NCBI GenBank assembly: GCA_031441465.1 | Contig: JANOEP010000046.1 | Coordinates: 69,359 to 133,358 of the forward strand | DNA: 64,000 nt | Direction of reading: 5' to 3' | Source: a bacterium | GTDB lineage: Bacteria > Krumholzibacteriota > Krumholzibacteriia > LZORAL124-64-63 | In this document: one piece after another, positions 1 through 64,000 of the stretch | Position numbering within the stretch: the first letter of the stretch is position 1 | Layout: the number at the start of each line of letters is the position of its first letter | Program-made: the position numbers and the translations under genes | The notes under the pieces: model-generated | Told to the model about the DNA's origin: nothing | Databases searched by the model: none | The model's input: the letters and a program-made list of their open reading frames with translations, nothing else

Positions 1-1889
1 GGCAGGGGATGTTGGCCTTGATCACGCCGGTCAGCACGTCGACGCTCGGGCGCTGCGTCGCCAGCACCAGGTGGATGCCCACGGCGCGCGCCTTCTGGGC
101 GATCCGGGTGATCGGCATCTCGATCTCCTGGCCGAGCTGGATCATGAGATCCGCCAGTTCGTCGACGATGCAGACGTAGTAGGGCATCGGCTCGCTGATC
201 GCAACGCCGTCGTCGCCTGCAATCTCGCCGGCGGCCACCTTGCGGTTGTAACCCTCGATGTTGCGCACGCTGTGGCGCGAGAGGCGCCGGTAGCGGTGGT
301 CCATCTGGGCTTCCATCCACTTCAGCGCCCGCAGCGCGTCCTTGGGGTCGGTCACCACCGGCAGCAGCAGGTGCGGGATGTCGTTGTAGACGTTCAGCTC
401 CAGCATCTTGGGATCGATCAGCAGCAGCCGGACCAGGGAGGGGTCGCAGCGCAGCAGCAGCGAGCTGATCATGGCGTTGACGCAGACGCTCTTGCCGCTG
501 CCGGTCGAGCCGGCCACCAGCAGGTGGGGCTGCTCGGCGAGGTCGATCGTCACCGCCTCGCCGAAGACGTCGCGGCCCAGCACCACGCTCAGCGGGGTGC
601 GCATGCGGTCGGCGGCCTGGACGAAGACCTCCTTCATCGAGACGATCTGCTGCGTCGGGTTGGGGATCTCGATGCCGACGGCCGCCTTGCCGGGGATGGG
701 AGCCTCCATGCGGATGGAGCGGGCCTTCATCGCCAGGGCGAGGTCGTCGGAACGCTGCACGATGGCGTTGACCTTGATCCCGGACGCCGGCTGGTACTCG
801 TAGGTGGTCACCACGGGGCCGGGCCGGACGTCCTTGACCGCGCCCTCGACGCCGAACGAGCGCAGCGTCTCCTCGAGCAGGTCGGCCGCGGCGTGCAGCA
901 ATTCCGCGGAAACGGCCACGCGGTCGGTCGGCGGTTCGCGCAGCACCGAGAGGTCGGGCAGCGGCAGCGGCACCGCCGGATCCACCAGTCCCGAGGTGAC
1001 TTCGGCGAATCCCTCGGCAGAGCCGGCGGCCGAGGCGCGGCGGCCCGCCACCGGCGGTCCGTCATCTTCGTCGAAATCCCTCGCCGAGGCGCGGTCGTGG
1101 TCGGGCGGGGCGTGCACGACGCGCGGGGTTGCGGCGGCCGGGGCCGGTTCCGCACGGGAACGGGCGGGCGCGACGGCCGACGCCACGGCCGCGGGCTTCA
1201 CGACGCGCCGTTCGGCCTCGTCCCTGGCCGTCGCGGCCGCGCCGCGCCAGGTCCGGGCGATCCCGCGCACCAGACGCCACGGCAACATCAGAACCCAGAG
1301 CAACGCGCGCCAGGCGGCCACCAGTCCCGTGCCCAGCGCCTCTCCCCAGGGTCCCAAGCGGCCGAGGAAGGCCGGCAACCAGGGGTGCGTGGCGCGCAGC
1401 ACGGCGGTCAACAGCAGGAACGACAGGAAGATGCCGGCGCCCCAGCGTCCGAAGAGGGCGCCGAATCCGCGCGCGAGGCCGTAACCGGGAGCCCCGCCCC
1501 ACGCCGCGGCCGGCGCCGCTTCCAGCGGCCAGCCGGATTGCCCCAGCCAGGCGACCGAGGCAAGGCACAGCGGGATCAACCGGCTGCCCAAGTACAGTCG
1601 AGGCGCCTCACCGCGCGCCAGCAGGACCAGGCCGCGGATCGCCAGCAGCAACGGCAGGGCCCAGCACCAGAGCGCGCCCAGACCGGCGCGCAGCGCCAGC
1701 GCGACCAGGGCGCCGACCGGACCGCCGGGGTTGCCCTGGGGCATCAATTCGGAGCCGGGATCGCCGTTCGCCAGGGACCACCAAGAGGCGGCCGGGCCGC
1801 TGAGCGCGAGCGCCGCGTAGACGGCCAGCACCACGTGCAGCAGGCCGCCGAGCCGCGGGGACCGCCACCAGCTTGCGGCGTTGGTCTGG

Positions 1890-1912
<23 letters not shown>
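1..1912 (-). CDS. ftsK: DNA translocase FtsK/SpoIIIE; only the 5' part of the gene is in the window (protein C-terminus lies beyond the left edge)
   Basis: Minus-strand translation gives N-terminal TM helices ([16 protein letters not shown]...), a Walker A motif (GSTGSGKS) and the FtsK motor motifs VDELADLM and [13 protein letters not shown] before running off position 1. The ORF is absent from the track because it has no in-window stop. The track's 71..1933 + ORF is its antisense. The GTG start near 1912 is approximate and overlaps the accC stop. Confidence 0.8.
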
Positions 1913-3275
<1,363 letters not shown>

Positions 3276-3387
3276 CCGCGTCTCTCCTGTCGTGGCTCGG
3301 TACGGGAACGGCGGCGGCGGCGGCCGCTGCCGCCGGACGATTGTCCGGCCGGCGCCGGAAAATGGCAAGCCTGGAAGCGGGACGGGA

Positions 3388-3418
3388 GCGGCGCGCGCCC
3401 CCCGGGGACGCGCGCCGC
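3388..3418 (-). promoter_or_regulatory. GC-rich stem-loop in the 156-nt accB-accC intercistronic spacer (possible attenuator or processing/stability element)
   Basis: Perfect inverted repeat GCGGCGCGCG...CGCGCGCCGC with an inner CCCC/GGGG pair (about a 14-bp stem). It sits directly after the accB stop and is followed by a pyrimidine-rich tract without a clean U-run. Confidence 0.35.
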
Positions 3419-3432
3419 GGCTGGACGACGGT

Positions 3433-3897
3433 TCAGGCGGGATCCACGAGGAACAGGATCGCCTCGGCTTCCACCGGCGTGGCGTTCTCGACCAGGATCT
3501 CTTTGATGACCCCGCCGAATTCGGCCTCGATCTCGTTCATGACCTTCATGGCTTCGATGATGCACAAGGTCTGGCCCGGCTTGATGGTGTCACCCGTGTT
3601 GACGAAGTTCGGCACGTCCGGCGCGGGACCCCGGTACAGCGTGCCGACGATGGGCGAGCGGATCTCGCGCCACTTCGCCCGTTCGGGGTTGGCCGCGGGA
3701 GCGGCGGGCGCCGCCGTCGCGGAGGCGGCGACCGGCGCGGCCGCCGCCGGGGGCAACGTGGCGGCGTAGGCCAGGTGGGCCGACGGCGCGGCGTGCTTCT
3801 GGATGCGGATGGTGGTGTCCTTGTCGATCACTTCGAGTTCGTCGATGCGGCTGTCCTCGACCAGCTTGACAAGCTCGCGCACCTTGCTGAGATCCAT
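3433..3897 (-). CDS. accB: Biotin carboxyl carrier protein of acetyl-CoA carboxylase
   Basis: The C-terminus carries the biotinyl-lysine motif [12 protein letters not shown], preceded by an Ala/Pro-rich linker. A GGAAGGGGAGA Shine-Dalgarno sequence precedes the ATG. Confidence 0.93.
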
Positions 3898-3921
3898 GGT
3901 CTCCCCTTCCGGCCGGAGGCG

Positions 3922-4479
3922 TCAGACGCGCCCCAGGTACTTGCCCGTGCGGGTGTCGATCTTGAGGACCTCGCCCTCCTCGATGAACAGCGGCACCTGG
4001 ACGACGAGCCCCGTCTCCAGGGTCGCCGGCTTGGAGGCGCCCTGGGCGGTGTCGCCACGCAGACCGGGATCGGTCTGGGCCACCTTCAGCTCGACGGTGT
4101 TGGGCGCCTCGACGGTCACCGGCACGCCGTCGCGCAGGAGCATGTTGACCGTCTCGCTCTCCTTGACGTACTTGGCCACATCGCCCAGCGTGTCCCGGGG
4201 CAGCGAGATCTGCTCGTAGGTCTCGAGGTTCATGAAGGTCAGAAAATCGCCGTCCACGTAGAGGAACTGGAAGTCGCGACGCTCGAGCCGGACCTCCTCG
4301 AACTTCTCCCCGGAACGGAACGTGTCCTCGACGACCTTCCCGGTGGAAACGTTCTTCAGCTTCGTGCGCACGAAGGCCGAGCCCTTGCCCGGCTTGACGT
4401 GCTGGAAATCGACGATGGCCCAGAGACTGTTCTTGTAGTTCAGGACCATGCCGTTGCGAAAATCGCTCGTGTCAGCCAA
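3922..4479 (-). CDS. efp: Elongation factor P
   Basis: The translation ...NGMVLNYKNSLWAIVDFQHVKPGKGSAFVRTKLKN... aligns with EF-P, including the modified-Lys loop KPGKG. I moved the start to an in-frame TTG 5 nt after a GGAGAGG Shine-Dalgarno sequence; the track ORF begins 28 codons upstream with no homology. Confidence 0.9.
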   Translation of the reverse strand: MADTSDFRNGMVLNYKNSLWAIVDFQHVKPGKGSAFVRTKLKNVSTGKVVEDTFRSGEKFEEVRLERRDFQFLYVDGDFLTFMNLETYEQISLPRDTLGDVAKYVKESETVNMLLRDGVPVTVEAPNTVELKVAQTDPGLRGDTAQGASKPATLETGLVVQVPLFIEEGEVLKIDTRTGKYLGRV

Positions 4480-4563
4480 CTCGGCCTCTCCTGTGCGAGT
4501 GACGCCCTGCCGGGCAGCGTGAAAATGCCCACTATTGATAACATCTGTTCCGCGAGATGGCAA

Positions 4564-5016
4564 TCAGGCGTTGCCGTCTCCCAGCAGCCCCTTCACGCCC
4601 CGCAGGGCAAGGCGGTAGCTGTCGACGCCGAAACCGCAGATCGAAGCCCTGACGACGTCCCGCAGCAGGTTCTGCCGGCGGAACGGCTCGCGGGCGTCGG
4701 GATTGGAAAGGTGGACTTCGACCACGGGCGTCGCCACGCAGAGCAGCGCGTCGCGCACCGCCACCGAGGTGTGGGTGTAGGCGGCGGCGTTGACCACCAG
4801 CGCCGCGGCCTCGTTCCCCCAGTGATGGATCAGGGTCACGAGTTCGCCCTCGACCTCGGTCTGGTGGCAGACGACGCGCAGCCCCAGCGCGGCACCTTCG
4901 GCCACACAGACGGCGTCGAGCTGCGCCAAGGTGAGCGCGGGGTAATGCTCGGCCTCGCGACGGCCGAGCTGGCTCAGGTTCGGCCCGTTCAGGACCGCGA
5001 CCAGGGGTGCGGTCAC
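4564..5016 (-). CDS. aroQ: 3-dehydroquinate dehydratase, type II
   Basis: VAVLNGPNLSQLGRREAEHYP...HLSNPDAREPFR matches type II DHQase. Its GTG start overlaps the upstream stop by 4 nt (GTGA). Confidence 0.9.
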   Translation of the reverse strand: MTAPLVAVLNGPNLSQLGRREAEHYPALTLAQLDAVCVAEGAALGLRVVCHQTEVEGELVTLIHHWGNEAAALVVNAAAYTHTSVAVRDALLCVATPVVEVHLSNPDAREPFRRQNLLRDVVRASICGFGVDSYRLALRGVKGLLGDGNA

Positions 5017-5855
5017 GCCGGGCCGCCCTGCTGCCGGTCGATCCAGGCTTCGAAGCGGGCGCGGTTGTGGTCGGCCGGCGGTGAGCCGGCGACGGGAGCC
5101 GCCGGTTCCGGCGCCGCGGCGCCGGCGGGGACGCCCCCTGCCGCTCCCGGCGCACAGGGCGTCGCGTCCGCCGTCGCGTCGACCGCTTCCAGGCTGGCGA
5201 TTTCACGGGCCACGTCGGCGCGCTCCGGGTGCTCGGCCAGCAGCCGGCGCAGGATCGCGAGCGCCTTCTGACGGTGTCCCTGGGCCAGATAGATCTCGGC
5301 CAGGGTCTGGGTCAGGAATCGCGGCGCCGGGCCGATGTCCGCGACGGGTGGGGACGCCGCCACCGCCGGCGCGGTCTCGGCTGGCGGCGCCCACGGCTGA
5401 TCGGCCCCGGCCGCCGGTTCGTCGTCGGTCGCCGCATCGGCCGGGATCATGTCTTCCTGGATCGCAGCTACCGGGAACACTTCCGTCGGGCCACCACCGA
5501 CCGGCACGTCGACGAATGTCGCCGTTGCGGCCGCGATCCCGGCGGGCGCCGCCGGTTCGCGATCCGGCAGGGCCAGCAACTGTGGCGCTTCACGGTGGCC
5601 GGCATCGCGATCGAGCACCGCGCGGGCCAGGTCGCGCGCCTCGGCCGGTCGTCCTTGATCACGGCGGACGCGGGCTAGGACGACCCGGGCCGACAGGGAG
5701 TCGGCGCACCGTTCGAGCCCCTCCTCGAGCAGGGCCGAGGCGGCTTCCAGCCGGCCTTCCGCCCGGTAGAGTTCGGCCAGAGGGATGAAGAACCGGTCGC
5801 GCGGCCGGCGGTCCTGCTGCATCTCGAAGTAGCGGATCATGCGATCGTGGGTCAC
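5013..5855 (-). CDS. Tetratricopeptide-repeat protein
   Basis: TPR-like helical repeats at both ends (LAELYRAEGRLEAASALLEEGLE..., LAEIYLAQGHRQKALAILRRLL) flank an Ala/Pro-rich linker. I chose a GTG start with a GAAGGAAA Shine-Dalgarno sequence; the track ORF starts at a TTG 6 codons upstream. Confidence 0.6.
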   Translation of the reverse strand: MTHDRMIRYFEMQQDRRPRDRFFIPLAELYRAEGRLEAASALLEEGLERCADSLSARVVLARVRRDQGRPAEARDLARAVLDRDAGHREAPQLLALPDREPAAPAGIAAATATFVDVPVGGGPTEVFPVAAIQEDMIPADAATDDEPAAGADQPWAPPAETAPAVAASPPVADIGPAPRFLTQTLAEIYLAQGHRQKALAILRRLLAEHPERADVAREIASLEAVDATADATPCAPGAAGGVPAGAAAPEPAAPVAGSPPADHNRARFEAWIDRQQGGPA

Positions 5856-5939
5856 GCCGTTTCCTTCAACCAACTGGTGATCGTCGCTGCAACGAGCGTG
5901 TCGGTCGCGACCCGCGGCGGGCCCGCTGGCCGACGGTTC

Positions 5940-5968
5940 AGTCTAGGCACTCGCATGGTCCGCCGTCA
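5940..5968 (-). promoter_or_regulatory. Putative sigma70-type promoter of the TPR-aroQ-efp-accBC transcription unit
   Basis: Minus strand reads TTGACG, a 17-nt spacer, then TAGACT, about 70 nt upstream of the TPR gene start. Confidence 0.4.
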
Positions 5969-5987
5969 AGCCGCCTGCGGGAATCGT

Positions 5988-6680
5988 TCACAAGATACCC
6001 AACCAGGGCCCCAACAGTTCCTGGAACCTGCCGACCAGCAGCGCCACGCGCCCCATGACGGCCGAACCGAAGGAGGCGCCGAAGGTGATCATCAGCACCA
6101 GCAGGCCCCAGCGGGCCACCCGCCCGTAGGCGCCCTTCTGTTCGCGCGTGTTGACGAAATAGACCAGGCCGCTGACCGTGCCGGCCAGCACCAGCAACTG
6201 GGCCAGGCTCTCCTGCCAGAGCCAGCGGCCGGCCGCCGTCGGGGCCAGCCCCGCGCCGATGGTCGCCTGGATCTGGTAGAGGAAGTCCGAACGCAGGTAA
6301 CGGACCAGCGAATAGCCGGCGGTGGTGCCGAGGGCGAACGCGGTGGGCCACTTGCCGAGCCAGGACAACCGCGGCCACAACCGCGCCAGCATCAGCAGAC
6401 CCAGCGCCGCGGGGATCAGGGCCACGGGGTCCCAGGCGCCCACCGGCGCCTCGGGGCTGGACCAGCGGCCAGCGGCCGGGAAGAGCTTCAACACGAGGGC
6501 GGGCCACAGGGTCGTCCAGAAGCCCATCACCATCCAGTAGGCCGCCGACACGCCGACGAACACGTGCTCGGCGAACTTGTAGAACGGGTTGTCCCGCCAC
6601 AGGAAGGAGAAGACCATCAGGGTCAGCAGCGCGCCGATCCAGACCTGCAAGTCCCCGCTGAGGTGGATCGCGGCGATCAC
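5988..6680 (-). CDS. Uncharacterised polytopic membrane protein (~230 aa, about 6 predicted TM helices)
   Basis: Hydrophobic translation (VIAAIHLSGDLQVWIGALLTLMVFSFLWRDNPFYKF...LLVLMITFGASFGSAVMGRV). A GTG start with a GGAGGA Shine-Dalgarno sequence overlaps the upstream stop (GTGA). The rest of the 524-aa track ORF is out-of-frame antisense. Confidence 0.65.
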   Translation of the reverse strand: MIAAIHLSGDLQVWIGALLTLMVFSFLWRDNPFYKFAEHVFVGVSAAYWMVMGFWTTLWPALVLKLFPAAGRWSSPEAPVGAWDPVALIPAALGLLMLARLWPRLSWLGKWPTAFALGTTAGYSLVRYLRSDFLYQIQATIGAGLAPTAAGRWLWQESLAQLLVLAGTVSGLVYFVNTREQKGAYGRVARWGLLVLMITFGASFGSAVMGRVALLVGRFQELLGPWLGIL

Positions 6681-7552
6681 GGCGTCCTCCGGCGCGCGAG
6701 GCGGCGCAGCAGCAGACCCGCGTTGCCCAGCAGGATGAAGGCGACGATCACCAGGTGCGCCGCCGACTGGGGGCCCATCCCGCGGGTGGCCTGCTGATTG
6801 GCGGCCACGAACTCGGGATGGCCCCGGGCGAGCGCGCCCTCGTACTCGGCCGCCCCCTTCAAGGCGCTCATCAGGCCGAGGATCTGCAACGGGTAGTAGG
6901 GGAAGAACTGCGGGGCGCCCACGCCGGTACAACCGCCGGCGAGCGGCACGTCCAGCACATCGCCGGCGTAGAGGATCCACTCCTTGAGACCCGGCTGCCC
7001 CGCCGAAAGGCTGACGATCAGGCCGAAGTCGGCCAGGCCGCGCACGCCGCGCAGCGCGGCGATCTGCCGCAGCGGCCGGCCGGCGACGTCCGTGGGGTAG
7101 CGCGCGGTCAGCGAATCGCGCAGGCTGTTGATGAGCATCTCCCCGCCGACCTGGAAGCCGAGCGAGACCCAGTCGCGGCCGGGGGCGGCCTGCGGGAATT
7201 CCCGCGCGATGACGCGCTCCTCCACGCGCGAGATCATGTTGTTGCCCGTGGGGTACAGCGACATGTAGCAGATCGGGTGGCCGGTCAGCAGCGCGTGCTG
7301 GGTCAAGGCGTCGGCCATGGGCTCGAGTTCCGGGGCGGAGCTGGGCGAGTAGTCCAGCGACAACAGGATCGGCGCTCCGGCCGGCAGGTTTTCGATGCGG
7401 TCGTAGATCGGCTGAACGACGGAGGTGGCCCGATCGGGCGTGCTCACGCCGGTGAGCAGCGACACCACGACGACCGCGGCCAGCACCAGGAAGATCCAGC
7501 GCCGGTCCAGGGACTCCAGCCGCGAGGCGAGCCGATCGTACCGGTGGATCAC
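6677..7552 (-). CDS. Uncharacterised bitopic membrane protein (N-terminal and C-terminal TM anchors around a ~200-aa extracytoplasmic domain)
   Basis: MIHRYDRL...RRWIFLVLAAVVVVSLLTG (TM), a soluble domain, then ...AAHLVIVAFILLGNAGLLL (TM). Both ends of the gene are 4-nt GTGA overlaps. Confidence 0.7.
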   Translation of the reverse strand: MIHRYDRLASRLESLDRRWIFLVLAAVVVVSLLTGVSTPDRATSVVQPIYDRIENLPAGAPILLSLDYSPSSAPELEPMADALTQHALLTGHPICYMSLYPTGNNMISRVEERVIAREFPQAAPGRDWVSLGFQVGGEMLINSLRDSLTARYPTDVAGRPLRQIAALRGVRGLADFGLIVSLSAGQPGLKEWILYAGDVLDVPLAGGCTGVGAPQFFPYYPLQILGLMSALKGAAEYEGALARGHPEFVAANQQATRGMGPQSAAHLVIVAFILLGNAGLLLRRLARRRTP

Positions 7553-8274
7553 GACCCGTCACCTCCGGAGCGGGGGTCCTTCTCCAGGCCGGCGATCATG
7601 CGCACCGCCAGGGCGATGACGCCCAGGGCGATCCCGATCATCAGGGCCCGCTGCCCGGCGGTGTTGGGCACGCGCAGGATCCAGAGGGACAGTTCCTCGA
7701 CCCGCAGGAAGGCGACGGGCTCCGGGATCCAGGCCGTCAGGTAGCGCCCGGCGGGGATGCGGCCGAGCAGGACCACCAGGGCCGAGGCCAGCAGCAGGGT
7801 CGACTCGAGGGACCGCGCGCGGAAGGCGCGGTACGAGGCCGACGCGATGTAGAAGGCCAGCAGGCTGTAGAGCGTCGCGTGCAGCGGGCTGAGCACCGCA
7901 TCGAACACCGTGCTCAGCCAGCTGCCGGGCGCGGTGACGTCGCCCTGCAGGCCGGGCGGGCCGCCCAGCTTGGCCATGCCGACCACCAGCACGATCACGA
8001 ACGAGACCAGGGTGACGAGGGAGTAGTAGCGGTCCGGACCGCGGTCCCTGATCTTCACCAGGTGCGTCGCGACGAGGTTCAAGCCGCCGAGCAGGAAAGC
8101 GAAGACCGTCAGGATGCTGAACCAGGTGGCGAACTCCTGGTCGGCGAAAGCCAGCATCCGCTGCACGTAGGGCGCGTTCCCGTCCTCGGGACGGGCGATG
8201 AAAGCCGAGATGATCAGCAGCACCGCCGTGACGGACAGGATGATCTGCGGCACGCGCTGCTTCACGGGGCTCAC
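7549..8274 (-). CDS. Uncharacterised polytopic membrane protein (~241 aa)
   Basis: VSPVKQRVPQIILSVTAVLLIISAFIA... with several TM segments. The GTG start overlaps the upstream stop (GTGA). Confidence 0.65.
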   Translation of the reverse strand: MSPVKQRVPQIILSVTAVLLIISAFIARPEDGNAPYVQRMLAFADQEFATWFSILTVFAFLLGGLNLVATHLVKIRDRGPDRYYSLVTLVSFVIVLVVGMAKLGGPPGLQGDVTAPGSWLSTVFDAVLSPLHATLYSLLAFYIASASYRAFRARSLESTLLLASALVVLLGRIPAGRYLTAWIPEPVAFLRVEELSLWILRVPNTAGQRALMIGIALGVIALAVRMIAGLEKDPRSGGDGS

Positions 8275-9083
8275 CCCGCCCGGAAGACGTTGAGGAAGGC
8301 GTCGCGCAGGAACGTCCAAGGCGCCGCCCCGGTCACGTCCGCCACGGTCACCACCAGGCTGCCCGCGACGAGGCAGACCGCGGCCGCGAGTTTGCAGAGA
8401 TCCTGGCCGCGCAGGCTGCCGAGCCGGGCGGCGTCGCCCTCCAGGGAAGCGGCCGCGGCGAAGAGTTCCTCGCCGAGCAGCACGTGATCGCACGACGCCA
8501 CCAGGAAGGGCAGCTGGACCGCGCTGGCGGTGCCCGCGATCTGGACCGCTCCGACCTGGTGCCCACCTTCGGCCAGCAGCAGCGATTCCGAGGCGAAGAA
8601 GCCCATCAGGACGCAGAGGCCAGGGCGCTCGCGGGCGATGAGCCCGTCCACCCGCGCCACGAAACCGAGGTGGTCGTCCGAGATGTAGGCCACCCAGTCG
8701 TCGCGCCAGAGATCGGCGCGGCCGGCGTCGGCGTAGGCGAGGCGGCAGATCTCACGCGCGTTGTCCATGACCAGGCTGCGGTTGGTCGGGACGAACAGGC
8801 GGCCGCCGGCTTCGGCGACCTTGCGCGCGAGCGGCCGCAGCACGGCCAGCGCCGCGACCGTCTGCATGTTGTCGAGATCCTGGGAGCCGGCGACGAAGTA
8901 GACGGGCCGTCCGGCGGCGACGGCGTCGGCGACGGCGCGGTCGAGGGCGAGCAGAGGCGGCAGGGCGCGCACCGACACCGTGGCGCCGCGGCGGGCCCGC
9001 AGGACCGAGAACCCGATCAGGGCGCACACGAACGCGCCGACCAGGGCGACGTTCCAGGTCCCGGGTGCGAGCCAGCCGCTCAC
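8271..9083 (-). CDS. Uncharacterised protein with an N-terminal TM anchor and a ~230-aa soluble domain
   Basis: VSGWLAPGTWNVALVGAFVCALIGFSVL (TM) followed by a soluble region. The GTG start overlaps the stop of the 97-aa gene (GTGA); the stop overlaps the next start. Confidence 0.6.
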   Translation of the reverse strand: MSGWLAPGTWNVALVGAFVCALIGFSVLRARRGATVSVRALPPLLALDRAVADAVAAGRPVYFVAGSQDLDNMQTVAALAVLRPLARKVAEAGGRLFVPTNRSLVMDNAREICRLAYADAGRADLWRDDWVAYISDDHLGFVARVDGLIARERPGLCVLMGFFASESLLLAEGGHQVGAVQIAGTASAVQLPFLVASCDHVLLGEELFAAAASLEGDAARLGSLRGQDLCKLAAAVCLVAGSLVVTVADVTGAAPWTFLRDAFLNVFRAG

Positions 9084-9373
9084 GGGCCCGTCTCCGGACG
9101 CGGGCCTTCCAGCAGGTCCAGCAGGCGGTCGAAGTGGCAGCGCTGCTCCAGGATGCGCGCCAGGCGCGCCGTACCGGAGCGCGGCACCACGAGATCGCAG
9201 AAGGGACTCGCGACGTGCAGGGCCTGCGAGCCCAGGAACGACAGCGGGCTGGAACTCGCGAGCCACAGCAGGGCCGGCGTCGCCAGGCCCGCGCCGCGCA
9301 CGCGCGCCGCCAGGCCGGCGAGGAACGCGTCGTCGGCGGGGTCGAGGCTCGGCGGGCGGCCGGCGTCGCTCAT
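9080..9373 (-). CDS. Small hypothetical protein (97 aa)
   Basis: No recognisable motif. I call it a gene because both ends are 4-nt overlaps: ATGA with the upstream ACAD stop and GTGA with the downstream start. Confidence 0.5.
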   Translation of the reverse strand: MSDAGRPPSLDPADDAFLAGLAARVRGAGLATPALLWLASSSPLSFLGSQALHVASPFCDLVVPRSGTARLARILEQRCHFDRLLDLLEGPRPETGP

Positions 9374-11031
9374 GTCACCTTCGCCTTCACGTGGGCGGTC
9401 ACCACCACCATGTCGTCCAGCAGCCCCTCGCTACAGGCGAGCGGATCGCTGCACGCGAGCTTGGCCAGGAACTCGCGCGGGGTCTCCCCGTCCGGCGGCA
9501 GAACGGCGACCGCACAACCGGCGGCGCAGGTCGCGGCGCCGTCGCGCACGGCCGCCAGGGCCAGGCGGGCGTTCACCCGGCTCATCACGGCGACGGCCGC
9601 CGCCTCGGCGTACCCCGCCGCGGCCAGCGCGGCCGCGCGGCGGCAGAAGGCGCCGGCCACCTCGCAGGCGGTCATCATGTCGGCCAGACGGAACAGCACC
9701 GACTGGCGGCCGTTCGTCTTGCGGGCGTGCACGAACTGGATCGTCGCGTTGAGGTCGCGGACGGCCGCGGCGGCGAGACCGGCGCCCACCTCGCCGTGGG
9801 AGACGTGGAGCGCGTCGAGGCCGGCGGCTGCTTCCTCGTACCAGGCGCCCCGGGTGCGCACGGTCGACTTCCAGCGGTACAGACCGATGATGCTCTGCTG
9901 GATCTCGCTGGTGCCTTCGTAGATCGTCGTGATGCGAACGTCGCGCTTGATCTTCTCGACCATGTACTCGCGTGCGTAGCCGTAGCCGCCCAGGGCCTGG
10001 ATGGCCGCCTCGGCCGCCCGGTTGCCGGCCTCGGTGCACCAGTACTTGGCGATCGAGCCCTCGACCTGCAGGTCGCGCTCGCCGCCGTCGAGGCGCAGGG
10101 CGATCTCCTCCACGTAGGCGCGGCCGGCGGCCAGCGCGATCCAGTGGGGCGTGATGAGCTTGCTGCTGTAGCCTTCCTTGTCGATCAGAGGCGCGCCGAA
10201 CTGGATGCGTTCGCGGGCGTAGCGCACGGCCCGGTCGAGCGCCGCCTGGCCGGCGCCCAGGCCGAACGCGCCGACCATCACCCGCGTGTAGCCGAACACG
10301 GCGTTGGCCTGTTTCAGCCCCTGGCCCTCCACGCCGCCGATCAAATGGGAGACCGGGACCTCCACGTCCTCCAGCACGACGCCGCTGGTGTCCGAGGCGC
10401 GGATGCCGTGCTTGTCCTCGTGCTTGCCGGCGCTGAGGCCGGGTGTCGCGCGCTCCACGACGAAGAACGAGGGACCATCGGGCGTCTTGGCCAGGATGGT
10501 GTACAGCTCGGCCACGCCGCCGTTGGTGATGAACTGCTTGGTGCCGTTGAGGCGGTACCCGGTGACGGCGCCGGCGGCGTCGGTCAGGCGGTCGGCGCGC
10601 GTCTGCAGCGCGGCCACGTTGCTGCCGGCGGCGGGTTCGGTCACGCCGTAGGCGACGATCAGGCCTTCGGCGGCGATGCGGCCCAGCCAGTGGTCCTTCT
10701 GCTGCGGCGTGCCGCCGACGATGATCGGGTCGGTGCCCAGGCAGATCGCCAGGAAGGCGGTCGCCACGCCCAGGTCGATGGCGGCCATCTCCTCGCTGAC
10801 GCGGCAGATGTCCAGGGCGCCGCCGCCGAGCCCGCCGACGGCCTCGGGCAGGAAGATCAGGTGCAGGCCGACGTTGGGCGAGAGCAGCTCCCTGATGAAG
10901 GCGACGGGGAACTCGTCGCGCGCATCCAGGCCGAGCAGGATGTCGTCGGGCAGGTCCCGTTGCACGACCTGGCGCAGCGTCTGGACGATCATCTCGCGCA
11001 TCTCGGGCGACAGGCCGGCGGTCTGGGTCAT
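9370..11031 (-). CDS. Acyl-CoA dehydrogenase family protein with a ~170-aa Ala-rich C-terminal extension
   Basis: ACAD fold motifs (YGVTEPAAGSN, ITNGGVAELYTILAKT, LGGYGYAREYMVEKIKRDVRITTIYEGTSEIQ), then an atypical extension. An AGGAGTGAATC Shine-Dalgarno sequence precedes the ATG. Confidence 0.85.
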   Translation of the reverse strand: MTQTAGLSPEMREMIVQTLRQVVQRDLPDDILLGLDARDEFPVAFIRELLSPNVGLHLIFLPEAVGGLGGGALDICRVSEEMAAIDLGVATAFLAICLGTDPIIVGGTPQQKDHWLGRIAAEGLIVAYGVTEPAAGSNVAALQTRADRLTDAAGAVTGYRLNGTKQFITNGGVAELYTILAKTPDGPSFFVVERATPGLSAGKHEDKHGIRASDTSGVVLEDVEVPVSHLIGGVEGQGLKQANAVFGYTRVMVGAFGLGAGQAALDRAVRYARERIQFGAPLIDKEGYSSKLITPHWIALAAGRAYVEEIALRLDGGERDLQVEGSIAKYWCTEAGNRAAEAAIQALGGYGYAREYMVEKIKRDVRITTIYEGTSEIQQSIIGLYRWKSTVRTRGAWYEEAAAGLDALHVSHGEVGAGLAAAAVRDLNATIQFVHARKTNGRQSVLFRLADMMTACEVAGAFCRRAAALAAAGYAEAAAVAVMSRVNARLALAAVRDGAATCAAGCAVAVLPPDGETPREFLAKLACSDPLACSEGLLDDMVVVTAHVKAKVT

Positions 11032-11072
11032 GATTCACTCCTGATGAACGGTGGCGGATGGTGGCGACGGTC

Positions 11073-11981
11073 TCAGAGGACCGAACCCTGATCGAAGCGC
11101 AGGCGGCCTTGTGCGAGCAGGACGCCGTGCCCGCCCACGCGGATCGCGCCGCAACGGCCGTCGTGGACCTCGGCCTCGGCGTACAGGCGGCTCGGGCGCC
11201 TCATTTCCAGTCCCTGCTCGCAGACGATGCGGACGTGGGGCTGCGGCGGCACCAGGCGGTGCTTGATCATGTACGCGATCAAGGCGCCCGCGGCGCTGCC
11301 GGTCGCCGCGTCCTCGGGGATGCCGAAGTCCTGGGCGAACATGCGGCAGTGCACGTCGACCCCGGCGCCCTCGGCCTCGCAGGTGAAGACGAAGAGGTCG
11401 CCGAAGCCGAGGTCGCGGGAGATCTCCCGCGCCGCGGCCCGATCGAAGCGGATGGACTGCACGGCCTCGAGCGAACCCATCGGGACGATGTGGATGGGCA
11501 GGCCCGCCGAGACGATCTCGCAGGGCAGGCCCGTGATGGCGATGTCCGTTTCCTCGACGCCCAGCGCCCGGGCCACCTTGCCCCGCTGGTAGTACTGCCC
11601 GATGAACTCCGCGGGCTCGTGGACCAGCGAGTACAGCGTGGCGCCGTCGACTTCCGACAGCACGACGGGGAACTCGCCGGCCTCGGTCCGCCAGTGGAAG
11701 CGGGTCTCGTCGCCCCCCCGTGCGATCCGGCCGCAGGCGTCCAGGCCGCAGGTGGCGCCCAGGATCGAAAGCCCCGACAAGGGGATCTCCCCCTTGGGCG
11801 TGAAGATCCGCAGCCGGGCGCGGTTGACGCCGCCGGGGTCCGGCTCCGCGAACACCGTCTCGCCGGTGCCCATCTCGCGGGCGATGACCTGGAGCAGGGC
11901 GGTCGGCACGCCGGCCGCGTCGGGGAACAGCGTCAGACGGCTGCCGCCGAACGGCACGCGCGTGTACAGGTCCAGGTGCAT
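11073..11981 (-). CDS. PhzF-family (phenazine-biosynthesis-like, DAP-epimerase fold) isomerase
   Basis: MHLDLYTRVPFGGSRLTLFPDA... and a two-domain PhzF-like pattern. An alternative upstream ATG at 12044 sits inside a putative -10 hexamer, so I prefer the shorter ORF. Confidence 0.75.
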   Translation of the reverse strand: MHLDLYTRVPFGGSRLTLFPDAAGVPTALLQVIAREMGTGETVFAEPDPGGVNRARLRIFTPKGEIPLSGLSILGATCGLDACGRIARGGDETRFHWRTEAGEFPVVLSEVDGATLYSLVHEPAEFIGQYYQRGKVARALGVEETDIAITGLPCEIVSAGLPIHIVPMGSLEAVQSIRFDRAAAREISRDLGFGDLFVFTCEAEGAGVDVHCRMFAQDFGIPEDAATGSAAGALIAYMIKHRLVPPQPHVRIVCEQGLEMRRPSRLYAEAEVHDGRCGAIRVGGHGVLLAQGRLRFDQGSVL

Positions 11982-12096
11982 GAATTCGCGTTCGAACAAG
12001 CGGATCCCCGTGGTTGCGTTGGGCTGCGGCAACTCAGCGGGCATCCTAACCGCTCGCCCGCGGCGGTGCAAGCAGGGGATGACGGGCAGGGGTGGC

Positions 12097-12105
12097 GGGG
12101 GGGGG
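12097..12105. repeat. G9/C9 homopolymeric tract in the acpS-PhzF intergenic region
   Basis: Nine consecutive G on the plus strand, lying about 26 nt upstream of a TTGCAC-N17-TAGGAT promoter-like element on the minus strand. Confidence 0.5.
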
Positions 12106-12110
12106 CGCCG

Positions 12111-12479
12111 TCAGTCGAGGACCACGACGGCCATGGCGATCTCGCGCTCGTGGCTGAGGGACAGCAGGACGCGCCCTCCCCCGCGCTCGCGCAGGGCCTC
12201 CGCCGCGCCGCCGTGCAACCGCAGGACCGCAGGACCGCCCTCGCAGTGGACGACCTCGACGTCGCGGTAGGCGATCGGGCCGGCGACTCCGATCGCCTTG
12301 ACGAAGGCCTCCTTCGCCGCCCAACGCGAGGCGAGGGTGGCCGGACCCTGGGCGCCGCGCCGCGCCGCCAGGGCGATCTCGTCGGGCCGGAAGCAGCGCT
12401 GCAGGAAGCGATCGCCGTGACGCTCGACCGCGGTGCGGATGCGCGCGACCTCGACGATGTCGCTGCCGAGCCCGCGCAT
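12111..12479 (-). CDS. acpS: Holo-[acyl-carrier-protein] synthase (4'-phosphopantetheinyl transferase)
   Basis: MRGLGSDIVEVARI...WAAKEAFVKAIG...SLSHEREIAMAVVVLD matches AcpS. Start placed at Met50 of the track ORF after an AAGGGAG Shine-Dalgarno sequence; it overlaps the upstream stop by 1 nt (TGATG). Confidence 0.88.
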   Translation of the reverse strand: MRGLGSDIVEVARIRTAVERHGDRFLQRCFRPDEIALAARRGAQGPATLASRWAAKEAFVKAIGVAGPIAYRDVEVVHCEGGPAVLRLHGGAAEALRERGGGRVLLSLSHEREIAMAVVVLD

Positions 12480-13180
12480 CAGTAGGCTCCCTTGCGCTCG
12501 ATCACGGCGGGGATCGTGCGCGACAGGATCCGCAGGTCGAAGACCGGCCCGCGCCGCCGCACGTACTCGAGATCCAGTTCCATCCAGTCCTCGAAATCCA
12601 AGTGGCTGCGCCCCGACACCTGCCACAGGCAGGTCAGCCCGGGCTTCACCTGGAGCCGCCGCGCCTGGGCGGGCGTGTACGCGGCCACCTCGCTGGGGAT
12701 CTGCGGACGCGGGCCGACCACCGACATCTCGCCGCGCAGCACGTTGTACAGCTGCGGGAACTCGTCGAGGCTGCTGCGCCGCAGGAAACGGCCGACGCCG
12801 GTGATGCGGGGGTCGCGCTCGATCTTGAAGGCGGCGCCGCTGGCCTCGTTCAGGTGGGCGAGGTCGTCCTTGCGGGTCTCGGCGTCCACGACCATCGAGC
12901 GGAACTTGTAGCAGTCGAAGGCGCGCCCCCGCAGGCCGACGCGGCGCTGGCGGAAGAACACCGGGCCCGGGGTGTCGAGCCTGATCAGGATGACGAGCAG
13001 CGGGAAGACCGGCAGCACCAGCAGCAGGCCGACGGCGGCTCCCAGGAGGTCCACGAGGCGCTTGACCGCGGCGCCGGCGGGATTGGCGGTGGGCACGGGC
13101 CCGTGGGGGTCGCGCGCGATGAAGGCGGCGTAGCCGCCGGCGGCGGCGTAGACATCCGCGTCGTCGAGGTGAGGGCTCAC
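12479..13180 (-). CDS. Polyprenyl-phosphate sugar-phosphate transferase (bacterial sugar transferase, WbaP/WcaJ C-terminal-domain type, small form)
   Basis: KRLVDLLGAAVGLLLVLP...RVGLRGRAFDCYKFRSM...DEFPQLYNVLRGEMSVVGPRP is the sugar-transferase signature. GTG start overlaps the upstream stop (GTGA). Confidence 0.85.
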   Translation of the reverse strand: MSPHLDDADVYAAAGGYAAFIARDPHGPVPTANPAGAAVKRLVDLLGAAVGLLLVLPVFPLLVILIRLDTPGPVFFRQRRVGLRGRAFDCYKFRSMVVDAETRKDDLAHLNEASGAAFKIERDPRITGVGRFLRRSSLDEFPQLYNVLRGEMSVVGPRPQIPSEVAAYTPAQARRLQVKPGLTCLWQVSGRSHLDFEDWMELDLEYVRRRGPVFDLRILSRTIPAVIERKGAY

Positions 13181-14754
13181 CGGACGGCCTCCCCGCCCGC
13201 CGCGGGCGCGCGCCGCCAGTGCAGGGCGGTCACGCCGGGGAACTCGCGCACCGCGACCACGTCGCCCAGATCGTCGAGCGCCGCCGGGAAGTGATGGCCC
13301 GGGTCGAGCGTCCCGCTGCGGCACAGGACCAGCCAGGCCTGGTCGGCGTCGCCGATCCGTTCGGACAAGGCGCCGACCACGGCGTCGCGGCCGACGAGCG
13401 CCCCGAGACCCCAGAAGTCGCGCACCTCGCCGCGGCCGTCGTAGTAGAGCCGGAACAGGTCGGTGACCACGGGCACGAGCACCGGGTCGCCCGCGGCGTC
13501 CTGGTTCGCGATCCAGACCGCGGCAGCCCGCACGTCGTCCTTGGCGTAGCGAGGATCGAGGTGGTAACTGCCCGACGACCACAGGGTCAACCCGAGCAGG
13601 GCCAGGCTCGCCACCCTCACCGTCCAGCCGTGCATCACGCTGAGCCCGTGTCCGGCCGCCAGCAGCAGGAAGGGGGCCGCCACCGCCAGGTAGCGGGGCG
13701 TGAAGGTCTTCACGTCGAGCAGGCGCATCGCGATGAGAGCGACGAACGGCACCACGATCCACAGCGCCGTTTCCCGGCGCCGCCGGCTGCGCCACCAGCC
13801 CGTGACCGTCGGGAAAGCGGCCGCGAGCGCGCCTGCGGCCAACAATGGCAGGTAGCGGCGGACGATCTCCAGGCGGTCGGGCCGGTGCAACTCCTCCAGC
13901 GTCGGGCCGAGGCTGAAGCCGTAGAAGAATGTGAACAGGGCGTAGGGGACGGCCAGGGGCGTCAGGCGTTCCTGGCCCTCGGGCAGCAGCCCGCCCCCGC
14001 CTCCCGGCGCCAGGCGTCCGGGATACCAGTAGCCTGTCGCCTGCAGCAGCCAGGGCAGGATGATCAGACCGGTCACCCCGAAGGCGACCGCCCAGCCGCG
14101 CCGGGCCTCGCCGCTTTGCGGGCGGTGCAGCAGGACCACACCCAGGACGTGGGCCACGATCAGCAACAGGGCCGACATGTTGCTCAGCACGGCGAGTCCG
14201 GCGAGCAGGCCGTAGGTCAACCCGCCCCGCGTCGAGGCGCCGTGCCGCTGCATGCGCAGCAGCTGCAGGGTCGCCGCCATGGCGAGCAGGACCATCAGGG
14301 AATAGCCGCGCGCTTCCTGCCCGTACCAGACGTGGAACGGGTTGAGGGCGAGCAGCAGGGCCGCCCAGGCACCGGTCGACCGGTCGCGCCATTCGCTGCC
14401 GAGTTTGTACATCAGCGGGACGGCCAGGATGCCGGCCAGCGCCGCCGGCAGCCGCAATAGCCATTCGGGGGAGGCCGGTTGCCCGGGGCGCCAGCTCAGC
14501 AGCAGGTACAGGGGCCCCTGGATGTTGTCGCGGAACTGCTCCCAGAGCCCGTGGCCGGCGCCGGGATGGAGGTTGTGCCAGGTCTGGTACTCGTCGATCC
14601 AGAGCGGCGAAGCGCCGAGGTGGTAACCGCGCAGGATGGCCGCCGCGGCCGTCACCAGGATCACGAACAGGAGCCTTTCGCTGCGCCGACCGGCGGGATC
14701 GAGCGCGGGCATGGCCCCCAGTCGAAAGTCGGCGTGCTCCCGGCGCGAACTCAT
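13177..14754 (-). CDS. GT39/ArnT-PMT-family membrane glycosyltransferase (aminoarabinose/mannosyltransferase-like)
   Basis: ILRGYHLGASPLWIDEYQTWH..., about 11 TM helices and a periplasmic C-terminal domain. ATG start after a GGAGG Shine-Dalgarno sequence, overlapping the upstream stop (ATGA). Confidence 0.75.
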   Translation of the reverse strand: MSSRREHADFRLGAMPALDPAGRRSERLLFVILVTAAAAILRGYHLGASPLWIDEYQTWHNLHPGAGHGLWEQFRDNIQGPLYLLLSWRPGQPASPEWLLRLPAALAGILAVPLMYKLGSEWRDRSTGAWAALLLALNPFHVWYGQEARGYSLMVLLAMAATLQLLRMQRHGASTRGGLTYGLLAGLAVLSNMSALLLIVAHVLGVVLLHRPQSGEARRGWAVAFGVTGLIILPWLLQATGYWYPGRLAPGGGGGLLPEGQERLTPLAVPYALFTFFYGFSLGPTLEELHRPDRLEIVRRYLPLLAAGALAAAFPTVTGWWRSRRRRETALWIVVPFVALIAMRLLDVKTFTPRYLAVAAPFLLLAAGHGLSVMHGWTVRVASLALLGLTLWSSGSYHLDPRYAKDDVRAAAVWIANQDAAGDPVLVPVVTDLFRLYYDGRGEVRDFWGLGALVGRDAVVGALSERIGDADQAWLVLCRSGTLDPGHHFPAALDDLGDVVAVREFPGVTALHWRRAPAAGGEAVR

Positions 14755-15581
14755 GGCCGGACCTCCGATGACAGGGGACGGCCGAGCCGGAACGATTTCA
14801 AGGAAGCGTCGATGGCGCCGACCTTCACTTTCGTCTTCATGAGCACGGGCAGGCGGTGCTCGTCGTCGCTCAGCCAGATCGTGAGGTCGCCCTCGAACTG
14901 GAAGAGCCCTTCGCCCTGGATGACCGGCTGCACGACGAGGCAGTCGAACGTGCCGGCCGCCACGGTGATCCGCTCGCGTCCCTGGACGTTGACAACGAGG
15001 TCGTAGGTCTTGCGCGAACTGTGCGTGGTCACGAGCGCCGGCTGCCCTGGTTCCAGCGGCAGGGTGCGGACGAAGTAGAACGCCGACAAAATGTCCTGGA
15101 CCCCGGTCGGAACGTCCTCGTCGTGGCCGTCGAGATGGCGGGCCTTCCCCGCCTCCTGTTCGTAACGGATCGCCACGTTCTTGCGATAGTCGCCTTCGCG
15201 CAGCCGCTTGCTGAAGTAGCGCGTCGCGAGTGTCCGCACGTCGATGTGGGTGATGACCTTGTCCCGGACGAGGTAGAACGCCGAGAAGAATCGGTTGGAC
15301 GTGGCCTTGCTCTCCACGGGATAGCACGGGTGGCCGCCGGAATCGATGACCTCCCCGACTTCCAGGGAGGCCTCGCCGGCGTTGACGGGTCCGTAGTCGA
15401 TCGAAAAGACCAACAGCTCGCCCGGCCCGTAGGGAACCGGGTGGATCGCGGCGGCAGTATCCGGTGCGGAGGCGGTCGTTTCCGCGCCAGCGGCCACGGC
15501 GGGGGCGGTCGCCAGGACGGCGAGCGCCGCCGCGGCCAGGGCCGCCGGCAGGGTTCCCGCCCGGCCTCGTCGCAGGTTCAT
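14751..15581 (-). CDS. Secreted DUF3108-like protein
   Basis: Signal peptide (MNLRRGRAGTLPAALAAAALAVLATAPAVAAG), then a GELLVFSIDYGPVNAGEASLEV... beta-rich domain. GGAGG Shine-Dalgarno sequence; ATGA overlap with the upstream stop. Confidence 0.6.
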   Translation of the reverse strand: MNLRRGRAGTLPAALAAAALAVLATAPAVAAGAETTASAPDTAAAIHPVPYGPGELLVFSIDYGPVNAGEASLEVGEVIDSGGHPCYPVESKATSNRFFSAFYLVRDKVITHIDVRTLATRYFSKRLREGDYRKNVAIRYEQEAGKARHLDGHDEDVPTGVQDILSAFYFVRTLPLEPGQPALVTTHSSRKTYDLVVNVQGRERITVAAGTFDCLVVQPVIQGEGLFQFEGDLTIWLSDDEHRLPVLMKTKVKVGAIDASLKSFRLGRPLSSEVRP

Positions 15582-16651
15582 GTGGCCTCCCTCGCTGCGC
15601 CCCGCAGGCGCTCCAGAATGGTATCCAGGGCCTCCAGCACGCGTTCGGCACGCAGACCGGTCATGCAGGGATGACCGGCCACCGGACACTCCAACAAGTC
15701 GCAGGGGGAACATGGTTCCCCGGTTCGCACCATGATATGCAAGGGATGTTCCGGGTTCCAGCCTCGCGGGTCCGTCGGGCCGAACAGGGTGACCGTCGGC
15801 ACGCCCAGACCGGCGGCGATGTGGCGCGGGCCGCAGTCGGTCGCCACCAGGACGTCGAGCCGGCTCAGGAGGCCGGTCAGATCCAGCAGATCCGTGTTCG
15901 GGGCGACCGGCAGACTGGGATCTTCCGCCCGGACGGCCGCCACGAGCGCGCCGTCGCCGGGACCCGGAATCAGCAACACGGCGGCGCCGCGCGCGACGAG
16001 AGCCTGCATCAGTCGCACGGCCTCGGCGGCCGGCCAAGCCTTGACGGGCCACGTCGCACTCAGGGTCAGGCCGATCCGGGGGCGGCCTCCGGTTCCGGGC
16101 CAGCCGATCCCGGGCGCCGCCGCGACCCGGTCCGGCCCAGCTGGTTCCGCGGTGAAATCGCCGGGCCGCCAGGGCTCGGCCTCGGCGCCCAGGGTCCGGA
16201 CGAGATCCAGAAATCCTTCGGCCGCGAACTGCCGCAATCGCCGCCCCTCGAGACGGTCGCGCGGCACCGGCAGGTTGTAGGCCCATCGGCGCCAGCGCAG
16301 TGCGTAGCCGGCCCGCCAGCGGGCGCCGCTCAAGGCGGTCCACAGGGCCGTGCGCGGCGTGCTCAGGACGTCCACCACCAGGTCGTACCGCTGCGCGCGC
16401 AGGTGGGGGATCCAACCCGCCGGCGCGTCCGCACGCTCCGGAGGCCAACCCACCACCCGGATGCGGTCGGCGACTTCGCGCAACAAGGGGACGAAAGGCC
16501 GGTCCACGAGCAGATCGACCTCGGCCTGCGGGCAAGCCGCGGCCAGCGCCCGCACCGCCGGCAGCGTGACCACGACGTCGCCGAGGGCTCGCCGGCGGAT
16601 CACCAGGATCCGGCGCAGCTGCGGCAGCTCGGCGAAGAAGGACCGGTTCAT
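15578..16651 (-). CDS. Glycosyltransferase family 9 (LPS heptosyltransferase)
   Basis: ILVIRRRALGDVVVTLPAVRAL at the N-terminus and ...GPGDGALVAAV...LLSRLDVLVATDCGPRHIAAGLGVPTVTLFGPTDP at the C-terminus are GT9 hallmarks. ATGA overlap. Confidence 0.85.
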   Translation of the reverse strand: MNRSFFAELPQLRRILVIRRRALGDVVVTLPAVRALAAACPQAEVDLLVDRPFVPLLREVADRIRVVGWPPERADAPAGWIPHLRAQRYDLVVDVLSTPRTALWTALSGARWRAGYALRWRRWAYNLPVPRDRLEGRRLRQFAAEGFLDLVRTLGAEAEPWRPGDFTAEPAGPDRVAAAPGIGWPGTGGRPRIGLTLSATWPVKAWPAAEAVRLMQALVARGAAVLLIPGPGDGALVAAVRAEDPSLPVAPNTDLLDLTGLLSRLDVLVATDCGPRHIAAGLGVPTVTLFGPTDPRGWNPEHPLHIMVRTGEPCSPCDLLECPVAGHPCMTGLRAERVLEALDTILERLRGAAREAT

Positions 16652-17799
16652 CGTCCGGCCCCCGGACCGCCGAGTGCCGACAGCGCCTCGGCGACGACGG
16701 CGGGCGACAAGGCGGGCAGGCAGACGAATTCCTCCGGTGGGCAGGCGTGGCGGTCGCAGGGATGGCAGGCGGGCCGCGTGCACAGCACCCGGTAGGGCCC
16801 GAAGCTCTCGTAGGGGAACCAGATCGCGGGATCCGTCGGACCGAACAACGCCAGCGTGGGCCGGCCGCAGGCCACCGCAGCGTGGGTGAGGCCGCCGTCG
16901 ACCGCCACGACCGCATCCGCGCCGGCGACCACCGCCAGCGCAGCGGCCAGTCCCAGCAACGGCAGTCGTCCGCCCGGCGTACCGTCGGTCCACGCGCCGC
17001 CCGTCAGCACGCCGCCGGGCGCGGCAAGCTCAACGACGGGCCGCCGGTCCGTAACGGCCAAACGGGTGTGCAAGTCGTCCCACGACGCGCGGGGCCAGGC
17101 CTTGGCCGGCCAGGTGGCGCCGGGCGCGAACAGCAGGTACGGTCGGCCCGCGCCGATGCCGAGCGCCGCCAGCGCGGCGCCGGCCGCGGCGCTGGGCGCC
17201 ACGTGCAGACGTGGCGGCAATCCCCGCGGGTATTCGCGCAGGTACCAGTCCCGGAACGACAGACCGCTCGGGACGTGCGCCAACGGCAGCAGACGGCCGA
17301 GGAGTTCGCCCAGCCCGCCGGGAGCGGCGGCGCGGAACGCCGGGTCCTGCTGCAGCGACGGGACGCTGACGGGATGCGTGGCGAGTCGGCGGCGCCATCC
17401 CCGATCACCGCCGATGCGCCGCGGCGCACCGGCCAGGCGCAGCAGCAGGGCGCTGCGCGGGTTGGCGAAGAGGTCCACGGAGAGGTCGTAGCGGGCGCGC
17501 CGCAAGTCGCCGACCGTCGCCGCCGCGGTGCGGCCTCCCGGCCCGTCGGCGGGCGCCGTCGGGCGCGAGGCGGCGCCGGAGCCGCGCGCGTCCCGCGCCA
17601 GCACGTGCAGGCGCTGCAGGCGCGGGTCACCGGCGAGCAGGGGGGCGGCCGGCGACTCGCAGAGGTAACCGAGGCGCAGTTCGGGATCGCCGCGGCGCAG
17701 GACTTCGAGCACGACGGTCGACATCACCACGTCGCCGAGGAAGCGCAGCCGGCTGACCAGGATCGCGCCGAGGGGGCGCCCGTCGAGGGTCCAACTCAC
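16648..17799 (-). CDS. Glycosyltransferase family 9 (LPS heptosyltransferase)
   Basis: ILVSRLRFLGDVVMSTVVLEVL...VVAVDGGLTHAAVACGRPTLALFGPTDP. GTGA overlap. Confidence 0.85.
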   Translation of the reverse strand: MSWTLDGRPLGAILVSRLRFLGDVVMSTVVLEVLRRGDPELRLGYLCESPAAPLLAGDPRLQRLHVLARDARGSGAASRPTAPADGPGGRTAAATVGDLRRARYDLSVDLFANPRSALLLRLAGAPRRIGGDRGWRRRLATHPVSVPSLQQDPAFRAAAPGGLGELLGRLLPLAHVPSGLSFRDWYLREYPRGLPPRLHVAPSAAAGAALAALGIGAGRPYLLFAPGATWPAKAWPRASWDDLHTRLAVTDRRPVVELAAPGGVLTGGAWTDGTPGGRLPLLGLAAALAVVAGADAVVAVDGGLTHAAVACGRPTLALFGPTDPAIWFPYESFGPYRVLCTRPACHPCDRHACPPEEFVCLPALSPAVVAEALSALGGPGAGR

Positions 17800-19481
17800 G
17801 CCTTCGCCTCCCGCAGGACATGATCGACGGCGCGGGCCAGGTTCGCCACGGTGGGCACGCGCCAGGCCGGATCGAGGTCGCGGGCGCTCAGGTTGCCCTT
17901 GCCCGTGCGCACCAACACGGCGCTCAGGCCCGCATGACGCGCGAGCAGCACGTCGGACACCTTGTCGCCCACCATCCAGGCGCGCGCGGGCTCCCACGCA
18001 TAGTGGCGGGCAGCGGCCTGGAGCAGGCCGGGGCGCGGCTTGCGGCAATGGCAGTCCGCATCGGGCGCGTGCGGGCAGTAGTAGACGCCGTCGAGGTACA
18101 CGTCGTCCGCGGCGAGCAGGGCGTCGACGCGCTTCTGGACGGCGGCGAACTCCTCGAACGTGTAGTAGCCGCGGCCCAGCCCCGACTGGTTGGTGAGCAT
18201 GATCAGGCGGAACCCGGCCAACTGGGCCTTGCGCAGGGCCGCGCCGGCGCCCGCGATCAGCGCCACGGCGCGCGGGTCGTGGAGGTAGTCGCCGTCGTGG
18301 ATGACCACACCGTCGCGGTCCAGGAACAGGGTCGGCCGTACGGGCTGCGGCTCCCTCACGCCCAGAGGTTTCCAGACACCCGCCTCCCCCGACTCCTGCC
18401 CGGGGACCAGGGAGCGGGCCGCGGCCAGGACGCGGCGCGGTGTGATCGTCTCGAGGCAGAAGCGCGGCTCGGGGCACGTGCGCAGGAAGCAGGGATGACA
18501 GGGGAAATCCTCGACCGCCACGACCGTGGTGCGCGCGCCGCGGGGTCCCGTCCAGATGGGACTGGAAGAGCCGAACAGCCCCACCGTCGGCGTGCCGAGG
18601 GCCGCCGCCAAGTGCATCGGCCCGCTGTCGTTGCCCACGAAGAGGTCCGCCCCGCGCAACAGCGCGGCCAGGCCGGGCAGGCTCGTGCGACCGACCATAT
18701 CACAGCAGCCGGGCGTCGTGCCGGGGTTGCCGGTCCCCTGGTCGTCCGACCAGGGGGCGCCGCAGGCAGCGCGCACGCGTTCGGCCAGCCGGCGCGCCGG
18801 CGGGTCGCCGATCAGCACGACGCGCGCGCCGGCCTCGGCAACGGCCAGTTCGACGAAGCCGGCGACGGCGTCTGGTGGCCAGCTCTTCGCGTCGCCGTAG
18901 GTCGTGCCGACGGACACGACCCAGACGGGCGGCCCGGGCGGGATGGGCGGCGCGGCCTCGGAACACACCTTGCCCGCCAGGGTCGGCGCCGGCGCCGCGG
19001 ACCATTCCCCGCCGCGCCATGCCTGCGCCAGCAGGGCGAGTTCCTCGGTGTAGTGGCGCGAACAGCGCGGCGGTCTGGGCAGCGCGTCGGTCAGCAGGGC
19101 GCCGCGCTGCTCGCCGCGGAACCCCAGGCGCCTCGGGATCCCGGCCAACCGCGCCACCGCGGCCGCGCGCAGCGACGGCGGCAACACGAACACGGCGTCG
19201 AAGTCTCCCTCGCGCCACTGCCGCGCCAGGCGCAGCGCGCCTCGCCAGCCCGCGTGGTCGCCTTCGCGTTCGTAGATCAGGAGTCCGTGGAGGCGGGGGT
19301 CGCCTTCCAGCAAGGGAGCCCAGCGGTCCCGCACCGCGACGTGGATTTCGGGCGGCGCCTCGCCTTCCCGCGCCGCGACCAAGGAGGCCAACAGCGAGGT
19401 CGACATCACGAGGTCCCCGAGCCAGTTCGGGGCCACGACGAGCAGGCGCGGCCGTCGGGACATGACTTCCTCTCGGCTCAT
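17796..19481 (-). CDS. Fusion protein: GT9 heptosyltransferase (N-terminus) plus D-glycero-D-manno-heptose-1,7-bisphosphate phosphatase GmhB (C-terminus, HAD family)
   Basis: The N-terminus (LLVVAPNWLGDLVMSTSLLASL...NDSGPMHLAAALGTPTVGLFGSSSP) is GT9. The C-terminus (LFLDRDGVVIHDGDYLHDP...MLTNQSGLGRGYYT...YYCPHAPDADCHCRKPRPGLL...MVGDKVSDV) matches GmhB including its Cys-rich zinc loop. ATGA overlap with the upstream stop. Confidence 0.85.
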   Translation of the reverse strand: MSREEVMSRRPRLLVVAPNWLGDLVMSTSLLASLVAAREGEAPPEIHVAVRDRWAPLLEGDPRLHGLLIYEREGDHAGWRGALRLARQWREGDFDAVFVLPPSLRAAAVARLAGIPRRLGFRGEQRGALLTDALPRPPRCSRHYTEELALLAQAWRGGEWSAAPAPTLAGKVCSEAAPPIPPGPPVWVVSVGTTYGDAKSWPPDAVAGFVELAVAEAGARVVLIGDPPARRLAERVRAACGAPWSDDQGTGNPGTTPGCCDMVGRTSLPGLAALLRGADLFVGNDSGPMHLAAALGTPTVGLFGSSSPIWTGPRGARTTVVAVEDFPCHPCFLRTCPEPRFCLETITPRRVLAAARSLVPGQESGEAGVWKPLGVREPQPVRPTLFLDRDGVVIHDGDYLHDPRAVALIAGAGAALRKAQLAGFRLIMLTNQSGLGRGYYTFEEFAAVQKRVDALLAADDVYLDGVYYCPHAPDADCHCRKPRPGLLQAAARHYAWEPARAWMVGDKVSDVLLARHAGLSAVLVRTGKGNLSARDLDPAWRVPTVANLARAVDHVLREAKA

Positions 19482-20551
19482 CGAGCGGCGCGGATCGCCG
19501 CGAACGCGTCCAGCAGGGTGTCGGGATCGATCCGCTGCCCGTCCTTGACGCGCAGGATCCGCACCTGCGGCTGCTCGGTGGGCACCCACTCGGGCCCGTC
19601 CTGCTCCAGGAACAGGCCCAGGGTCGGCACGCCGGCCGCCGCCGCGAAATGGAAGAGGTCCGTGTTGCCGGCGATCACCACGTCACAGACCGCAGCGAAC
19701 AGCACGACGTCGAACAGCGTGTCGCACGGCAGGCTCATCGGGGCCGCGCCGAGACCGGCCACCAGGGACGCGACACGCTCGGTGTCCGCGGACACGGTCA
19801 GGGGCAGCACCCGGCACGGGACCTGGCTCTCCAGCTGGCGCAACAGGTGATGGAAGTTCGGCGCCGCCAGCGCGACACCCGACTTGCCCGCCGTCGGATC
19901 GAAGCCCACCAGGACCTCGTCCTGCCGCGGCTTGTTGAAGTGCACGAGCTGGCGCGCGCGCCGCAGTTTCTCGTCCGGCAAGGGCCAACCGCGACGGGCC
20001 GCTTGGCGGGGCAACCCCAGGAACGGGGCCGCCGCCGCCAGACACTCGCCGCGGTAGCGCACACCGTCGTCGCGGCGGCGGATCTCGAAGTTGACCGCCG
20101 GGTAAGCGCCCGGGTGCGACGGCCCCATCCGCAACGGCGCTCCGGTCGCCAGCGACACCGTCTCGAGGGCGGGTTGCGGCGCGAAGGACATCACCAGGCT
20201 GAAGTCGTACGCTTCCTTGCGCACGCTCTTGAGCAGGGCGTGGCAGGAGGGGCTCCACAGTTTCAACTGGCGCGGCTGGTAGACCAGGCACTGGCGCGCG
20301 ATCCCGCTGGGCGCGACCAGGGACACGTGCGCCTCGGGCAGCAGGAAATCGATGCGGGCGCGCGGATGGCGCTCGCGGATCGCCTGCAGCAGCGGCATGT
20401 GGAACAGCAGATCGGACAGGTCGCCGGTGTCGATGGCCAGCAGCAGCGGCTCATCCCCCAGCTCCCCCGGCAGCGAGAAACCCTCGCTCCCGCCCCGCAG
20501 GAAGAAACGGTCGACGAGGCTCCTGACCAGTCTGCCCTCGGCGAAGCTCAT
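19478..20551 (-). CDS. Divergent GT9-like glycosyltransferase
   Basis: ADP-heptose-LPS-heptosyltransferase-like architecture ([23 protein letters not shown]...[23 protein letters not shown]). Only 14 nt separate it from the lon stop. Confidence 0.6.
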
Positions 20552-20567
20552 GGCCGGCCGCCGGCGC

Positions 20568-22946
20568 TCACGAGGTGAACTCCTCGGGGAAGAGTTCCGC
20601 CCAGACCTCCTCGACGCGCTTCACGCAGACGAACTCGATGTCGCGGGACACCTCGGTCGGGATCTCTTCGAGATCGTGCTCGTTCTCCTTGGGCAGCAGG
20701 AGGCGGCGGATGCCGGCGCGGTGCGCGGCCAGGACCTTCTCCAGCAGCCCGCCGATGGGCAGCACGTCGCCGGTCAGCGTGATCTCCCCGGTCATGGCCG
20801 TGCGCCGGTCGACCGGGCGACCCACCATCAAGGAGAAGAGCACCGTCGCCATGGTGATGCCGGCGCTCGGGCCGTCCTTGGGCACCGCCCCGGCCGGGAT
20901 ATGGATGTGGAGGTCGTGCTCGCGGAAGAAGGCGCGGTGGCGTTCGCGGTCGCCGTAGCGGGCGCGCAGGTAGGAGTAGGCGGCGGCCGCCGACTCCTGC
21001 ATGACGCTGCCGAGCTGGCCGGTCAGGCGCAGCTGGCCGGAGCCCGCCGGCAGGGCCACGCCTTCGAGGTAGAGGATCTTGCCGCCGGCCGAGGTCCAGG
21101 CCAAGCCCGTGGCGACGCCCACGCGGGCGCGGCTGCGCAGCCGGTCGGGATCGTAGTCGGGCTGGCCCAGATACTCGGGCAGGGTCTGGGCGGTGATCGC
21201 GTGCCGGCGCCGGCGGCCGCGCGCCACGGTCTTGGCGACCTTGCGGCACACGGCGCCGATCTTGCGCTCGAGGCCGCGCACACCGGCCTCGCGGGTGTGG
21301 CCGTTGATCAGGGCGCGCAGGCCGGCGTCGGTGAAGCCCACGTGCTTGGCGGTCAGGCCGTTCTCCTGGAGCTGCCTCGGCACCAGGTAGCGCTTGGCGA
21401 TCTCCAGCTTCTCGAGGTTGGTGTAGCCGGGCAGCTGGATGACCTCCATGCGGTCCAGCAGGGGGCGCGGGATGGTGTCCATCATGTTGGCCGTGGTGAT
21501 GAACAGGGTGTGCGAGAGGTCGAACGGCAGCGACAGGTAGTGGTCGGTGAAGGAGAAGTTCTGCTCCGGGTCGAGGACCTCCAGCAGGGCGCTGGCGGGG
21601 TCGCCGCGGAAATCCTGGCCCAGCTTGTCGATCTCGTCGAGCATGATCAGCGGGTTGTTGGTGCCGCAGTCCTTCAGGCCGGCGATGATGCGCCCCGGCA
21701 TGGCGCCGACGTAGGTGCGGCGGTGCCCGCGGATCTCGGCCTCGTCGCGCATGCCGCCGAGCGAGAAGCGGAAGAACTTGCGGCCGATCGCCTCGGCGAT
21801 GCTCCGCCCCAGCGAGGTCTTGCCCACGCCGGGCGGCCCGACCAGGCAGATGATGGGCCCGCGGTGGTCGTTCTTGAGCTTCCGCACGGCCAGGAACTCT
21901 AGGATGCGCTCCTTGACGTCGGCGAGGCCGTAGTGGTCGCGCTCCAGGATCGCCTCGGCGCGCTTGATGTCCAGCTTGTCCTCGCTGGACACGAGCCAGG
22001 GCAGGTCCAGCAGCCAGTCGATGTACGTCTTGCTGACCGTGTACTCGCTGGCGCCCGGGGACATGCGGGCCAGACGGTCGACTTCCTTCTCGGCGACGGC
22101 GCGCACGTGCTCCGGCAGCTGGGCCTGCGCCAGCCGCTCCTGCAGTTCCTCGATCTCCACCGTGCCGTCGTCGGTGTCGCCCAGCTCGCGCTGGATCGCC
22201 TTGAGCTGCTGGCGCAGGTAGTATTCGCGCTGGTCCTTGTCGATGCTCTTGCGGACCTTGGACTGGAGCTTCTGCCCCAGCTCCGCGACTTCCAGTTCGC
22301 GCACGACGATCTTGGCCAGGATCTGCAGGCGCTCCAGGGGAGCGACGGCTTCCAGCACCTGCTGCTTCTCGGCGATCTCGATGTCGAGGTTGGTGGCGAT
22401 CAGGTCGGCGAGCCGGCCCGGATCGTCGATGTTCATCACCACGACCTTCAGCTCGTCCGAGAGGCTCTCGCTGGCGTCGACGATCTTCAGGAAATTGTTC
22501 GCGACGCCCCGCATGTAGGCCAGCGTGCGGGGGTCGGAGGCCTTCGGCTCCGGCAGCCCCTCCACTTCGGCCTTGAGGTACGGCTGTTCGGACACGAACT
22601 CGCCGATGCGAATCCGGGCCACGCCCTGGCCCAGCAGGCGCATGCTGCCGTCGGGAAAGCGCAGCATCTTCTGGATCTTCACCGCCGTGCCGACGCGGTA
22701 CAGCAGGTCCTTCTCGTCGGGATGGTCCTCGTGCTCGCCCGGCTCCCGCTGGGAAACCGCGCCGAGCATCTTGTCGCCGGCGAGGCAGTCGTCCGCCAGG
22801 CGGATGAGGTTCTCGTCGCTCAGCACGAGCGGGACCATCATGTAGGGGAAGATCACCGCGTCGCTGATCGGCAGGACCGGCAGCACCGCGGGCACCAGGG
22901 CCTCGGGCGCATCGCTCGACCGTCGCTGACGCTCGTCGCCGTTCAT
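20568..22946 (-). CDS. lon: ATP-dependent protease La (Lon)
   Basis: An LON N-domain, the AAA+ Walker A motif GPPGVGKTS, and a protease domain with the catalytic Ser in [17 protein letters not shown]. Start placed at Met18 of the track ORF after a GGAAGGAA Shine-Dalgarno sequence. Confidence 0.93.
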
Positions 22947-22986
22947 GGGCACAGTTCCTTCCGCGTCCGCCTTGCTCCGGCGCCGC

Positions 22987-23442
22987 TTACTTCCCATTGC
23001 GCACGTCCACGCGCCGCCGGCTGCCGCCGGCCGCCGGTCCCTTGCGGAACGTGACGTAGAGGAAACCGTTGCGATAGCGGGCGGCCGCGGTTTCGGGCTG
23101 CACCGACACCGGCACGACGATGCGCCGGGCGAACGGCCCGACGCTGATCTCCATCTTCGAGTAGTGCTTCTTGCCGGCGGGCGCGATGTCCTGGCGCGTG
23201 CCGCGCACGGTCAGGGTCTCGCCGTCGGTGAAGACCTCGATCGCCGCGGGATCCATGCCCGCCAGGTCCATCTGCACGACGAAGGCTTCCTCGGTCTCGT
23301 AGGCGTCGGTGGCCGGCCGCCAGGTCAGGTCGTCGTCGAGGGGCAGCCGCCCCAACCCGCGGGCGTGGGCCGTGACCAGGATCTCGAAGATGTCGTCCAC
23401 GGAACCGGAATCTCCGGCCTCGCGGGGTGCCGTCGTGATCAT
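22987..23442 (-). CDS. Hsp20/alpha-crystallin-family small heat-shock protein
   Basis: Alpha-crystallin domain (WRPATDAYETEEAFVVQMDLAGMDPAAIEV...GFLYVTF). Start placed at Met10 after a perfect AGGAGG Shine-Dalgarno sequence. Confidence 0.9.
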   Translation of the reverse strand: MITTAPREAGDSGSVDDIFEILVTAHARGLGRLPLDDDLTWRPATDAYETEEAFVVQMDLAGMDPAAIEVFTDGETLTVRGTRQDIAPAGKKHYSKMEISVGPFARRIVVPVSVQPETAAARYRNGFLYVTFRKGPAAGGSRRRVDVRNGK

Positions 23443-23472
23443 GGCGGGCCTCCTTGAGCGTTGACCCACCGC

Positions 23473-23501
23473 ATGCTAGCGGCGGGGAGGCGGGGCGTCA
23501 A
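23473..23501 (-). promoter_or_regulatory. Near-consensus sigma70 promoter for the Hsp20 gene
   Basis: Minus strand reads TTGACG, a 17-nt spacer, then TAGCAT, about 25 nt upstream of the AGGAGG Shine-Dalgarno sequence. There is no CIRCE motif and no room for a ROSE-type thermometer. Confidence 0.5.
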
Positions 23502-23530
23502 CCCGCGACCGGGAAGGGCGGGCGGGGCGC

Positions 23531-23560
23531 TTGTCCCGTGCGACGGCTGCATGGTAGGAT
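23531..23560 (+). promoter_or_regulatory. Candidate promoter for the divergent HIT gene
   Basis: TTGTCC, an 18-nt spacer, then TAGGAT, about 85 nt upstream of the ATG. A weak call. Confidence 0.3.
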
Positions 23561-23646
23561 GCGGGGAAGTCGGGGCGGCGAGTCCCACCAACACCGGGAC
23601 CCGGCGGCTGCTGGTCCCGGCACCTCCAGCCGAGAGGCGGCGCACG

Positions 23647-23991
23647 ATGGCCGACTGCCTGTTCTGCAAGATCGCCGCCGGTGCGATCCCCGCCGACATC
23701 ATCCACGCGGACGACGAGTTCGTCGCCTTCCGGGACATCGCCCCCCGCGCCCCGGTCCACGTCCTGGTGATCCCCCGTCGTCACATCCCGTCGCCGGGAG
23801 ACCTCGTCGACGGCGACGAAGCCCTGGCCGGGCGCCTGCTGGTCACCGCGGCGCGGATCGCGCGCGACTCGGGACTGGACGCCACGGGGTTCCGCTGGGT
23901 CCTGAACTGCGGCGCCGACGGGGGACAGACCGTCCCCCACCTCCACCTGCACCTGCTCGGCGGGCGAGAACTCGGCTGGCCGCCCGGGTAA
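23647..23991 (+). CDS. Histidine-triad (HIT) nucleotide hydrolase, HinT-like
   Basis: MADCLFCKIAAGAIPADIIHADDEFVAFRDIAPRAPVHVLVIPRRH...VPHLHLHLLGG carries the HxHxHxx triad. The rest of the track ORF upstream is promoter region. Confidence 0.9.
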   Translation: MADCLFCKIAAGAIPADIIHADDEFVAFRDIAPRAPVHVLVIPRRHIPSPGDLVDGDEALAGRLLVTAARIARDSGLDATGFRWVLNCGADGGQTVPHLHLHLLGGRELGWPPG

Positions 23992-24017
23992 CGCAGGGCC
24001 GCCGACCGCACCCGCCG

Positions 24018-24692
24018 TCACTTCACCTTGTACTGGCCCCGTCCGGCGCTGACGAGGATCTTGCTCGTCGACAGGGTGCGCCGCAGCACGTTCGCGAAGT
24101 TACCGCTCTTGCTCTTGACGAGTTTTCCCTTGGCGATGGCGCCCAGGATGTCCTGGACGGACATTTTGCCGCCGTTGGCGCGGATCAGGCCCGCCACGAC
24201 CGACTCCAGGGTGGCCTTGCCGGACTTCCCGGCGGCGGCTTTGCGGGACGCGCCCTTGGCGGGCGCCGCCTTCCCGGCGGCCTTCTTCTTCCCGACCGGC
24301 TTCTTCGCGGTCTTCTTCTTCGCGACCGGCTTCTTCGCCGACGCCTTCTTGGCGATCTTCTTCTTCGCTCTGGTCGTCTGCGCGACGGTCTTCTTCGCCG
24401 CAGCCTTCTTCACGGCGACCTTCTTCGCCGGCTTCCTGGCCGACTTCTTCACCGACTTCTTCGCTGCGGCTTTCCGGCGCGCCGGGCCCCGCCCGCGACG
24501 GGCCGCGACCGGCGCGGCGGCGACGGGACCGCCCTTCACGAGATCGGCGATGGCGGTGCGGACCGCGGCGAGTTCGGTCTCGAGCTCGCTGCGCCGCGAT
24601 TCCAGAACGGTGAGCTGTTCCTTGACGGCGAGGAGGCGTCGGAGATCGTCGAGGGAAAGCTCCCCGGCGAGTGCGGCGAACTTGCGCATCAT
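24018..24692 (-). CDS. Histone H1-like nucleoid-associated protein: coiled coil, (A/K)-rich repeat tract, and a C-terminal winged-helix resembling the linker-histone H1/H5 globular domain
   Basis: The N-terminus is a heptad coiled coil (LSLDDLRRLLAVKEQLTVLESRRSELETELAAV). The middle ~110 aa are AKKxA repeats. The C-terminus (LESVVAGLIRANGGKMSVQDILGAIAKGKLVKSKSGNFANVLRRTLSTSKILVSAGRGQYKV) aligns by eye with the H5 globular domain. GGAGG Shine-Dalgarno sequence 6 nt before the ATG. Confidence 0.8.
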   Translation of the reverse strand: MMRKFAALAGELSLDDLRRLLAVKEQLTVLESRRSELETELAAVRTAIADLVKGGPVAAAPVAARRGRGPARRKAAAKKSVKKSARKPAKKVAVKKAAAKKTVAQTTRAKKKIAKKASAKKPVAKKKTAKKPVGKKKAAGKAAPAKGASRKAAAGKSGKATLESVVAGLIRANGGKMSVQDILGAIAKGKLVKSKSGNFANVLRRTLSTSKILVSAGRGQYKVK

Positions 24693-24740
24693 CAAGAACC
24701 TCCGGGTTGGACTGTTCGGGCGGGCGAGAATATTACCGAC

Positions 24741-24770
24741 ACCCTAGTTCCGGTGGCCGGGACTTGTCAA
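24741..24770 (-). promoter_or_regulatory. sigma70-type promoter for the H1-like gene
   Basis: Minus strand reads a perfect TTGACA, an 18-nt spacer, then TAGGGT, about 45 nt upstream of the start. Confidence 0.45.
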
Positions 24771-24793
24771 CTGCGCGGTAAGATCGCGGGCGG

Positions 24794-26452
24794 TCAGCGC
24801 CGATCGGCGGGCGAGATCCACCAGTCCTGGACGTTCTGGTAGGTCGAGAGCACGTGGGGCGCCACGCCGCGCAACCGGCGCCGCACCGCCACCACCTGGT
24901 CGGGGTAATAAAGCGTGGCGACCGGCGAGTCGGCCACGATCAGACGCTGGAAGGCGTCCCAGACGGGTTTGGCCAGGGAGCGGTCGCGCTCGGCGAGCCC
25001 CCGGGCGAGCAGGGAGTCGGCCGCGGCGCTGGCGTAATGGCCGTAGTTGAACAGCGACCAGGCGTCCGAGGCGAAGCGCGGCGAGGGGTCCACCGCGAGC
25101 CGTTCGGAATAGACGCCCAGGTACGCTTCGAAGCGGCCGGACTGGACGAGGTCGACGGCCGCGCCCATCTCCATGATCCGGGGCCGGCACTCCACCCCCA
25201 CCCGCCCGAGATGGTCGCGGACGGCGGCGGCGCCGTTCTCCCGCACCGCGTCCCCTTTGCGCGTCACCAGGCTGAAACTCAGCGTCTCGCCGCCGCGCTC
25301 CCGCACGCCGTCGCCGTCGGCGTCGCGCCAACCGGCGGCGTCGAGCAGCTCCCGCGCGCGGGCGGGGTCGTAGGGTTCCGCCGGCAGCTCGCGGTCGAAG
25401 GCCCAGAGCGCGGGCGGCAGCGGGCCGCCGCCCGCGCGCGCGCAGCCCTCCAACAGCCCGTCCACGAAGAGCGAACGGTCGACGGCCAGCGACAGCGCGC
25501 GCCGCACGCGTGGGTCGGCGAAACGGGGGTCGGCCAGATTCCACACGATCTGCCCCACCAGGCGTCCCGCCAACCGGTGCACGACCACATCGCCCCGCTG
25601 TTCCAGGCGGCCGAGCGCGTGCACGGGCACGTCCTCCAGCAGGTCCGCGCCGCCGGTCTCGAGTTCCACCAGGCGGGCCGTCTCGTCGGGGATGATCCGG
25701 AACACGAGCCGCTCGAGGCGGGGACGCGGCCCCGGGTAGGACTCGTTGCGGCGCAGGACCAGCATCTGGTTGCGCTCCCAGGACTCCAGCACGAAGGGGC
25801 CGCTCGAGAGCGGGTGTTCGTTGAGCGTCCAAGCGCGCACCGCCGCCGGGTCGAGCGCGTCGGTGACGTGGGCGGGCAGGATGAAGTGGCCGAGCGTCGC
25901 CACGAGGTCGTTGCGGCTCTCCCGGAACTCGTAGCGCACGGTCGAGTCGTCCATCGCGGTGACGGACTTCACGTTGTTGAAACGGCCGCCGCCGCGCGGG
26001 CTCGCCACACGCGGGTCGACGAACAACCGGAACGACGCCGCGACGTCGCGGGCCGTCAGCGGTGCGCCGTCGGACCAGCACCAGGGACGCAGCCGGACCG
26101 TCACCGCGAGGCTGTCGGGAGTGAATTCCAGACCGGCAGCGATGCACGGCCGATAGGTGAAGTCCTCGCCCATTTCCACGAGGCCGTCGCCGAGCAGGTC
26201 GAGGATCTGGCCGGCGTGGGCGGAGGTGTAGAGCAGCGGGTTCAGGACGTCGGGATCGGCCGGGAACGCGATCACGGCCGTGCCGCCGGCGGTCGGCTCG
26301 TCGGCGGCTCCCGGCCGGGGTTTCGCCTCGCGGCCACAGCCGATGGGCAGGACCGCCAGCACGGTCAACGCGACGAGCAACAGGGCGACGGCCGGCGACG
26401 GCGTCCCGACGTCTCCCGCCTCCGTGCCGGCGCTCCTGGTATTCGCTCCCAT
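24794..26452 (-). CDS. ABC transporter substrate-binding lipoprotein, family 5 (Opp/Dpp/Nik-like), orphan (no permease or ATPase genes nearby)
   Basis: Lipobox LPIGCG, then the SBP_bac_5 pattern (AFPADPDVLNPLLYTSAHAGQILDLLGDGLVEM...). Confidence 0.85.
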   Translation of the reverse strand: MGANTRSAGTEAGDVGTPSPAVALLLVALTVLAVLPIGCGREAKPRPGAADEPTAGGTAVIAFPADPDVLNPLLYTSAHAGQILDLLGDGLVEMGEDFTYRPCIAAGLEFTPDSLAVTVRLRPWCWSDGAPLTARDVAASFRLFVDPRVASPRGGGRFNNVKSVTAMDDSTVRYEFRESRNDLVATLGHFILPAHVTDALDPAAVRAWTLNEHPLSSGPFVLESWERNQMLVLRRNESYPGPRPRLERLVFRIIPDETARLVELETGGADLLEDVPVHALGRLEQRGDVVVHRLAGRLVGQIVWNLADPRFADPRVRRALSLAVDRSLFVDGLLEGCARAGGGPLPPALWAFDRELPAEPYDPARARELLDAAGWRDADGDGVRERGGETLSFSLVTRKGDAVRENGAAAVRDHLGRVGVECRPRIMEMGAAVDLVQSGRFEAYLGVYSERLAVDPSPRFASDAWSLFNYGHYASAAADSLLARGLAERDRSLAKPVWDAFQRLIVADSPVATLYYPDQVVAVRRRLRGVAPHVLSTYQNVQDWWISPADRR

Positions 26453-26473
26453 GCTCCGCCTCCCCGCCGCGGG

Positions 26474-26559
26474 AAACGGCCCGGCCCCGTCGGGACCGGG
26501 CCGCTTCGGCAGCCCCGCGCAGTGTAGCGGGTGCGCCGGCCGCGGTCAACGCGGCCGGC
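26474..26559 (-). terminator. Two tandem GC-rich hairpins immediately downstream of the first giant gene (putative factor-independent terminator without a U-tract)
   Basis: GCCGGCCGCG-gtcaa-CGCGGCCGGC (10-bp stem) directly after the stop codon. About 35 nt further on, a second ~12-bp interrupted hairpin, CGGCCCGGCCCG-t-CGGGaCCGGGCCG. Confidence 0.4.
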
Positions 26560-26564
26560 GGCGG

Positions 26565-29500
26565 CTATTTCACGAGCAGCATCTTCAAGGTGCTGCCCTC
26601 GGCGCCGCGCTGTGCGCGCAGGAAGTAGACGCCGCTGGCCTGGGGACGTCCGGCGTCGTCCTGGCCGTGCCAGGTCACCGTCAACCAACCGGGCGCCACC
26701 GGGCCTCGGTGCAGGCTGCGCACGAGCCTGCCCTGCACGTCGAAGATCTCGACCGACAGCGGTCCCTCCCCGCCCGCGGGCACGTAGAGACGGGCCGTGG
26801 TGCTGGGGTTGAAGGGGTTGGGGACGTTGGGCATGAGCGACAGCCTGGCCGCCGGCGGCGGCGCCTCCTCGACCGGCGTCGTGGCGATGAACCGGAAGAC
26901 GCCGTCGCGCAGGTAATTGCCGCGGAACGTCGGCCAGGGCATCTCGTTCGGGTAGTAGGTCGCCGGCAGGTCCCAGACGTGGATCTGCAGGTCCCAGCCG
27001 CCGTAGACCAGGTTGACGTAGCCGTCCTGATCGAGGTCGCAGATCACCGGCGCGGGCCGGATGGGTCCGCCGAGGGTCAGCGGGAAGCCGTCGAGGTCCA
27101 CGCCGGCGTGCGAGAAGGCGTAGATGTTGTTCGGGGACTCGGTGTCGCCGCCGCCGATGCCGAACACCACATCCGGCAGATGGTCGCCGTTGAGGTCCCC
27201 GACCACCGGACTGGACTCCGTGTTGCCGGGCACCGAACGCGGCCAACCGCTCATGGTCTGGCCGCTGGTGCCGCCGGCGACATCGGTGTCGACGACGTGG
27301 ACGCTGGACGACGAGGCGCCGAACACTTCCACCGCCACGATCTCCAGCCGGCCGTCGTTGTCGAAGTCGCCCACGGCCGGGCTGGGGCAGGTCACGTCGC
27401 CGTTGGTGCTCTGGGAGCGGAAATAGCGGGGGAAGCCCGGATAGCGCGTGCCGTTCTGGCGGACCACCCGCAGCGAGTCCTCCTCCGAAATGTAGATGAT
27501 CTCCTTCAGCCCGTCGTTGTCGAGATCGGCGATGGTGGGGCTGCACATGATGTTGCCGCCGCTGCCGGCGGTGATCGGGAAACCCGGCACCTGGGTGCCG
27601 TTGTGGCGGTAGGCCAGCAGCAGGTTGGTGGCGACCGTGCGGTAGCGCGTCCCGAAGACGATGTCCTTGGCGCCGTCGCCGTCGAGGTCCGCGAGCGCGG
27701 GCGCGGAACGGCACCACTCGTCGTAGGGCAGCACCGCGGAGCGGTCGATCAGGACGCCCTGGGTGGCGGGGTTGTTGTCCCCGTCGCGCACTTCGGTGCC
27801 GTCGGCGTGCCAGGCGAGCGTGCGGCCCGCGAGGTTGTTGGCGACGACTTCGACCTCGCCGTCGCCGTCGATGTCCCCCACCGCGGGCGGCGCCCAGACC
27901 CACATCGTCCCGGTGGACCGCGGCCAGCCGGGCACCTGCGAACCGTCGGCGTTGTAGGCGAACATCAGCTTCAGGTCGCGCTCGGCGCAGAGGATCTCCA
28001 GCGCCGGGTCGCCGTCGAGGTTCGCCAGGGTCACGCCCATCGGCGACAGCCTGGCGTTGAGGTTGGTGATCGGGCCGAGGGTCTGCGAATCGTTGTCGCC
28101 GTCGAACAGCTCCTGCCCGTCCTCGGTCCACACGTAGACCTCGTCGGACGCCATGACGATCTCCAGGCGGTGGTCTCCGGTCACGTCGCCGACGGCGCAG
28201 TGGCTGCTCGTCTCGACCGCGAAGGGGAGCGGGAAGGGCGCGAGTTCCGAGGGAGACGTGCTCTTGGCGAAGACGGTCGAAGCGGCGCCCTCCACGAGGA
28301 ACGAGTCGACGCAGGTGACGCGGTAGTAGTAACGCGTCAACAGGTCCAGCCCGGTGTCGCGGAAGTAGGAAATCCGTCCCAGCAGATCGTAGTTGGACCG
28401 CGTGAACGGCCCGGCCGCGTTCTGGCTGCGGTAGACGTGGTAGCCTCGCACCCCGGGCTGGTTCACAGGAGTCCACTTCAGTTCGATGACGTCGGGGCCC
28501 AGCGCGGTGACGGAGGAGAGGTCGGTCGGCACCGCGGGCGTCGTCATCTTGAAGGAGTGCACGAAACGGCGCCCGCGCGAGTCGGTGACCACCAGCCGGG
28601 CGTCGTAGGGCAGGGTGACGTTCAAGACCTTCAGCGACACCAGCGCCGTGCCGCTGGACGTCTGCAGCAGGTCGAGGTTGGGGTAGGTCAGCAACGAGTC
28701 GTAGAGCACGACGTTGGGGCTGCTGGTGCGCAGCACGGCGGCGAGGCCGTCGGCGCGGCCGGCGCCGAAATTCTCCAGGGTCATCAGCACCGTGACGCGC
28801 TCGTTGTTCTCCAGGAGGCCGTCGTTGTCGCCGTAGGGCGCGTCGAACCAGTCTAGGGCGATGGCTTCGACCTCGGGGGCCTTGACCACCAACTCCCAAC
28901 GGGAGGTCCAGGGGCCGGCGGGGAGGTTGTCGGCGACCACGGTGAAGGTGACGTGGTTGCCGTCGGCCATCGCCGCGTCGAAGCGGACCAGGAACGTGTC
29001 CAGGGCGTTGGCGCTGCCCCCGCTCGGGATCGTGGCCACGGCGGCGTTCCCGTCCAGGATGGTCACGCCGGCGGCGGCCGAACTCAGCACCGCGGTCACG
29101 CCGGCGGCGCCGCCGCTCCCGGTGTCCTGGAAGCGCGCCGTGAAGGCGACGGTCTCCCCAGCCTCGGCGATGCCGTTGCCGTTGCCGATGGTGCCGCCGG
29201 TCCCGTTGTCGGTGACGGTCATGCTCTGCAGGGCGATGTAGGCGCCGGTCCCGGTCACCGGCAGCGACTGGACCTTGCGGGCGGAGTTGCGGGCGGTCAC
29301 GGTCAGGGTGAGCGAGCCGGTGTCCACCGGCACGATGTTCAGCGAAACCTGGCCGGCGCCGTCGGTGTCGCCCCAGACATAGACGTCGCCGCTGCGGCTG
29401 AGCACGACCCGCGCGCCGACGACGGGCAGCCCGCCCGACGTGATCGTGATCGGCACGTTCTGGGCGCCGAGCGGCAGCGAGGCGGGCACGCTCACCGTCA

Positions 29501-31454
29501 GGGCGGCGGGCGACGCCGTCCACATGCTCTGGCCGGGATCTCCGAGCAGCGTGTAGTTCAGGTACGTCCAGCGGGTGAAGCTGTTGGCCGGCGCGTACGC
29601 CAGCCAGGGCAGGCGGCTCGCGGTCATCAGGTCGCCGAGCCGGGGCTGGGCGTCGCACATCATGGCCTCGAAGAAAGCCTTCTGGAAATCGTTCGCGGTC
29701 GCCGGGAAGGCCGCCCGCGTGGCGCCGATCGAGGCGAAGGAGCCGCCGTTGGGGTTCTGCACGAACCGCTCCATGAGGCAGCCGTAGTCGAAGGCCGCCG
29801 AGGCGCAGTTCAGGGCGTACATCAGGAACGGCCGGGTGATGCCGTTGTGCAGGTTGTCGGCGTCGTTGATCGTGATGTTGGCGTCGCCCATGTTCATGTT
29901 GAAGAAGAAGCCGTGGCCGATCTGGTTGAAGACGTTGAAATGGCCGGTGTTCAGGCTGTCCAGCGCGGCGAGGCGGGTCTCGCGGACCGCCCCGGGGTAC
30001 ATCGGCTGGCCGAGGCCGTCCAGGCGGTCCCAGGCCTCGAACATCCGCACCGCCGTCATGTCCGTGCAGGGAGCCACGACTTCGTCCACGAGGGCCTGGG
30101 CGTATGTCGCGCCGTCGAGTGTGATGTCGCCCTCGGAGTTGGTGAACAGGACTTCGGCCGCGGTCAGGAAGCGGTTGGCGTAACCGGCGCCGGTGGCGGC
30201 GTTCTCGTAATTGAGGACCTTGGTCACGAAGGTGTTCACGTCCGCCACGGAACTCACCGGTGCGCGGCCGAAGGAGATGTCGCTGGCGACGTCGCAGTCG
30301 TCGCCGGGGTTGGATTCGTTGACGTTCGGCTCGCCGAAGTCGGCGTCCCCGTCCAGGTTCCAGTTCCCGTCGAGGCAGGCGAAGTAGAGGTCGGCCGGGA
30401 TCAGGGTCGTGCCTCCGGGCGGGTAGAAGTTGCTCAGCGCGTAGCGCGCCGGCACGACGTCCGTATCGCCGCCGAGCAGGACGTACTGGACGCCCCAGCG
30501 TTCGTAGGCGTCGCGGATGAACATGCGGACCGTCTCCTGGATGTCGACCCCGTGACGGTAGTTGGCCTCGATCCACTCCAGGGACTTGACGACGGCGGGC
30601 AGGCCCTGGGAAGTGCGGTAATCGGCCAGCGGCTGGAACGCGGCCGCCAGCGCGTCGCTGGTGATGATCAGGTAGGACACCGCCGAGCCGCTGAGGCTGG
30701 GCGTCTTGTCGGGGGAGAAACCGCCGACGGCCGTCGCGACGTCGGCCCCGTCCTCGCGGACGTACCCGGACAGCGCCTCGGGGTTGGCCAGGACGCCGGC
30801 GAGTCGCTGTTCGATCTTCTGGCGTTCGCCCGCGACCCGGCGCTGGCGCACGGCGACATCGGCCTGTCCGGCGGCAGCCGGCGCGGGCAACAACCGGATC
30901 TCGTAGCTCTCGAGCAGTTCGACCTCGCGCCACGAGCCGTCCGCCGCCTGCAGCGCGCGCAACGGGAACACCGTGACGGTGACCAGCCGGTACCCGTTCA
31001 TGACGTGGTTGCCGCCGAAACGCCCCCAGACGGACGGGAAGGACGTCTTGCTCCCGGGCACGACATCCTGGCGGCCGGGCACGCCCTCGCTGCTGAGCGG
31101 AGCGGCGGCCAGCGCCAGGTCCCCGGGCACGCGCAGTTTCCGCGTGGAGAGGGGCACGACTTCGACGGCTCCGTACGAGGTCGCCATCGGGACCAGCAGG
31201 GTCAGCGAGCGGCCGACCAGGTCGGGCCGACCGGTCTCCTGCAGGGGCTGCGTGTCGACCAGGCGCGGCAACACGTCCCCGCCCGGCTGCGTCGACCAGG
31301 CCAGGTCGGCCGCGGCGAACGAGCCCCGGTAGACGACGTCTCCGGCGGCCTGGGAGCCGGTGGTCGCCAGCAACGGCAACAGGACCGCGGCGAGCCCCCA
31401 GAGGGCGCGCGCGGCGCGAGGACCGACAGAGTCGTTGCGGTTCTTCCGATGCAT
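26565..31454 (-). CDS. Giant secreted multidomain protein: peptidase-C25 (gingipain/PorU-like) domain, FN3-like domain, seven FG-GAP/VCBS beta-propeller repeats, and a T9SS-type C-terminal sorting domain (Por_Secre_tail / FlgD-Ig-like)
   Basis: Signal peptide MHRKNRNDSVGPRAARALWGLAAVLLPLLATTGSQAAG. C25 motifs YLIITSDALAAAFQPLADYRTSQG, YVLLGGDTDVVPARY, IGHGFFFNMN and LNCASAAFD. FN3 region GYHVYRS...RYYYRVTCVD. Repeated DxDxDGxxE blades (VGDIDGDGEVEVV, ADLDGDGAKDIVF, IADLDNDGLKEII, VGDFDNDGRLEIV, ICDLDQDGYVNLVY). C-terminal sorting domain LMPNVPNPFNPSTTARLYV...GVYFLRAQ...KMLLVK. Start placed at Met75 of the track ORF; the upstream extension would include the promoter. Confidence 0.85.
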   Translation of the reverse strand: MHRKNRNDSVGPRAARALWGLAAVLLPLLATTGSQAAGDVVYRGSFAAADLAWSTQPGGDVLPRLVDTQPLQETGRPDLVGRSLTLLVPMATSYGAVEVVPLSTRKLRVPGDLALAAAPLSSEGVPGRQDVVPGSKTSFPSVWGRFGGNHVMNGYRLVTVTVFPLRALQAADGSWREVELLESYEIRLLPAPAAAGQADVAVRQRRVAGERQKIEQRLAGVLANPEALSGYVREDGADVATAVGGFSPDKTPSLSGSAVSYLIITSDALAAAFQPLADYRTSQGLPAVVKSLEWIEANYRHGVDIQETVRMFIRDAYERWGVQYVLLGGDTDVVPARYALSNFYPPGGTTLIPADLYFACLDGNWNLDGDADFGEPNVNESNPGDDCDVASDISFGRAPVSSVADVNTFVTKVLNYENAATGAGYANRFLTAAEVLFTNSEGDITLDGATYAQALVDEVVAPCTDMTAVRMFEAWDRLDGLGQPMYPGAVRETRLAALDSLNTGHFNVFNQIGHGFFFNMNMGDANITINDADNLHNGITRPFLMYALNCASAAFDYGCLMERFVQNPNGGSFASIGATRAAFPATANDFQKAFFEAMMCDAQPRLGDLMTASRLPWLAYAPANSFTRWTYLNYTLLGDPGQSMWTASPAALTVSVPASLPLGAQNVPITITSGGLPVVGARVVLSRSGDVYVWGDTDGAGQVSLNIVPVDTGSLTLTVTARNSARKVQSLPVTGTGAYIALQSMTVTDNGTGGTIGNGNGIAEAGETVAFTARFQDTGSGGAAGVTAVLSSAAAGVTILDGNAAVATIPSGGSANALDTFLVRFDAAMADGNHVTFTVVADNLPAGPWTSRWELVVKAPEVEAIALDWFDAPYGDNDGLLENNERVTVLMTLENFGAGRADGLAAVLRTSSPNVVLYDSLLTYPNLDLLQTSSGTALVSLKVLNVTLPYDARLVVTDSRGRRFVHSFKMTTPAVPTDLSSVTALGPDVIELKWTPVNQPGVRGYHVYRSQNAAGPFTRSNYDLLGRISYFRDTGLDLLTRYYYRVTCVDSFLVEGAASTVFAKSTSPSELAPFPLPFAVETSSHCAVGDVTGDHRLEIVMASDEVYVWTEDGQELFDGDNDSQTLGPITNLNARLSPMGVTLANLDGDPALEILCAERDLKLMFAYNADGSQVPGWPRSTGTMWVWAPPAVGDIDGDGEVEVVANNLAGRTLAWHADGTEVRDGDNNPATQGVLIDRSAVLPYDEWCRSAPALADLDGDGAKDIVFGTRYRTVATNLLLAYRHNGTQVPGFPITAGSGGNIMCSPTIADLDNDGLKEIIYISEEDSLRVVRQNGTRYPGFPRYFRSQSTNGDVTCPSPAVGDFDNDGRLEIVAVEVFGASSSSVHVVDTDVAGGTSGQTMSGWPRSVPGNTESSPVVGDLNGDHLPDVVFGIGGGDTESPNNIYAFSHAGVDLDGFPLTLGGPIRPAPVICDLDQDGYVNLVYGGWDLQIHVWDLPATYYPNEMPWPTFRGNYLRDGVFRFIATTPVEEAPPPAARLSLMPNVPNPFNPSTTARLYVPAGGEGPLSVEIFDVQGRLVRSLHRGPVAPGWLTVTWHGQDDAGRPQASGVYFLRAQRGAEGSTLKMLLVK

Positions 31455-31664
31455 GTCTCCCCCATGTCGTAAAGGGATGCGCCCGGCGCGGTCGCCGGAC
31501 AGTTCCTGGTCTTCATTTCGGCTCATGTGAGCACTTGCCGGCGGAACAGCGTCGCTCGAGTTTCCGCCGGCGTCTGGCCGGCGATCCGACTCGTTAACCT
31601 CGTTGCTCTCGCGTCCTCCCGGCAAGCGTTGGGGGCTGGCTGCGGCCATCGCCGCAGGTGAGGG

Positions 31665-31693
31665 AGTATAACGCAACCCGGGCGCGATGACAA
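31665..31693 (-). promoter_or_regulatory. sigma70-type promoter for the first giant gene (leader about 200 nt)
   Basis: Minus strand reads TTGTCA, a 17-nt spacer, then TATACT. A perfect 7-bp hairpin (CTGCGGC-gatg-GCCGCAG) lies at about +1 to +18 of the predicted transcript, and there are further GC hairpins in the leader. Confidence 0.45.
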
Positions 31694-31700
31694 TAGCCCG

Positions 31701-31718
31701 GACGGCGAAAACGCCGTT
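31701..31718 (-). terminator. Hairpin immediately after the stop of the second giant gene
   Basis: The TGA is followed on the minus strand by AACGGCG-tttt-CGCCGTC with no U-tract. It abuts the -35 of the downstream promoter. Confidence 0.35.
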
Positions 31719-34700
31719 TCAACGCACCAATGACATTTTCCCGACGGCTTCGCCCGCCGCGGAGCGCAACCGGTAGAGGTAGACGCCCGCCGGGACCGGC
31801 CTCCCGGCATCGTCCTCGCCGCGCCAAACGACGGCGTGGCCGCCGGCGGTCCGGACTTCGTTCAGCAAACGGCGGACTTCGCGGCCGAGCAGATCGTAGA
31901 CGGTCAGCGCAACCTCGCCGCGGAATCCCGCCGGCAACTCGAACTCGATGCGCGTGGCGGGATTGAAAGGATTGGGCACGTTTTGGCGGAGGGCCAGGAC
32001 CGCGCCCGGCAACGGATGTCCGGCGCCGGTCGCCGTGTCCGGCAGCGTCCAGACCCCCGTGCGCGCTCCGTTCGCGTGGAAGGTCGGCCACGGCATGTTC
32101 TCCGGGCTCCAAGGTTGCTGCAGGTCCCAGACGTGCATGGCCAGGTCCCAGCCGCCGTACACGAGATCCACATCCCCGTCCCGGTCGAGGTCCGTCAGGG
32201 TCGGCGTGGAGCGGACCGGCCCGCCCACGACCAGCGGGAAGCCCGGCACCGTCGTGCCGTCGTGCCGGAAGCCGTAGATGTGGTTCGGGGACGTGTCGGT
32301 GCCGCCGCCGATGCCGAAGATGACGTCGGGACGGCCGTCGCCCGTGATGTCCCCCACCAGCGGCGACGCCTCCGAGTTGCTCGCCAGCAACTGGGGCCAG
32401 CCCGCGATCACCGTGCCGTTCTTGCGGTAGGCGCAGAGGTACGAGGTGTGGCCGTCGACCACCTTGACCGCCACGATGTCCAGCACGCCGTCGCCGTCCA
32501 GGTCGCCGAGGGCGGGCGACGGGCAGGGGATGCCGGCTTGCCCGCTGTTCGCCGTGAAGGCCAGCGGGAACGGCGCCACCGCCTGGCCCGTCTCATCGAT
32601 CACATAGAGCTTGTCGTTCTCGGTGACGAACACGATCTCGAGCACGCCGTCGCCGTCGAGGTCGCCGGCCGCGGGCGAACAGATAGACGAGGACCAGGCG
32701 CCCAGCATGAAAGGCCAGCCGGCGGCGTCGACGGCGTTGTTGCCCAGGGCGTGCACACGGTCGGCCGCGCCGTTCATGTAGCGGGACACGACCACGACTT
32801 CGCGCCGGCCGTCGTGGTCGACGTCGACCAGCAACGGCGCGCCGAACTGGTAGGACTCGCCGGTCCGGACCTGGAAGACGCCGACGGTGGCGGGGTTGGC
32901 GTCGCCGTCGAAGAAGTCGCGGCCGTCGTGGTGCCAGACGTAGGTGATGCCGGCGGTCGAGGTGACCACGACTTCGGCGTCGCCGTCGCCGTCGAGGTCG
33001 CCGACGGCGGGCGCGGCCCAGTTCCAGGCGTTGATGGTGCGCGGCCAGCCGGGCGCCGTGGTGCCGTCTCCCTGGAAGACGTAGATGGAATTGCCGCTGC
33101 GGCACGAGGCGACGATCTCGAGACCGGGATGGGGCGTGAGGTCGGCCAGGGTGACGGCGGCCGGCGTCCAGGTCTGACCGATGCTGATGAACGGGCCGCT
33201 GGTGGCGGGGTTGGCGTCGCCGTCGCGCAGTTCCTGCCCGGTGGCGTCCCAGGCGTAGATGGCGTCCGCCGCGGTCACGACATCCAGGACGCCGTCGCCG
33301 TCGATGTCGCCGACCGCGACATGGCTGGACGTCTCGGCGTGCATGGCGATCGGGAAGCCGCCGATTTCCGTCGGCGAAGAATCGAGGAACCCGGTCGACG
33401 ACTGCCGGCCCTCCAGACCCGAGGAATCCTGGGCGGTGACCCGGTAGTAATAGCGGGTCAGGGCGGCGAGTCCCAAGTCCTGGAAGAATCCGCCGTGCAC
33501 GGGCTCGGCGGTCAGGCGCTGGAAGCCCGAGTTCGGCGTCGTCGAGCGGTACACGTGGTAGCCCGCGATGTCGGTGGCGGACGAGGGTGGCCACGAGATC
33601 GCGGCCGTCAGCGCGGCGGGGCTGGCGACCGACGGCAGACTGACCTGGTCGGGACGGCTGAAATCGAACTCGTGGACCCACGTGCGGCCCAGACCGTCGG
33701 CGATGTGCAGGCGGGCCCGGCGGCTGTTCGAGATGGAGTTCATGCTCAGCAGGAACTCGGTCGCCTGCTGGACCTCGCCCCGCGGTCCGAGCACCGGCCA
33801 GGACGTCGTGCCGGCCGTGATGTTGACGCCCGGCAGCCCCGTCTCCAGCCATCCGGTCAGGCCGGCCGCGCCGCCCCGGCCGTCGTTGCGCAGGTCGAAC
33901 CAGACGCGGATCACTTCGTTGACGTCGATGGTGCCGTTGCCGTTGCCGTAGGGAAAATCGTTCCAGCGCAGGATTCCGGGCGAGAGCGCCGGCGCCACGA
34001 CTTCCAGGGTGAAATCCTCCCGACAGACGGCATACCCGTCGGAGCTGCCGAGGGTGAAGAGCAATTCGGTCCGGTCGGCCAGGTCGCGGTCCAGACCGAT
34101 CAGCAGCGGCGCGCCGGCGGGACCGCTCGCTCCGGCCGCGAGCGCCGGCGCCTGGCAGGCGGCGACGAGCAGGTCGACGGCGGGATGCGCGCAGGCGAGC
34201 GACAGCGCGGCGGGTTGCAGCAGCGGGGCGTCGCCGCCGTTGCGCAGGACGGGCAGCACGGCGATCACTTCGCCGGCGTCCGGGAGGCCGTCGGCGTTGC
34301 CGGCGGAGCCGTAGGCGCCGTTGTCGAAGATCGTCAGCGTGGCGAGACCCAGATAGGGCTGACCGGAGCCGCCGACGGCGACGCCGCCCGCGTACGGGAT
34401 GCAGTCCGCGGCGGTCACGGTGAGGTCCAGGTCGCCGGCGCTGTTCGGCACGACGTCGAGCGCGACGGTGCCGTCGGCGCCCGTCAGTCCCGTGGCCAGC
34501 ACGTCACCCGCTTTGTAGAGGCAGACCCGGGCGCCGGCCAGGGACACGCCGGCCCGCCGCACCTCGATCAGGGCCGTCGACGGCCCGAGCGGCAGGACTG
34601 CGGGCGCGGTGACCGTGAGCGTCTGCGGCGCCGCGGTCCAGAGCTGCAGCGACGGATCGCCGAGCACCGCCATCGCCATCTGCGTCCAGCGTTCGACGGT

Positions 34701-36548
34701 GTTCTGCTGGGAGGCGGCGAGCCAGACCAGGCGGCTCGCATCCACCGCGGCGCCCGCGGACGGCTGGCGCTCGTCGAACACGGCGGCGTAGAAGCTCTTC
34801 TGGAAGTAGCCCGCCGTCTGGGCGAACGCCGCCCGGGAAGAGCCGATCGCCAGCACGGCGCCGCCCTGGGCGTTGGTCATGAACCGTTCCATGATGGAAT
34901 GGTAGTCGAAGGCCGCCGAGGCGCAGTTCAGGTTGTTCAGGATGAAGGCGTGGGGGCTGTTGACGAGGGCTGCCGCGTCGGTCAGGGACAGGGTCTTGTC
35001 GCCCACCGACATGTCGAAGAAGAACCCGTGACCGATATGATTGATGTAGCCGTACAACCCGGTGTTCATGGCGGCCAGCACGCCGGCCTTCGTCTCGGGT
35101 AGCGAGCCGGGCCACAGGGGGCTCGCTTCGTAATGCCTCGTGACCGGAACGTTCTTCCCTTCGAGCACCTCGGTGATGATCGCCTCGCTGTACGCGGCGC
35201 CGTCGATCTCGATCGGGGTTCCCGGCGTGTAGGCGCTCGGGAACAGGACTTCGCTGAGGAACAGGACCTGCGCGAGGTGCGGGCCGACGGCATCGCGCTC
35301 GTGGGCGAGGATCTTCGCCACGAACACCTGCGCCTCCGCGGCCGACCTGACCGGTGCGCGCCCGACGTGCAGTTCGGGGGCCAGATCGGCGCCGTCGCCG
35401 GGATCGTAGGTATTGAAGTAGGGCTCGCCCGGCGTCTGGTCGCCGTCGGCGTTCCAGTCGCCGTCCAGACCGCCGTAGTAGAGATCGACCGGGATGTGGG
35501 AGCCCGTGCCCGAAGGGTAGAAGGAGTTGTAGACCATCCGGACCGGCAGCAGTTCGACGTCGCCGCCTAGCAGGGCGTAGTCGGCCCCCCAGCGCACGTA
35601 GGCGTCGGTCAGGAACGAGCGGATCGTCGCCGGCAGATCCTCCCCCGCCGGATAGGTCGCCTGGATCCAGGACAGTGTCCTGACGACCGTCGGGAGCCCC
35701 CGCGCGGTCTTGTAGTCGGCCAGTTGCTGGAACACGGACGACAGTTCGTCGGTCGTGACGATGACCATGCCCACCGCGGGGCCGTCGAGGCTGGGCACGA
35801 GCGTCGGCGCGAAGGCGTCACCGGCCGCCCGGTCCCCGGAGACGGCCGCCGGTATCGCGTACGCGTCGCGGGCGGACGGGTTGGCGACGAGCCGCGCCAG
35901 CGCAGCCGGCTGCAGGTCCGCGCCGCCGGGGTGGGAGCGCAGGCGCACGGCGCGCGGCGCCGGGTCGTCGTCCAGCTGCAGCCGGATCGTGAAGTCCGTG
36001 GCCGACTCGCGCTGGTCCCATGGCTTGCCCGCAGAAGTGCGGCGCAAACGCTCGGGATGGATGCGGACCGTCGCCAGCCCCATCCCGTGCCACACGGCCT
36101 GCCCCGTCAATTCGCCCCAGGACGCCGGATACCTGTCGTCCGCCTCGCCGGCGACGTTCCCGGCGCCCGGCAAACCTTCCGACGAAAGCAACGGCGGGCA
36201 CGGGGTGGTGTCTCCCGGCGGCAGGGCCACGATCCCGTCGACCGGAACGACCTCGGCCGCGAGCGCGCGTTGGCCGGGAGGCAGCAGGATCAGCAGGTCG
36301 CGGAACGGCATCTCGGGCCGGCCCGGCGCGCGCAGGAACCCCGCCGTCACCGGCGCGCCGGCTTGGTCGACACCGGTCACTTCCAAAACCAGCTCCCGAT
36401 TCCCGGGGCCGGCGGCCCCCTGGGACGCTCCGACCGGGGCGACGGCGAAGCCGACCAGGGTCAGCCAGGCGAACCCGCGCAGCCGGTTCCGCCATGACGG
36501 ACCGGCTACCTCGAACCAGGGGCGGGACTTGGCGACGTACCGGTGCAA
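31719..36548 (-). CDS. Giant secreted multidomain protein, paralog (~45% identity) of 26565..31454: peptidase-C25-like, FN3, FG-GAP/VCBS repeats, T9SS-type C-terminal sorting domain
   Basis: Same motif series: MVIVTTDELSSVFQQLADYKTARG, YALLGGDVELLPVRMV, HIGHGFFFDMS, LNCASAAFD, GYHVYRS...RYYYRVTAQD, VGDIDGDGVLDVV / VGDLDGDGDAEVV / VDVDHDGRREVV / LGDLDGDGVLDIV / LTDLDRDGDVDLV, and a C-terminal LRQNVPNPFNPATRIEFEL...GVYLYRL...KMSLVR. The start is uncertain: the track ORF begins at a TTG with no Shine-Dalgarno sequence, so I chose the in-frame TTG at 36548 (AAGGA 10 nt upstream), which gives a signal-like GFAWLTLVGFAVAPVGASQG. Confidence 0.8.
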   Translation of the reverse strand: MHRYVAKSRPWFEVAGPSWRNRLRGFAWLTLVGFAVAPVGASQGAAGPGNRELVLEVTGVDQAGAPVTAGFLRAPGRPEMPFRDLLILLPPGQRALAAEVVPVDGIVALPPGDTTPCPPLLSSEGLPGAGNVAGEADDRYPASWGELTGQAVWHGMGLATVRIHPERLRRTSAGKPWDQRESATDFTIRLQLDDDPAPRAVRLRSHPGGADLQPAALARLVANPSARDAYAIPAAVSGDRAAGDAFAPTLVPSLDGPAVGMVIVTTDELSSVFQQLADYKTARGLPTVVRTLSWIQATYPAGEDLPATIRSFLTDAYVRWGADYALLGGDVELLPVRMVYNSFYPSGTGSHIPVDLYYGGLDGDWNADGDQTPGEPYFNTYDPGDGADLAPELHVGRAPVRSAAEAQVFVAKILAHERDAVGPHLAQVLFLSEVLFPSAYTPGTPIEIDGAAYSEAIITEVLEGKNVPVTRHYEASPLWPGSLPETKAGVLAAMNTGLYGYINHIGHGFFFDMSVGDKTLSLTDAAALVNSPHAFILNNLNCASAAFDYHSIMERFMTNAQGGAVLAIGSSRAAFAQTAGYFQKSFYAAVFDERQPSAGAAVDASRLVWLAASQQNTVERWTQMAMAVLGDPSLQLWTAAPQTLTVTAPAVLPLGPSTALIEVRRAGVSLAGARVCLYKAGDVLATGLTGADGTVALDVVPNSAGDLDLTVTAADCIPYAGGVAVGGSGQPYLGLATLTIFDNGAYGSAGNADGLPDAGEVIAVLPVLRNGGDAPLLQPAALSLACAHPAVDLLVAACQAPALAAGASGPAGAPLLIGLDRDLADRTELLFTLGSSDGYAVCREDFTLEVVAPALSPGILRWNDFPYGNGNGTIDVNEVIRVWFDLRNDGRGGAAGLTGWLETGLPGVNITAGTTSWPVLGPRGEVQQATEFLLSMNSISNSRRARLHIADGLGRTWVHEFDFSRPDQVSLPSVASPAALTAAISWPPSSATDIAGYHVYRSTTPNSGFQRLTAEPVHGGFFQDLGLAALTRYYYRVTAQDSSGLEGRQSSTGFLDSSPTEIGGFPIAMHAETSSHVAVGDIDGDGVLDVVTAADAIYAWDATGQELRDGDANPATSGPFISIGQTWTPAAVTLADLTPHPGLEIVASCRSGNSIYVFQGDGTTAPGWPRTINAWNWAAPAVGDLDGDGDAEVVVTSTAGITYVWHHDGRDFFDGDANPATVGVFQVRTGESYQFGAPLLVDVDHDGRREVVVVSRYMNGAADRVHALGNNAVDAAGWPFMLGAWSSSICSPAAGDLDGDGVLEIVFVTENDKLYVIDETGQAVAPFPLAFTANSGQAGIPCPSPALGDLDGDGVLDIVAVKVVDGHTSYLCAYRKNGTVIAGWPQLLASNSEASPLVGDITGDGRPDVIFGIGGGTDTSPNHIYGFRHDGTTVPGFPLVVGGPVRSTPTLTDLDRDGDVDLVYGGWDLAMHVWDLQQPWSPENMPWPTFHANGARTGVWTLPDTATGAGHPLPGAVLALRQNVPNPFNPATRIEFELPAGFRGEVALTVYDLLGREVRRLLNEVRTAGGHAVVWRGEDDAGRPVPAGVYLYRLRSAAGEAVGKMSLVR

Positions 36549-36631
36549 GGCTGGGTTGTCCTTCGGGCTGGTGTGTCCGGCAGGGCCGGGGCGAAACACA
36601 TCCGCCGGAAACCGCAACTGTCAACACGGTG

Positions 36632-36648
36632 GGTAACATCCCGTTACC
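36632..36648 (-). promoter_or_regulatory. Perfect palindrome GGTAAC-N5-GTTACC in the leader of the second giant gene (candidate operator or hairpin)
   Basis: Located about +10 to +30 downstream of the predicted transcription start. Confidence 0.3.
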
Positions 36649-36662
36649 GATTGACTTACTCC

Positions 36663-36691
36663 ATATTACCACGTGGGCCCCGACCCGTCAA
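36663..36691 (-). promoter_or_regulatory. Near-consensus sigma70 promoter for the second giant gene
   Basis: Minus strand reads TTGACG, a 17-nt spacer, then TAATAT. The -35 overlaps the stop codon of the upstream gene. Confidence 0.5.
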
Positions 36692-38010
36692 TCGCCCCCC
36701 TGCACTCCAGAGCGGCGGGAAGGCCCGTCGACGAGGCGGGATTCGCCGGCGGCGGCGAAGAAGAGGCGTCCCCCCGGCAGCACGACCGGGCGCCTGGCAT
36801 GCGAGAGGTTGCGCACCCAAAGCCCGTCCCCCGCTTGGCGCCACGAGGTGCCGCCGCGCGACAGGCGCGCCACTTCCACGTCGGTCAGGTAGAGCGGTTC
36901 GTCGCCCAGAGCCGACAGGAGCCCCGCCAAGGCTTCCCGCCCCTCGGTCGCGACCTCCGGTTCGAGGTGGGCGTAGTTGACCCGGTGCGACTCGACGACG
37001 GCGGGTTCGCCCCGATTCCAGGCGCGGCGCACGCGGCGTTCGGCCCGGGCCGTCGCCTCTGCGGGGTCGCCGATCTGGGCCGTCTCCAGCCGGACATTGC
37101 GCTCGAGGTAGACGAGCCGGTGTTCGCTCAACCGGCGCAGGGGCCGGGCCAGGGCCTTGCGCAGACGACCGAGCGGCCCCTCGTAGTCCGGATGCCGTTG
37201 CTCGCGCTGGGATTGCACGACCGTCAAGCCCGCGGCGCGCCACAGCCGCTCGTGCCGGCGGGACCAGTGGTAATCGGGGGCGATGACCGCGTCAGGGGCA
37301 CGGCCGAAGACGACTTCAAAGGCCGTCAATCCCGTGGCGAGTTCGGCGGCGACCAGGGCGAGGGGGCGCGCGTCGTCCAATTCGAACGAGTGCTGGCTCC
37401 CCGGAAAGAGCAGGAACCCCCGCCGGGCCGCCGCGGCGGCGATCGGATCGCGTGCGCAGGCGGCGGCGCGGGCCGCGGGATCGTAGTGCCAGAGCCCGTG
37501 GTATTCGGGGTACCACACGCCCGCCGCGACGGCGTCCGCCACGGCCTTCCAGAGGCCGGGGCGCGCATATTCCGCGGGGAATTCGGGCAGGGTGCCGCTG
37601 CGGAAGGCCGGGCCGCCCGGCGAACCGGTCCCGGAGCCCGCCGCCAGCCAGCCCATGATGTAGTTGGGCTGCAGGACGGCCGGACCGCCGTCCCGGCCGC
37701 GGCATCCCGACAGCACGGCGGCCAGCGCGCTGACCGCGGCGCTGTCTTCCAGCGTCGAATTCAGGTAGGCGGCCGGGGTGTTGCCGGTGCGCAACCGGGC
37801 GAGGTTGTCGGCCACGACTCCGGAGCCGGCGACGGCGTCGGCGTCGGGCGCGTAACCGCACAGCCCCCAATCGTCGCTCTCGATCACCACGGCCCGCGCC
37901 GCCCGCCAGTCCACCAGGGACGGGGCGCCGCCCAGAACCAGGCCGAGACCCAGCAGGAGCGCGGCCGCCACGAGTGCGGCGCGTCCCGGTGTGAGCAGCC
38001 TTCCCGTCAT
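36688..38010 (-). CDS. Hypothetical membrane-anchored/secreted protein (~440 aa), possibly a carbohydrate-esterase/deacetylase-like enzyme
   Basis: Signal anchor MTGRLLTPGRAALVAAALLLGLGLVLGG, then VIESDDWGLCGY and WYPEYHGLWHYD motifs reminiscent of NodB-type deacetylases; this is a weak call. GGAGAGGGGAGA Shine-Dalgarno sequence; ATGA overlap with the upstream methyltransferase stop. Confidence 0.6.
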   Translation of the reverse strand: MTGRLLTPGRAALVAAALLLGLGLVLGGAPSLVDWRAARAVVIESDDWGLCGYAPDADAVAGSGVVADNLARLRTGNTPAAYLNSTLEDSAAVSALAAVLSGCRGRDGGPAVLQPNYIMGWLAAGSGTGSPGGPAFRSGTLPEFPAEYARPGLWKAVADAVAAGVWYPEYHGLWHYDPAARAAACARDPIAAAAARRGFLLFPGSQHSFELDDARPLALVAAELATGLTAFEVVFGRAPDAVIAPDYHWSRRHERLWRAAGLTVVQSQREQRHPDYEGPLGRLRKALARPLRRLSEHRLVYLERNVRLETAQIGDPAEATARAERRVRRAWNRGEPAVVESHRVNYAHLEPEVATEGREALAGLLSALGDEPLYLTDVEVARLSRGGTSWRQAGDGLWVRNLSHARRPVVLPGGRLFFAAAGESRLVDGPSRRSGVQGGD

Positions 38011-38666
38011 GGCGCCGTCTCCCCTCTCCAGCGGGCCCACCAGTACCACCCGTAGTCGAGCCCATCGCGCGCGATGGCCGCGGTGAGGGCGGCGGTCGCG
38101 CGGTCGGGCGCGCCGCCGTCGCCACGCAGCAGCGCCAGCACCCCTTCCCGATCGGGGGGCTCGGCGCGGTTGAGGTCGCGGCCGAAGCTCCATCCCGCGA
38201 GACCGACGGATCCGGCCAAGGCGCCCCGCAGCTCCTCGAGCGCCGGCAGGCGCCCGCGCGAGGGGACCAGGCGGGCCAACCAATCCCGCAGATCCCGGTC
38301 GTTGCGGCGCGCCGGGGTGTCGGCCCGCGGATCGTCCTGCAGGAGGTGCAGGCAGCCGCCCGGAGCCAGGCAGCCGATCCAGGCCGTCGCGTCCGCGACG
38401 ACGTCGGCGGCGCCACCGAGATGGTGAAGCAGGTTCGCGGCCACGATCAGGTTCACCGCGCCGGGGCGCACCGGCAACGCGCGGGCATCGCCCACGATAC
38501 CGCCGGTGGGACCGGGTCGCCGGTTGTCCAGGGGGACCACGTCCGCGCCCGCCTCGCCCAACGCCCGCGTGAAGCGCCCGTCTCCGGCGCCCAGTTCGAG
38601 GACGACCCCGCCCCGCAGGCGGGCGAGGTCACTCCGCAGGAGGTCCGGGAGTGGTGAGAACGACAT
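38007..38666 (-). CDS. Class I SAM-dependent methyltransferase
   Basis: Motif I VLELGAGDGRFT and motif post-I DVVPLD. The start overlaps the 3' end of the upstream gene by 38 nt. Confidence 0.8.
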   Translation of the reverse strand: MSFSPLPDLLRSDLARLRGGVVLELGAGDGRFTRALGEAGADVVPLDNRRPGPTGGIVGDARALPVRPGAVNLIVAANLLHHLGGAADVVADATAWIGCLAPGGCLHLLQDDPRADTPARRNDRDLRDWLARLVPSRGRLPALEELRGALAGSVGLAGWSFGRDLNRAEPPDREGVLALLRGDGGAPDRATAALTAAIARDGLDYGWYWWARWRGETAP

Positions 38667-39915
38667 CGTCGGCTTCCGGGCGCGCCGGGCGCGGGACGTC
38701 GCGGCGCGTTTCGGTGACGGTCGTGCCGCCGCCGGCCGCGGCGACGATCCGCTCGACCTTCTGGCGTTCGACCTGGATGTCGATGATCTCGGCGACCTGG
38801 CGGCGGCGGCGCCGGAAGGAATCCTCGACCTGGTCGTCGAGGCCGAGGACGAAGAACAGTTCGCTGAAGAAATCGAGCGTGGGACCGCTCGCCTCGTGCC
38901 GGCGGCGATCGCCCCAGATCTTGATCGGCCACAGCCAGCAAGCCAGCGCGGGCAGGCCCAGCCAGGCCTGATTCAGGTAGTCGCTGAGACCGAACATGAT
39001 CGAACCGGCGGTGATCAGCAGCAGCAGCCGCACGGCGGCGCTCGGCTGGAAGCCCAGCCGCACCAGGCGGTGGTGCAGGTGGTAGTCGTCCGCTTCGAAG
39101 ATCGAGGCGCGCTTGCGCGAGCGGCGGATGATCGTGGTGCCGGTGTCCCAGATCGGGACGATCATCGGCGCGAGCAGCAGCAGCAACGAGACGCCGCCGT
39201 GCTGCCCGAGGTGCATCAGGAGCATGGCCAGCACGAGGCCCATCCACATGCTGCCCGAATCGCCCAGGAAGATCTTGCGGCTGCTCATGTTCCAGTACAT
39301 GAAGGCGAGGGTCGCGCCGCCGAGGGCCGCGGCGTACACCAGCGAGGTGCCGTCGCCCAGGGCGGCGGCGATCGCGACGATGCCGCAGCAGGCCAGCACG
39401 CCGATCCCGCTGGCCAAGCCGTCGAGGCCGTCGATGAGGTTCATGGAGTTGATGAAGCCCAGGTACCAGAGCAGGCTGATCGGCCAGGCCCAGCCCCCGA
39501 GATCGAAGGTGCCGAACAGCGGCAGGTCGATGGTCTGCAACCTCTGGCCGGCTACCATCAGGCCCAGGATCACCAGCAGCTGCCCGTAGAGCTTCTTCTC
39601 CGCGTGGATGTGGAAACGGTCGTCGCCCACGCCGAGGGCGAGGATCGCCAGACCGGACCCGCCGAGCACGGCCAGCCACGACCAGGGCAGAGCCCGGTGG
39701 AAGACCACGTTGTCCAGGATGAACAGGGTCACGAAGAAGGAGATGAAGATGGCCATGCCGCCGGTGCGCGGCACCGGCACGCGGTGGGTTCGGCGGTAGC
39801 CGGGGTGGTCCACGATCCCGGTCAGGAAGCCCAAACTGCGAAAATGGGGCTGGACGAGCCATGAGAGCGCAAAGGCAACCATGGCCGCGACCAGGACGAT
39901 GGACTGGTTGTTCAA
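38629..39915 (-). CDS. Polyprenyl-phosphate N-acetylhexosamine-1-phosphate transferase (WecA/MraY-family initiating transferase) with a C-terminal cytoplasmic extension
   Basis: Conserved WecA/MraY motifs (GVGDDRFHI, NSMNLIDGLDGLASG, LGDSGSMWMGLVLA) across 10-11 TM helices. TTG start after an AAGGGGA Shine-Dalgarno sequence. Confidence 0.85.
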   Translation of the reverse strand: MNNQSIVLVAAMVAFALSWLVQPHFRSLGFLTGIVDHPGYRRTHRVPVPRTGGMAIFISFFVTLFILDNVVFHRALPWSWLAVLGGSGLAILALGVGDDRFHIHAEKKLYGQLLVILGLMVAGQRLQTIDLPLFGTFDLGGWAWPISLLWYLGFINSMNLIDGLDGLASGIGVLACCGIVAIAAALGDGTSLVYAAALGGATLAFMYWNMSSRKIFLGDSGSMWMGLVLAMLLMHLGQHGGVSLLLLLAPMIVPIWDTGTTIIRRSRKRASIFEADDYHLHHRLVRLGFQPSAAVRLLLLITAGSIMFGLSDYLNQAWLGLPALACWLWPIKIWGDRRRHEASGPTLDFFSELFFVLGLDDQVEDSFRRRRRQVAEIIDIQVERQKVERIVAAAGGGTTVTETRRDVPRPARPEADDVVLTTPGPPAE

Positions 39916-39998
39916 ATTGATCCCCTTGGCATTCCCGTCGATCCGTCGTCGGGACGAGCCAACCGAACCCTAGGTCAGCCCCAGGGTGGTGGCAACGA

Positions 39999-41132
39999 TT
40001 AATTGGCGCCGTCGGTGCGAACGTCCAATAGCCTGAGGTATGCCGCGAGCGTCCTTTCCGCGGTGGAGCGCCAGGTCCAGATCGGGATCCGCGCCTCCCC
40101 GGCGCGAACCAGCCGATCGGCGAGCCCGGGCTCGCTCGAGATCCTGTGCATGGCGTCGGCGATGCCCCGAGGGGATTCGGGATCGACCAGCAGGGCGGCG
40201 TCTCCCGCCACCTCCCGCATGGCCCCCCGATCGGATGTGATCACCGGAAGGCGGGCCGCCATCGCCTCCAAGATCGGGAAACCGAACCCTTCGTGCAAGG
40301 AGGGAAAGAGCAAGGCCCGGGCCGAAACGAACTCCGCCCAGAGGGAATCACGGTCCCGGTACCCGACCAGCTCGACGGCGCCCGCGGCCACGGATCGCTG
40401 CAATCGCTCCAACAACGGGCGGTTGCACCAGCCCGGCGCGCCGATCACGCGCAAGCGGGGCGCCGGCGCCCCGGCCCCGGTCCGTGCCCGTGCGATTTCC
40501 AGGGCCGACAGGATGTTGTCGAGATTCTTGCGGGGCTCCAGGGCGCCGACGAACAGGAACGGCGCCCTGGCGGGCCGCTCGCGAGGAGCGGCGCGGCCCG
40601 CGGTCCAGGCGGGCGTGCCGAACGGGGTGGGCAGGATCTTGCCGGTGGTGAACGGAAAGGCCGCCGCCACCTCGCGGCCGGTCGCCGCCGAATTCACCAG
40701 CACGGCATCGGCGCGGCGCAACCCGGCCGGCAGGGTCGCCGCGTACCAGAGACGTCGCGCCGTCGGCACTGACCCCGGCAGGGAACGGAAGGCCAGGTCG
40801 TGGACGGTGACCGCCAGCCGGCAGGGCGTCCACAGCGGAGGCGGGATCGTCAAGGAGTGCAGGACGCCGGCGCCGAGCCGGCGGGCCACGCTCCCGAGCC
40901 GCCAACCGACGCTCGCCAGCCGCCCCGCGGGCAACGCCACCAGCTCCCATTGCGCGCGCCCCGGCGCGGCGTCGAGGCAGGTGAACAGCTCGGGATGGGA
41001 GGTCGCCAGGGCGAAGCGCAGCGGTCGCTCCTCGGCCGCCAGGGCCGTCACCAGCTCGACCATCGACCAGGCCACGCCCGTGCAGGGCGGCCGGGCGGCC
41101 GAGGCGTCCAGCAGGACCAGCGGCCGGCTCAC
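39999..41132 (-). CDS. Glycosyltransferase family 1 (GT4 clan)
   Basis: C-terminal EGFGFPILEAMAARLPVITSDRGAMREVAGDAALLVDP and a RfaG-like fold. GTG start after a GGGGAGGGG Shine-Dalgarno sequence, overlapping the upstream stop (GTGA). The N-terminal 390 aa of the 771-aa track ORF are antisense. Confidence 0.85.
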   Translation of the reverse strand: MSRPLVLLDASAARPPCTGVAWSMVELVTALAAEERPLRFALATSHPELFTCLDAAPGRAQWELVALPAGRLASVGWRLGSVARRLGAGVLHSLTIPPPLWTPCRLAVTVHDLAFRSLPGSVPTARRLWYAATLPAGLRRADAVLVNSAATGREVAAAFPFTTGKILPTPFGTPAWTAGRAAPRERPARAPFLFVGALEPRKNLDNILSALEIARARTGAGAPAPRLRVIGAPGWCNRPLLERLQRSVAAGAVELVGYRDRDSLWAEFVSARALLFPSLHEGFGFPILEAMAARLPVITSDRGAMREVAGDAALLVDPESPRGIADAMHRISSEPGLADRLVRAGEARIPIWTWRSTAERTLAAYLRLLDVRTDGAN

Positions 41133-42478
41133 GGCGACCCCTCCCCGGTGTTCGTGCGCTCGGGGCACGTCGCCGCCAACAGCATCCCCAGCGCCACCCA
41201 GATGTGGGGCAGGTTGTCCTGGGAGAAGGTCAGCAGTTGGGACCAGACGCCGACGACGGCGGCGGCCGCGGCCACGATGCGCAGGCGCTCGTCCGCCCGG
41301 GGCGTGACGGCCACGGTCAGCGCGCGCCAGGTCCGCCGCGCTGTGGCGACGACACCGGCGAGGAACACGGCCAGACCCGGCGCACCGGTCTCGCCGAGGA
41401 TCTTCAGCACCACGTTGTTCGCGACCGGCCAGGCGAACTGGCTCTGCAGGCCCATCGGCTCCACCAGCAACGGGAAATGGAAACCGTACTGCCCCCAGCC
41501 CACGCCGGTCCAGGGCGCCGCCAGGAAGCAGCGCCAGGCGGCCTGCATCGAATACCACCGCGTGAGGTTGGACCAGTCCTCGGTGCTGAAGGTCTGGAGC
41601 AGGCGCCTCAGGATCAGCAGCGGGCCGTCGCCGCCGGTGACCGCGACGGCGACGGTGACGACGGCCGCCACGGCCAGGACGGGGCGCAGCCAGCGCCGCC
41701 GCGGCGGCAGGACGCCCGCCCGCGCGCCGGCGACGACCGCGCAGACGGTCGACAGGCCGGCCGCGAACCAGGCGCCGCGCGACCAGGTCAGCAGCAGCAG
41801 CGCGAGGCCGCCCCCGATCAGCGCCTCCCGGCGGTAGCCGGGACGACCGGCGGCCCACAGCCACGGCAGGACCGCCAGCAGGTAGTTGCCGAGGTAGAGG
41901 GGTTCGCAGATCGTCCCGCGCAGGCGCGGGATGCCGACGAAGCCGCGGCCGAGGTAGAGTTCCTCCGAACCGCTGAGGATCGACGCGTTCGACGTGACCA
42001 CGTGCTCCGTCCAGGCGAACGCCGCGCCGGGTCGGTAGAAGCCCCAGGCCTGCCACGCGGCGTACAGCAACTGCAGGATCAGGCCCGCGGCCAGCGCGCC
42101 GACCGCCGTGCGCCAGCGGCGCTCGTCGCCGCGCAGCCACCACGCCGTGTGCAGGGCGAAGACGGCGGTCACGCCCCACTGCACGACCTGTTTCGCGTAG
42201 CGCAGCCAGGCTTCCTGGGGCGAGGCCAGCGAGGGCGCCAGCACCAAGCCGAGGGCGGACAACAGGAGCGCTCCGAGCGCGGCGAGCCACGGCCAGCCGC
42301 CGACGTCGGCCCAACCGGCCAGCAAGCGCCGCGGCCCGACGTTGACGGCGGCCAGGGTCACGGCCGCGGCCATCAGCAGGTACGAGGGCTGGAAACCGGC
42401 ACCGGGATCCCGGCCGGTCAGCAACGTGACCAGCCCGACCCCGGCCAGGGGCAAGCTGGCGAGAGCGGCGACGACCAT
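41129..42478 (-). CDS. O-antigen ligase / O-oligosaccharyltransferase-family membrane protein (Wzy_C domain; WaaL/PglL-like)
   Basis: About 12 TM helices and a periplasmic loop carrying the LLLTWSRGAWFAAGLS motif typical of the Wzy_C family. The start (Met37 of the track ORF) is uncertain. Confidence 0.7.
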   Translation of the reverse strand: MVVAALASLPLAGVGLVTLLTGRDPGAGFQPSYLLMAAAVTLAAVNVGPRRLLAGWADVGGWPWLAALGALLLSALGLVLAPSLASPQEAWLRYAKQVVQWGVTAVFALHTAWWLRGDERRWRTAVGALAAGLILQLLYAAWQAWGFYRPGAAFAWTEHVVTSNASILSGSEELYLGRGFVGIPRLRGTICEPLYLGNYLLAVLPWLWAAGRPGYRREALIGGGLALLLLTWSRGAWFAAGLSTVCAVVAGARAGVLPPRRRWLRPVLAVAAVVTVAVAVTGGDGPLLILRRLLQTFSTEDWSNLTRWYSMQAAWRCFLAAPWTGVGWGQYGFHFPLLVEPMGLQSQFAWPVANNVVLKILGETGAPGLAVFLAGVVATARRTWRALTVAVTPRADERLRIVAAAAAVVGVWSQLLTFSQDNLPHIWVALGMLLAATCPERTNTGEGSP

Positions 42479-42633
42479 GGCCTCGGCCCCGTGTCCCAGG
42501 GCCGAACGGTGTCCATGAAGAGGGCCGGCCCCGCGTTGGTCAGGCGAGGGGGGCCGGCCCCACCGGATCGGCATGCGTCGGTTCATGCGGGCACTCTAAC
42601 GCGACCGGACCCGCCGTACAAGCGCCGGTGCGC

Positions 42634-44028
42634 TCAGTGCGCGGACAGGTAACGGTCGAGTTCCCACGGATGGACCTGCGAGATGTAGTCCTTCCAGACG
42701 CTTTCCTTGTGGTCGATGTAGTGGAGGAAGACGTGGTCGCCGAGCACCTCGCGCATCAGCGGATCCTTGCGGAAGAGGATCAGGGCCTCTCCCAGGTTGC
42801 CGGGCAGCTGCGTGATGCGCAGGCGGGCCTTCTCGCGATCGCTCATGATGAAGATGTTCTTGTTGACCGGCTCGCCGGCCTCGCGCTTCTCCACGATGCC
42901 GTCGAGGCCGGAGGCCAGCATCACGGCGAACGCGAGGTAGGGGTTGCAGCTGGGATCCGGCATGCGGACTTCGACGCGCGTGCCCACGCCGCGGCGGGCG
43001 GGCACCCGAGCCAGCGGCGAACGGTTGTGCTCGCTCCAGGCGACGTTGACGGGCGCTTCGTAGCCCGGCACCAGGCGCTTGTAGGAGTTGACCAGCGGGT
43101 TGGTGATCGCCGCGAAGGCCCGCGCGTGGTGCAGGATGCCGCCGATGTACCAGCGAGCCATGTCGCTCAGCTCGTACGGCGCCTTGGGATCGTAGAACGC
43201 GTTCTCCAGCTTGCCGCGCCGGTCCTGGAACAGCGACTGGTGGACGTGCATGCCGGAGCCGTTCTCGCCGAAGATCGGCTTGGGCATGAAGGTGGCGTGC
43301 AGGTTGTAGTCCAGCGCGATCTTCTTGACGATCATCTTAAAGGTCATCACGAAATCGGCCGATTGAAGGGCGTCGGCGTACTTGAAGTCGATCTCGTGCT
43401 GGCCGGGCGCCACCTCGTGGTGGGCCGCCTCGATCTCGAAGCCGATCTTCTCGAGCACGTTGACGATGTCGCGGCGGCACTCTTCGCCCTTGTCGATGGG
43501 CAGCAGGTCGAAGTAGCCGCCCTTGTCGTGCGTCCGGACGGTCGGCTTGCCGTCTTCATCGCGCTCGAAGAGGAAGAACTCCACTTCCGGGCCGCAGACC
43601 GGGTGCAGGCCGAGCGCCGCGAAGCGCGCGATGGTGCGCCGCAGCGTCAGACGCGGGCAGCCGGAGAAGGGCGAGCGGTCGCTGTTGTAGACGTCGCAGA
43701 TCAGTCGGGCCTCGCGGCCCTGGATCCCCTCGAAGGGGAAGACCACGTAACTGTTCAGGTCGGGGACCAGCAGCATGTCCGATTCCTCGATCCGGGTGAA
43801 GCCCTCGATCGACGAACCGTCGAACATGATCTCGCCCTGCAGGGCCTTCTCGATCTGGCCCTCGGGCACTTCGACGTTTTTGTTGTGCCCGAGCACGTCG
43901 GTGAACATCAGGCGCAGGAAGCGGACCTTGTCCTTCTTCATGCGTTCGAGCAGGGCCTTGCGCTCGGTTTCCGGCGCGATGACGCCGTCGGCGAAGGGCT
44001 TCAGGAAGATGCTTTCCGTTTCGGCCAT
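42634..44028 (-). CDS. glnA: Glutamine synthetase, type I
   Basis: FDGSSIEGF, KPIFGENGSGMHVHQSL and NPLVNSYKRLVPGYEAP motifs. AAGGAG Shine-Dalgarno sequence 6 nt before the ATG. Confidence 0.93.
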   Translation of the reverse strand: MAETESIFLKPFADGVIAPETERKALLERMKKDKVRFLRLMFTDVLGHNKNVEVPEGQIEKALQGEIMFDGSSIEGFTRIEESDMLLVPDLNSYVVFPFEGIQGREARLICDVYNSDRSPFSGCPRLTLRRTIARFAALGLHPVCGPEVEFFLFERDEDGKPTVRTHDKGGYFDLLPIDKGEECRRDIVNVLEKIGFEIEAAHHEVAPGQHEIDFKYADALQSADFVMTFKMIVKKIALDYNLHATFMPKPIFGENGSGMHVHQSLFQDRRGKLENAFYDPKAPYELSDMARWYIGGILHHARAFAAITNPLVNSYKRLVPGYEAPVNVAWSEHNRSPLARVPARRGVGTRVEVRMPDPSCNPYLAFAVMLASGLDGIVEKREAGEPVNKNIFIMSDREKARLRITQLPGNLGEALILFRKDPLMREVLGDHVFLHYIDHKESVWKDYISQVHPWELDRYLSAH

Positions 44029-44119
44029 GAGACGCTCCTTCTCTCCTCCCGGAGATGGTTTGATTCACCGACCATTGTATTGTGCCAAAGATGCGTTATT
44101 TCTGTGTCGTAGATCGGTT

Positions 44120-44128
44120 ATTATAGCA
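44120..44128 (-). promoter_or_regulatory. Extended -10 promoter element (TGcTATAAT) for glnA, inside a ~130-bp AT-rich island
   Basis: Minus strand reads TGCTATAAT about 90 nt upstream of the glnA ATG. The leader contains a TTGGCACaatacaATGG segment and an ATGGT-N11-ACCAT inverted repeat. Confidence 0.4.
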
Positions 44129-44299
44129 CCATATCGGCATAGTCCAGGATTAATTTAGCATTTTATGCATATTATTTGAGTCATTCCGCAACCAGCCCCG
44201 GGCCGGCGCCGACGCGAATCGGCGTCGACCGCCCCGGGGGGCCGTGCTAGCCTTGTCCCGGCGCCCTCCCGGCGCCAGCGACGACCAAGGAGGGTCCGC

Positions 44300-45640
44300 A
44301 TGACCGCGCACGGCCTCAACGGCATCAAGATCTCCGCCATGACCGGCTCCTGCTTCCTGCTCGACACCAACGTGCTCCTGCACGATGCGACGTCCCTGGA
44401 AGCCTTCGAGGAGCACCACATCATCCTGACCGTCGACGTCCTGGAGGAGTTGGACCGCTTCAAGCGGGAGAACGACGAGCGCGGCCGCAACGCCCGCCGC
44501 GTGATCCGGACCATCGACGAGCTGCGTCAGCGCGGACCGCTGCGCGAGGGGGTCCCCCTGCCAGGCGGCGGCAAGCTTTTCGTGCTGGTCGACAATTACA
44601 CGGATCGGCTGCCGACGGGCATGGACCGCGCCATCCCCGACAACCGCATCCTCGCGGCCGCCCTCTACCTGAGCCAGGAGGGGGTCGACGTCCGGTTCAT
44701 CACCAAGGACCTCAATGCGCGCGTCAAGGGCGACGCCCTGGGTGTCCGCTCGGAGGACCTGCAGCGCAGCACGGTCAACTTCGACGAGCTGTACACGGGC
44801 TGGACCGAGGTCGACTGCTCCGGCGACGTGATCGAGCAGTTCTACGCGACGGGCGCGACCGAGGTGGCCGGCGACTTCCAACCGAACGAGGGCGTCCTGC
44901 TGCGCAACGAGACCAACCCCAAGCAGACGGCGCTGGGCATCTGGCGCGGCGTCAGCGGGCGGGTCGAGAAGCTGGTGCACGAGGAGACGCGCCCCTGGGG
45001 CCTGCAGGCGCTGAACCTGCAGCAGCACTTCGCGCTGGAACTGCTGCTGCGCGACGATATCCAGCTGGTCTCGATGCTGGGCCAGGCCGGCACCGGCAAG
45101 ACCCTGCTCGCGCTGGCCGTCGGGCTGCACAAGGTGGCCGAGCAGAAGGTCTACCGCCGGATCATGGTCTCGCGGCCGATCATGCCGCTGGGGCGGGACA
45201 TCGGCTACCTGCCGGGTTCCAAGGAGGAGAAGCTCGCGAGCTGGATGGAGCCGATCTTCGACAATCTCCAGTACCTGGTCGACCCGCAGATGGAGCAAGC
45301 GGGCGACAAGGTGGACTACCTGTTCGACACCGGGGTGATCGAGGTCGAGGCCGTGACCTACATCCGCGGCCGCAGTCTGCCGAAGCTGTTCATCATCATC
45401 GACGAAGCCCAGAACCTCACGCCGCACGAGATCAAGACCGTGGTCAGCCGGGCCGGGCAGGACTCGAAGGTCGTCCTGACCGGCGACGCCTACCAGATCG
45501 ACAATCCCTACCTGGACGCTTCGAGCAACGGGTTGACCTACGTCGTGGAGCGTTTCAAGGGCCAGCCGATCTACGGCCACATCACGCTGGCCAAGAGCGA
45601 GCGCAGCCGCCTGGCGAGCCTCGCCGCCGAACTGCTGTAG
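44300..45640 (+). CDS. PIN-domain plus PhoH-like ATPase fusion (PhoH2/YlaK-type)
   Basis: N-terminal PIN (FLLDTNVLLHD...ILTVDVLEELD). C-terminal PhoH with Walker A GQAGTGKT and Walker B LFIIIDEAQN. AAGGAGG Shine-Dalgarno sequence 6 nt before the ATG. Confidence 0.9.
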   Translation: MTAHGLNGIKISAMTGSCFLLDTNVLLHDATSLEAFEEHHIILTVDVLEELDRFKRENDERGRNARRVIRTIDELRQRGPLREGVPLPGGGKLFVLVDNYTDRLPTGMDRAIPDNRILAAALYLSQEGVDVRFITKDLNARVKGDALGVRSEDLQRSTVNFDELYTGWTEVDCSGDVIEQFYATGATEVAGDFQPNEGVLLRNETNPKQTALGIWRGVSGRVEKLVHEETRPWGLQALNLQQHFALELLLRDDIQLVSMLGQAGTGKTLLALAVGLHKVAEQKVYRRIMVSRPIMPLGRDIGYLPGSKEEKLASWMEPIFDNLQYLVDPQMEQAGDKVDYLFDTGVIEVEAVTYIRGRSLPKLFIIIDEAQNLTPHEIKTVVSRAGQDSKVVLTGDAYQIDNPYLDASSNGLTYVVERFKGQPIYGHITLAKSERSRLASLAAELL

Positions 45641-45653
45641 CGGGCTCCCGCCG

Positions 45654-46448
45654 CTAACTCCCGTCCAGGGGGTGCTCGGTCAGCCACTGCCGCAGCTGCC
45701 CCAGCAGGCAGGCGTTGCAGCGCTTGACGGCCTGGGGCAACAGGCGCTGCGCGAAGTGCGCGTCGCGCCGTGAAACCGCCGGCTCCGCCACGGAGTCGTT
45801 GATCTCCCCGATGCAGTCCTGCCGCCACAATTCCTTCCCCCCGCGATCCCGCAGGACCAGCTCCACTTCCGCTTCCGCCCGCACCTGCAGCGGCACGGGC
45901 AGGGCGCCGAGGGCCGCGACCGACAGCACGAGCCCGCGCTTCAGTTTCGACGACGTGTCGTCGCCCCAGAAGAAACCGCCGACCAGCCCCACGCCGACCG
46001 GCAAGGCGTAGGCCAAGCCGTTGCGCTCCATCCGGCAGTGGAACGAGTGGACCGTGGCCTCGAGCGTGTAGTCCGCCCGGGTCGATAACGGCACCGGCTC
46101 GGCCAGGCTGGTCTGCTCGATGTCCTGGAGCAGCGCGTCGTGGTAAAGCTCCGTGATCGGCCGGCTCCAGCTGGCGTCGTCGGGGAACGTGATGCCGACG
46201 AAGTGGCCCTGCCCCTCGCGCTGCTCGGCGGGGCGCTCGTCCGCGACCGGCAGGACCTGGATCCGCGGCAGGCGCGTCTCGGCCGGCGGGAAGATCAACG
46301 ATTCGCGCGAGTAGGGGAAACCGACCGGCGAGCCGCCGCAGCCGGTCAGCAGCGGCAACAGCAACGCCAGCAAGCCCGGCCAGGCAACCGGCCGGGCCAA
46401 GGAACGGCGATCCCGAATCCGGAACGATGGCGGCGAAGTGCGGAACAT
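45654..46448 (-). CDS. Hypothetical lipoprotein (~264 aa)
   Basis: Lipobox LLTGCGG after MFRTSPPSF...LLALLLPL. GGAGG Shine-Dalgarno sequence 3 nt before the ATG. The upstream 360 aa of the track ORF are antisense of suhB. Confidence 0.6.
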   Translation of the reverse strand: MFRTSPPSFRIRDRRSLARPVAWPGLLALLLPLLTGCGGSPVGFPYSRESLIFPPAETRLPRIQVLPVADERPAEQREGQGHFVGITFPDDASWSRPITELYHDALLQDIEQTSLAEPVPLSTRADYTLEATVHSFHCRMERNGLAYALPVGVGLVGGFFWGDDTSSKLKRGLVLSVAALGALPVPLQVRAEAEVELVLRDRGGKELWRQDCIGEINDSVAEPAVSRRDAHFAQRLLPQAVKRCNACLLGQLRQWLTEHPLDGS

Positions 46449-46603
46449 GTTCCTCCCCCAGGCTGGAGACGCCTCATCGGCAGAGTGCGGGTCATGGCGG
46501 CGAAATTGTCCCGGAGCGGCGAGGCCCCCCTTCCCGCGGCAGGAGGGACAATCCAGAGGCCACCACCGAAAATCTACATCGACGGGCGAACCGGGGCCAC
46601 GAT

Positions 46604-47479
46604 TCAATCTTCCCGCAGCAGCCCGCTCCCCGCCGCGCCTTCGCGGATGATCGCGAGCATCTCGGCGTGCAGGCCCGGCGCGGCGGCCAGCACGTGGCGG
46701 CCGTGGAGCGCGTCGGCGCCGCCGTCGAGGTCGGTGACCACGGCGCCCGCCTCGCGCGCGACGAGCACGCCCGCCGCGACGTCCCAGGGCTGCAACCGGA
46801 ACTCCCAGTAACCGTCGAGTCGGCCGGCGGCGACGTGGCAGAGGTCGAGTGCGGCGCTCCCCCCCCGGCGGATGTCGTGGCAGCGCCGCAGCAGGAAGTT
46901 CTTCACGAGATCGCAGTTCAGGGCGGCGACCTCGCCGCGCTCGTAGGGGAATCCGGTCGCCAGCAGGGCCCGCTCCAGCGCAACCGGCCCGGCCAGCGCG
47001 AGCGGTCGCGCGGGCTCCCCCCGCCCCGGCCGCTCGAGCGTCGCGCCGCCGCCGCGCCGGGCCAGGTAGAGTTCGTCCAGTTCGGGCGCGTAGACGGCCC
47101 CCAATTCCGGCCCGTCGGCGCCGGCGCAGCCCAGCGACACGGCGTAGAACGGGTAGCCATGGACGTAGTTCGTGGTGCCGTCCAGGGGATCGACGTGCCA
47201 GACGCGGCCGCTGACTCCGGACCGCCCGGCCCCTTCCTCGGCGCGGACGCCGTCCTGCGGGAAAACCTCGCCGAGGCGGTCGAACAGGTAGGCTTCGACG
47301 CGCCGGTCCACATCCGTCACCATGTCGGTGGCCGACTTGTAGACGATGTCGCGACGGTGCCCGCGGCCCTCCTGCTGGATCGCGCCCGCGGCGAGCGCGA
47401 TGAGCCGCAACCGGGCGGCCTCGGCAGCGAGCCGGTCGTCCCCGGCATCGGGCCGGTCGCCGCTGGGGTTCATGTCCAT
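46604..47479 (-). CDS. suhB: Inositol monophosphatase family protein (SuhB/ImpA-like)
   Basis: WHVDPLDGTTNYVHG and DLCHVAAGRLDGYWE motifs. Confidence 0.85.
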   Translation of the reverse strand: MDMNPSGDRPDAGDDRLAAEAARLRLIALAAGAIQQEGRGHRRDIVYKSATDMVTDVDRRVEAYLFDRLGEVFPQDGVRAEEGAGRSGVSGRVWHVDPLDGTTNYVHGYPFYAVSLGCAGADGPELGAVYAPELDELYLARRGGGATLERPGRGEPARPLALAGPVALERALLATGFPYERGEVAALNCDLVKNFLLRRCHDIRRGGSAALDLCHVAAGRLDGYWEFRLQPWDVAAGVLVAREAGAVVTDLDGGADALHGRHVLAAAPGLHAEMLAIIREGAAGSGLLRED

Positions 47480-47512
47480 GGTCCTCCGTTGTCGCGACGA
47501 CCCGCCGGTACG

Positions 47513-47541
47513 GTTGACATCCTCGGGCCGTCAACTAGCTT
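47513..47541 (+). promoter_or_regulatory. Candidate promoter for the Nfu-type gene with an overlapping palindromic operator
   Basis: TTGACA, a 16-nt spacer, then TAGCTT. The -35 is embedded in the inverted repeat GTTGAC-N11-GTCAAC. Confidence 0.4.
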
Positions 47542-47580
47542 GGTGGGAATCGCACCGCCCGCCTACGGAAAGGAAGCACG

Positions 47581-47799
47581 ATGGAACAGAAGATCCGCCA
47601 GGTCCTCGAAAAGGTCCGCCCCGCCCTGCAGGCCGACGGCGGCGACGTCGAGTTCATCGATTACCAGGACGGCATCGTCACGGTCCGCCTCAAGGGCGCC
47701 TGCGGCTCCTGCCCCATGTCGACCATGACGCTCAAGCACGGCATCGAAGCCCGCCTGCGCGAAGAGATCCCCGAGGTCCGGGCCGTCGAATCCCTGTAG
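47581..47799 (+). CDS. NifU/Nfu-type Fe-S cluster assembly scaffold domain protein
   Basis: LEKVRPALQADGGDVEFIDYQDGIVTVRLKGACGSCPMSTMTLKHGIEARL carries the CxxC Nfu signature. Confidence 0.85.
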   Translation: MEQKIRQVLEKVRPALQADGGDVEFIDYQDGIVTVRLKGACGSCPMSTMTLKHGIEARLREEIPEVRAVESL

Positions 47800-47810
47800 C
47801 TTCCGACCGC

Positions 47811-49568
47811 TTACGGCAGGTCCCAGGTTTCGAACCCGCCGGCATCCGGCGGACGGCTCGGCACGGCGCCGGCCGTCCGCAACGCATCCCGCCAGAACAC
47901 CAGGCGCGGGTCGGGGTCGCCCGCGCGCATCTCGGCCGAGGTCACACCGGCCACCCGCAACGCCGCCAGCAGTTCCCGCGGGTCCCGTTCCCCCCGCTCG
48001 CAAGCCGCCAGGTCGCGGCGAAGGTCACGCGCGCCCGGCGGCACCCAGCCCGAGGCGCCGCCGGTCACGGCCCGGCCGGTGGCGAGCGCGCGCAGGAGCC
48101 AGGCGGCTTCCCGCGCATCTTCCCCGTACACGTCGCGCGGGGCGGGCAGGGTCAGGACGGCGCCCGCCGCCTGCGGCGACGGCGGCGTCCCCGCGTCGGG
48201 GATCGCGACCGCGGGGACTCGGGCCGGCCAGGACTCCAACAGCAGCAGGAGCACGACCAGCCCCGGCAGCAGTCGCCGCCGCCACGGCGCCCGCGCGGCG
48301 GCACCGGGCAGCGTGGACCAACCTACCGCCGCCCACCACGCCGCCGCCACCGTCGCCAATTGTCCAAATCGCCAGGCGGCCCGGAAGGCCCGGGCCGGCG
48401 GGAAGATGTCGTGCAGCAAGCCCAGGGGCAGCGGCAGGCGCCAGCCCGTGCCCGGGATCCCCACCGAATCCCCGAAGGCCAGGATGAGACCGCAGCCGCC
48501 GGCCAGCAACAGGCCGCCGCCGAACCGCCGCTGCTCCGGCGCGAGCGTGCGGCGGCGCCACCAGCCCAGACCGGCCAGCGACAGCGCGATCCAACCCGGA
48601 TGCAGCACCTGGCGCGCCGCCCGCGACTCGCGCGTGGCCGCATCCGCCCCCTGCCCCACCCAGTCGGCGGGGCCCGCACGGTGGGCTCCGGTATTGATAA
48701 GATGCTTGAGGTCAGCGCTGTACCACCTTATTTCACTGATGGTTCGCTCGTAGGTTGATTCGCGGGTCGACACCCGCACATAGGGGAAGGCTGCCAGGGC
48801 GACGGCCACGGCACAGAACAGAGCCGGCCAAGCCACCCCCCGCAGCAACCCGCGGCGGGCGTCCTGACCGGTCCCACCCCTCGCCGCCAGCACCATACCC
48901 AGCAAGCAACCAGCCGCGAGCAGCGACTCGGCGAAACCGTACCAGCCCCAGATCGACTGCGCCGAGAGGCAGCCGGCCAGCGCCCACCAGGCCCGGCGGG
49001 GCGACAGGCCACGGCGCCGGCGAGAGGACGCCCAGGCCAGCGCCGCGGCGGCGGCGGGCACGCCCGGCGGCGGCAACTGGTTGAGGTGCCCGAGCTGGGC
49101 CAGCGTCATCGGCGCGCCGAGCAGGGCCAGCGCGGCGATCGGCGCCGCGGCCCGCGCCCCTCCCGCCGCGCGCCAGGCCCAGGCCATCGCCGCGGCGGCG
49201 AGCACGAGGCTCGTGAGCAGCGCCGCGTTGTAGCGCGCGGCGACCGTCGGCAGCAACGCGCGCCAGGGCGCCACGGCGAGCGCCTGCCCGAGCAGGGAGT
49301 CCATGGAAGCGATGACGTCGCGTGCGGGATGGAAGATGGGGACGTGCGGCCAGACCGTCGGCTGCCACCAGTGACGGGCGCTCCATTCGAGCAGGCCCGC
49401 CTGCAGCAGGGCGTCCACGCCGCCGTAAGGACCGGGCACCCAGCGACGCGGGTCCGGCAGCGCCGGGGCGAGCAGACCGAGGATCAGCAGCCCGACCGCC
49501 AGCCAGGCCAGCTTCGAGGCGCCGGATCGGGAGGCCGGCGGCACGCTCGCGACGTCGGGCTGCTTCAT
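47811..49568 (-). CDS. Uncharacterised large polytopic membrane protein (~585 aa), possibly a glycosyl/phosphoryl-transferase-like envelope protein
   Basis: MKQPDVASVPPASRSGASKLAWLAVGLLILGLL... with 12 or more hydrophobic segments. Start chosen at the ATG before the first TM. The N-terminal 140 aa of the track ORF are antisense. Confidence 0.6.
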   Translation of the reverse strand: MKQPDVASVPPASRSGASKLAWLAVGLLILGLLAPALPDPRRWVPGPYGGVDALLQAGLLEWSARHWWQPTVWPHVPIFHPARDVIASMDSLLGQALAVAPWRALLPTVAARYNAALLTSLVLAAAAMAWAWRAAGGARAAAPIAALALLGAPMTLAQLGHLNQLPPPGVPAAAAALAWASSRRRRGLSPRRAWWALAGCLSAQSIWGWYGFAESLLAAGCLLGMVLAARGGTGQDARRGLLRGVAWPALFCAVAVALAAFPYVRVSTRESTYERTISEIRWYSADLKHLINTGAHRAGPADWVGQGADAATRESRAARQVLHPGWIALSLAGLGWWRRRTLAPEQRRFGGGLLLAGGCGLILAFGDSVGIPGTGWRLPLPLGLLHDIFPPARAFRAAWRFGQLATVAAAWWAAVGWSTLPGAAARAPWRRRLLPGLVVLLLLLESWPARVPAVAIPDAGTPPSPQAAGAVLTLPAPRDVYGEDAREAAWLLRALATGRAVTGGASGWVPPGARDLRRDLAACERGERDPRELLAALRVAGVTSAEMRAGDPDPRLVFWRDALRTAGAVPSRPPDAGGFETWDLP

Positions 49569-49582
49569 CGTCACCCTGCCGG

Positions 49583-51535
49583 TCAATAGCCCAGGCTGCG
49601 CAGCTGCCGTTGCAACGTCCGGTCGGGCGCCACGAGCCGGGGCTGCGGACCGGACAGACTCCGCGCGGCGAGATCGCCGGCCGCGCGGATCGAATCGACG
49701 ACGGACAGCACGAACGACGCCGACGTCGGCGGCGCCCCCAGCGGCAGCACGGCAGCCGAATCGGCGGCGAGGTCGTACCATTCCGTCGGGGCGTCCGGGG
49801 ACAGGATCGCGTAGTACGGCCACGCCCGCACCGCCGTCCGAGGGGGGCCGTACAGGAGGTTTTCCAGGACCGCCGGCGTGGCGGGTCCCGTCCACACCGG
49901 CGTTGCAGCGGCGGCGCCGGTGGGCCAGAGATCGGCGCGGCCGCGCAGGCTGTCCGGTCCCACCCAACCCAGCGCGGCGCACAGCGTCGGCAACAGGTCC
50001 GCGCTCGAACGGTCGCCCTCCAGGCGCCGGCCCGCGATCCCGCCGGCGGGCAGCTTGACGATGAGCGGCACGGCGCTCACTTCGGGCAGGAGGCTGTGCC
50101 CGTGTTCGAAGCCGCCGTGGTCGAAGAGTTCCTCGCCGTGGTCGGCGGTCACCACGATCAGGGTCGAATCCCAGAGACCCGCCGCGCGCAGCGCCGCGAA
50201 GAGGCGCTCGAGTTGTTGGTCGGCATACCGGACCTCACCGGCGTAGAGGTCCTTGATGGCGGCGCGCACCTCCGGGGAGAGCCCGCCGAGTCCGTCGCGC
50301 ACCTCGCTCAGCTTTTCCGCCGCCAGGCCGTGCTCATTCAGCAGGGCGTGCCGGGGCAGCGGGGCCGCCGGAGCGTCGCCCGGCAAATGCCGGACGGTGT
50401 AGGGCAGGTGAGGGTCCAGCAGGTGCAGCCAGAGCAGGAACGGGCGGTCCTGCGGGCGCGACGGCAGCCAGCGCAACGCCTTGGCGACCACGTATTCCGC
50501 GGCGTCGAGTTCGACGAAGCGGTCGACCCAGTGGGTCAGTTCGCGCGCCAGCACCGAGCGCGCCGCGGGCTGCAGGGGTTCCAGCACCAGGGCATGCTCG
50601 TACTCCGCGAAGCCGCGATCGAAACCGTAGGCGCTCGTCAGGTAGGGGTTGGTCGCGAACGCGGCCGTGTGCCAGCCGTGGGACCAGGCGACCTCCGCCA
50701 GCGTCGGCGCGCCCGAGGGCAGGGGGCGGTGCCGCGCGACGTCCAGCTCCCGCGGCGAACGGCCGGTCATCAGGGTGCCCATCCCCGGCAGGGTCCAGCA
50801 GCTGCTCGACCAGTGATCCGGGTAGAGCAGCCCTTCCCCGGCCAGACGGTCGAGCCCCGGTGTGAGGTCGTCGCGGCCGACGAGCGCGCCCAGGTGGTCG
50901 CGGCGCCAGGCGTCGATGGTCACCAGGACCACGTTGGGACCGGACGGGACCGCCGTGAGCCGCGCGAGCCCACCGCACCGCTCCTCGCGGCCCTCGTCGC
51001 GCCAGTCGGGCCAGAGACTGGTGAAGACCAGCAGGAAGATCACGGTCAGGAAAAGATTGCGGCGCGGCGTCAAGACCAGCGTTTCGGCCATCACCGTCAG
51101 CGGGCGCACCAGCAGCACGGTCAGGAGCAGGAAGAGCCCGGCCTGCAGGGCGAAACCCGCGCGCAGTTCGTGTTCCGCCCACCAGAGCGGCCACAGGTGC
51201 TCGCGCCCCGCGTAACCGGCGTAGAAGAAGACCAGCGAGGCGACGGCCGTCGCCGTGGTCAACGCGTAGGCGCGCAGGCGCGCCTGCGGATGGCGACGCA
51301 CGGCCAGGGCGTAGGGCGCGAACAGCAGGGCCGCGATCGCCATCGCGAACCAGCTGTAAAGCGTGACCGACGGAGCGACGCTGCGCACGAAGCCGGACTC
51401 GCCGCCGCCCGCGGTCCAGCCCCCGAAGCGGGACCACTGGCTGACGCCCTCCACGAAGCCCGCCAGACCGGCCAGCACCCCCGACCACAGCAAGGCCGCG
51501 GCGTAGGCGCGCACCCACTTCCAGAGTCTCCTCAT
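49583..51535 (-). CDS. Membrane-anchored sulfatase-like (alkaline-phosphatase superfamily; LtaS/MdoB/EptA-type) transferase
   Basis: Five N-terminal TM helices, then VVLVTIDAWRRDHLG...CWTLPGMGTLMTGRSP...VVTADHGEELFDHG metal-site motifs. Start placed at Met36 of the track ORF after a GGAGG Shine-Dalgarno sequence. Confidence 0.8.
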   Translation of the reverse strand: MRRLWKWVRAYAAALLWSGVLAGLAGFVEGVSQWSRFGGWTAGGGESGFVRSVAPSVTLYSWFAMAIAALLFAPYALAVRRHPQARLRAYALTTATAVASLVFFYAGYAGREHLWPLWWAEHELRAGFALQAGLFLLLTVLLVRPLTVMAETLVLTPRRNLFLTVIFLLVFTSLWPDWRDEGREERCGGLARLTAVPSGPNVVLVTIDAWRRDHLGALVGRDDLTPGLDRLAGEGLLYPDHWSSSCWTLPGMGTLMTGRSPRELDVARHRPLPSGAPTLAEVAWSHGWHTAAFATNPYLTSAYGFDRGFAEYEHALVLEPLQPAARSVLARELTHWVDRFVELDAAEYVVAKALRWLPSRPQDRPFLLWLHLLDPHLPYTVRHLPGDAPAAPLPRHALLNEHGLAAEKLSEVRDGLGGLSPEVRAAIKDLYAGEVRYADQQLERLFAALRAAGLWDSTLIVVTADHGEELFDHGGFEHGHSLLPEVSAVPLIVKLPAGGIAGRRLEGDRSSADLLPTLCAALGWVGPDSLRGRADLWPTGAAAATPVWTGPATPAVLENLLYGPPRTAVRAWPYYAILSPDAPTEWYDLAADSAAVLPLGAPPTSASFVLSVVDSIRAAGDLAARSLSGPQPRLVAPDRTLQRQLRSLGY

Positions 51536-51739
51536 CGACGGTCCGTCCTCCCCGTCCGGCGCTTGGCGTCGGAACCTCCTGTTTTTAGACGCGTTTCGCC
51601 ACAGGGTCAAGGAGTGCTTCGGAAGGTGGGAGTCCGGCAAATCTCGCCGGGGGTGCGGCCGCGGCCGGAAGCGCGGGGTTGCAGGCGGGCGGGGTGATGC
51701 TATCCTCGTTCGGGATGGACCTTAACCCGAGGTGCGGCC

Positions 51740-52906
51740 GTGAAACCCTACGAGGGCGTCGACTATTACCGGATCGAACAGGATCTCGGCGACGAGGAGC
51801 GCGCGGCGCGCGACCTCTGCCGGAGCTTCGTCGAGCGGAGCTTCCTGCCCGTGGTGCGCGAACACCACCGCGCCGGCACGTTCCCGATCGAGCTGGCGGC
51901 GGAGATGGGGGCGCTCGGCCTGCTCGGCACCTCGGTGCAAGGGCCGGGCTGCCCGGGGCTGTCGTCGATGGTGTACGGGCTGGTCTGCCAGGAACTCGAA
52001 CGCGGGGACAGCGGCCTGCGCAGCTTCGCTTCGGTGCAGGGCAGCCTGGTGATGTGGCCGATCGCGACGTACGGCACCGAGGCCCAGCAACGTCGCTGGC
52101 TGCCCGAACTGGCGGCCGGCCGCAGGATCGGCTGCTTCGGCCTGACCGAGGCCGGGCACGGCAGCGACCCCGGGGGGATGGAGACCCGCGCCGTGCGCGA
52201 CGGCAAGGGCTGGGTCCTGACCGGTGCCAAGATGTGGATCACCAACGCCGATCTGGCCGACGTGGCCGTGGTCTGGGCGCGCGGTCCCGAACGGGTGCTG
52301 GGTTTCCTGATCGAGCGCGGCACGCCCGGCTTCTCGGCGCAACCGGTGCACGGCAAGTTCAGCCTGCGCGCCAGCGACACCGGGGAACTGAGCTTCGACG
52401 AGGTCCGCGTGCCGGAGAGCTGCCGGCTGCCAGGCGCCGCCGGGCTCGTCGCGCCGCTGTCGTGCCTGAACCAGGCGCGCTACGGCATCGCCTGGGGAGC
52501 GGTGGGCGCGGCGGCGGCCTGCTACGACCACGCGCGGCAGTACGCGCTGGAACGCGCGCAGTTCGGCCGGCCCATCGCGGCCTTCCAGCTGGTGCAGCAG
52601 AAACTCGTGGAGATGCTGACGGCGGTGACGACGTCGCAGGCGCTCGCCCACCAGTTGGGAAGACTCAAGGATCGCGGCATCGACGAAGTGCCCCTGGTGT
52701 CCCTGGCCAAGCGGCACAACGTGGCCGCGGCGCTGCAGGTCGCCCGCCAGGCCCGCGAGGTGCTCGGCGCCGCGGGGATCACCGACGAGCACCCGATCGG
52801 GCGCCACCTCACGAACCTCGAGTCGGTGTACACCTACGAAGGCACGCACGACATCCACACGCTGATCGTCGGCGCGGATCTCACGGGACTGCCCGCCTTC
52901 CGCTGA
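51740..52906 (+). CDS. gcdH: Glutaryl-CoA dehydrogenase-like acyl-CoA dehydrogenase
   Basis: MKPYEGVDYYRIEQDLGDEER...GCFGLTEAGHGSDPGGMETRA...MWITNADLADVAVVWA. GTG start after a GAGGTG Shine-Dalgarno sequence. Confidence 0.88.
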   Translation: MKPYEGVDYYRIEQDLGDEERAARDLCRSFVERSFLPVVREHHRAGTFPIELAAEMGALGLLGTSVQGPGCPGLSSMVYGLVCQELERGDSGLRSFASVQGSLVMWPIATYGTEAQQRRWLPELAAGRRIGCFGLTEAGHGSDPGGMETRAVRDGKGWVLTGAKMWITNADLADVAVVWARGPERVLGFLIERGTPGFSAQPVHGKFSLRASDTGELSFDEVRVPESCRLPGAAGLVAPLSCLNQARYGIAWGAVGAAAACYDHARQYALERAQFGRPIAAFQLVQQKLVEMLTAVTTSQALAHQLGRLKDRGIDEVPLVSLAKRHNVAAALQVARQAREVLGAAGITDEHPIGRHLTNLESVYTYEGTHDIHTLIVGADLTGLPAFR

Positions 52907-52922
52907 CGCGGAATGCCGGCGG

Positions 52923-54440
52923 TCAGAAGGTCATCTGCCGGAAGGTGTGGGCCGCCAGCGCGTAGAACGAACCCGGGACCACGCCGAGCAGCAGCACCAG
53001 CAGCGCCAGCACGCCGCAGGTGAACGCCGCCTCCCAGCTGTGGCCGTCGTGCACCTGGCCCTCGGCCGGCTTCATGTACATCACCACGATGACGCGCAAA
53101 TAATAGTAGGCCGACAGCAGCGAGTTGATCACGCCCCAGATGGCCAGCGGCAGCAGGCCGGCCTTCACCACCGCGTCGAAGACGTAGAACTTGCCCACGA
53201 AGCCGGCGGTGGGCGGGATCCCCGCGAGCGAGAACATGAACACCGCCAGCGTCGCCGCCACGAAGGGGCGGCGACGGGACAGGCCCGCGTAGCCGTCGAT
53301 GGCGTCGGCCTCCTCGTTGCGGCTGCGGCTCAGGCAGGCCACCACGCCGAAGGCGCCCAGGTTCATCAGGGCGTAGACCACCAGGTAGAACAGGATGGCG
53401 CCGCCGGCGGCGTCGCGGACCGCCGCGGCCTGCACGGCCGTGGCGCTGTCGCGGCTGGTGTTGAGCACCGCCAGCACGCCCAGCAGCAGGTAGCCGGCAT
53501 GGGCGATGCTCGAGTAGGCCAGCATCCGCTTCATCCCGTTCTGGGACAGGGCCACGAGGTTGCCGTACGTCATCGTCAGGACCGCGAGCACCGTCAGCAG
53601 AGGGAACCAGACTTCGGCGACCGGCGGCAGCAGCCAGACCACGCGCAGCAGCGCGGCGAAGGCCGCGGCCTTGACGCCCGTGGCCATCAGTCCCGTCACG
53701 TAGGCGGGCGCGCCGTCGTAGACGTCCGGCGTCCACATGTGGAAGGGCACCATGGCCACCTTGAAACCCAGGGCGATCAGCACCAGCCCGCAGGCCAGGG
53801 GCAGCAGGAGCCCGCCGGCGGGCGCCGCCTCGATCGCCCGGCGGATGGAGGCGTAGTCGGTCGCTCCGGCCTGGCCGTACAGCAGCGCGAGGCCCATCAG
53901 CAGGAAAGCGGAAGCGAACGCGCCCAGGATCAGGTACTTGAAGCCGGCCTCGCTGCTGCGCAGCGAACCGCGGTTGCCGGCGACCAGGGCGTACACGGCG
54001 AGGCTCATGGTCTCGATGGCCAAAAACAGGCTCAACAGGTCGGTCGCCGCGGCCAGCAGCATCATGCCCAGGGCGGCGAACAACACCAGGGGATAGAAGT
54101 CGGTCCGGTAGCGCCCGTCGCGCTCGAACATGCTGGTCGCGAAGACCGTCGTGAGCATGGCGATCGTCACGACCAGCAGGTTGAAGAAGCGGCTGAAGCG
54201 GTCGGCTGCCAGCATGCCTCCCATCAGGGACGCGCCGCGCGGGTCGGCGTGCACCGCGCCCTGGGCGACCGCGACGCACAGCAGCACCAGCAACGTCAAC
54301 AGCGACAGGTGGTCCTTGCGCCGGCCGCCGGTGAAGGCGTCCGCGAGCATCACGACCAGGCCGCCGACGGCCAGGACGAGGTAGGGCGCCAGCTGGGCCA
54401 GGTCGCTGCCGAGCGTCGTCGCGTGGGCCGGGCCGTTCAT
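52923..54440 (-). CDS. nuoN: NADH-quinone oxidoreductase subunit N
   Basis: Antiporter-like membrane subunit (...APFHMWTPDVYDGAP...). It is the last gene of the nuo operon. Confidence 0.9.
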   Translation of the reverse strand: MNGPAHATTLGSDLAQLAPYLVLAVGGLVVMLADAFTGGRRKDHLSLLTLLVLLCVAVAQGAVHADPRGASLMGGMLAADRFSRFFNLLVVTIAMLTTVFATSMFERDGRYRTDFYPLVLFAALGMMLLAAATDLLSLFLAIETMSLAVYALVAGNRGSLRSSEAGFKYLILGAFASAFLLMGLALLYGQAGATDYASIRRAIEAAPAGGLLLPLACGLVLIALGFKVAMVPFHMWTPDVYDGAPAYVTGLMATGVKAAAFAALLRVVWLLPPVAEVWFPLLTVLAVLTMTYGNLVALSQNGMKRMLAYSSIAHAGYLLLGVLAVLNTSRDSATAVQAAAVRDAAGGAILFYLVVYALMNLGAFGVVACLSRSRNEEADAIDGYAGLSRRRPFVAATLAVFMFSLAGIPPTAGFVGKFYVFDAVVKAGLLPLAIWGVINSLLSAYYYLRVIVVMYMKPAEGQVHDGHSWEAAFTCGVLALLVLLLGVVPGSFYALAAHTFRQMTF

Positions 54441-56008
54441 CGGTCCCCCTTCAACGCCGCGATCGCGGCGGCGGTCTGGTCAGCAGGCTCCCGGACGGCC
54501 AACCCGTACGTGGATTCGGTCGGACGGACGGCGGCGACGGGAGCCAGGATCCGCTCGAGCGAGGGCTCCAACCGCTCCAGCAGCGGTGCAGGGTGGACGC
54601 CCAGCACCACGATCATGATCAGGATGGGCAGCAGGACGGCCCACTCGCGCGGGCTGAGGTCCGGCAGGTCGCGGTTGCGTTCGCCGAGCTTGCCCAGGAA
54701 CACGCGCTGGTACATCCAGAGCATGTAGATGGCGCCCAGCACGACGCCGGTGGCCGCCAGAGCCGTCAGCAGGCGGGCGTGCGGCAGCAGCCGGCTGCCG
54801 AAGGTGCCGAACAGGATCAGGAACTCGCCGGTGAAACCGCAGAGGCCGGGCAGCCCGATGCTGGCCAGGGTCACGAACAGGAACACCGCGGCGTAGCGCG
54901 GCATCGCGTGGGCGAGGCCGCCGAACTCCGAGATCAGGCGCGTGTGGCGCCGCTCGTAGACCATCCCCACCAGCAGGAAGAGCGCCCCGGTCGACAGGCC
55001 GTGGGCCAGCATCTGCACCACGCCGCCGGCGGCGCCGGTCACCGTCAGGCTGAACAGGCCCAGCACCACGAAGCCCAGGTGGCTGACGCTCGAGTAGGCC
55101 ACGAGCTTCTTGACGTCCTGCTGGACCATGGCCACCAGGGCCCCGTAGACCACCCCGATCACGGCCAGCCAGGCGAGCCAGGGGCCGAGCGACAGCGCGG
55201 CCAGGGGGAACAGCGGGATCGCGAAGCGCAGCAGGCCGTAGGTGCCCATCTTCAGCAGGATGCCGGCCAGGATGACCGAGCCGGCGGTCGGCGCCTCGAC
55301 GTGGGCGTCGGGCAGCCAGGTGTGGAAGGGGAACAGGGGCACCTTGATCGCGAAGGCCAGCGCGAAGGCGAGGAACAGCCACGACTGCTGCCCGCGCGAC
55401 AGTTCGAGTTGCAGGAAGTCGGCCAGCGCCATGCTGCCCGCCTGCTGGTAGCACCACAGGATGGCGACCAGCATGAAGACCGACCCGACCATCGTGAACA
55501 GGAAGAACTTCACCGCGGCGTAGACGCGCCGCTCCCCGCCCCAGATGCCGATCAGGAAGTACATGGGGATCAGCATCGCCTCCCAGAACACGTAGAACAG
55601 CAGCATGTCGCGGGCCAGGAAGGTGCCGATCATCGCGGTCTGCAGCAGCAGCAGGAAGGCCATCGCCTCGCGCACGCGTTCGGTGATCGCGCGCCAGGTG
55701 CTGAGGATCACCAGGGGGCCCAGGAAGGTCGTCAGCAGGACGAGCCAGAGCGAGACCCCGTCCAGACCCAGGCTGTAGGCGATCTTGCCGCCGGCGAGCC
55801 AGGGGGCGTGCTCGACGAACTGGTCGGCGCCGTTGCCGACCGCGAAGTGGCGCAGCAGGTGCAGGGAGAGGACGAAGTCGGCCAGCGCCGCGCCCAGGGC
55901 GAGCCGTCTGGCCGCGCCGGGGCTGCGCCCCGCCAGCAGGACCAGGACGGCCCCGAGCGCGGGCGCGAAGGCGACCCAGCTCAGAATGTGGTCCGTGATG
56001 AAAGCCAA
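54437..56008 (-). CDS. nuoM: NADH-quinone oxidoreductase subunit M
   Basis: Antiporter-like subunit (...PLFPFHTWLPDAHVEAPTAGSVILAGILLK...). 4-nt overlap with nuoN. Confidence 0.9.
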   Translation of the reverse strand: MAFITDHILSWVAFAPALGAVLVLLAGRSPGAARRLALGAALADFVLSLHLLRHFAVGNGADQFVEHAPWLAGGKIAYSLGLDGVSLWLVLLTTFLGPLVILSTWRAITERVREAMAFLLLLQTAMIGTFLARDMLLFYVFWEAMLIPMYFLIGIWGGERRVYAAVKFFLFTMVGSVFMLVAILWCYQQAGSMALADFLQLELSRGQQSWLFLAFALAFAIKVPLFPFHTWLPDAHVEAPTAGSVILAGILLKMGTYGLLRFAIPLFPLAALSLGPWLAWLAVIGVVYGALVAMVQQDVKKLVAYSSVSHLGFVVLGLFSLTVTGAAGGVVQMLAHGLSTGALFLLVGMVYERRHTRLISEFGGLAHAMPRYAAVFLFVTLASIGLPGLCGFTGEFLILFGTFGSRLLPHARLLTALAATGVVLGAIYMLWMYQRVFLGKLGERNRDLPDLSPREWAVLLPILIMIVVLGVHPAPLLERLEPSLERILAPVAAVRPTESTYGLAVREPADQTAAAIAALKGDR

Positions 56009-56021
56009 GGCCGGCCCTCCC

Positions 56022-57995
<1,974 letters not shown>

Positions 57996-57999
57996 GGCG

Positions 58000-58305
58000 T
58001 CACTCCATCAGCGTGTTGAGGTCGTCCACGTTCACCGACCGGCGCAGCCGGTAGATCTCCACCAGGATGGCCAGGCCGATGGCCGCCTCGGCGGCCGCGA
58101 CGGCGAAGACCATCAGCACGAAGACGTGACCCGCCAGGTCGCCGTGCAGGCGCGAGTAGGCGGCGAACACGAGGTTCGCGGCGCTGAGCATGATCTCGAT
58201 GCTCATGAACATGATCAGGCTGTTGCGGCGGATCAGGACGCCGGCCATCCCGACCAGGAACAGCGCCGCCGCCAGCACGAGGTAGTGCGTCAGTCCCACG
58301 GTCAC
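58000..58305 (-). CDS. nuoK: NADH-quinone oxidoreductase subunit K
   Basis: 101 aa and three TM helices (LVGMAGVLIRRNSLIMFMSIEIMLSAANL...AAAEAAIGLAIL). Confidence 0.9.
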   Translation of the reverse strand: MTVGLTHYLVLAAALFLVGMAGVLIRRNSLIMFMSIEIMLSAANLVFAAYSRLHGDLAGHVFVLMVFAVAAAEAAIGLAILVEIYRLRRSVNVDDLNTLME

Positions 58306-58805
58306 GGCAGAACCTCCTGCTTGCGGCCCAGCGCCATCACGCCCACGATCGCCACCAGCAGCACGATCGAGATCAGTTCGAACGCCAGGAGGTAGCGGTT
58401 CAGCAGCAGGGACGCCACGGCCGCGGCGGTGCCCGTCACCGGCGTCGCGCCGAAGGCCGCCTCGCGGCCCCGCACCGCCCAGCTGATCAGGATCACCGCG
58501 ATGGCGGCGGCGGGCAGGGCCAGCACGACCTTGCGCCCGACGGTGCGTCCCGCGACCTCCGCCGGCAGGACCGGACCCTGCAGCATCATGATCACGAACA
58601 GGAACAGCACCATGATGGCGCCCGCGTAGATCAGGATCTGCAGGATGGCCAGGAACGGCGCCGCGAGCAGGGCGAAGACGCCGGCGGCGCAGACGAAGCT
58701 GAACACCAGCCAGACGGCCGCCGCCACGGCGCTGCGGCTCGCGACGGTCATCGCCGCCGCGCCCAGCATCAGCCCCCCGAAGAGGTAGAAGAGGATCGTC
58801 TCCAC
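58302..58805 (-). CDS. nuoJ: NADH-quinone oxidoreductase subunit J
   Basis: METILFYLFGGLMLGAAAMTV...ILIYAGAIMVLFLFVIMML. Confidence 0.88.
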   Translation of the reverse strand: METILFYLFGGLMLGAAAMTVASRSAVAAAVWLVFSFVCAAGVFALLAAPFLAILQILIYAGAIMVLFLFVIMMLQGPVLPAEVAGRTVGRKVVLALPAAAIAVILISWAVRGREAAFGATPVTGTAAAVASLLLNRYLLAFELISIVLLVAIVGVMALGRKQEVLP

Positions 58806-58826
58806 GTCAGTCGCCTCCCCGCGCCG

Positions 58827-59324
58827 TCAGCGCGTGCCGTCCGTCGTGTTGTTCAGCAGGAATTCCTTGTCGACCCAGAACTTCGCGCGGCTGTCGGCCG
58901 CGAGGTCGTAGATGCCCGTGTCCATGCGGATGGCGTCGCAGGGGCACGCCTCCTCGCAGAGCCCGCAGTAGACGCAGCGCAGCAGGTCGATCTCGAAACT
59001 GGCCGGCGCCTTCTCGATCGCGGGGTCGGGATGCTCCTCGGCCACGATATGGATGCAGTCCGCGGGGCAGGCGGTGCTGCACATCATGCAGGCCACGCAG
59101 CGCGGGGTGCCGTCCTCGCGCTTCATCAGCCGGTGCCGCCCGCGGAAACGCTCGCTGTAGACGCGGCGCTCCTCCGGATACTGCAAGGTGGGGAGGTCCC
59201 CGGTGTGCAGGAGGTTGCGGATCACGTGCCGGATCGTGATGCCGAGCCCGCGGAAGATTTCGACCAGGTACAGGCGCTCCCAGAGCGTCATCCTGCCGCC
59301 GTAGCCGTGGACTTTCCCGTTCAT
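58827..59324 (-). CDS. nuoI: NADH-quinone oxidoreductase subunit I (2x[4Fe-4S] ferredoxin-type)
   Basis: Two CxxCxxCxxxCP motifs (CVACMMCSTACPADC, CVYCGLCEEACPCDA). Confidence 0.9.
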   Translation of the reverse strand: MNGKVHGYGGRMTLWERLYLVEIFRGLGITIRHVIRNLLHTGDLPTLQYPEERRVYSERFRGRHRLMKREDGTPRCVACMMCSTACPADCIHIVAEEHPDPAIEKAPASFEIDLLRCVYCGLCEEACPCDAIRMDTGIYDLAADSRAKFWVDKEFLLNNTTDGTR

Positions 59325-59355
59325 GCTATTGCTATCCCTCCCGGCGGACCGGTAC

Positions 59356-60627
59356 TCAGACGAACGCCACGACCACCGCGGTCACGACCAGGTTGGCCAG
59401 CGCCAGCGGCAGCATCACCTTCCAGCCCAGGTGCATGAGCTGGTCGTAGCGGAAGCGCGGCAGGGTCCAGCGCACCCAGATGAAGAACCAGCAGAAGAAG
59501 ACGACCTTGCCCACGAAGGCGCCGACCTGCAGCACGGTCGCCAGCAGCGAGGCGCCGGCGGGGCCGATCTCCCAGGGCCGCAGGGCGAACGCGGCGAGGC
59601 CGGCCAGCCAGGCCAGGATGCAGACGCCGGCCATCAGCCCCGGCTCGCGGTCGCGCCCGTCGCCGAACTTGCCGCGCTCACGGGACGCCCGCCGCAGGTA
59701 GAGCGCGGCGGCCAGGGCGCAGACCGCGACGTGGGCGCCCAGCAGCAGCGGCAGCAGGACGCCGGCGCGGGCTTCGATGACCGCGCGGGACAGCCAGGGA
59801 AGGTTCCAGCCGCCGAAGTAGAGGGTCGCGATCAGGGCCGACGCCACGACCAGGTTCGTGTACTCGGCCATGAAGAACAGGGCGAACTTCATCGAGCTGT
59901 ACTCGAGGTGGTAACCGGATACCAGCTCCGACTCGCCCTCGGGCAGGTCGAAGGGGTTGCGGTTGGTCTCGGCGAAGGCGGCGGTCATGAACAGGATCGC
60001 GCCCAGGGGCTGGATCACCACGCCCCAGCGCGGCAGGAATCCCCAGAGCAGGACGCCCTGGCCGGCCACGACGTCGGTCAGGCGCAGGGACTGGCTGACC
60101 AGCAGCAGGCCCATCAGCGCCAGGCCCATGCTGATCTCGTAGCTGATCATCTGCGACGTGGAGCGCACGGCCCCGAGGAAGGTGTACTTGTTGTTGGAGG
60201 CCCAGCCGCCCATGACGATGCCGTAGGTGCCCAGGCTGGCGATGGCCAGCACGTAGAGGATCCCCACGTCGAGGTCGGCCACCACCAGGGGGATCCGGCG
60301 GCCGCCGACCTCCAGGTAGTCGCCGAAGGGGATCACCGCATAGGTCAGCAGGGAGACGAAGAAGACCAGGAACGGCGCCAGCGCGTACATCACGCGGTGG
60401 ACTCCGGCCGGCCGCACGTCCTCCTTGAACAGGAGCTTCAGCACGTCGGCGATCGGGTGGATCAGGCCGGCGAGGCGGATGCCCGCGATGCCCGCCCGGT
60501 TCGGCCCCGTGCGGTCCTGGATGAAGGCCGAGCCCTTGCGCTCGGCCCAGATCAGCACGGGCACCAGTCCCAGGATCACCGCCAGGATGAAGGCCATCTT
60601 CAGGAAGGTCGTCAGCACGAGGTCCAT
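59356..60627 (-). CDS. nuoH: NADH-quinone oxidoreductase subunit H, with an ~80-aa insertion predicted to add two TM helices
   Basis: GPNRAGIAGIRLAGLIHPIADVLKLLFKED... and a C-terminal IWVRWTLPRFRYDQLMHLGWK motif. ATG chosen one codon inside the track ORF (TGATG overlap with nuoG). Confidence 0.88.
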   Translation of the reverse strand: MDLVLTTFLKMAFILAVILGLVPVLIWAERKGSAFIQDRTGPNRAGIAGIRLAGLIHPIADVLKLLFKEDVRPAGVHRVMYALAPFLVFFVSLLTYAVIPFGDYLEVGGRRIPLVVADLDVGILYVLAIASLGTYGIVMGGWASNNKYTFLGAVRSTSQMISYEISMGLALMGLLLVSQSLRLTDVVAGQGVLLWGFLPRWGVVIQPLGAILFMTAAFAETNRNPFDLPEGESELVSGYHLEYSSMKFALFFMAEYTNLVVASALIATLYFGGWNLPWLSRAVIEARAGVLLPLLLGAHVAVCALAAALYLRRASRERGKFGDGRDREPGLMAGVCILAWLAGLAAFALRPWEIGPAGASLLATVLQVGAFVGKVVFFCWFFIWVRWTLPRFRYDQLMHLGWKVMLPLALANLVVTAVVVAFV

Positions 60628-62213
60628 CACCGCTCACCTCCGTGGCCCGCCGCGACGGCGTCGGGCACCAGACCTTCGGGCGGCAGGACGTTGAGGTCGA
60701 CGCCCGCCAGGGCGGGCACGCGCGCGGCGACCCAGCCTCGCAGCTCCGGCAGGGAGACCGGGGCGTCCGTCTCGCCCGTCGCCGTCAGCCAGTCGGCCAG
60801 GAAGCGCCAGTCCTCCTGGGCGAGACCGGGGCGCACGATCGCGCGGCGCGACGCCTGCACGCGGCCCTGACGGTTGACGAGGAGCCCGTCCTTCTCCGCC
60901 CAGGCGCTCAGCGGGATCACGACCTCCGCCGCCTCGGCGGTGGCGCCGCGGCGGGTGCCGAGGTGGATCACGGTCCGGCCGGCGACCGCTTCGCACCAGC
61001 CGGGTGCGTCGGCGACGGGATCGGCGCCGTAGACCAGCACGGCGCCCCGGGTGGCGCGCACGCGCGCCGCGAGGTCGGCCCCCGCCGGTTCCTCGAGGCC
61101 GAGCCAGGACAGCGACGCGCGGTTGGGGGCGCGGTCGGCGCTCACCAGCAGGTCGTCGCCCTCGCCGCGGTCGGCCTCGCGGGGGCCGCCGCTGACGGCC
61201 GCCGGCGCCGCGCCCAGGGCCGCGGCCAGGTGCGTGAACAGGGCGATCTCTTCCAGGGTCTGCCGGGGCGCCACCACGGCGAAGCCCAGCGGCGCGTCGC
61301 GGCCGACGAGCCCGGCCAGCGCTTCCCAGGCCTCGGGCCAGGTCGCGGCCCGCAGCGCGCCGTCGCGCCTCAGCAGGGGCTCGCGCAGGCGGTCCGCGGC
61401 GTGGAGCGGCCGGTAGGTGTCGCGGCCCTCGTCGCACATCCAGGCGCCGTTGACCGCCGGGTTGCGGCGCGGTTTCAGCCGGTAGACGGTGCCGGCCTCG
61501 TGGTCGACGCGCACGTTGCAGCCGGTGGCGCAGCCGTGGCAGATCGAGGGCGTGCTCTTGAGCAGCCAGACCCGCTTCTTGAAGCGGAAATCCAGGCTGG
61601 TGAGCGCGCCGACCGGGCAGATGTCGACCGTGTTCAGGCTGTAGGCGTTGTCGAGCTGGCGGCCGGGGGCGACGCCGATCTCGGCGCGGTCCCCGCGGTT
61701 GAAGATGCCCAGTTCGCCGGTGCGGGTGACCTCGTCGCAGAAGCGCACGCAGCGGCTGCAGAGCACGCAGCGCTCCTTGTCCAGCACGACGCGCGGCCCG
61801 ATGACCTGCACCTTGGCCTTGTGCACCTTGTCCGACATGCCCACCTCGGACTCGTAGAGCCCGTAGGTCATGTACTGGTCCTGCAGGCCGCACTCGCCGG
61901 CCTGGTCGCAGATCGGGCAGTCGACGGGGTGGTTGATGAGGTGCATCTCCAGGATCTGCTGCGCCGCCCGGCGCACCTTCTCGCTGCGGGTGTGCACGAC
62001 CATGCCCTCGCGCACCGCCGTGTTGCAGGCGATGGTCAGCTTGGGCATCCCCTCCACCTCGACCTGGCAGAGGCGGCAGACGCCGGCCACGGACAGGTCG
62101 GGGTGGTAGCAGAAGTGGGGCAGCGCCTCGCCGCGCGCCTCGCGGCAGGCGTCGAACAGCGACGTGCCCGCGGCGAACTCCAGCTCCCGGCCGTCGATCG
62201 TCACCTTGACCAT
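60627..62213 (-). CDS. nuoG: NADH-quinone oxidoreductase subunit G (short form, 528 aa)
   Basis: MVKVTIDGRELEF...HFCYHPDLSVAGVCRLCQVEV (2Fe-2S), HPVDCPICDQAGECGLQD, CVLCSRCVRFC (4Fe-4S). Start placed at Met18 after an AGGAG Shine-Dalgarno sequence. Confidence 0.88.
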   Translation of the reverse strand: MVKVTIDGRELEFAAGTSLFDACREARGEALPHFCYHPDLSVAGVCRLCQVEVEGMPKLTIACNTAVREGMVVHTRSEKVRRAAQQILEMHLINHPVDCPICDQAGECGLQDQYMTYGLYESEVGMSDKVHKAKVQVIGPRVVLDKERCVLCSRCVRFCDEVTRTGELGIFNRGDRAEIGVAPGRQLDNAYSLNTVDICPVGALTSLDFRFKKRVWLLKSTPSICHGCATGCNVRVDHEAGTVYRLKPRRNPAVNGAWMCDEGRDTYRPLHAADRLREPLLRRDGALRAATWPEAWEALAGLVGRDAPLGFAVVAPRQTLEEIALFTHLAAALGAAPAAVSGGPREADRGEGDDLLVSADRAPNRASLSWLGLEEPAGADLAARVRATRGAVLVYGADPVADAPGWCEAVAGRTVIHLGTRRGATAEAAEVVIPLSAWAEKDGLLVNRQGRVQASRRAIVRPGLAQEDWRFLADWLTATGETDAPVSLPELRGWVAARVPALAGVDLNVLPPEGLVPDAVAAGHGGER

Positions 62214-62217
62214 GGGC

Positions 62218-63522
62218 TCAACTCCTGATCTCCCGCGCCCAGCGGGAGTCGGGTTCGGTCGCACGGCGCCCCGCGGCCAGCGCCTCGAATTCCGGCCGGA
62301 AACGCTGCAGGAAGCTGCGCATCGGCATCACGGCCGCGTCCGCCAGCGGGCAGATCGTCAGGCCGGCCATGCCCTCGCAGACCTTTTCCAGCAGCGCGAG
62401 GTCTTCCGGCGCGCCCTCGCCCCGGCGCAGGCGCTGGACGATCTTGTGCAACCAGCCCGTCCCTTCGCGGCAGGGCGTGCACTGGCCGCACGATTCGTCC
62501 CAGTAGAAGTGCATCAGGACCTGGATCAGCTCCACCATGTCGCAGCGCTGCGGGATGATGATCATGCCGCCGGAGCCGAGCATGGTGCCGGCCGTGGCCA
62601 GGGACTCGTAGTCCAGCGCGACCTCCATGGCCTCCGCCGCGGTCAGCACCGGAACCGACGAGCCGCCCACGATCACGGCCTTCAACTCTTCGCCGTCGGC
62701 CATGCCGCCCAGCCAGTCATCGAAGAACTCGCGGAACGGCAGGCCCAGGGGGATCTCATGGACGCCGGGCCGGCGGACCGGACCGCTGACGCTGAACAGC
62801 TTCGTGCCGGGCGACTTCTCGGTACCGAACTTCCGGTAGGCGGTCGCCCCGTGCTCGAGGATCCACGGCACGGCGGCCACGGTCTCGACGTTGTTGACGA
62901 TGGTCGGTTTGCCCAGGAAACCGCTGACGGCCGGGAACGGCGGCTTGATGTTCGGCTGGCCCTTCAAGCCGGTCACCGAATTGATCAGGCCCGTCTCCTC
63001 GCCGCAGATGTAGGCGCCGGCGCCCTTGTGCACGATCATCTCGAGTTCGTAGGCGCCGCCGAAGGCGCCGCGGCCGAGGTAGCCGGCGGCGTAGGCCTCG
63101 TCCACAGCCTTTTGCACGCGGTCGATCAGCCAGCCGAACTCGCCGCGGATGTAGATCACGCAGAGCTTCGCCCCGACCGCGAACGAGGAGATCGCCGAGC
63201 CCTCGATCACCGCGTGCGGGTCGTAGTCCAGCAGGAAGCGGTCCTTGAAGGTGCCCGGCTCGGACTCGTCGGCGTTGACCATGAAGTAGACCGTCTCGGC
63301 GCCCTGCGGCACGAAGCCCCACTTCACGCCCGCGGGGAAGCCGGCGCCGCCGCGGCCGCGCAGGCCCGAGGCCTTGACCTCTTCGCGGACGGCGACGGCG
63401 CCCAGCTCGCCGACCGCCCGGCGCAAAGCGCGGTAGCCGCCGTCGGCCTCGTACGCCGCCAGCCGGTGGCCGTCGCGGCGGTCGAAGCGTCGCGAGAGGA
63501 TCCGGTACTGATCCTGGTTCAT
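62218..63522 (-). CDS. nuoF: NADH-quinone oxidoreductase subunit F (NADH/FMN-binding, 4Fe-4S)
   Basis: GRGGAGFPAGVKW, YICGEETGLINS, CGQCTPCREG. Confidence 0.92.
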   Translation of the reverse strand: MNQDQYRILSRRFDRRDGHRLAAYEADGGYRALRRAVGELGAVAVREEVKASGLRGRGGAGFPAGVKWGFVPQGAETVYFMVNADESEPGTFKDRFLLDYDPHAVIEGSAISSFAVGAKLCVIYIRGEFGWLIDRVQKAVDEAYAAGYLGRGAFGGAYELEMIVHKGAGAYICGEETGLINSVTGLKGQPNIKPPFPAVSGFLGKPTIVNNVETVAAVPWILEHGATAYRKFGTEKSPGTKLFSVSGPVRRPGVHEIPLGLPFREFFDDWLGGMADGEELKAVIVGGSSVPVLTAAEAMEVALDYESLATAGTMLGSGGMIIIPQRCDMVELIQVLMHFYWDESCGQCTPCREGTGWLHKIVQRLRRGEGAPEDLALLEKVCEGMAGLTICPLADAAVMPMRSFLQRFRPEFEALAAGRRATEPDSRWAREIRS

Positions 63523-63523
63523 C

Positions 63524-64000
63524 CTAGTCCTCCAGATCCCGGTCGGTGTCCGGCCGGGGAGGATCGCTCCGGCGCAGGCCGTCGACGAGGGCGTCGGCCC
63601 TTTCGGGAGTCAGGTGCTCGTAGAGGTGCTTGCCCAGCTGCAAGCAGGGACCCATGCCGCAGGCGCCGAGGCACTCGACGCCCTCCAGGGCGAATTCGCC
63701 GTCGGGCGTCGCCTCCCCCCTGCGGATCCCCAGCTTCCCCTCGAGGTGGGCCAGCAGCGGCTGCGCGCCCATGATGTGGCAGCTGATGTTGTGGCAGACC
63801 TGCAGGACGTGGCGGGCCTGCGGCCGGTCGCGGTACATGGAGTAGAACGAGATGACCTCGCGGACCTTGGCCTCGGACAGCTCGAGCTGAGCCGCCGTCC
63901 AGGTGACGGCGGCGTCCGAGAGGTGGCCGTCGCGGTCCTGGATCAGCCACAGGGTCGGCATCAGCGCGCTGCGCCGCGTCGGGTAGCGCGCCAGGACGTC
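63524..64000 (-). CDS. nuoE: NADH-quinone oxidoreductase subunit E; only the 3' part of the gene is in the window (protein N-terminus lies beyond the right edge)
   Basis: ...VISFYSMY...CHNISCHIMGAQ...CLGACGMGPC is the 2Fe-2S thioredoxin-like 24-kDa subunit. The reading frame stays open through position 64000 (DVLARYPTRRSALMPTLW...), so the track's Met is internal. Confidence 0.85.
   Translation of the reverse strand, partial: DVLARYPTRRSALMPTLWLIQDRDGHLSDAAVTWTAAQLELSEAKVREVISFYSMYRDRPQARHVLQVCHNISCHIMGAQPLLAHLEGKLGIRRGEATPDGEFALEGVECLGACGMGPCLQLGKHLYEHLTPERADALVDGLRRSDPPRPDTDRDLED

Follow-up and report, generated by a model that had tools for sequence, protein, structure and literature searches.

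Six consecutive genes on the minus strand of this stretch of bacterial DNA follow one another with overlapping start and stop codons, and the locus raises the question whether they act as one unit and in what process. An earlier note had read them as a module for acyl-chain modification or envelope-lipid handling, in which an extended acyl-CoA dehydrogenase (ACAD), a PhzF-family isomerase and a set of membrane proteins would be tied to the nearby acpS and heptose-glycan genes.

The gene chain and its acyl-CoA dehydrogenase

In the window (the whole 64-kb stretch of DNA that was analysed) all six proposed reading frames were recovered, encoding proteins of 553, 97, 270, 241, 291 and 230 aa, and each of the five junctions was confirmed as a 4-nt overlap of start and stop (ATGA, GTGA, GTGA, GTGA and GTGA, in the order from ACAD to g230). 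The PhzF gene ends at position 11073, 41 nt upstream of the ACAD start. The features are as follows:

11073..12044, minus strand: PhzF-family isomerase, upstream of the ACAD and outside the conserved module
9370-11031, minus strand: ACAD, 553 aa, of MCAD/SCAD-like catalytic type by its sequence; a lineage-specific neighbour, not a member of the module
9373..9876, minus strand: C-terminal extension of the ACAD (aa 386-553)
9080-9373, minus strand: g97, 97 aa, predicted small cytoplasmic protein of a family associated with GlmL/MutL-type ATPases
8271-9083, minus strand: g270, 270 aa, DUF6754 protein with a TM helix, a Rossmann-like alpha/beta domain and a second TM helix
8403..8990, minus strand: predicted cytoplasmic alpha/beta domain of g270 (aa ~32-227), with an invariant acidic crevice
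7549-8274, minus strand: g241, 241 aa, polytopic membrane protein with ~6 predicted TM segments, without family assignment
6677-7552, minus strand: g291, 291 aa, anchored at both ends (TM, alpha/beta domain, TM), without Pfam family
6782..7432, minus strand: predicted periplasmic alpha/beta domain of g291 (aa ~41-257)
5988-6680, minus strand: g230, 230 aa, polytopic membrane protein with ~6 predicted TM segments, the most conserved member of the module

The start codons chosen for the chain genes differ from those of the longest open reading frames. They are supported by the lengths of homologues (270 aa for g270, ~226-241 for g241, 289-291 for g291 and ~224-233 for g230), by GGAG-like motifs 5-12 nt before four of the five internal starts, and by a Logan contig that encodes an identical 270-aa protein; genes predicted there independently give proteins of 553, 97, 270, 241 and 291 aa, joined by 4-nt overlaps as in the window, and a PhzF protein of 323 aa. 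All six genes are under purifying selection when compared with 88-97%-identical relatives (dN/dS 0.08-0.43, with 0.08-0.10 for g230 and 0.28-0.43 for g97).

Judged from its sequence, the first gene of the chain encodes an ordinary ACAD of the FAD type, that is, a standard soluble MCAD-like enzyme. Family membership is clear from three ACAD domains (N-terminal, middle and C-terminal; 60.7, 75.2 and 141.2 bits) above the Pfam gathering thresholds and from the catalytic Glu of the YEG motif, readable within IYEGTSE; the best PDB matches are MCAD structures (1e-67 over residues 30-383). The 170-aa tail had been called atypical. When it was searched alone against the PDB, four of five weak matches fell in ACAD C-terminal helical domains (residues ~232-338, E 0.07-0.9), and the Pfam model Acyl-CoA_dh_1 reports two stretches on the 553-aa protein; given this weak similarity to a second C-terminal helical domain, the tail is probably not atypical. 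ACADs of 577-656 aa are present in the PDB (2z1q, 3owa, VLCAD, ACAD9), and the extension is kept in the 552-aa orthologue of the related locus L006. The PhzF-family isomerase is likewise assigned (Pfam PhzC-PhzF, PF02567, 1.2e-41 and 143.5 bits against a cut-off of 27; TIGR00654, 148.7 bits against 76.2).

Limits of the conserved module and its partner genes

For the comparison of gene order 92 related loci were used, with 39 loci having enough flank for neighbour counts and 66 testable cases of gene order; as these loci are the best 80 of at least 574 metagenome matches and a few others, the sample leans to closer relatives. We define a four-gene module as a DUF6754 gene (g270 in the window) followed on the same strand, in this order and with tight junctions, by genes of the g241, g291 and g230 families. 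The order was found in 64 of the 66 testable cases, with tight or overlapping junctions across the loci, and the window has it with its 4-nt overlaps. Since the arrangement of the membrane genes recurs in other genomes, the chain is more than chance, and the tight coupling and membrane location emphasised in the earlier note prove to be those of a conserved membrane module.

This module occurs alone or in tandem amid unrelated housekeeping contexts (double or triple copies at 10 of the 39 loci). It is widespread in lineages annotated as Zixibacteria, Krumholzibacteria, Latescibacterota, Fermentibacterales, Coatesbacteria and Lernaellota, and near-universal in the sampled loci from lineages annotated as the first three of these and related candidate phyla, which have few or no cultured members.

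The ACAD and PhzF genes follow another pattern. They stand beside the module at five of the 39 loci, all from the clade of the window, to which the co-location of PhzF is confined, and neither gene was found at any of the 34 module loci outside it. A link to acyl-lipid metabolism would draw support from the 4-nt overlap of the ACAD stop with the g97 start, from the three GT9 genes, Bac_transf and PMT_2 upstream in the window, and from the synteny of PMT_2, Bac_transf, ACPS, PhzF, ACAD, module, TPR and EFP that the window has in common with L006, whose module proteins are ~50-60% identical to those of the window. However, in L006 a pair of genes that includes an ATPase separates the ACAD from DUF6754, and no overlap joins the ACAD to the gene that follows it. 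When 119 flanking genes were classified by Pfam, no neighbour proved recurrent and no family matched more than four of them; FA_synthesis, ACP_syn_III, Thiolase_N and hexapeptide-repeat transferases match two each. The ACAD lies downstream of PhzF and acpS because of lineage-specific synteny. The chain thus appears, from these comparisons, to consist of two separate things, an ordinary ACAD and a self-contained module of five genes (g97, DUF6754, g241, g291 and g230), which is conserved in thousands of uncultured bacteria, independently of the ACAD, and has no assigned function. That the genes are conserved together holds for this five-gene unit and fails for the unit of six.

The place of g97 in the module is indicated by its homologues. 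It shares 49% identity with residues 8-91 of a 711-aa MutL-like protein of L006 (2e-17), matches free-standing ORFs of 122-147 aa at L010, L011 and L012 (1e-7 to 5e-8), and has no TM segment; its family was found at 18 of the 39 loci. In L006 it is fused to the ATPase, at L006, L011, L012, L060, L063 and others the gene order is g97, MutL-like, p375 and DUF6754, and where the ATPase is missing (L010 and the window) g97 directly precedes DUF6754. Hence g97 belongs to a family that precedes, or is fused to, a GlmL/MutL-type ATPase of the system. This ATPase matches PF13941 end to end (3e-107). Its companion p375 (375 aa) has recurrent sub-threshold matches to Biotin_lipoyl (21 of 34 members), RnfC_N (18 of 34), NQRA_N (8 of 34) and KOW (7 of 34) and would thus be a protein with a barrel-sandwich-hybrid (BSH) domain and a KOW motif. 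Both occur jointly at 20 of the 39 loci and are, as far as gene neighbourhoods tell, the usual conserved partners of the module. GlmL/MutL proteins, the accessory family of methylaspartate mutase within the ASKHA superfamily, are thought to be reactivating chaperones.

When the extended system is defined as the module with an adjacent PF13941 ATPase and the 375-aa BSH/KOW protein, the window does not contain it: tblastn of both partners against the 64 kb finds solely the g97 region. About half of the loci, including this one, have no ATPase nearby, so that ATP coupling may not be intrinsic to the module or the pair may be encoded elsewhere. Purifying selection on the chain persists though the pair is missing from the window locus.

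Folds and predicted topology of the membrane proteins

No assignable motif had been seen in the four membrane proteins. This stands for Walker and transporter signatures, and does not stand for g270, which is a member of the DUF6754 family (PF20539; 1.5e-78, 263.9 bits against a gathering threshold of 27, profile positions 5-249 of 257) with 583 homologues of the same domain in a protein database clustered at 90% identity. For the other three, nothing rose above noise in Pfam, NCBIfam, PADLOC and PDB (g241), no match was found in Pfam, NCBIfam and PDB (g291), and no family was matched in Pfam, NCBIfam and further searches (g230). The g291 family nevertheless comprises 5070 clusters of 50% identity at E<=1e-3, and g241 proteins consistently follow DUF6754 and carry an invariant motif (L-A-F-x3-S-A-x2-R-A-F-R) plus G207/R209. 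Invariant residues of g230 include D30, N31, Y34, E38, Q136, R211 and R218.

AF2 models of g270 (pLDDT 91) and g291 (pLDDT 95) both show a Rossmann-like domain between two TM helices, so that two proteins of the set, and not one as first described, are anchored at both ends; g241 and g230 are the two polytopic proteins of ~6 predicted TM segments. From the distribution of charges and from signal peptides, the soluble domain would be cytoplasmic in DUF6754 and periplasmic in g291. This assignment draws on long homologues that carry a signal peptide and an FN3-like ectodomain; g241 is predicted to be N-in/C-in (alignment-averaged hydropathy and K/R distribution). The N-terminal ectodomains of DUF6754 proteins are highly variable, from none to ~660 aa, and FN3- or Ig-like, while insertions in g291 concentrate at a hot spot of its periplasmic domain. 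In both soluble domains invariant polar and acidic residues lie at the C-terminal edge of the beta-sheets.

Possible functions and related systems

Searches of Pfam, NCBIfam, PADLOC, PDB sequences, folds and the literature returned no function for the module, in agreement with the earlier statement that it matches no described system, and a full-text literature search yielded no paper mentioning DUF6754. Profile searches in Pfam, NCBIfam, PADLOC and PDB placed the membrane proteins in no ABC-2, Walker or transporter family and in no known complex. Specifically, an ABC or ABC-2 transporter is not indicated among the six proteins, where Pfam and NCBIfam recognise no ABC_tran, Walker A or ABC-2 domain; a single ABC2_membrane_5 match (E 0.024, in one of 37 g241 homologues) is noise. 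PADLOC recognised no family of known anti-phage defence among the six window proteins or in the ATPase and p375 of L006.

Most likely the four membrane proteins form one inner-membrane complex, and the natural g291-g230 fusion proteins (P0369, P0373, P0381) count for physical association. Our best guess, offered with low confidence, is a trans-membrane translocation complex. The g241 and g230 proteins, which may yet share the fold of a known transporter, would make up a two-subunit polytopic core, with the ligand-binding Rossmann-like domain of DUF6754 clamped to its cytoplasmic face and a second such domain, that of g291, on the periplasmic face. The acidic crevice of DUF6754 might hold a phosphate- or metal-bearing ligand, which would pass through the core to the periplasmic domain or travel in reverse. 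The ATPase pair could then energise or service one to three tandem membrane modules in common; it would have been lost from the locus in the clade of the window while g97 was kept. As a whole, this explanation, a translocation device with an ordinary ACAD next to it, seems plausible to us though somewhat short of probable. The wider proposal remains tentative and may well prove wrong: that the module, the GlmL-type ASKHA ATPase, the BSH/KOW protein and a g97 adaptor represent a previously unrecognised class of membrane machine, an inner-membrane translocation complex serviced by an Hsp70/actin-fold ATPase, with Rossmann-like ligand-binding domains on either side, acting in housekeeping across several uncultured phyla and often in substrate-specific tandem copies.

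The invariant residues of DUF6754 could also be those of an active site, in a membrane-bound enzyme complex whose reactivating or maturation chaperone would be the GlmL-type ATPase with p375. An acidic DxD / S-T / R / E pocket suggests phosphotransferase, phosphatase or glycosyl-transfer activity, and a chaperone role, as has been proposed for GlmL, EutA and DdrA, would make the pair dispensable or encodable elsewhere. However, no HAD, glycosyltransferase or SIS Pfam match was found for the domain even at E<0.1, the DxD stands at another distance from strand 1 than does canonical HAD motif I (in HAD phosphatases and P-type ATPase P-domains, DxDx[TV] at the end of strand 1, with S/T, K/R and acidic residues as motifs II to IV), and the ATPase falls below the NCBIfam GlmL cut-offs. 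An equally conserved periplasmic domain and two polytopic subunits would furthermore be left unexplained, and we consider an enzyme complex unlikely.

The variable ectodomains of DUF6754, the inserts in g291, the paralogous modules in tandem and the KTN/RCK regulatory domains among the fold-search matches would all suit a trans-membrane sensor that passes signals from outside on to the Rossmann-like domain in the cytoplasm and to the ATPase. Yet no kinase, GGDEF, HAMP, PAS or DNA-binding output domain was found in the module or recurrently adjoining it, and the DUF6754 protein of the window is strongly conserved without any ectodomain, which makes a signal relay improbable. A joint role of ACAD, PhzF and the membrane set with acpS and the heptose-glycan genes is very improbable, as comparative genomics largely refutes it and the ACAD resembles a standard soluble enzyme. 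Scarcely credible is an Rnf/Nqr-like or PntAB-like ion-translocating redox complex, with p375 as its NqrA/RnfC-N-like subunit and NAD(P) bound by the Rossmann-like domains, given that no Rnf-Nqr, FMN_bind, Fe-S, PNTB or NAD-binding match was found in Pfam or NCBIfam, that conserved Cys clusters are missing from the polytopic subunits, that a periplasmic domain is an implausible place for NAD(P) binding, and that p375, which alone has the sub-threshold RnfC_N/NQRA_N matches, is missing from the window.

If the module is a functional complex, as we infer, it would be among the larger uncharacterised membrane systems, without even a family name; g291, for which Pfam has no model, alone accounts for over 5000 clusters at 50% identity. 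Coupling of such a complex to a GlmL/MutL-type ASKHA ATPase would, if true, be a new mode of ATP coupling and the first cellular role for the large non-mutase branch of the GlmL family. The comparison also corrects a tempting annotation by association, from ACAD, acpS and heptose genes to lipid handling. With the true unit, its partner genes and a predicted topology defined, the system is now directly testable.

Among known systems, VLCAD, ACAD9 and long bacterial ACADs (PDB 2z1q, 3owa, 3b96, 8phf) resemble the ACAD of the window in having a canonical core, a ~170-aa C-terminal extension that is putatively helical, and a similar total length, although its tail matches the ACAD C-terminal domain weakly and its core is nearer to MCAD and SCAD than to VLCAD. 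The g270 protein is a full-length, high-scoring member of PF20539, a catalogue entry without function in which the fixed retinue of three genes and the ATPase partners are unrecorded. With ABC-2 permeases and their auxiliaries the module shares several small polytopic or bitopic membrane proteins in a tightly overlapping operon, but not the ABC_tran ATPase or Walker motif. Na+-NQR and Rnf have a common architecture with it (~6-TM subunits, bitopic subunits with soluble domains, and a soluble subunit whose N-terminal domain is a barrel-sandwich hybrid, in which p375 resembles NqrA/RnfC-N); cofactor motifs were not found, and the likeness is architectural only. The three-layer alpha/beta folds of PntB dIII, sirtuins, MTH0777 and HAD/GT-B type proteins are also among the closest known systems. 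To the GlmL/MutL family (PF13941, NF040745, TIGR01319) the system is related through its ATPase and through g97, which is homologous to the N-terminal extension of the ATPase or to its upstream partner. However, the module ATPases reach 190-228 bits with the NCBIfam GlmL equivalog model, whose cut-off is 475, and 127-175 with glmL_fam, whose cut-off is 204. They carry an additional ~150 aa at the C-terminus and are associated with membrane proteins, not with a B12 mutase.

The gene chain and the limits of the module

Six minus-strand genes form the chain, the five that lie 3' of the ACAD gene being named here by the length of their products:

9370-11031, minus strand: ACAD, 553 aa
9080-9373, minus strand: g97, 97 aa
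8271-9083, minus strand: g270, 270 aa
7549-8274, minus strand: g241, 241 aa
6677-7552, minus strand: g291, 291 aa
5988-6680, minus strand: g230, 230 aa

The earlier note had described six ORFs with five start-stop overlaps and a PhzF gene 41 nt upstream of ACAD. Both descriptions were borne out: the coordinates are as claimed, the junctions read ATGA, GTGA, GTGA, GTGA and GTGA in order, the window coordinates place the end of PhzF 41 nt from the ACAD start, and an independent assembly agrees for five of the six genes. Since the G+C content of the window is about 71%, spurious long ORFs are abundant, and the overlapping starts differ from the longest-ORF starts. We accepted the overlapping starts because they fit homologue lengths, because the independent assembly (Logan SRR20217196), in which an identical 270-aa protein is present, gives gene calls of 553, 97, 270, 241 and 291 aa with identical overlaps, and because GGAG-like motifs precede all but one of the five internal starts. 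dN/dS was 0.08-0.43 across all chain genes in comparisons with 88-97%-identical relatives. A terminator and promoter scan of the window yielded nothing informative: the number of sigma-70-like matches within 4400-16000 is near chance expectation, and the sole match (5940-5969, minus strand, 9/12) sits just 3' of the g230 stop, 5' of a TPR gene. An Rfam scan of window 1-64000 gave no family at gathering score.

Iterated profiles of every gene were searched against six-frame ORFs of 92 related loci, drawn from five species-representative genomes, seven homologue look-ups and a metagenome scan (at least 574 relatives found, 80 used). Where 2.6 kb or more of sequence is available downstream of a DUF6754 (g270-family) gene, the g241, g291 and g230 families follow it in that order in 64 of 66 cases. 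Junctions within this four-gene block, the module, are tight or overlapping across loci, and 10 of 39 loci carry it two or three times in tandem (e.g. L008, L023, L030, L068). ACAD and PhzF, on the other hand, adjoin the module solely in the window's clade (L001-L004, L006, L013, L014); among the 39 loci that offer 4.5 kb or more of upstream sequence, they were found in 5, all of this clade, and in none of the 34 others. When 119 flanking genes were classified with Pfam, no family emerged as a recurrent neighbour, the maximum being PPDK (4/119) in four triple-module loci (L030, L035, L050, L068), three of which have divergently oriented genes of the ATPase pair (a GlmL/MutL-type ATPase and p375, a 375-aa BSH/KOW protein) in common. 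Because of the fixed order, the clade-limited ACAD and PhzF, the lack of a recurrent neighbour and the tight junctions, the six-gene cassette splits into two, and we are confident that the membrane genes together make up a strongly conserved unit, independent of ACAD, which is a lineage-specific neighbour. The earlier note had asked whether ACAD, PhzF and the membrane set co-occur; the membrane genes do, and ACAD and PhzF do not go with them outside the clade. As proposed, the module is coupled, lies in the membrane and is uncharacterised, but a lipid role linked to ACAD, acpS and heptose genes is not supported.

In two unrelated loci the module has an OPT-family oligopeptide transporter gene close by: in L012 it follows directly downstream, and in L007 it lies on the opposite strand about 2 kb upstream, separated from the module by two genes. 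No recurrence of this gene was seen among the 119 flanking genes. The window comes from an uncultured, high-G+C bacterium whose nearest relatives are MAGs, including two from the Lyne and Ejby isolates, with inconsistent labels ('bacterium', Latescibacterota, Gemmatimonas, Fibrobacter); Krumholzibacteria are among the named homologues. The close relatives L001 and L002 are found in activated sludge.

The ACAD carries all three ACAD domains in Pfam, is closest to MCAD and SCAD among PDB sequences (residues 30-383, 1e-67) and retains the YEG catalytic motif. Its 170-aa tail had been regarded as atypical. Searched alone, however, the tail matches almost exclusively ACAD C-terminal helical domains, weakly (E 0.07-0.9), Pfam reports a second Acyl-CoA_dh_1 stretch, and the layout of core and tail is that of the long ACADs 2z1q, 3owa, VLCAD and ACAD9, so that the tail is probably ordinary. 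PhzF is a standard family member (Pfam, NCBIfam). Upstream of the chain (12111-22997, minus strand) are genes for acpS, Bac_transf, a PMT_2-type glycosyltransferase, DUF3108, GT9 proteins and Lon protease; the GT9 heptosyltransferase-like genes number three, one with a fused HAD phosphatase domain (17796-19589). Housekeeping genes lie on its 3' side (1890-5873, minus strand):

5013-5873, minus strand: TPR protein
4564-5016, minus strand: type II dehydroquinase
3922-4563, minus strand: EF-P
1890-3368, minus strand: biotin carboxylase accC

The order TPR-EFP-accC is common to the window and L006. ACAD in L002 (~7883-9711) and g291 in L004 (~11532-12402) are each broken into several tblastn segments by apparent frameshifts, which probably reflect errors in long-read assembly and not pseudogenes.

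Families, folds and topology of the membrane proteins

With all window proteins searched against Pfam, NCBIfam and PADLOC, the only families found here were ACAD, PhzF and DUF6754; g97, g241, g291 and g230 had no match. The proposal that none of the four membrane proteins has an assignable motif is accordingly upheld for g241, g291 and g230 and falls for g270, a full-length member of Pfam DUF6754 (PF20539; 1.5e-78). Scattered Pfam matches of individual members of the g241 and g230 alignments (TMD0_ABC 9/37, Acyl_transf_3 7/37, DUF5693 1/37) were rejected as hydrophobic noise. Profile searches of PDB sequences with the family alignments (A1-A6, A8) gave nothing below E 0.03, and hhalign detected no relationship between g241 and g230 or between DUF6754 and g291. 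The profile searches recommended earlier thus led to no described system in Pfam, NCBIfam, PADLOC or PDB sequences, and literature searches on DUF6754, PF13941, GlmL-like and TIGR01319 yielded nothing relevant. The module of the window is an ordinary representative of what is a very large family; the relatives of g291 alone form 5070 clusters at 50% identity, the best 150 matches listed all being clear family members. The module family as a whole is without described function, name or mechanism, and of its five to seven components one is in databases, as a DUF only. Judged by this absence of matches, which is not the demonstration of a new mechanism, the module would belong to no known kind of system.

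Rossmann-like domains with conserved crevices, together with variable ectodomains and inserts, characterise the module. Confident AF2 models from alignments of 66-67 sequences (pLDDT 91 for g270, 95 for g291) give both proteins a six-stranded three-layer alpha/beta domain, preceded by one TM helix and followed by a second at the C-terminus; TM anchors around a soluble domain had been noticed before, in one protein instead of two. The two polytopic proteins of about six TM helices seen earlier are indeed g241 and g230, each predicted to have that number. Invariant polar residues lie just after beta-strands in both alpha/beta domains, the position of the usual ligand crevice in Rossmann-like folds; DUF6754 has an acidic set (D69, D71, D136, E166, D199, E205, E206) together with R102, S103, R151 and C198. 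As both termini of g291 are Arg-rich, its domain should be periplasmic, and that of DUF6754 should be cytoplasmic, given an R/K cluster after TM1 and, in longer homologues, a signal peptide and FN3-like ectodomain ahead of TM1. Natural g291-g230 fusions (P0369, P0373, P0381; single polypeptides of 579-598 aa, with an additional TM helix in the linker) provide Rosetta-stone evidence which argues for a physical association of the two proteins.

Several families vary in length. Insertions into the periplasmic domain of g291 cluster in a hot spot, profile position ~116-120, and can be up to ~550 aa long (P0424, P0427, P0477, P0478, P0361), and P0361 shows an apparent internal duplication. Variants of g241 reach 519-620 aa (L063:10862-12706, L033:2932-4791, L078:4323-5879), the extensions in L063 and L033 having no Pfam match. 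Large N-terminal ectodomains occur in the DUF6754 proteins L012:5458-8289 (943 aa, with an Ig_RIMBP2-like match) and L010:6436-7941 (501 aa); the window's protein has none.

Partner genes

Four membrane proteins in fixed order and a small protein are frequently linked to an ASKHA ATPase and a BSH/KOW protein, the genes of these last two adjoining the module in 20 of 39 loci. The ATPase (~610 aa) matches PF13941 (MutL/GlmL, ASKHA fold) end to end (3e-107) and scores under the NCBIfam GlmL cut-offs, and hence is a distinct GlmL-related branch. Its partner p375, with a mean column identity of 61%, has repeated sub-threshold matches to Biotin_lipoyl, RnfC_N, NQRA_N and KOW models; one source mislabels it 'NusG'. 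It was not regarded as a biotin or lipoyl carrier, the hairpin-position Lys being a majority residue only, outside the invariant and ≥90% columns. Three tandem module copies are present in L008, L022, L023, L030, L035, L050, L068 and L074, and in triplicated loci the ATPase and p375 genes, where in range, occur once per locus, sometimes in divergent orientation.

Neither gene was found in the 64-kb window. L006, syntenic with it (PMT_2, Bac_transf, ACPS, PhzF, ACAD, ..., TPR, EFP), carries ATPase and p375 inserted exactly at the position of g97; over residues 8-91, its 711-aa ATPase shares 49% identity with g97. Further matches of g97 are free-standing ORFs of 122-147 aa, which lie 5' of the ATPase in L011 and L012 and, in L010, where there is no ATPase, directly 5' of DUF6754. 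Hence g97 is a genuine fifth component of the module; the window's clade, which reaches relatives with a 64%-identical DUF6754 protein (L014), has lost the ATPase pair from the locus and kept g97. The possibility that g97 is left over from a deleted ATPase gene and now decaying was rejected in view of free-standing homologues in distant genomes and a dN/dS of 0.28-0.43.

A possible translocation system and its alternatives

The four proteins would form one inner-membrane complex, with g241 and g230 as polytopic core and a ligand-binding domain clamped to each membrane face. The function we judge most likely is to translocate a phosphate- or metal-bearing ligand between the cytoplasmic DUF6754 and the periplasmic g291 domains. 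As specified, with a shared ATPase pair, this mechanism is put forward tentatively, as a real possibility. A membrane enzyme complex served by a reactivase of GlmL type, against which the scores of the ATPase under the GlmL cut-offs speak, seems unlikely to us. Still less probable is a sensor or relay complex, a role for which variable ectodomains would be suited and which the ectodomain-free protein of the window does not favour. The earlier model of an ACAD-coupled lipid module fits the chained genes of the window and fails in the loci outside its clade, and is improbable; a redox pump resembling Rnf, Nqr or Pnt, in which p375, with its sub-threshold RnfC_N and NQRA_N matches, would be a subunit, is the most doubtful of all. 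In the translocation reading, one to three paralogous membrane modules would be served by a single ATPase pair, much as in other transport systems several specificity components share an energising module.

What the first reader, a model, noticed from the sequence alone, without database searches (positions are those of the whole stretch)
26565..36548. Tandem giant paralogs combining peptidase-C25 (gingipain/PorU-like), FN3, seven-blade FG-GAP/VCBS propeller and T9SS-type C-terminal sorting domains
Two adjacent ~1600-aa secreted proteins share the same architecture at about 45% identity: a gingipain-type N-terminal region and catalytic His/Cys motifs (IGHGFFF..., LNCASAAFD), an FN3 module, DxDxDGxxE propeller blades, and a Por_Secre_tail-like C-terminus.

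Each has its own near-consensus sigma70 promoter and its own terminator hairpins, so the two copies appear independently regulated. In Porphyromonas the C25-like protein carrying this sorting domain is PorU, the sortase that swaps the sorting domain for anionic LPS.

These could therefore be either giant surface proteases or adhesins, or PorU-like sortases. Either would be unusual in a ~70% GC genome.
Basis: partly seen in the sequence, partly recalled or inferred. Interest (0 to 1): 0.7.

Follow-up and report, generated by a model that had tools for sequence, protein, structure and literature searches.

The report
Tandem giant gingipain-like surface proteases
Two neighbouring genes encode 1,600-residue secreted proteins that join a gingipain-type cysteine protease to an eight-bladed calcium-binding propeller and a type IX secretion tail; they belong to a widespread but unstudied family of uncultured Krumholzibacteria and Eisenbacteria and are most likely surface proteases, not the PorU sortase.

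Summary
Gene A (26565..31454, minus strand, 1629 aa) and gene B (31719..36548/36617, minus strand, about 1610-1632 aa) share one architecture. It runs: signal peptide, N-terminal beta-sandwich, C25 catalytic domain with an intact and invariant His/Cys dyad, Ig-like modules, FN3, FG-GAP/VCBS propeller, C-terminal FlgD_ig/Por_Secre_tail domain.

Three corrections apply:
- Identity is 39-40% overall, and 45% only in the C25 and propeller parts.
- The propeller has eight repeats and models as eight-bladed, not seven.
- There are no T-tract terminators, only GC hairpins after the stop codons.

The window comes from a Krumholzibacteriota genome (FCB superphylum). The family has at least 557 loci in species-representative genomes of Krumholzibacteria, Eisenbacteria and Latescibacterota, so it is not odd for a 70% GC genome. 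A is the conserved syntenic copy. B is an older, faster-evolving tandem paralog kept in one sublineage.

PorU membership fails. The PorU model scores 82-94 bits against a cutoff of 420, and the protease RgpB itself scores 53. The family profile matches RgpB better than PorU, there is no porV neighbour, and paralogs are frequent.

The best reading is a type IX secretion (T9SS) cargo: a surface gingipain-like protease with an adhesin-like propeller. T9SS machinery genes could not be checked.

The parts
26565..31454 (-). Gene A: 1629-aa C25-propeller protein, the conserved syntenic copy of the family
   Evidence: ORF and translation. 100% identical to public protein P0001. Orthologues sit in the same gene neighbourhood in about 40 Krumholzibacteria loci.
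31719..36617 (-). Gene B: tandem paralog. The start is uncertain (TTG 36548, GTG 36599 or TTG 36617), giving about 1609-1632 aa
   Evidence: 39-40% identical to A. B-type orthologues lie upstream of A in L002, L003, L005-L007, L010, L011, L030, L041 and L054.
31344..31454 (-). A: signal peptide (residues 1-37, MHRKN...LLPLLATTGSQA|AG)
   Evidence: Read directly from the sequence: basic n-region, hydrophobic core, SQA-A cleavage-type motif. No predictor was run.
30690..31343 (-). A: N-terminal beta-sandwich plus linker (residues 38-255), possibly a C25 propeptide
   Evidence: AF2 residues 1-160 of model m9f68c4d7a365 have pLDDT about 80-90 and are all-beta. Propeptide_C25 matches weakly in 2 of 13 members (E 0.004) and weakly in an Eisenbacteria orthologue.
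29505..30689 (-). A: Peptidase_C25 catalytic domain (residues 256-650)
   Evidence: Pfam PF01364 E 1e-55 over the full length. The family profile matches RgpB with E 5e-19. The AF2 model of this part was low confidence.
29913..29915 (-). A: catalytic His514 (IGHG)
   Evidence: Aligns to RgpB His211. Invariant in alignment A1 and in all 81 family members from the loci. Coordinates.
29805..29807 (-). A: catalytic Cys550 (LNCAS)
   Evidence: Aligns to RgpB Cys244. Invariant. Coordinates.
28545..29504 (-). A: Ig-like domain (Peptidase_C25_C-like) plus two further beta-sandwich modules (residues 651-970)
   Evidence: PF03785 scores 24.1 bits against a cutoff of 25. The region aligns to the RgpB Ig-like domain, residues 354-433. 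AF2 pLDDT is about 80-90 and all-beta.
28260..28544 (-). A: FN3 module (residues 971-1065)
   Evidence: Matches the solved Fn3-like protein 3mpc, E 2.4e-6. AF2 pLDDT is about 86-93.
26895..28259 (-). A: eight FG-GAP/VCBS repeats forming a predicted eight-bladed, Ca-binding-type propeller (residues 1066-1520)
26568..26852 (-). A: C-terminal sorting-type domain (residues 1535-1629; PNPFNP ... GRxV ... GVYF ... KMLLVK)
   Evidence: FlgD_ig is above its cutoff and TIGR04183 scores 21.1 against 23. All 14 family CTDs match Por_Secre_tail at E<0.01. The profile matches the PorU CTD with E 1e-5. Beta-sandwich in the model.
34623..35783 (-). B: Peptidase_C25 catalytic domain, with His (35028..35030) and Cys (34923..34925)
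   Evidence: Pfam E 4e-57. Motifs IGHGFFFD and LNCASAAFDY.
32049..33380 (-). B: FG-GAP/VCBS propeller
   Evidence: Pfam. Seven strict DxDxDG matches plus the degenerate second repeat LADLTPHPGLE.
31722..32006 (-). B: C-terminal sorting-type domain (ends KMSLVR)
   Evidence: FlgD_ig scores 30.3 bits against a cutoff of 27. TIGR04183 scores 16.7 against 23.
31665..31693 (-). Promoter-like site upstream of A (TTGTCA-17-TATACT, 10 of 12)
   Evidence: Both hexamers are conserved in L002 and L003. This is a consensus match only.
36663..36691 (-). Promoter-like site upstream of B (TTGACG-17-TAATAT with TG)
   Evidence: This is a consensus match only.
31455..31660 (-). About 200-nt 5' leader of A, conserved and predicted to be structured
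   Evidence: 94-95% identical to L002 and L003, against about 86-90% for the flanking coding DNA. A 1-nt indel in L002 shows it is not coding. RNA fold z = -3.9, with the Shine-Dalgarno sequence paired.
26535..26559 (-). GC-rich 10-bp hairpin just after the stop of A, with no T tract
   Evidence: Read from the sequence. The terminator scan did not call it.
24794..26452 (-). Downstream OppA-like solute-binding protein (SBP_bac_5), a neighbour of the family in two phyla
   Evidence: Pfam E 1e-70. NCBIfam Opp4A 172 bits, below its cutoff. Adjacent to the C25-propeller gene in Krumholzibacteria (downstream) and in 5 Eisenbacteria loci (upstream).

Best explanation
Both genes encode cell-surface, gingipain-family (C25) cysteine endopeptidases that are cargo of a type IX-type secretion pathway.

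Proposed mechanism:
1. A Sec signal peptide takes the roughly 170-kDa precursor to the periplasm (inferred from sequence).
2. The C-terminal 95-residue beta-sandwich acts as a type A sorting domain for transport across the outer membrane. It is then removed or used for anchoring (inferred by homology).
3. The N-terminal beta-sandwich probably acts as a gingipain-like propeptide that keeps the enzyme latent (weakly supported).
4. Catalysis uses His514/Cys550. Glu434 probably takes the role of RgpB Glu152 (dyad shown by alignment and invariance; Glu inferred).
5. The Ig-like, FN3 and eight-bladed Ca-binding-type propeller modules form a stalk and a ligand-binding head. The head holds the protease on protein or glycan substrates, as in integrin alpha heads and the Vibrio Bap1/RbmC matrix adhesins (inferred from fold).
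6. The adjacent OppA-like binding protein suggests that the released peptides are taken up (speculative).

Gene A is the conserved copy. Gene B is an older tandem duplicate that has kept every catalytic and sorting feature while diverging faster. It probably has a different substrate or ligand preference.
For: C25 membership and activity:
- Full-length Peptidase_C25 matches, E 1e-55 and 4e-57.
- His and Cys align to RgpB His211 and Cys244.
- Both residues are invariant in 20 aligned homologues and in all 81 full-length members from three candidate phyla.

Closer to gingipains than to PorU:
- The family profile scores RgpB 71 bits and Kgp 49 bits. The RgpB match includes the gingipain Ig-like domain. 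PorU scores 26 bits.

C-terminal domain:
- It lies at the extreme C-terminus.
- All 14 sampled CTDs match Por_Secre_tail (best E 1.8e-8) and FlgD_ig.
- The profile aligns nearly end to end with the CTD of PorU (E 1e-5) and matches that of PorZ (E 0.017).
- NCBI names several homologues 'T9SS type A sorting domain-containing protein'.
- The same domain ends hundreds of thousands of unrelated proteins of 100-7,800 aa.

Fold of the C-terminal half:
- FN3, eight-bladed propeller and beta-sandwich, modelled at pLDDT 82.5.

Other support:
- Recurrent duplication, typical of surface cargo.
- An SBP_bac_5 neighbour in two phyla, in different arrangements.
- The organism belongs to the FCB superphylum (PMC10936416), where T9SS occurs (PMC11205867).
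Against: - No T9SS machinery gene lies in the 64-kb window or in the scanned flanks of related loci. The rest of the genome could not be searched.
- TIGR04183 and PF18962 scores for A and B themselves are below the curated cutoffs.
- The same Ig fold also occurs as internal tandem repeats in many proteins.
- The catalytic domain could not be modelled with confidence (pLDDT below 50). The active-site geometry and the S1 pocket are therefore unverified.
- Near-universal presence, constant length and fixed synteny next to LPS and O-antigen genes would also fit a core envelope function rather than a nutritional protease.
- No experimental data exist for any member.
Confidence: 0.6

Rival explanations
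1. PorU-type sortase, possibly a PorU-PorZ functional fusion. The C25 module would remove the C-terminal domains of other cargo and transfer them to a surface glycolipid. The propeller would present that glycolipid, as the PorZ propellers present anionic LPS to PorU.
For: - It is a C25 protein that carries a T9SS-type CTD whose profile matches the uncleaved CTDs of PorU and PorZ best among solved T9SS CTDs.
- PorZ (5m11) appears among the Foldseek hits of the C-terminal half (rank 28).
- The gene is near-universal, of constant length, and sits in a conserved position. In Krumholzibacteria it lies just after O-antigen-ligase-family (Wzy_C), WecA-like and unknown envelope genes, and near heptosyltransferase II-GmhB.
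- In Eisenbacteria it lies near Polysacc_synt_2/Bac_transf and Wzz genes.
- The PorZ/PorU mechanism is taken from PMC8545088.
Against: - The PorU model gives 82-94 bits against a cutoff of 420, covering only the generic C25 core.
- RgpB scores 53 bits and the isolated C25 domains 68-74 bits on the same model.
- The family profile matches gingipains better than PorU.
- None of the neighbours scanned in the window or the related loci is porV-like.
- Two to three paralogs per genome are common.
- An Eisenbacteria genome with two copies of this family also has a 1405-aa C25 protein that matches the PorU-specific N-terminal part of the model (166 bits).
- The PorZ propellers are of a different repeat family, and the hit has TM about 0.17.
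Confidence: 0.12
2. A surface adhesin or coat protein in which the C25 domain only processes the protein itself (autocatalytic maturation or shedding). The propeller-FN3-Ig array would be the functional part.
For: - About 1,000 of 1,629 residues are binding-type modules: Ig-like, FN3 and propeller.
- The closest structural analogues of the propeller include the biofilm adhesin Bap1 and integrin heads.
- The propeller is as conserved between A and B (46%) as the catalytic domain (45%).
Against: - Strict invariance of the dyad and of many residues around it across three phyla argues for a selected enzymatic activity.
- Nothing distinguishes self-processing from trans-cleavage in the sequence.
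Confidence: 0.12
3. Not a T9SS substrate. The C-terminal domain would be only a FlgD-type Ig fold, and the protein would be exported by another route, or would stay periplasmic or outer-membrane associated.
For: - FlgD_ig scores above its Pfam cutoff, while Por_Secre_tail and TIGR04183 score below theirs for A and B.
- Solved FlgD domains give the lowest E-values for the CTD profile (4e-8).
- The same domain occurs as internal tandem repeats in many proteins.
- No T9SS gene was seen in any sequence examined.
Against: - The FlgD matches cover only profile positions 30-83, whereas the PorU CTD aligns over 9-83.
- The domain is always the last 95 residues. It carries the type A hallmarks (GRxV, GVY, and a conserved Lys in the last strand; motif description in PMC11285876).
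- All 14 family CTDs hit Por_Secre_tail at E<0.01.
- NCBI's pipeline names homologues as T9SS type A cargo.
- At least 42 of the best 150 unrelated hits end exactly at their C-terminus.
Confidence: 0.1
4. A non-catalytic adhesin with a dead protease domain.
For: None found.
Against: - His and Cys are present in both A and B, and in every one of 81 family members.
Confidence: 0.02

Closest known systems
Gingipains RgpB and Kgp of Porphyromonas gingivalis (MEROPS/Pfam family C25; T9SS cargo)
   Same: - The order of parts matches: signal peptide, N-terminal pro-region, C25 catalytic domain with a His/Cys dyad, Ig-like domain, C-terminal T9SS sorting domain.
- The family profile matches RgpB with E 5e-19 across the catalytic and Ig-like domains.
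   Different: - About 900 extra residues lie between the Ig-like domain and the CTD: two beta-sandwich modules, FN3 and an eight-bladed FG-GAP propeller.
- There are no haemagglutinin/adhesin (Cleaved_Adhesin) domains as in RgpA and Kgp.
- Identity to the gingipain core is only about 20-25%, and the S1 specificity is unknown.
- The hosts are free-living, high-GC candidate phyla, not Bacteroidota.
PorU, the T9SS C-terminal signal peptidase and sortase (NCBIfam NF033707; PDB 6ZA2)
   Same: - Both are C25-family proteins with a T9SS-type CTD.
- The CTD profile aligns to the PorU CTD (E 1e-5).
- PorU appears in the Foldseek list of the (poor) N-terminal model.
   Different: - The score is far below the PorU cutoff and little better than that of a gingipain.
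- The PorU-specific N-terminal region is not matched.
- There is no porV neighbour.
- The family is multi-copy.
- It carries a propeller that PorU lacks.
PorZ (T9SS anionic-LPS delivery protein; PDB 5M11)
   Same: Both have beta-propeller modules followed by a T9SS CTD, and the CTD profile matches the PorZ CTD (E 0.017). 5m11 is also a Foldseek hit.
   Different: - PorZ has two seven-bladed propellers of another repeat type and no protease domain.
- The structural match is weak (TM about 0.17).
Vibrio cholerae Bap1/RbmC and integrin alpha head domains (FG-GAP/VCBS propellers)
   Different: - Integrins have seven blades and Bap1 has eight.
- Neither is fused to a protease or to a T9SS tail.
NCBIfam NF052323, 'T9SS-dependent M6-like inactivated metalloprotease'
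   Same: It shares the last propeller blades plus the CTD. Residues 1429-1656 of the longest (1703-aa) reading frame of A, which are residues 1355-1582 of the 1629-aa protein, score 98.8 bits.
   Different: The enzymatic head is different (M6-like, inactive), and the score is far below the cutoff of 600.

Membership tests
Peptidase family C25 (Pfam PF01364) | Full-length match to the family model above the gathering score | tested here: met
   186.7 and 194.6 bits against a cutoff of 23, covering model positions 1-370/374 and 1-374/374.
Peptidase family C25 (Pfam PF01364) | Catalytic His and Cys at the positions of RgpB His211 and Cys244 | tested here: met
   A His514/Cys550, and B His530/Cys565 counted from the TTG at 36617, align to RgpB His211/Cys244. 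Both residues are invariant in 20 aligned homologues and in 81 family members.
Peptidase family C25 (Pfam PF01364) | Ig-like domain directly after the catalytic domain (Peptidase_C25_C) | tested here: inconclusive
   PF03785 scores 24.1 and 17.2 bits against a cutoff of 25. However, the family profile aligns through the RgpB Ig-like domain, residues 354-433, and AF2 gives a confident beta-sandwich there.
Peptidase family C25 (Pfam PF01364) | N-terminal propeptide (Propeptide_C25) | tested here: inconclusive
   No hit for A. Two of 13 homologues hit at E 0.004. There is a weak precomputed hit in an Eisenbacteria orthologue. AF2 gives a confident beta-sandwich for residues 38-200.
Peptidase family C25 (Pfam PF01364) | Cysteine endopeptidase activity | not testable with these tools
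   Needs biochemistry.
PorU, T9SS sortase (NCBIfam NF033707) | Score at or above the equivalog cutoff (420 bits), including the PorU-specific N-terminal region | tested here: not met
   82.6 and 94.3 bits, covering only model positions about 365-738. The control RgpB scores 53.3 bits and the isolated C25 domains 68 and 74 bits.
PorU, T9SS sortase (NCBIfam NF033707) | Closer to PorU than to gingipain proteases | tested here: not met
   Family profile against PDB sequences: RgpB 71 bits, Kgp 49 bits, PorU 26 bits in non-catalytic fragments.
PorU, T9SS sortase (NCBIfam NF033707) | Genomic pairing with porV (adjacent in P. gingivalis and F. johnsoniae, from my own knowledge) | tested here: not met
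   The neighbours are an unknown TM protein (hyp36), an SBP_bac_5 protein, GltX, ClpB and similar. No PorV family hit was found among the neighbours scanned.
PorU, T9SS sortase (NCBIfam NF033707) | CTD retained; CTD-cleaving and transpeptidase activity | not testable with these tools
   Needs proteomics and biochemistry.
T9SS type A C-terminal sorting domain (TIGR04183 / PF18962) | Match to the domain model above the curated cutoff | tested here: inconclusive
   A scores 21.1 and B 16.7 bits against a cutoff of 23. PF18962 scores 18.4 bits against 27 for A, but all 14 family CTDs match at E<0.01, with a best E of 1.8e-8. Some homologues carry a precomputed PF18962 hit and the NCBI name 'T9SS type A sorting domain-containing protein'.
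T9SS type A C-terminal sorting domain (TIGR04183 / PF18962) | Located at the extreme C-terminus, with a conserved Lys in the last strand and Gly in the beta3-beta4 region (PMC11285876) | tested here: met
   The proteins end ...KMLLVK and ...KMSLVR. K1624, G1575, R1576 and V1578 are invariant.
T9SS type A C-terminal sorting domain (TIGR04183 / PF18962) | Homology to solved T9SS CTDs and an Ig-like beta-sandwich fold | tested here: met
   The profile matches the PorU CTD (residues 1061-1138, E 1.1e-5), the PorZ CTD (E 0.017) and the RgpB CTD (E 0.36). The model shows six to seven strands with pLDDT of 74-90 in most 10-residue blocks.
T9SS type A C-terminal sorting domain (TIGR04183 / PF18962) | T9SS machinery (SprA/Sov, PorV, GldK/L/M/N) encoded in the same genome | not testable with these tools
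   None is present in the 64-kb window. Whole genomes cannot be scanned here. The literature places T9SS in the FCB superphylum (PMC11205867).
FG-GAP/VCBS beta-propeller | Repeats matching FG-GAP models, with DxDxDG loops closing into a propeller | tested here: met
FlgD (flagellar hook cap protein) | N-terminal FlgD domain plus Ig-like domain, in a protein of about 140-230 aa within a flagellar locus | tested here: not met
   Only the Ig-like part matches. There is no FlgD N-terminal domain, and no flagellar gene among those annotated in the window.

The most novel reading that the evidence does not exclude
The family may be the attachment enzyme of a non-Bacteroidota type IX-like system, a single polypeptide that combines the jobs of PorU and PorZ. 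The C25 module would be the CTD peptidase and transpeptidase. The propeller would present the glycolipid.

This would explain several features:
- The gene is near-universal and of fixed length.
- In two candidate phyla it lies beside O-antigen-ligase-family, WecA-like, heptosyltransferase or Wzz-type polysaccharide genes.

The tandem copy B would then be a second sortase, with a different cargo or acceptor specificity.
Probability: 0.12. Interest if true: 0.8.

Novelty: new variant of a known kind. Interest (0 to 1): 0.35.

Why it matters
Gingipains and PorU are the only studied C25 enzymes, and both come from Bacteroidota. This family shows that the C25 fold with a T9SS tail is a core, strongly conserved feature of at least three uncultured FCB phyla: Krumholzibacteriota, Eisenbacteria and Latescibacterota. 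Here it is fused to an eight-bladed calcium-type propeller that no characterised C25 enzyme has.

If these are surface proteases, they are probably a main tool for protein foraging or surface remodelling in these common soil, sediment and wastewater bacteria. If they turn out to be the sortase of these phyla, they would show how cargo attachment works outside Bacteroidota.

For annotation, the result is practical. The proteins should be named C25 peptidase / T9SS type A cargo, not PorU and not FlgD.

Tried and rejected
- **T9SS machinery genes.** I looked in the window and in the flanks of 81 related loci, using six Pfam and NCBIfam neighbour scans. None was found. No tool can scan a whole genome, so this stays open.
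- **hyp36 as PorV.** The conserved upstream gene (36688..38010) was a candidate. It has an N-terminal TM helix and a helix-rich soluble part, with no Pfam or NCBIfam hit, so it was rejected.
- **Model of the N-terminal half.** With a 13-sequence alignment, AF2 gave a confident N-terminal domain and Ig modules, but the catalytic domain stayed below pLDDT 50. Its Foldseek list (PorU rank 5, Kgp rank 11) is therefore only suggestive, and I could not inspect the active site or the S1 pocket.
- **RgpB Asp163 equivalent.** The alignment around the family's conserved LDGA is ambiguous, so I make no specificity claim.
- **Literature.** Searches for Krumholzibacteriota plus type IX secretion, and for C25 plus FG-GAP, found nothing on this family.
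- **Contig look-up.** Looking up the window's own contig by protein identity failed.
- **Separate PorU in Krumholzibacteria.** I found a better PorU-like protein only in one Eisenbacteria genome, with no porV beside it. Its presence in Krumholzibacteria is unknown.
- **Rfam.** No RNA family reached its gathering threshold anywhere in the window.


Full report
**What is there**

The region holds two adjacent minus-strand genes with the codon-position GC pattern of real genes in this 70% GC window (GC3 0.91-0.93).

- Gene A runs 26565..31454. It encodes a 1629-aa protein identical to a public NCBI protein (P0001).
- Gene B runs from 31719 to a start at 36548, 36599 or 36617. All three in-frame start codons are conserved in a close relative, so the start is not settled.
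- The two proteins align end to end at 39-40% identity.
- Identity by part is 45% in the catalytic domain, 46% in the propeller, 43% in the C-terminal domain and about 31% in the N-terminal and middle parts.

**Domain anatomy**

- Pfam gives full-length Peptidase_C25 matches (E 1e-55 and 4e-57), FG-GAP_3 and FG-GAP repeats, and a FlgD_ig domain at the extreme C-terminus. It also gives a borderline Peptidase_C25_C Ig-like domain.
- A solved Fn3-like protein matches residues 971-1051.
- An AlphaFold2 model of the last 664 residues has mean pLDDT 82.5. It shows an FN3 module, a large all-beta propeller and a terminal beta-sandwich.
- The sequence has eight DxDxDG-type repeats of about 55 residues.
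- Foldseek ranks integrin alphaV heads first.
- A model of residues 38-975 gave confident beta-sandwiches for residues 38-200 and 650-975. The catalytic domain was not folded with confidence, so nothing about the active site rests on structure.

**Catalytic residues**

- A direct comparison with solved chains aligns IGHG His514 and LNCAS Cys550 of A with His211 and Cys244 of gingipain RgpB. A profile of the family does the same at E 5e-19.
- Both residues are invariant in an alignment of 20 homologues down to 40% identity.
- GHG followed about 35 residues later by [N/D/S]C is present in all 81 full-length family members recovered from genomes of three candidate phyla.
- B has both residues.
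- The conserved Glu of AAEVLF lies two alignment positions from RgpB Glu152 and probably plays the same role (inference).

**C-terminal domain**

- For A and B themselves the T9SS models score just under their cutoffs (TIGR04183 21.1 and 16.7 against 23). FlgD_ig scores above its cutoff.
- Taken as a family, all 14 sampled C-terminal domains match both FlgD_ig (best E 2e-13) and Por_Secre_tail (best E 1.8e-8).
- A profile of the domain aligns almost end to end with the C-terminal domain of PorU (residues 1061-1138, E 1e-5). It also finds that of PorZ (E 0.017). The lower E-values to flagellar FlgD cover only the central part.
- The domain is always the last 95 residues. It carries PNPFNP, GRxV, GVY and a conserved Lys in the last strand. 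These are the features that PMC11285876 describes as important in T9SS C-terminal domains.
- NCBI already names several homologues 'T9SS type A sorting domain-containing protein'.
- Against 1.84 billion representative proteins the profile finds 374,421 proteins at E<=0.001. At least 42 of the best 150 are unrelated proteins of 102 to 1,624 residues in which the match ends exactly at the C-terminus. Others, up to 7,779 residues, carry it within about 20 residues of the end. Many proteins also carry the fold as internal tandem repeats.
- The domain is therefore a modular C-terminal tag of T9SS type A kind. The fold itself is not exclusive to sorting.

**Where it comes from and how common it is**

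- Homologues of 1,590-1,650 residues number in the hundreds. Where named, they come from Candidatus Krumholzibacteriia.
- A scan of one genome per species found at least 557 loci. The best 78 are from Krumholzibacteria, Eisenbacteria and Latescibacterota.
- Krumholzibacteriota belongs to the FCB superphylum (PMC10936416), the group in which T9SS occurs (PMC11205867). A T9SS-tailed C25 protein in a 70% GC genome is therefore expected, not unusual.

**Gene neighbourhood and the history of the pair**

- In about 40 Krumholzibacteria loci the A-type gene sits in one conserved order. The order is: Wzy_C (O-antigen-ligase family), WecA-like GT4, an unknown TM protein (hyp36), [B], A, an SBP_bac_5 (OppA-like) protein, an H1-like protein, HSP20, Lon, a heptosyltransferase, and heptosyltransferase II-GmhB.
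- Ten loci have a B-type gene directly upstream of A. The others have A alone.
- In a neighbour-joining tree the B-type copies form one clade, sister to all Krumholzibacteria A-type copies.
- B diverges faster: 79.7% against 88.2% identity to the same close relative.
- Other lineages have independent tandem pairs, second-locus copies, or a shorter 1,150-aa paralog without the propeller.
- In Eisenbacteria the context differs. It again includes an SBP_bac_5 gene (directly upstream in five loci) and polysaccharide genes (Polysacc_synt_2/Bac_transf, Wzz) a few genes away.

**PorU or protease?**

- The NCBIfam PorU model gives 82-94 bits against a cutoff of 420, over the generic C25 core only.
- As a control, RgpB, which is a protease and not a sortase, gives 53 bits on the same model. 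The isolated C25 domains of A and B give 68 and 74.
- In the other direction, the family profile scores RgpB 71 bits and Kgp 49 bits. P. gingivalis PorU scores only 26 bits, in fragments outside the catalytic centre.
- No neighbour resembles PorV.
- Paralogs are frequent.
- One Eisenbacteria genome with two copies of this family encodes, 5 kb from one of them, a distinct 1,405-aa Propeptide_C25 + C25 + FlgD_ig protein. That protein matches the PorU-specific N-terminal part of the model (166 bits) and passes the TIGR04183 cutoff.
- These results argue that the family is cargo rather than the sortase.
- They do not exclude a sortase-like or PorU/PorZ-like role. The constant length, near-universal presence and repeated placement beside LPS or polysaccharide genes keep that reading alive at low probability.

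**Regulatory claims**

- Sigma-70-like sites lie upstream of both genes. They are more frequent in the region than in shuffles (4 against 0.4).
- The hexamers upstream of A are conserved in two relatives.
- These are consensus matches only, and the promoter type of this phylum is unknown.
- The scan found no T-tract terminator at either gene end. GC hairpins follow both stop codons.

**Conclusion**

The finding is a real and well-described pair of paralogs from a large, conserved, uncharacterised family. The most likely function is a T9SS-exported surface cysteine protease of gingipain type. It would carry a calcium-dependent eight-bladed propeller as its binding head, and B would be a diverged second copy.

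This is a new architectural variant of a known kind, not a new kind of system. Interest is moderate.

Noticed in passing
window 31455..31660 (minus strand): The roughly 200-nt 5' leader of gene A is 94-95% identical to two relatives whose flanking coding DNA is about 86-90% identical. About 80 nt are invariant. A 1-nt indel in L002 shows it is not coding. It folds with z = -3.9, and a long-range helix pairs CCCCCA with the GGGGGAG Shine-Dalgarno sequence. It may be a translational control element. There is no Rfam match.
   Followed up: partly
window 36688..38010 (minus strand); e.g. L001 8338..9636: A conserved gene of unknown function (about 430-440 aa, N-terminal TM helix, no Pfam or NCBIfam hit) lies directly upstream of the C25-propeller gene in 32 loci. 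It sits between the WecA-like transferase and the protease.
   Followed up: partly
window 24794..26452 (minus strand); Eisenbacteria loci L062, L064, L067, L068, L074: An orphan OppA-like solute-binding protein (SBP_bac_5) with no adjacent ABC permease genes neighbours the C25-propeller gene in two phyla. It is downstream in one and upstream in the other, which hints at a functional link to peptide capture.
   Followed up: partly
L056 20058..24416 (minus strand), which is L080 10001..14218: An Eisenbacteria genome encodes a 1,405-aa Propeptide_C25 + C25 + FlgD_ig protein (P0268). It fits the PorU model better (166 bits, including the PorU-specific N-terminal part) than the window's family does, and lies 5 kb from a C25-propeller gene. 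Most members lack a GHG motif, and no porV is adjacent.
   Followed up: partly
L055 6878..10327 and L058 6818..10270: A shorter paralog of about 1,150 aa (C25 + Ig + CTD, no propeller, TIGR04183 above its cutoff) lies in tandem with the long form in two unclassified MAGs.
   Followed up: no
window 17796..19682 (minus strand): A fusion of LPS heptosyltransferase II (156 bits, above its cutoff) with the heptose-1,7-bisphosphate phosphatase GmhB lies next to a second GT9 gene. A Wzy_C protein (41129..42595) and a WecA-like transferase (38629..39969) lie on the other side of the protease genes.
   Followed up: no
L002 about 4842..9737: The B-type copy of the closest relative (89% for A) has an interrupted reading frame: the open frame begins only at 5850, inside the C25 domain. 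It is either a pseudogene or an assembly error.
   Followed up: no
record titles of L002, L003, L005-L010 and others: Near-identical or clearly orthologous loci are labelled 'Gemmatimonas sp.', 'Fibrobacter sp.', 'uncultured Fibrobacteraceae' or 'Gemmatimonadales' in public records, while others are labelled Krumholzibacteriia. The taxonomic labels of these MAGs are inconsistent.
   Followed up: no
window 24018..24743 (minus strand): A lysine- and alanine-rich protein resembling histone H1-like HC2 (37.7 bits, just under the cutoff of 40) is conserved downstream of the SBP gene in many Krumholzibacteria loci.
   Followed up: no
proteins P0121-P0136 and others: The FlgD_ig/CTD-type fold occurs as 8-23 tandem internal copies in very large proteins of up to 4,065 aa. 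The sorting-domain fold is therefore also used as a structural repeat.
   Followed up: no

What the first reader, a model, noticed from the sequence alone, without database searches (positions are those of the whole stretch)
36688..42478. Glycan-assembly cassette with a WaaL/PglL-like ligase immediately upstream of the giant proteins: candidate dedicated anchoring or glycosylation system
Five co-directional genes end exactly where the second giant gene's promoter begins: the Wzy_C-family ligase, the GT1, the WecA-like initiating transferase, the SAM methyltransferase and the secreted 440-aa hypothetical protein. That promoter's -35 overlaps the last stop codon of the cassette.

An initiating transferase + elongating GT + methyltransferase + ligase is the minimal set for building a lipid-linked oligosaccharide and transferring it either to lipid A-core or to protein (PglL-type O-oligosaccharyltransferase).

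Its position next to proteins carrying T9SS-type sorting domains parallels the A-LPS attachment of T9SS cargo. It is separate from the heptose/core cluster at 12.5-20.5 kb.
Basis: inference. Interest (0 to 1): 0.65.

Follow-up and report, generated by a model that had tools for sequence, protein, structure and literature searches.

The report
Conserved glycan cassette beside gingipain-like giants
A five-gene sugar-chain assembly cassette sits directly upstream of giant gingipain-type surface proteases in every sampled genome of the uncultured phylum Krumholzibacteriota, so a dedicated surface-anchoring role is plausible but not shown.

Summary
Five tightly packed minus-strand genes (42478 to 36688) encode a Wzy_C-family membrane protein, a GT4 glycosyltransferase, a WecA/MraY-type initiating transferase, a SAM methyltransferase and a 440-aa protein. 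I assign the 440-aa protein by predicted fold and conserved motifs to the polysaccharide-deacetylase (CE4-like) superfamily.

The two "giant" genes downstream encode gingipain/PorU-family (C25) cysteine peptidases. They keep the His/Cys catalytic dyad and carry FG-GAP repeats and a T9SS type-A-like C-terminal domain.

The order cassette, giant(s), SBP_bac_5 holds in all 67 informative loci from about 74 Krumholzibacteriota species. The sigma-70-like promoter overlapping the last stop codon is conserved in three close relatives.

Caveats:
- Synteny also extends to unrelated housekeeping genes (H1-like, HinT, Lon), so it does not prove functional coupling.
- The Wzy_C protein cannot be assigned to WaaL or PglL. 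It has a WaaL-like fold and both conserved arginines, no PglL motif, and an invariant Asn where both families have their essential His.
- No flippase lies in the cassette.

Best reading: a phylum-wide, invariant common-antigen-like envelope glycan module. An A-LPS-like anchor role for CTD cargo is an attractive, untested inference.

The parts
41129..42478 (-). Wzy_C-family polytopic membrane protein (O-antigen ligase/polymerase-like), 449 aa. It keeps the two WaaL/PglL arginines (R234, R307) but has an invariant Asn354 at the position of the canonical His.
   Evidence: Pfam PF04932, 50 bits. AF2 model pLDDT 87.4. Foldseek finds only WaaL 7TPG, E 1e-5. Invariant residues from the ortholog alignment. 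Alignment with E. coli WaaL. Independent gene call.
39999..41132 (-). GT4-family (GT-B, Glycos_transf_1) glycosyltransferase, 377 aa. GTG start with a 4-nt overlap with the Wzy_C stop.
   Evidence: Pfam PF00534 88 bits, PF13692, PF13439. Gene call. Start codon.
38629..39915 (-). WecA/MraY-type polyprenyl-phosphate HexNAc-1-phosphate transferase (the initiating enzyme), 428 aa, with a charged C-terminal tail of about 100 aa.
   Evidence: Pfam PF00953, 111.8 bits. TIGR02380 wecA at 110 bits, below the 326 cutoff. Gene call.
38007..38666 (-). Soluble class I SAM-dependent methyltransferase, 219 aa.
   Evidence: Pfam Methyltransf_23 and Methyltransf_11 above cutoff. Gene call.
36688..38010 (-). 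440-aa protein with an N-terminal signal or anchor helix and a predicted polysaccharide-deacetylase-like (CE4/NodB-superfamily) barrel. Invariant D46, D47, H171 and H175. A family with no sequence model.
   Evidence: No Pfam or NCBIfam hit. AF2 pLDDT 87.7. Foldseek PDB hits: 3RXZ E 3e-6, NDST1 deacetylase domain, PuuE, HP0310, ArnD, IcaB, PgaB. Invariant columns.
36663..36691 (-). Sigma-70-like promoter match (TTGACG, 17 nt, TGgTAATAT). The first hexamer overlaps the stop codon of the 440-aa gene.
   Evidence: Promoter scan. Sequence. Hexamers invariant in L001, L002 and L015.
36549..36662 (-). Conserved leader of about 110 nt for giant A, with a predicted hairpin and possible pairing across the GAAGGA Shine-Dalgarno sequence.
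   Evidence: Alignments. Two compensatory pairs among four sequences, which is suggestive only.
31719..36548 (-). Giant A, 1609 aa: signal peptide, Peptidase_C25 (gingipain/PorU family) with the His/Cys dyad, C25 Ig-like domain, FN3-like region, FG-GAP repeats, and a T9SS type-A-like C-terminal domain.
   Evidence: Pfam. NCBIfam. Kgp alignment. Dyad conserved in 78 of 78. CTD. Start.
26565..31454 (-). Giant B, 1629 aa. Same architecture and 39.8% identical to A. It is the type present in all relatives.
   Evidence: Pfam and NCBIfam. tblastn across loci. Identity and start.
24794..26545 (-). Orphan SBP_bac_5 (Opp/Nik-type) solute-binding protein. It follows the giant gene in relatives, and the window shows no transporter genes beside it.
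   Evidence: Pfam. NCBIfam. Synteny.

Best explanation
The five genes form an undecaprenyl-phosphate-dependent module that builds one invariant, short envelope glycan. This glycan is shared by the whole phylum Krumholzibacteriota and resembles a "common antigen" more than a variable O-antigen.

Inferred pathway, based on family chemistry:
1. The WecA-type enzyme puts HexNAc-1-P on the lipid carrier.
2. The GT4 enzyme adds a second sugar.
3. The soluble methyltransferase methylates the unit on the cytoplasmic side.
4. A flippase encoded elsewhere moves the unit across the membrane.
5. The membrane-anchored CE4-like enzyme, predicted to face outward, removes an N-acyl group.
6. The Wzy_C-family protein transfers the unit to an envelope acceptor, most likely lipid A-core, or polymerises it.

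The module always sits immediately upstream of separately promoted genes for gingipain-family peptidases that carry T9SS-type C-terminal domains. The most likely biological link is that its product is the surface glycolipid to which such CTD proteins are tethered, as with A-LPS in Porphyromonas.

Shown: gene content, folds, conserved residues, synteny and the promoter motif. Inferred: every enzymatic step, the acceptor, and the link to the giants.
For: Gene families and tight packing:
- Neighbouring cassette genes overlap or lie close together in 60-71 species. The median distance from each stop codon to the first aligned residue of the next gene ranges from an overlap of 35 nt to a gap of 111 nt.

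Invariance:
- The same five genes occur in the same order in about 74 species-level genomes, with WecA-like identity of 56-78%.
- There is one exception, L003, which lacks the GT4 gene.
- From general knowledge, O-antigen loci vary between species and even strains. An invariant cassette fits a conserved structure recognised by conserved machinery.

The 440-aa protein:
- Deacetylase-like fold.
- Invariant DD and HxxxH motifs.
- An N-terminal hydrophobic helix.
- Distant homologues lie in polysaccharide loci.

The Wzy_C protein:
- WaaL-like fold.
- R234 and R307 align with the essential R215 and R288 of E. coli WaaL (PMC3643930).

Link to the giants:
- Adjacency in 67 of 67 informative loci and in a more distant ortholog whose upstream genes differ.
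- The upstream neighbour varies: glnA is adjacent in only 9 of 46 loci.
- The giants are C25 enzymes closest to gingipains, which are the classic A-LPS-anchored T9SS cargo, and they carry a type-A-like CTD.
- In P. gingivalis, cargo is amide-linked to a free amine of a linking sugar whose synthesis needs a CE4 deacetylase (VimE) and a glycosyltransferase (VimF) (PMC7468200).
Against: - No flippase, chain-length regulator or ABC exporter lies in the cassette.
- The canonical His of WaaL/PglL is an invariant Asn, so ligase activity is uncertain.
- Synteny also covers the unrelated H1-like, HinT-like and Lon genes downstream. Adjacency could therefore be inherited gene order.
- In most relatives the giant gene is separated from the cassette by at least about 280 nt (median). 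In this window it has its own promoter-like site. Co-regulation is not implied.
- No homologue of VimA or the Wbp enzymes is in the cassette.
- T9SS machinery has not been demonstrated for this phylum. Nothing was found in the window or in the searchable literature.
Confidence: 0.5

Rival explanations
1. This is a generic surface-polysaccharide or core-extension cluster with no specific relation to the giants. The Wzy_C protein would be a Wzy-type polymerase or a general ligase. The neighbourhood would simply be ancestral gene order retained in a slowly rearranging region.
For: - Downstream housekeeping genes (H1-like, HinT-like, Lon) are retained about as consistently as the junction between the cassette and the giant gene.
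- The giant gene has its own promoter-like site, and in most relatives a long intergenic gap.
- The canonical ligase His is missing.
- Homologues of the 440-aa protein in other phyla lie in ordinary EPS or O-antigen loci without C25 genes.
Against: - The gene content is invariant across a whole phylum, which is unusual for O-antigen or EPS loci.
- The upstream flank varies while the junction between the cassette and the giant gene never breaks.
- No Wzx or Wzz partner genes are present for a Wzy-type pathway.
Confidence: 0.3
2. The Wzy_C protein is a PglL/PilO-type O-oligosaccharyltransferase that glycosylates Ser/Thr residues of the neighbouring giant proteins directly.
For: - O-OTase genes are often adjacent to their target genes: 21 of 31 pglL homologues lie next to pilin genes (PMC3643930).
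- The gene lies outside the LPS core locus.
- The Wzy_C domain and the two arginines shared by WaaL and PglL are present.
Against: - No PglL_A (PF15864) or Wzy_C_2 hit at E <= 0.01.
- The His equivalent to PglL H349 is Asn.
- Four genes and a promoter lie between it and the giant gene.
- No sequence test separates O-OTases from ligases reliably.
Confidence: 0.08
3. The giants are not cargo but the attachment enzymes. They would be PorU-like C25 transpeptidases that cleave CTDs and join protein C-termini to the free amine created on the cassette's glycan by the CE4-like deacetylase.
For: - PorU is a C25-family sortase-type transpeptidase with a retained CTD (PMC11285876).
- The giants keep the catalytic dyad in 78 of 78 orthologs.
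- They match the PorU model and the PorU structure 6ZA2, in the C25 domain at E 3.8e-11 and in the CTD at E 1e-4.
- The anchor chemistry in P. gingivalis needs a free amine (PMC7468200).
Against: - The C25 domain scores higher against the gingipains RgpB (E 1.6e-22) and Kgp (3e-14) than against PorU.
- The PorU equivalog model scores 94 bits against a cutoff of 420.
- FG-GAP and FN3 modules and a length of about 1600 aa are not features of PorU.
- Whether a canonical PorU exists elsewhere in these genomes was not testable here.
Confidence: 0.07

Closest known systems
WecA-initiated, Und-P-linked conserved glycans joined to lipid A-core by WaaL (enterobacterial common antigen and O-antigen pathways)
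   Same: - A WecA/MraY-type initiating transferase, a GT-B glycosyltransferase and a Wzy_C-family membrane enzyme with a WaaL-like fold and the two conserved arginines.
- Gene content that is invariant across a whole taxon, as for ECA.
   Different: - No Wzx, Wzy or Wzz partner genes in the cluster.
- The canonical His (E. coli WaaL H338) is Asn.
- A methyltransferase and a predicted extracytoplasmic CE4-like enzyme are integral parts.
- It lies about 20 kb from the heptosyltransferase core cluster.
Porphyromonas gingivalis A-LPS with the Wbp/Vim linking-sugar pathway, which anchors T9SS type-A CTD cargo such as gingipains through PorU and PorZ
   Same: - Gingipain-family C25 proteins with type-A-like CTDs.
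- A glycan pathway containing a CE4-type deacetylase, a glycosyltransferase (GT4-family here) and an O-antigen-ligase-family protein.
- The known anchor chemistry needs a free sugar amine.
   Different: - In P. gingivalis the genes are dispersed rather than next to the cargo genes.
- VimE is proposed to deacetylate the Wbp-pathway sugar during linking-sugar biosynthesis. The protein here has an N-terminal membrane or signal helix and is unrelated in sequence to any Pfam CE4 model.
- No VimA or Wbp homologue is in the cassette.
- T9SS machinery is unverified in this phylum.
PglL/PilO O-oligosaccharyltransferases encoded next to their pilin targets
   Same: A Wzy_C-family enzyme encoded near a candidate secreted target, outside the LPS core locus.
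   Different: - No PglL_A motif.
- His349 equivalent absent.
- The target is not a pilin.
- Four genes and a promoter lie between the enzyme gene and the candidate target.
Gingipains RgpB and Kgp, and the PorU sortase (MEROPS family C25)
   Same: - Full-length Peptidase_C25 domain and the C25 Ig-like domain.
- Catalytic His and Cys.
- A C-terminal T9SS-type domain.
   Different: - About 1600 aa, with FN3-like and FG-GAP propeller modules.
- No haemagglutinin/adhesin domains were detected.
- Not an equivalog of PorU.

Membership tests
WaaL O-antigen ligase | Wzy_C (PF04932) domain in a polytopic membrane protein with a WaaL-like fold | tested here: met
   PF04932 at 50 bits against a cutoff of 31.7. 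AF2 model pTM 0.90. The best solved match is WaaL 7TPG, E 1.1e-5, TM 0.50/0.55; the only other match below E 0.01 is FtsW (8BH1, 3.8e-3).
WaaL O-antigen ligase | Two essential periplasmic arginines (E. coli R215 and R288) | tested here: met
   They align with R234 (TWSRGAW) and R307 (NLTRWYS), both invariant in 28 orthologs. Their importance is stated in PMC3643930.
WaaL O-antigen ligase | Essential conserved His in the H[NSQ]x9GxxG motif (E. coli H338) | tested here: not met
   The motif is in register as N354-N355-x9-G365-xx-G368, and Asn354 is invariant in 28 orthologs. Other conserved His residues (H334, H425) might substitute, but this was not tested structurally.
WaaL O-antigen ligase | Transfers Und-PP-linked glycan to lipid A-core | not testable with these tools
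   Needs genetics or biochemistry.
PglL/PilO protein O-oligosaccharyltransferase | PglL_A (PF15864) or PglL_B motifs flanking Wzy_C | tested here: not met
   No hit to PF15864 or PF11846 at E <= 0.01. These models are narrow; PilO itself lacks the PglL motifs (PMC3643930).
PglL/PilO protein O-oligosaccharyltransferase | Conserved His349 equivalent | tested here: not met
   This is the same position as WaaL H338, and it is Asn354 here (PMC3643930).
PglL/PilO protein O-oligosaccharyltransferase | Glycosylates Ser/Thr of a protein acceptor | not testable with these tools
   Needs glycoproteomics or reconstitution.
Wzy-dependent polymerisation pathway (Wzx/Wzy/Wzz) | Flippase and chain-length regulator genes accompany the polymerase | tested here: not met
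   None among the five genes or in the immediate flanks.
CE4/NodB-type polysaccharide deacetylase superfamily (the 440-aa protein) | Deacetylase-type beta/alpha barrel fold | tested here: met
   AF2 pLDDT 87.7. Foldseek PDB top hits are polysaccharide deacetylases: 3RXZ at E 3.4e-6 (TM 0.58 on the target), the NDST1 N-deacetylase domain, HP0310, ArnD, IcaB and PgaB.
CE4/NodB-type polysaccharide deacetylase superfamily (the 440-aa protein) | Asp plus His-His metal and catalytic motifs (TFDD; HxxxH) | tested here: inconclusive
   Invariant D46-D47 (ESDDWGL) and H171/H175 (HxxxH) occur in 27 sequences. This matches the pattern and order of the motifs, but the residues were not superposed on a solved active site.
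CE4/NodB-type polysaccharide deacetylase superfamily (the 440-aa protein) | Match to a curated CE4 sequence model (for example PF01522) | tested here: not met
   No Pfam or NCBIfam hit for any of 27 members, even at E <= 1. One distant relative carries PF10096/DUF2334.
T9SS type-A CTD cargo (the giants) | C-terminal Por_Secre_tail (TIGR04183) domain | tested here: inconclusive
   Window proteins score 16.7 and 21.1 bits at full length, and 22.9 for the isolated CTD of giant A, against a cutoff of 23. All 25 orthologous C-termini match at E <= 0.01, best 9e-10, and also match the PorU CTD. The PDB profile hits the PorU and PorZ CTDs.
T9SS type-A CTD cargo (the giants) | T9SS translocon and attachment complex encoded in the genome | not testable with these tools
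   No T9SS component was found in the 64-kb window. Whole genomes could not be searched. No paper held both Krumholzibacteriota and 'type IX secretion', the phylum's papers that I checked do not mention it, and a review of T9SS distribution across FCB phyla does not list the phylum.
Peptidase family C25 (gingipain/PorU) | Full-length C25 catalytic domain with the His/Cys dyad | tested here: met
   PF01364 at 194.6 and 186.7 bits over the whole model. His (NHIGHG) and Cys (NCASA) align with the Kgp dyad and are conserved in 78 of 78 orthologs. The profile hits RgpB at 1.6e-22.
PorU T9SS sortase | Equivalog-level match to NF033707 | tested here: not met
   94 and 82 bits against a cutoff of 420. 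The PorU structure scores below the gingipains.

The most novel reading that the evidence does not exclude
The block would be a physically linked "anchor plus enzyme" surface-attachment module of a non-Bacteroidota T9SS. The cassette, using a His-less Wzy_C ligase and a previously unmodelled periplasmic deacetylase, would make an amine-bearing glycolipid. That glycolipid would be the obligatory acceptor for C25-catalysed transpeptidation. The giant gingipain-like proteins would be either the phylum's PorU-equivalent sortases or self-anchoring cargo.
Probability: 0.15. Interest if true: 0.75.

Novelty: new variant of a known kind. Interest (0 to 1): 0.45.

Why it matters
How T9SS cargo is tethered to the cell surface has been worked out in only a few Bacteroidota such as Porphyromonas and Tannerella (PMC7468200, PMC11969387), where the anchor genes are scattered. 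A compact cassette that is invariant across a phylum and sits next to gingipain-family CTD proteins would offer a small set of genes to test.

With these genes one could ask whether other FCB phyla use an LPS-linked glycan anchor. One could also ask what minimal chemistry that anchor needs, such as a free amine made by a deacetylase.

Independently of that question, two enzyme groups are flagged for characterisation:
- A large unmodelled CE4-like family, with about 1300 cluster representatives.
- A Wzy_C clade that lacks the His considered essential in WaaL and PglL.

If the adjacency turns out to be only inherited gene order, the finding reduces to an ordinary, though unusually conserved, envelope-glycan cluster in an uncultured phylum.

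Tried and rejected
- Sequence searches of the Wzy_C protein, and of a 28-sequence profile of it, against the PDB found nothing real. hhalign against a single E. coli WaaL sequence was uninformative. Motif-level MAFFT alignment was used instead.
- Fold search cannot separate WaaL from PglL or Wzy, because among Wzy_C-family enzymes only WaaL was matched among solved structures.
- I looked for prior descriptions of T9SS or of this cluster in Krumholzibacteriota and found none.
- I tried to extend the synteny test outside the phylum through distant homologues of the 440-aa protein. Two look-ups landed on 2-kb contigs and were uninformative. Three informative contexts had no C25 gene.
- I considered that the WecA-like gene is MraY and rejected it: 43.8 bits against a cutoff of 192.
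- I considered that the giants are PorU orthologs and downgraded this reading.
- The first in-frame TTG at 36617 was rejected as the giant A start in favour of TTG 36548. That start has a GAAGGA Shine-Dalgarno sequence and agrees with independent gene calls.
- No Rfam family or tRNA is present in the window.

Full report
**What is there**

The window is about 71% G+C, so mechanical ORF lists are full of artefacts. Third-position GC analysis, Pfam and NCBIfam scans and independent gene calls on public contigs carrying the identical 440-aa protein agree on five minus-strand genes:

| Gene | Coordinates | Size | Notes |
|---|---|---|---|
| Wzy_C-family membrane protein | 41129-42478 | 449 aa | |
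| GT4 glycosyltransferase | 39999-41132 | 377 aa | GTG start, 4-nt overlap with the preceding stop |
| WecA/MraY-type phosphotransferase | 38629-39915 | 428 aa | |
| SAM methyltransferase | 38007-38666 | 219 aa | |
| Protein with no sequence-family hit | 36688-38010 | 440 aa | ATGA overlap with the methyltransferase stop |

Each start codon is preceded by a G-rich Shine-Dalgarno-like stretch. The upstream gene is glnA, at 42634-44028.

Downstream lie giant A (31719-36548), giant B (26565-31454) and an SBP_bac_5 gene with no transporter genes beside it in the window. TTGACG at 36691-36686 overlaps the TGA stop and is followed by a 17-nt spacer and TGgTAATAT. Both hexamers are invariant in three relatives whose adjacent coding DNA has diverged.

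**The 440-aa "hypothetical" protein**

It has more than 150 close homologues, all unnamed and without Pfam domains, and the sources that give a taxon name say Krumholzibacteria. An AlphaFold model built on 27 homologues is confident, with pLDDT 87.7 and pTM 0.88. Its best matches among solved structures are polysaccharide deacetylases and relatives: 3RXZ at E 3e-6, the NDST1 N-deacetylase domain, PuuE, HP0310, ArnD, IcaB and PgaB.

The alignment shows an N-terminal hydrophobic helix followed by invariant ESDDWGL and HxxxH motifs (D46, D47, H171, H175). These have the order and spacing of the CE4 Asp/His-His motifs. No curated sequence model detects any member.

An exhaustive profile search finds about 1300 cluster representatives at E <= 1e-3. 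In three distant members whose context could be read, the gene lies in ordinary polysaccharide or carbohydrate loci:
- An EPS cluster with GT4, EpsG, ATP-grasp and sulfotransferase genes in Aliifodinibius.
- A Wzm/Wzt-type cluster.
- A locus with carbohydrate-active enzyme genes (Glyco_hydro_42, PcRGLX).

I conclude that it is a predicted extracytoplasmic, membrane-anchored member of the deacetylase superfamily that acts on a glycan. The fold is shown; the activity is inferred.

**The "ligase"**

Only Wzy_C is detected. There is no PglL_A and no Wzy_C_2, and the best NCBIfam hit (IctB) is far below its cutoff. Sequence and profile searches of the PDB find nothing. The AF2 model (pLDDT 87.4) matches WaaL 7TPG and, more weakly, FtsW.

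Aligned with E. coli K-12 WaaL, the essential R215 and R288 correspond to the invariant R234 and R307. The essential H338 corresponds to the invariant Asn354, inside an otherwise perfectly registered NNx9GxxG motif. That His is conserved in both WaaL and PglL (PMC3643930).

The protein is neither firmly WaaL nor PglL-like. It belongs to a distinct Wzy_C clade, and whether it ligates or polymerises cannot be decided here.

**The giants**

Both have the same architecture:
- A signal peptide.
- A complete Peptidase_C25 domain (194.6 and 186.7 bits).
- The C25 Ig-like domain.
- An FN3-like stretch.
- FG-GAP repeats.
- A C-terminal FlgD_ig/T9SS-like domain.

The catalytic His and Cys align with those of Kgp and are conserved in 78 of 78 orthologous ORFs. 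A profile of the catalytic region hits RgpB (1.6e-22), then Kgp (3e-14), then PorU (3.8e-11). The giants are therefore gingipain-like rather than PorU orthologs; the PorU equivalog model gives 94 bits against a cutoff of 420.

The C-terminal 110 residues of all 25 orthologs tested hit TIGR04183 and the CTD part of PorU. A profile of them also hits the PorU and PorZ CTDs in the PDB. It strengthens the analogy, because gingipains are the classic A-LPS-anchored T9SS cargo (PMC7468200, PMC11285876).

**Synteny**

A scan of one genome per GTDB species returned 75 loci. tblastn with the window's proteins shows the order Wzy_C, GT4, WecA-like, methyltransferase, 440-aa gene, giant (one copy, or two in about 15 loci), SBP_bac_5. 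This holds in every locus that extends far enough:
- 67 of 67 for the junction between the 440-aa gene and the giant gene.
- In 7 further loci the contig ends within about 700 bp of the 440-aa gene.
- The one remaining locus is the distant Aliifodinibius homologue.
- One locus (L003) lacks the GT4 gene.

A more divergent metagenomic ortholog keeps the whole block while its upstream genes differ. The giant B type is the one found everywhere. The A type is an extra copy inserted between the cassette and B in a subset of loci.

Cassette genes overlap or lie close together; the median distance from each stop codon to the first aligned residue of the next gene is at most 111 nt. The gap before the giant gene is at least about 280 nt (median) in relatives, and 139 nt here.

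The test is weaker than it looks, however. Downstream H1-like, HinT-like and Lon genes are retained in nearly all loci that reach them, so this region is generally collinear in the phylum. Only the upstream flank is variable: glnA lies within 5 kb in 23 of 46 loci and is adjacent in 9 of 46.

**Interpretation**

Gene content that is invariant across a phylum argues against a conventional, hypervariable O-antigen locus. It favours a conserved "common" envelope glycan. This contrast rests on general knowledge of O-antigen variability and of the enterobacterial common antigen.

The chemistry implied by the families is as follows:
1. A HexNAc-primed Und-PP-linked unit is made.
2. A second sugar is added.
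3. The unit is methylated.
4. A flippase not encoded in the cassette moves it across the membrane.
5. It is de-N-acylated outside the cytoplasm.
6. The Wzy_C protein transfers or polymerises it.

In P. gingivalis, T9SS cargo is amide-bonded to a free amine on a linking sugar. Making that sugar needs the CE4 deacetylase VimE, the acyl-transfer enzyme VimA and the glycosyltransferase VimF. PorU then performs the transpeptidation, with A-LPS delivered by PorZ (PMC7468200, PMC11285876).

The cassette here has fold-level counterparts of the deacetylase, the glycosyltransferase and the ligase, but no VimA or Wbp homologue. The presence of T9SS machinery in this phylum could not be checked. None is in the window, and nothing was found in the searchable literature.

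I therefore rank the readings as follows:

| Reading | Confidence |
|---|---|
| Conserved envelope-glycan module, probably serving as an A-LPS-like anchor | 0.5 |
| Unrelated surface-glycan cluster whose position is inherited | 0.3 |
| Direct O-glycosylation of the giants | 0.08 |
| Giants acting as PorU-like sortases | 0.07 |

**Verdict**

The finding is real and better defined than before, with a sound but unproven hypothesis. It is a new variant of known glycan-assembly systems rather than a new kind of system. Its main value is as a compact, testable candidate for T9SS cargo anchoring outside Bacteroidota. It also points to two uncharacterised enzyme clades.

Noticed in passing
window 36549-36662 (minus strand): The leader of giant A, about 110 nt long, is more conserved among four relatives than the adjacent coding ends. 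It is predicted to form a 5' hairpin (two compensatory pairs) and a long-range pairing that covers the GAAGGA Shine-Dalgarno sequence. No Rfam family matches.
   Followed up: partly
window 24794-26545 (minus strand); loci L003-L074: An orphan Opp/Nik-type SBP_bac_5 solute-binding protein gene follows the giant gene in relatives (every locus that reaches at least 1.2 kb past the giant gene shows an SBP_bac_5 hit). In the window no permease or ATPase genes lie beside it. Its relation to the peptidases is unexplained; one possibility is capture of peptide products.
   Followed up: partly
window 26565-36548; loci L001-L074: The two giants are paralogs, 39.8% identical. Single-copy genomes carry the B type. 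The A type is an extra copy inserted between the cassette and B in about 15 of 67 loci.
   Followed up: partly
window 20568-26545 and the corresponding parts of the loci: Long-range collinearity across the phylum extends past the giants: SBP_bac_5, often an extra gene, an H1-like (HC2) protein, a HinT-like HIT protein on the opposite strand, and Lon. This is unusual conservation of gene order for proteins only 40-60% identical.
   Followed up: partly
window 12479-20620 (minus strand): A second envelope cluster: Bac_transf (WbaP-like initiating transferase), PMT_2 (ArnT/PMT-like), DUF3108, and four GT9 heptosyltransferase-like genes, one fused to a HAD phosphatase domain. There is no Wzy_C gene.
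   Followed up: partly
loci L001, L002, L005, L006 and others (record titles): Many of the public MAGs that carry this block are titled "Fibrobacteraceae", "Fibrobacter sp.", "Gemmatimonas sp." or "Gemmatimonadales". They share the Krumholzibacteriota-type cluster at high identity, so these labels look like mis-assignments.
   Followed up: no
window 36688-38010; P0241-P0388, L075, L083, L085: The 440-aa protein belongs to a large family with no curated model: 1314 cluster representatives at E <= 1e-3. Shorter members of about 375 aa occur in EPS or O-antigen-type clusters of other phyla. One relative carries DUF2334.
   Followed up: partly
window 44300-45640 (plus strand): A PIN-PhoH fusion protein gene lies divergent from glnA. 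The pair is retained in the closer relatives.
   Followed up: no
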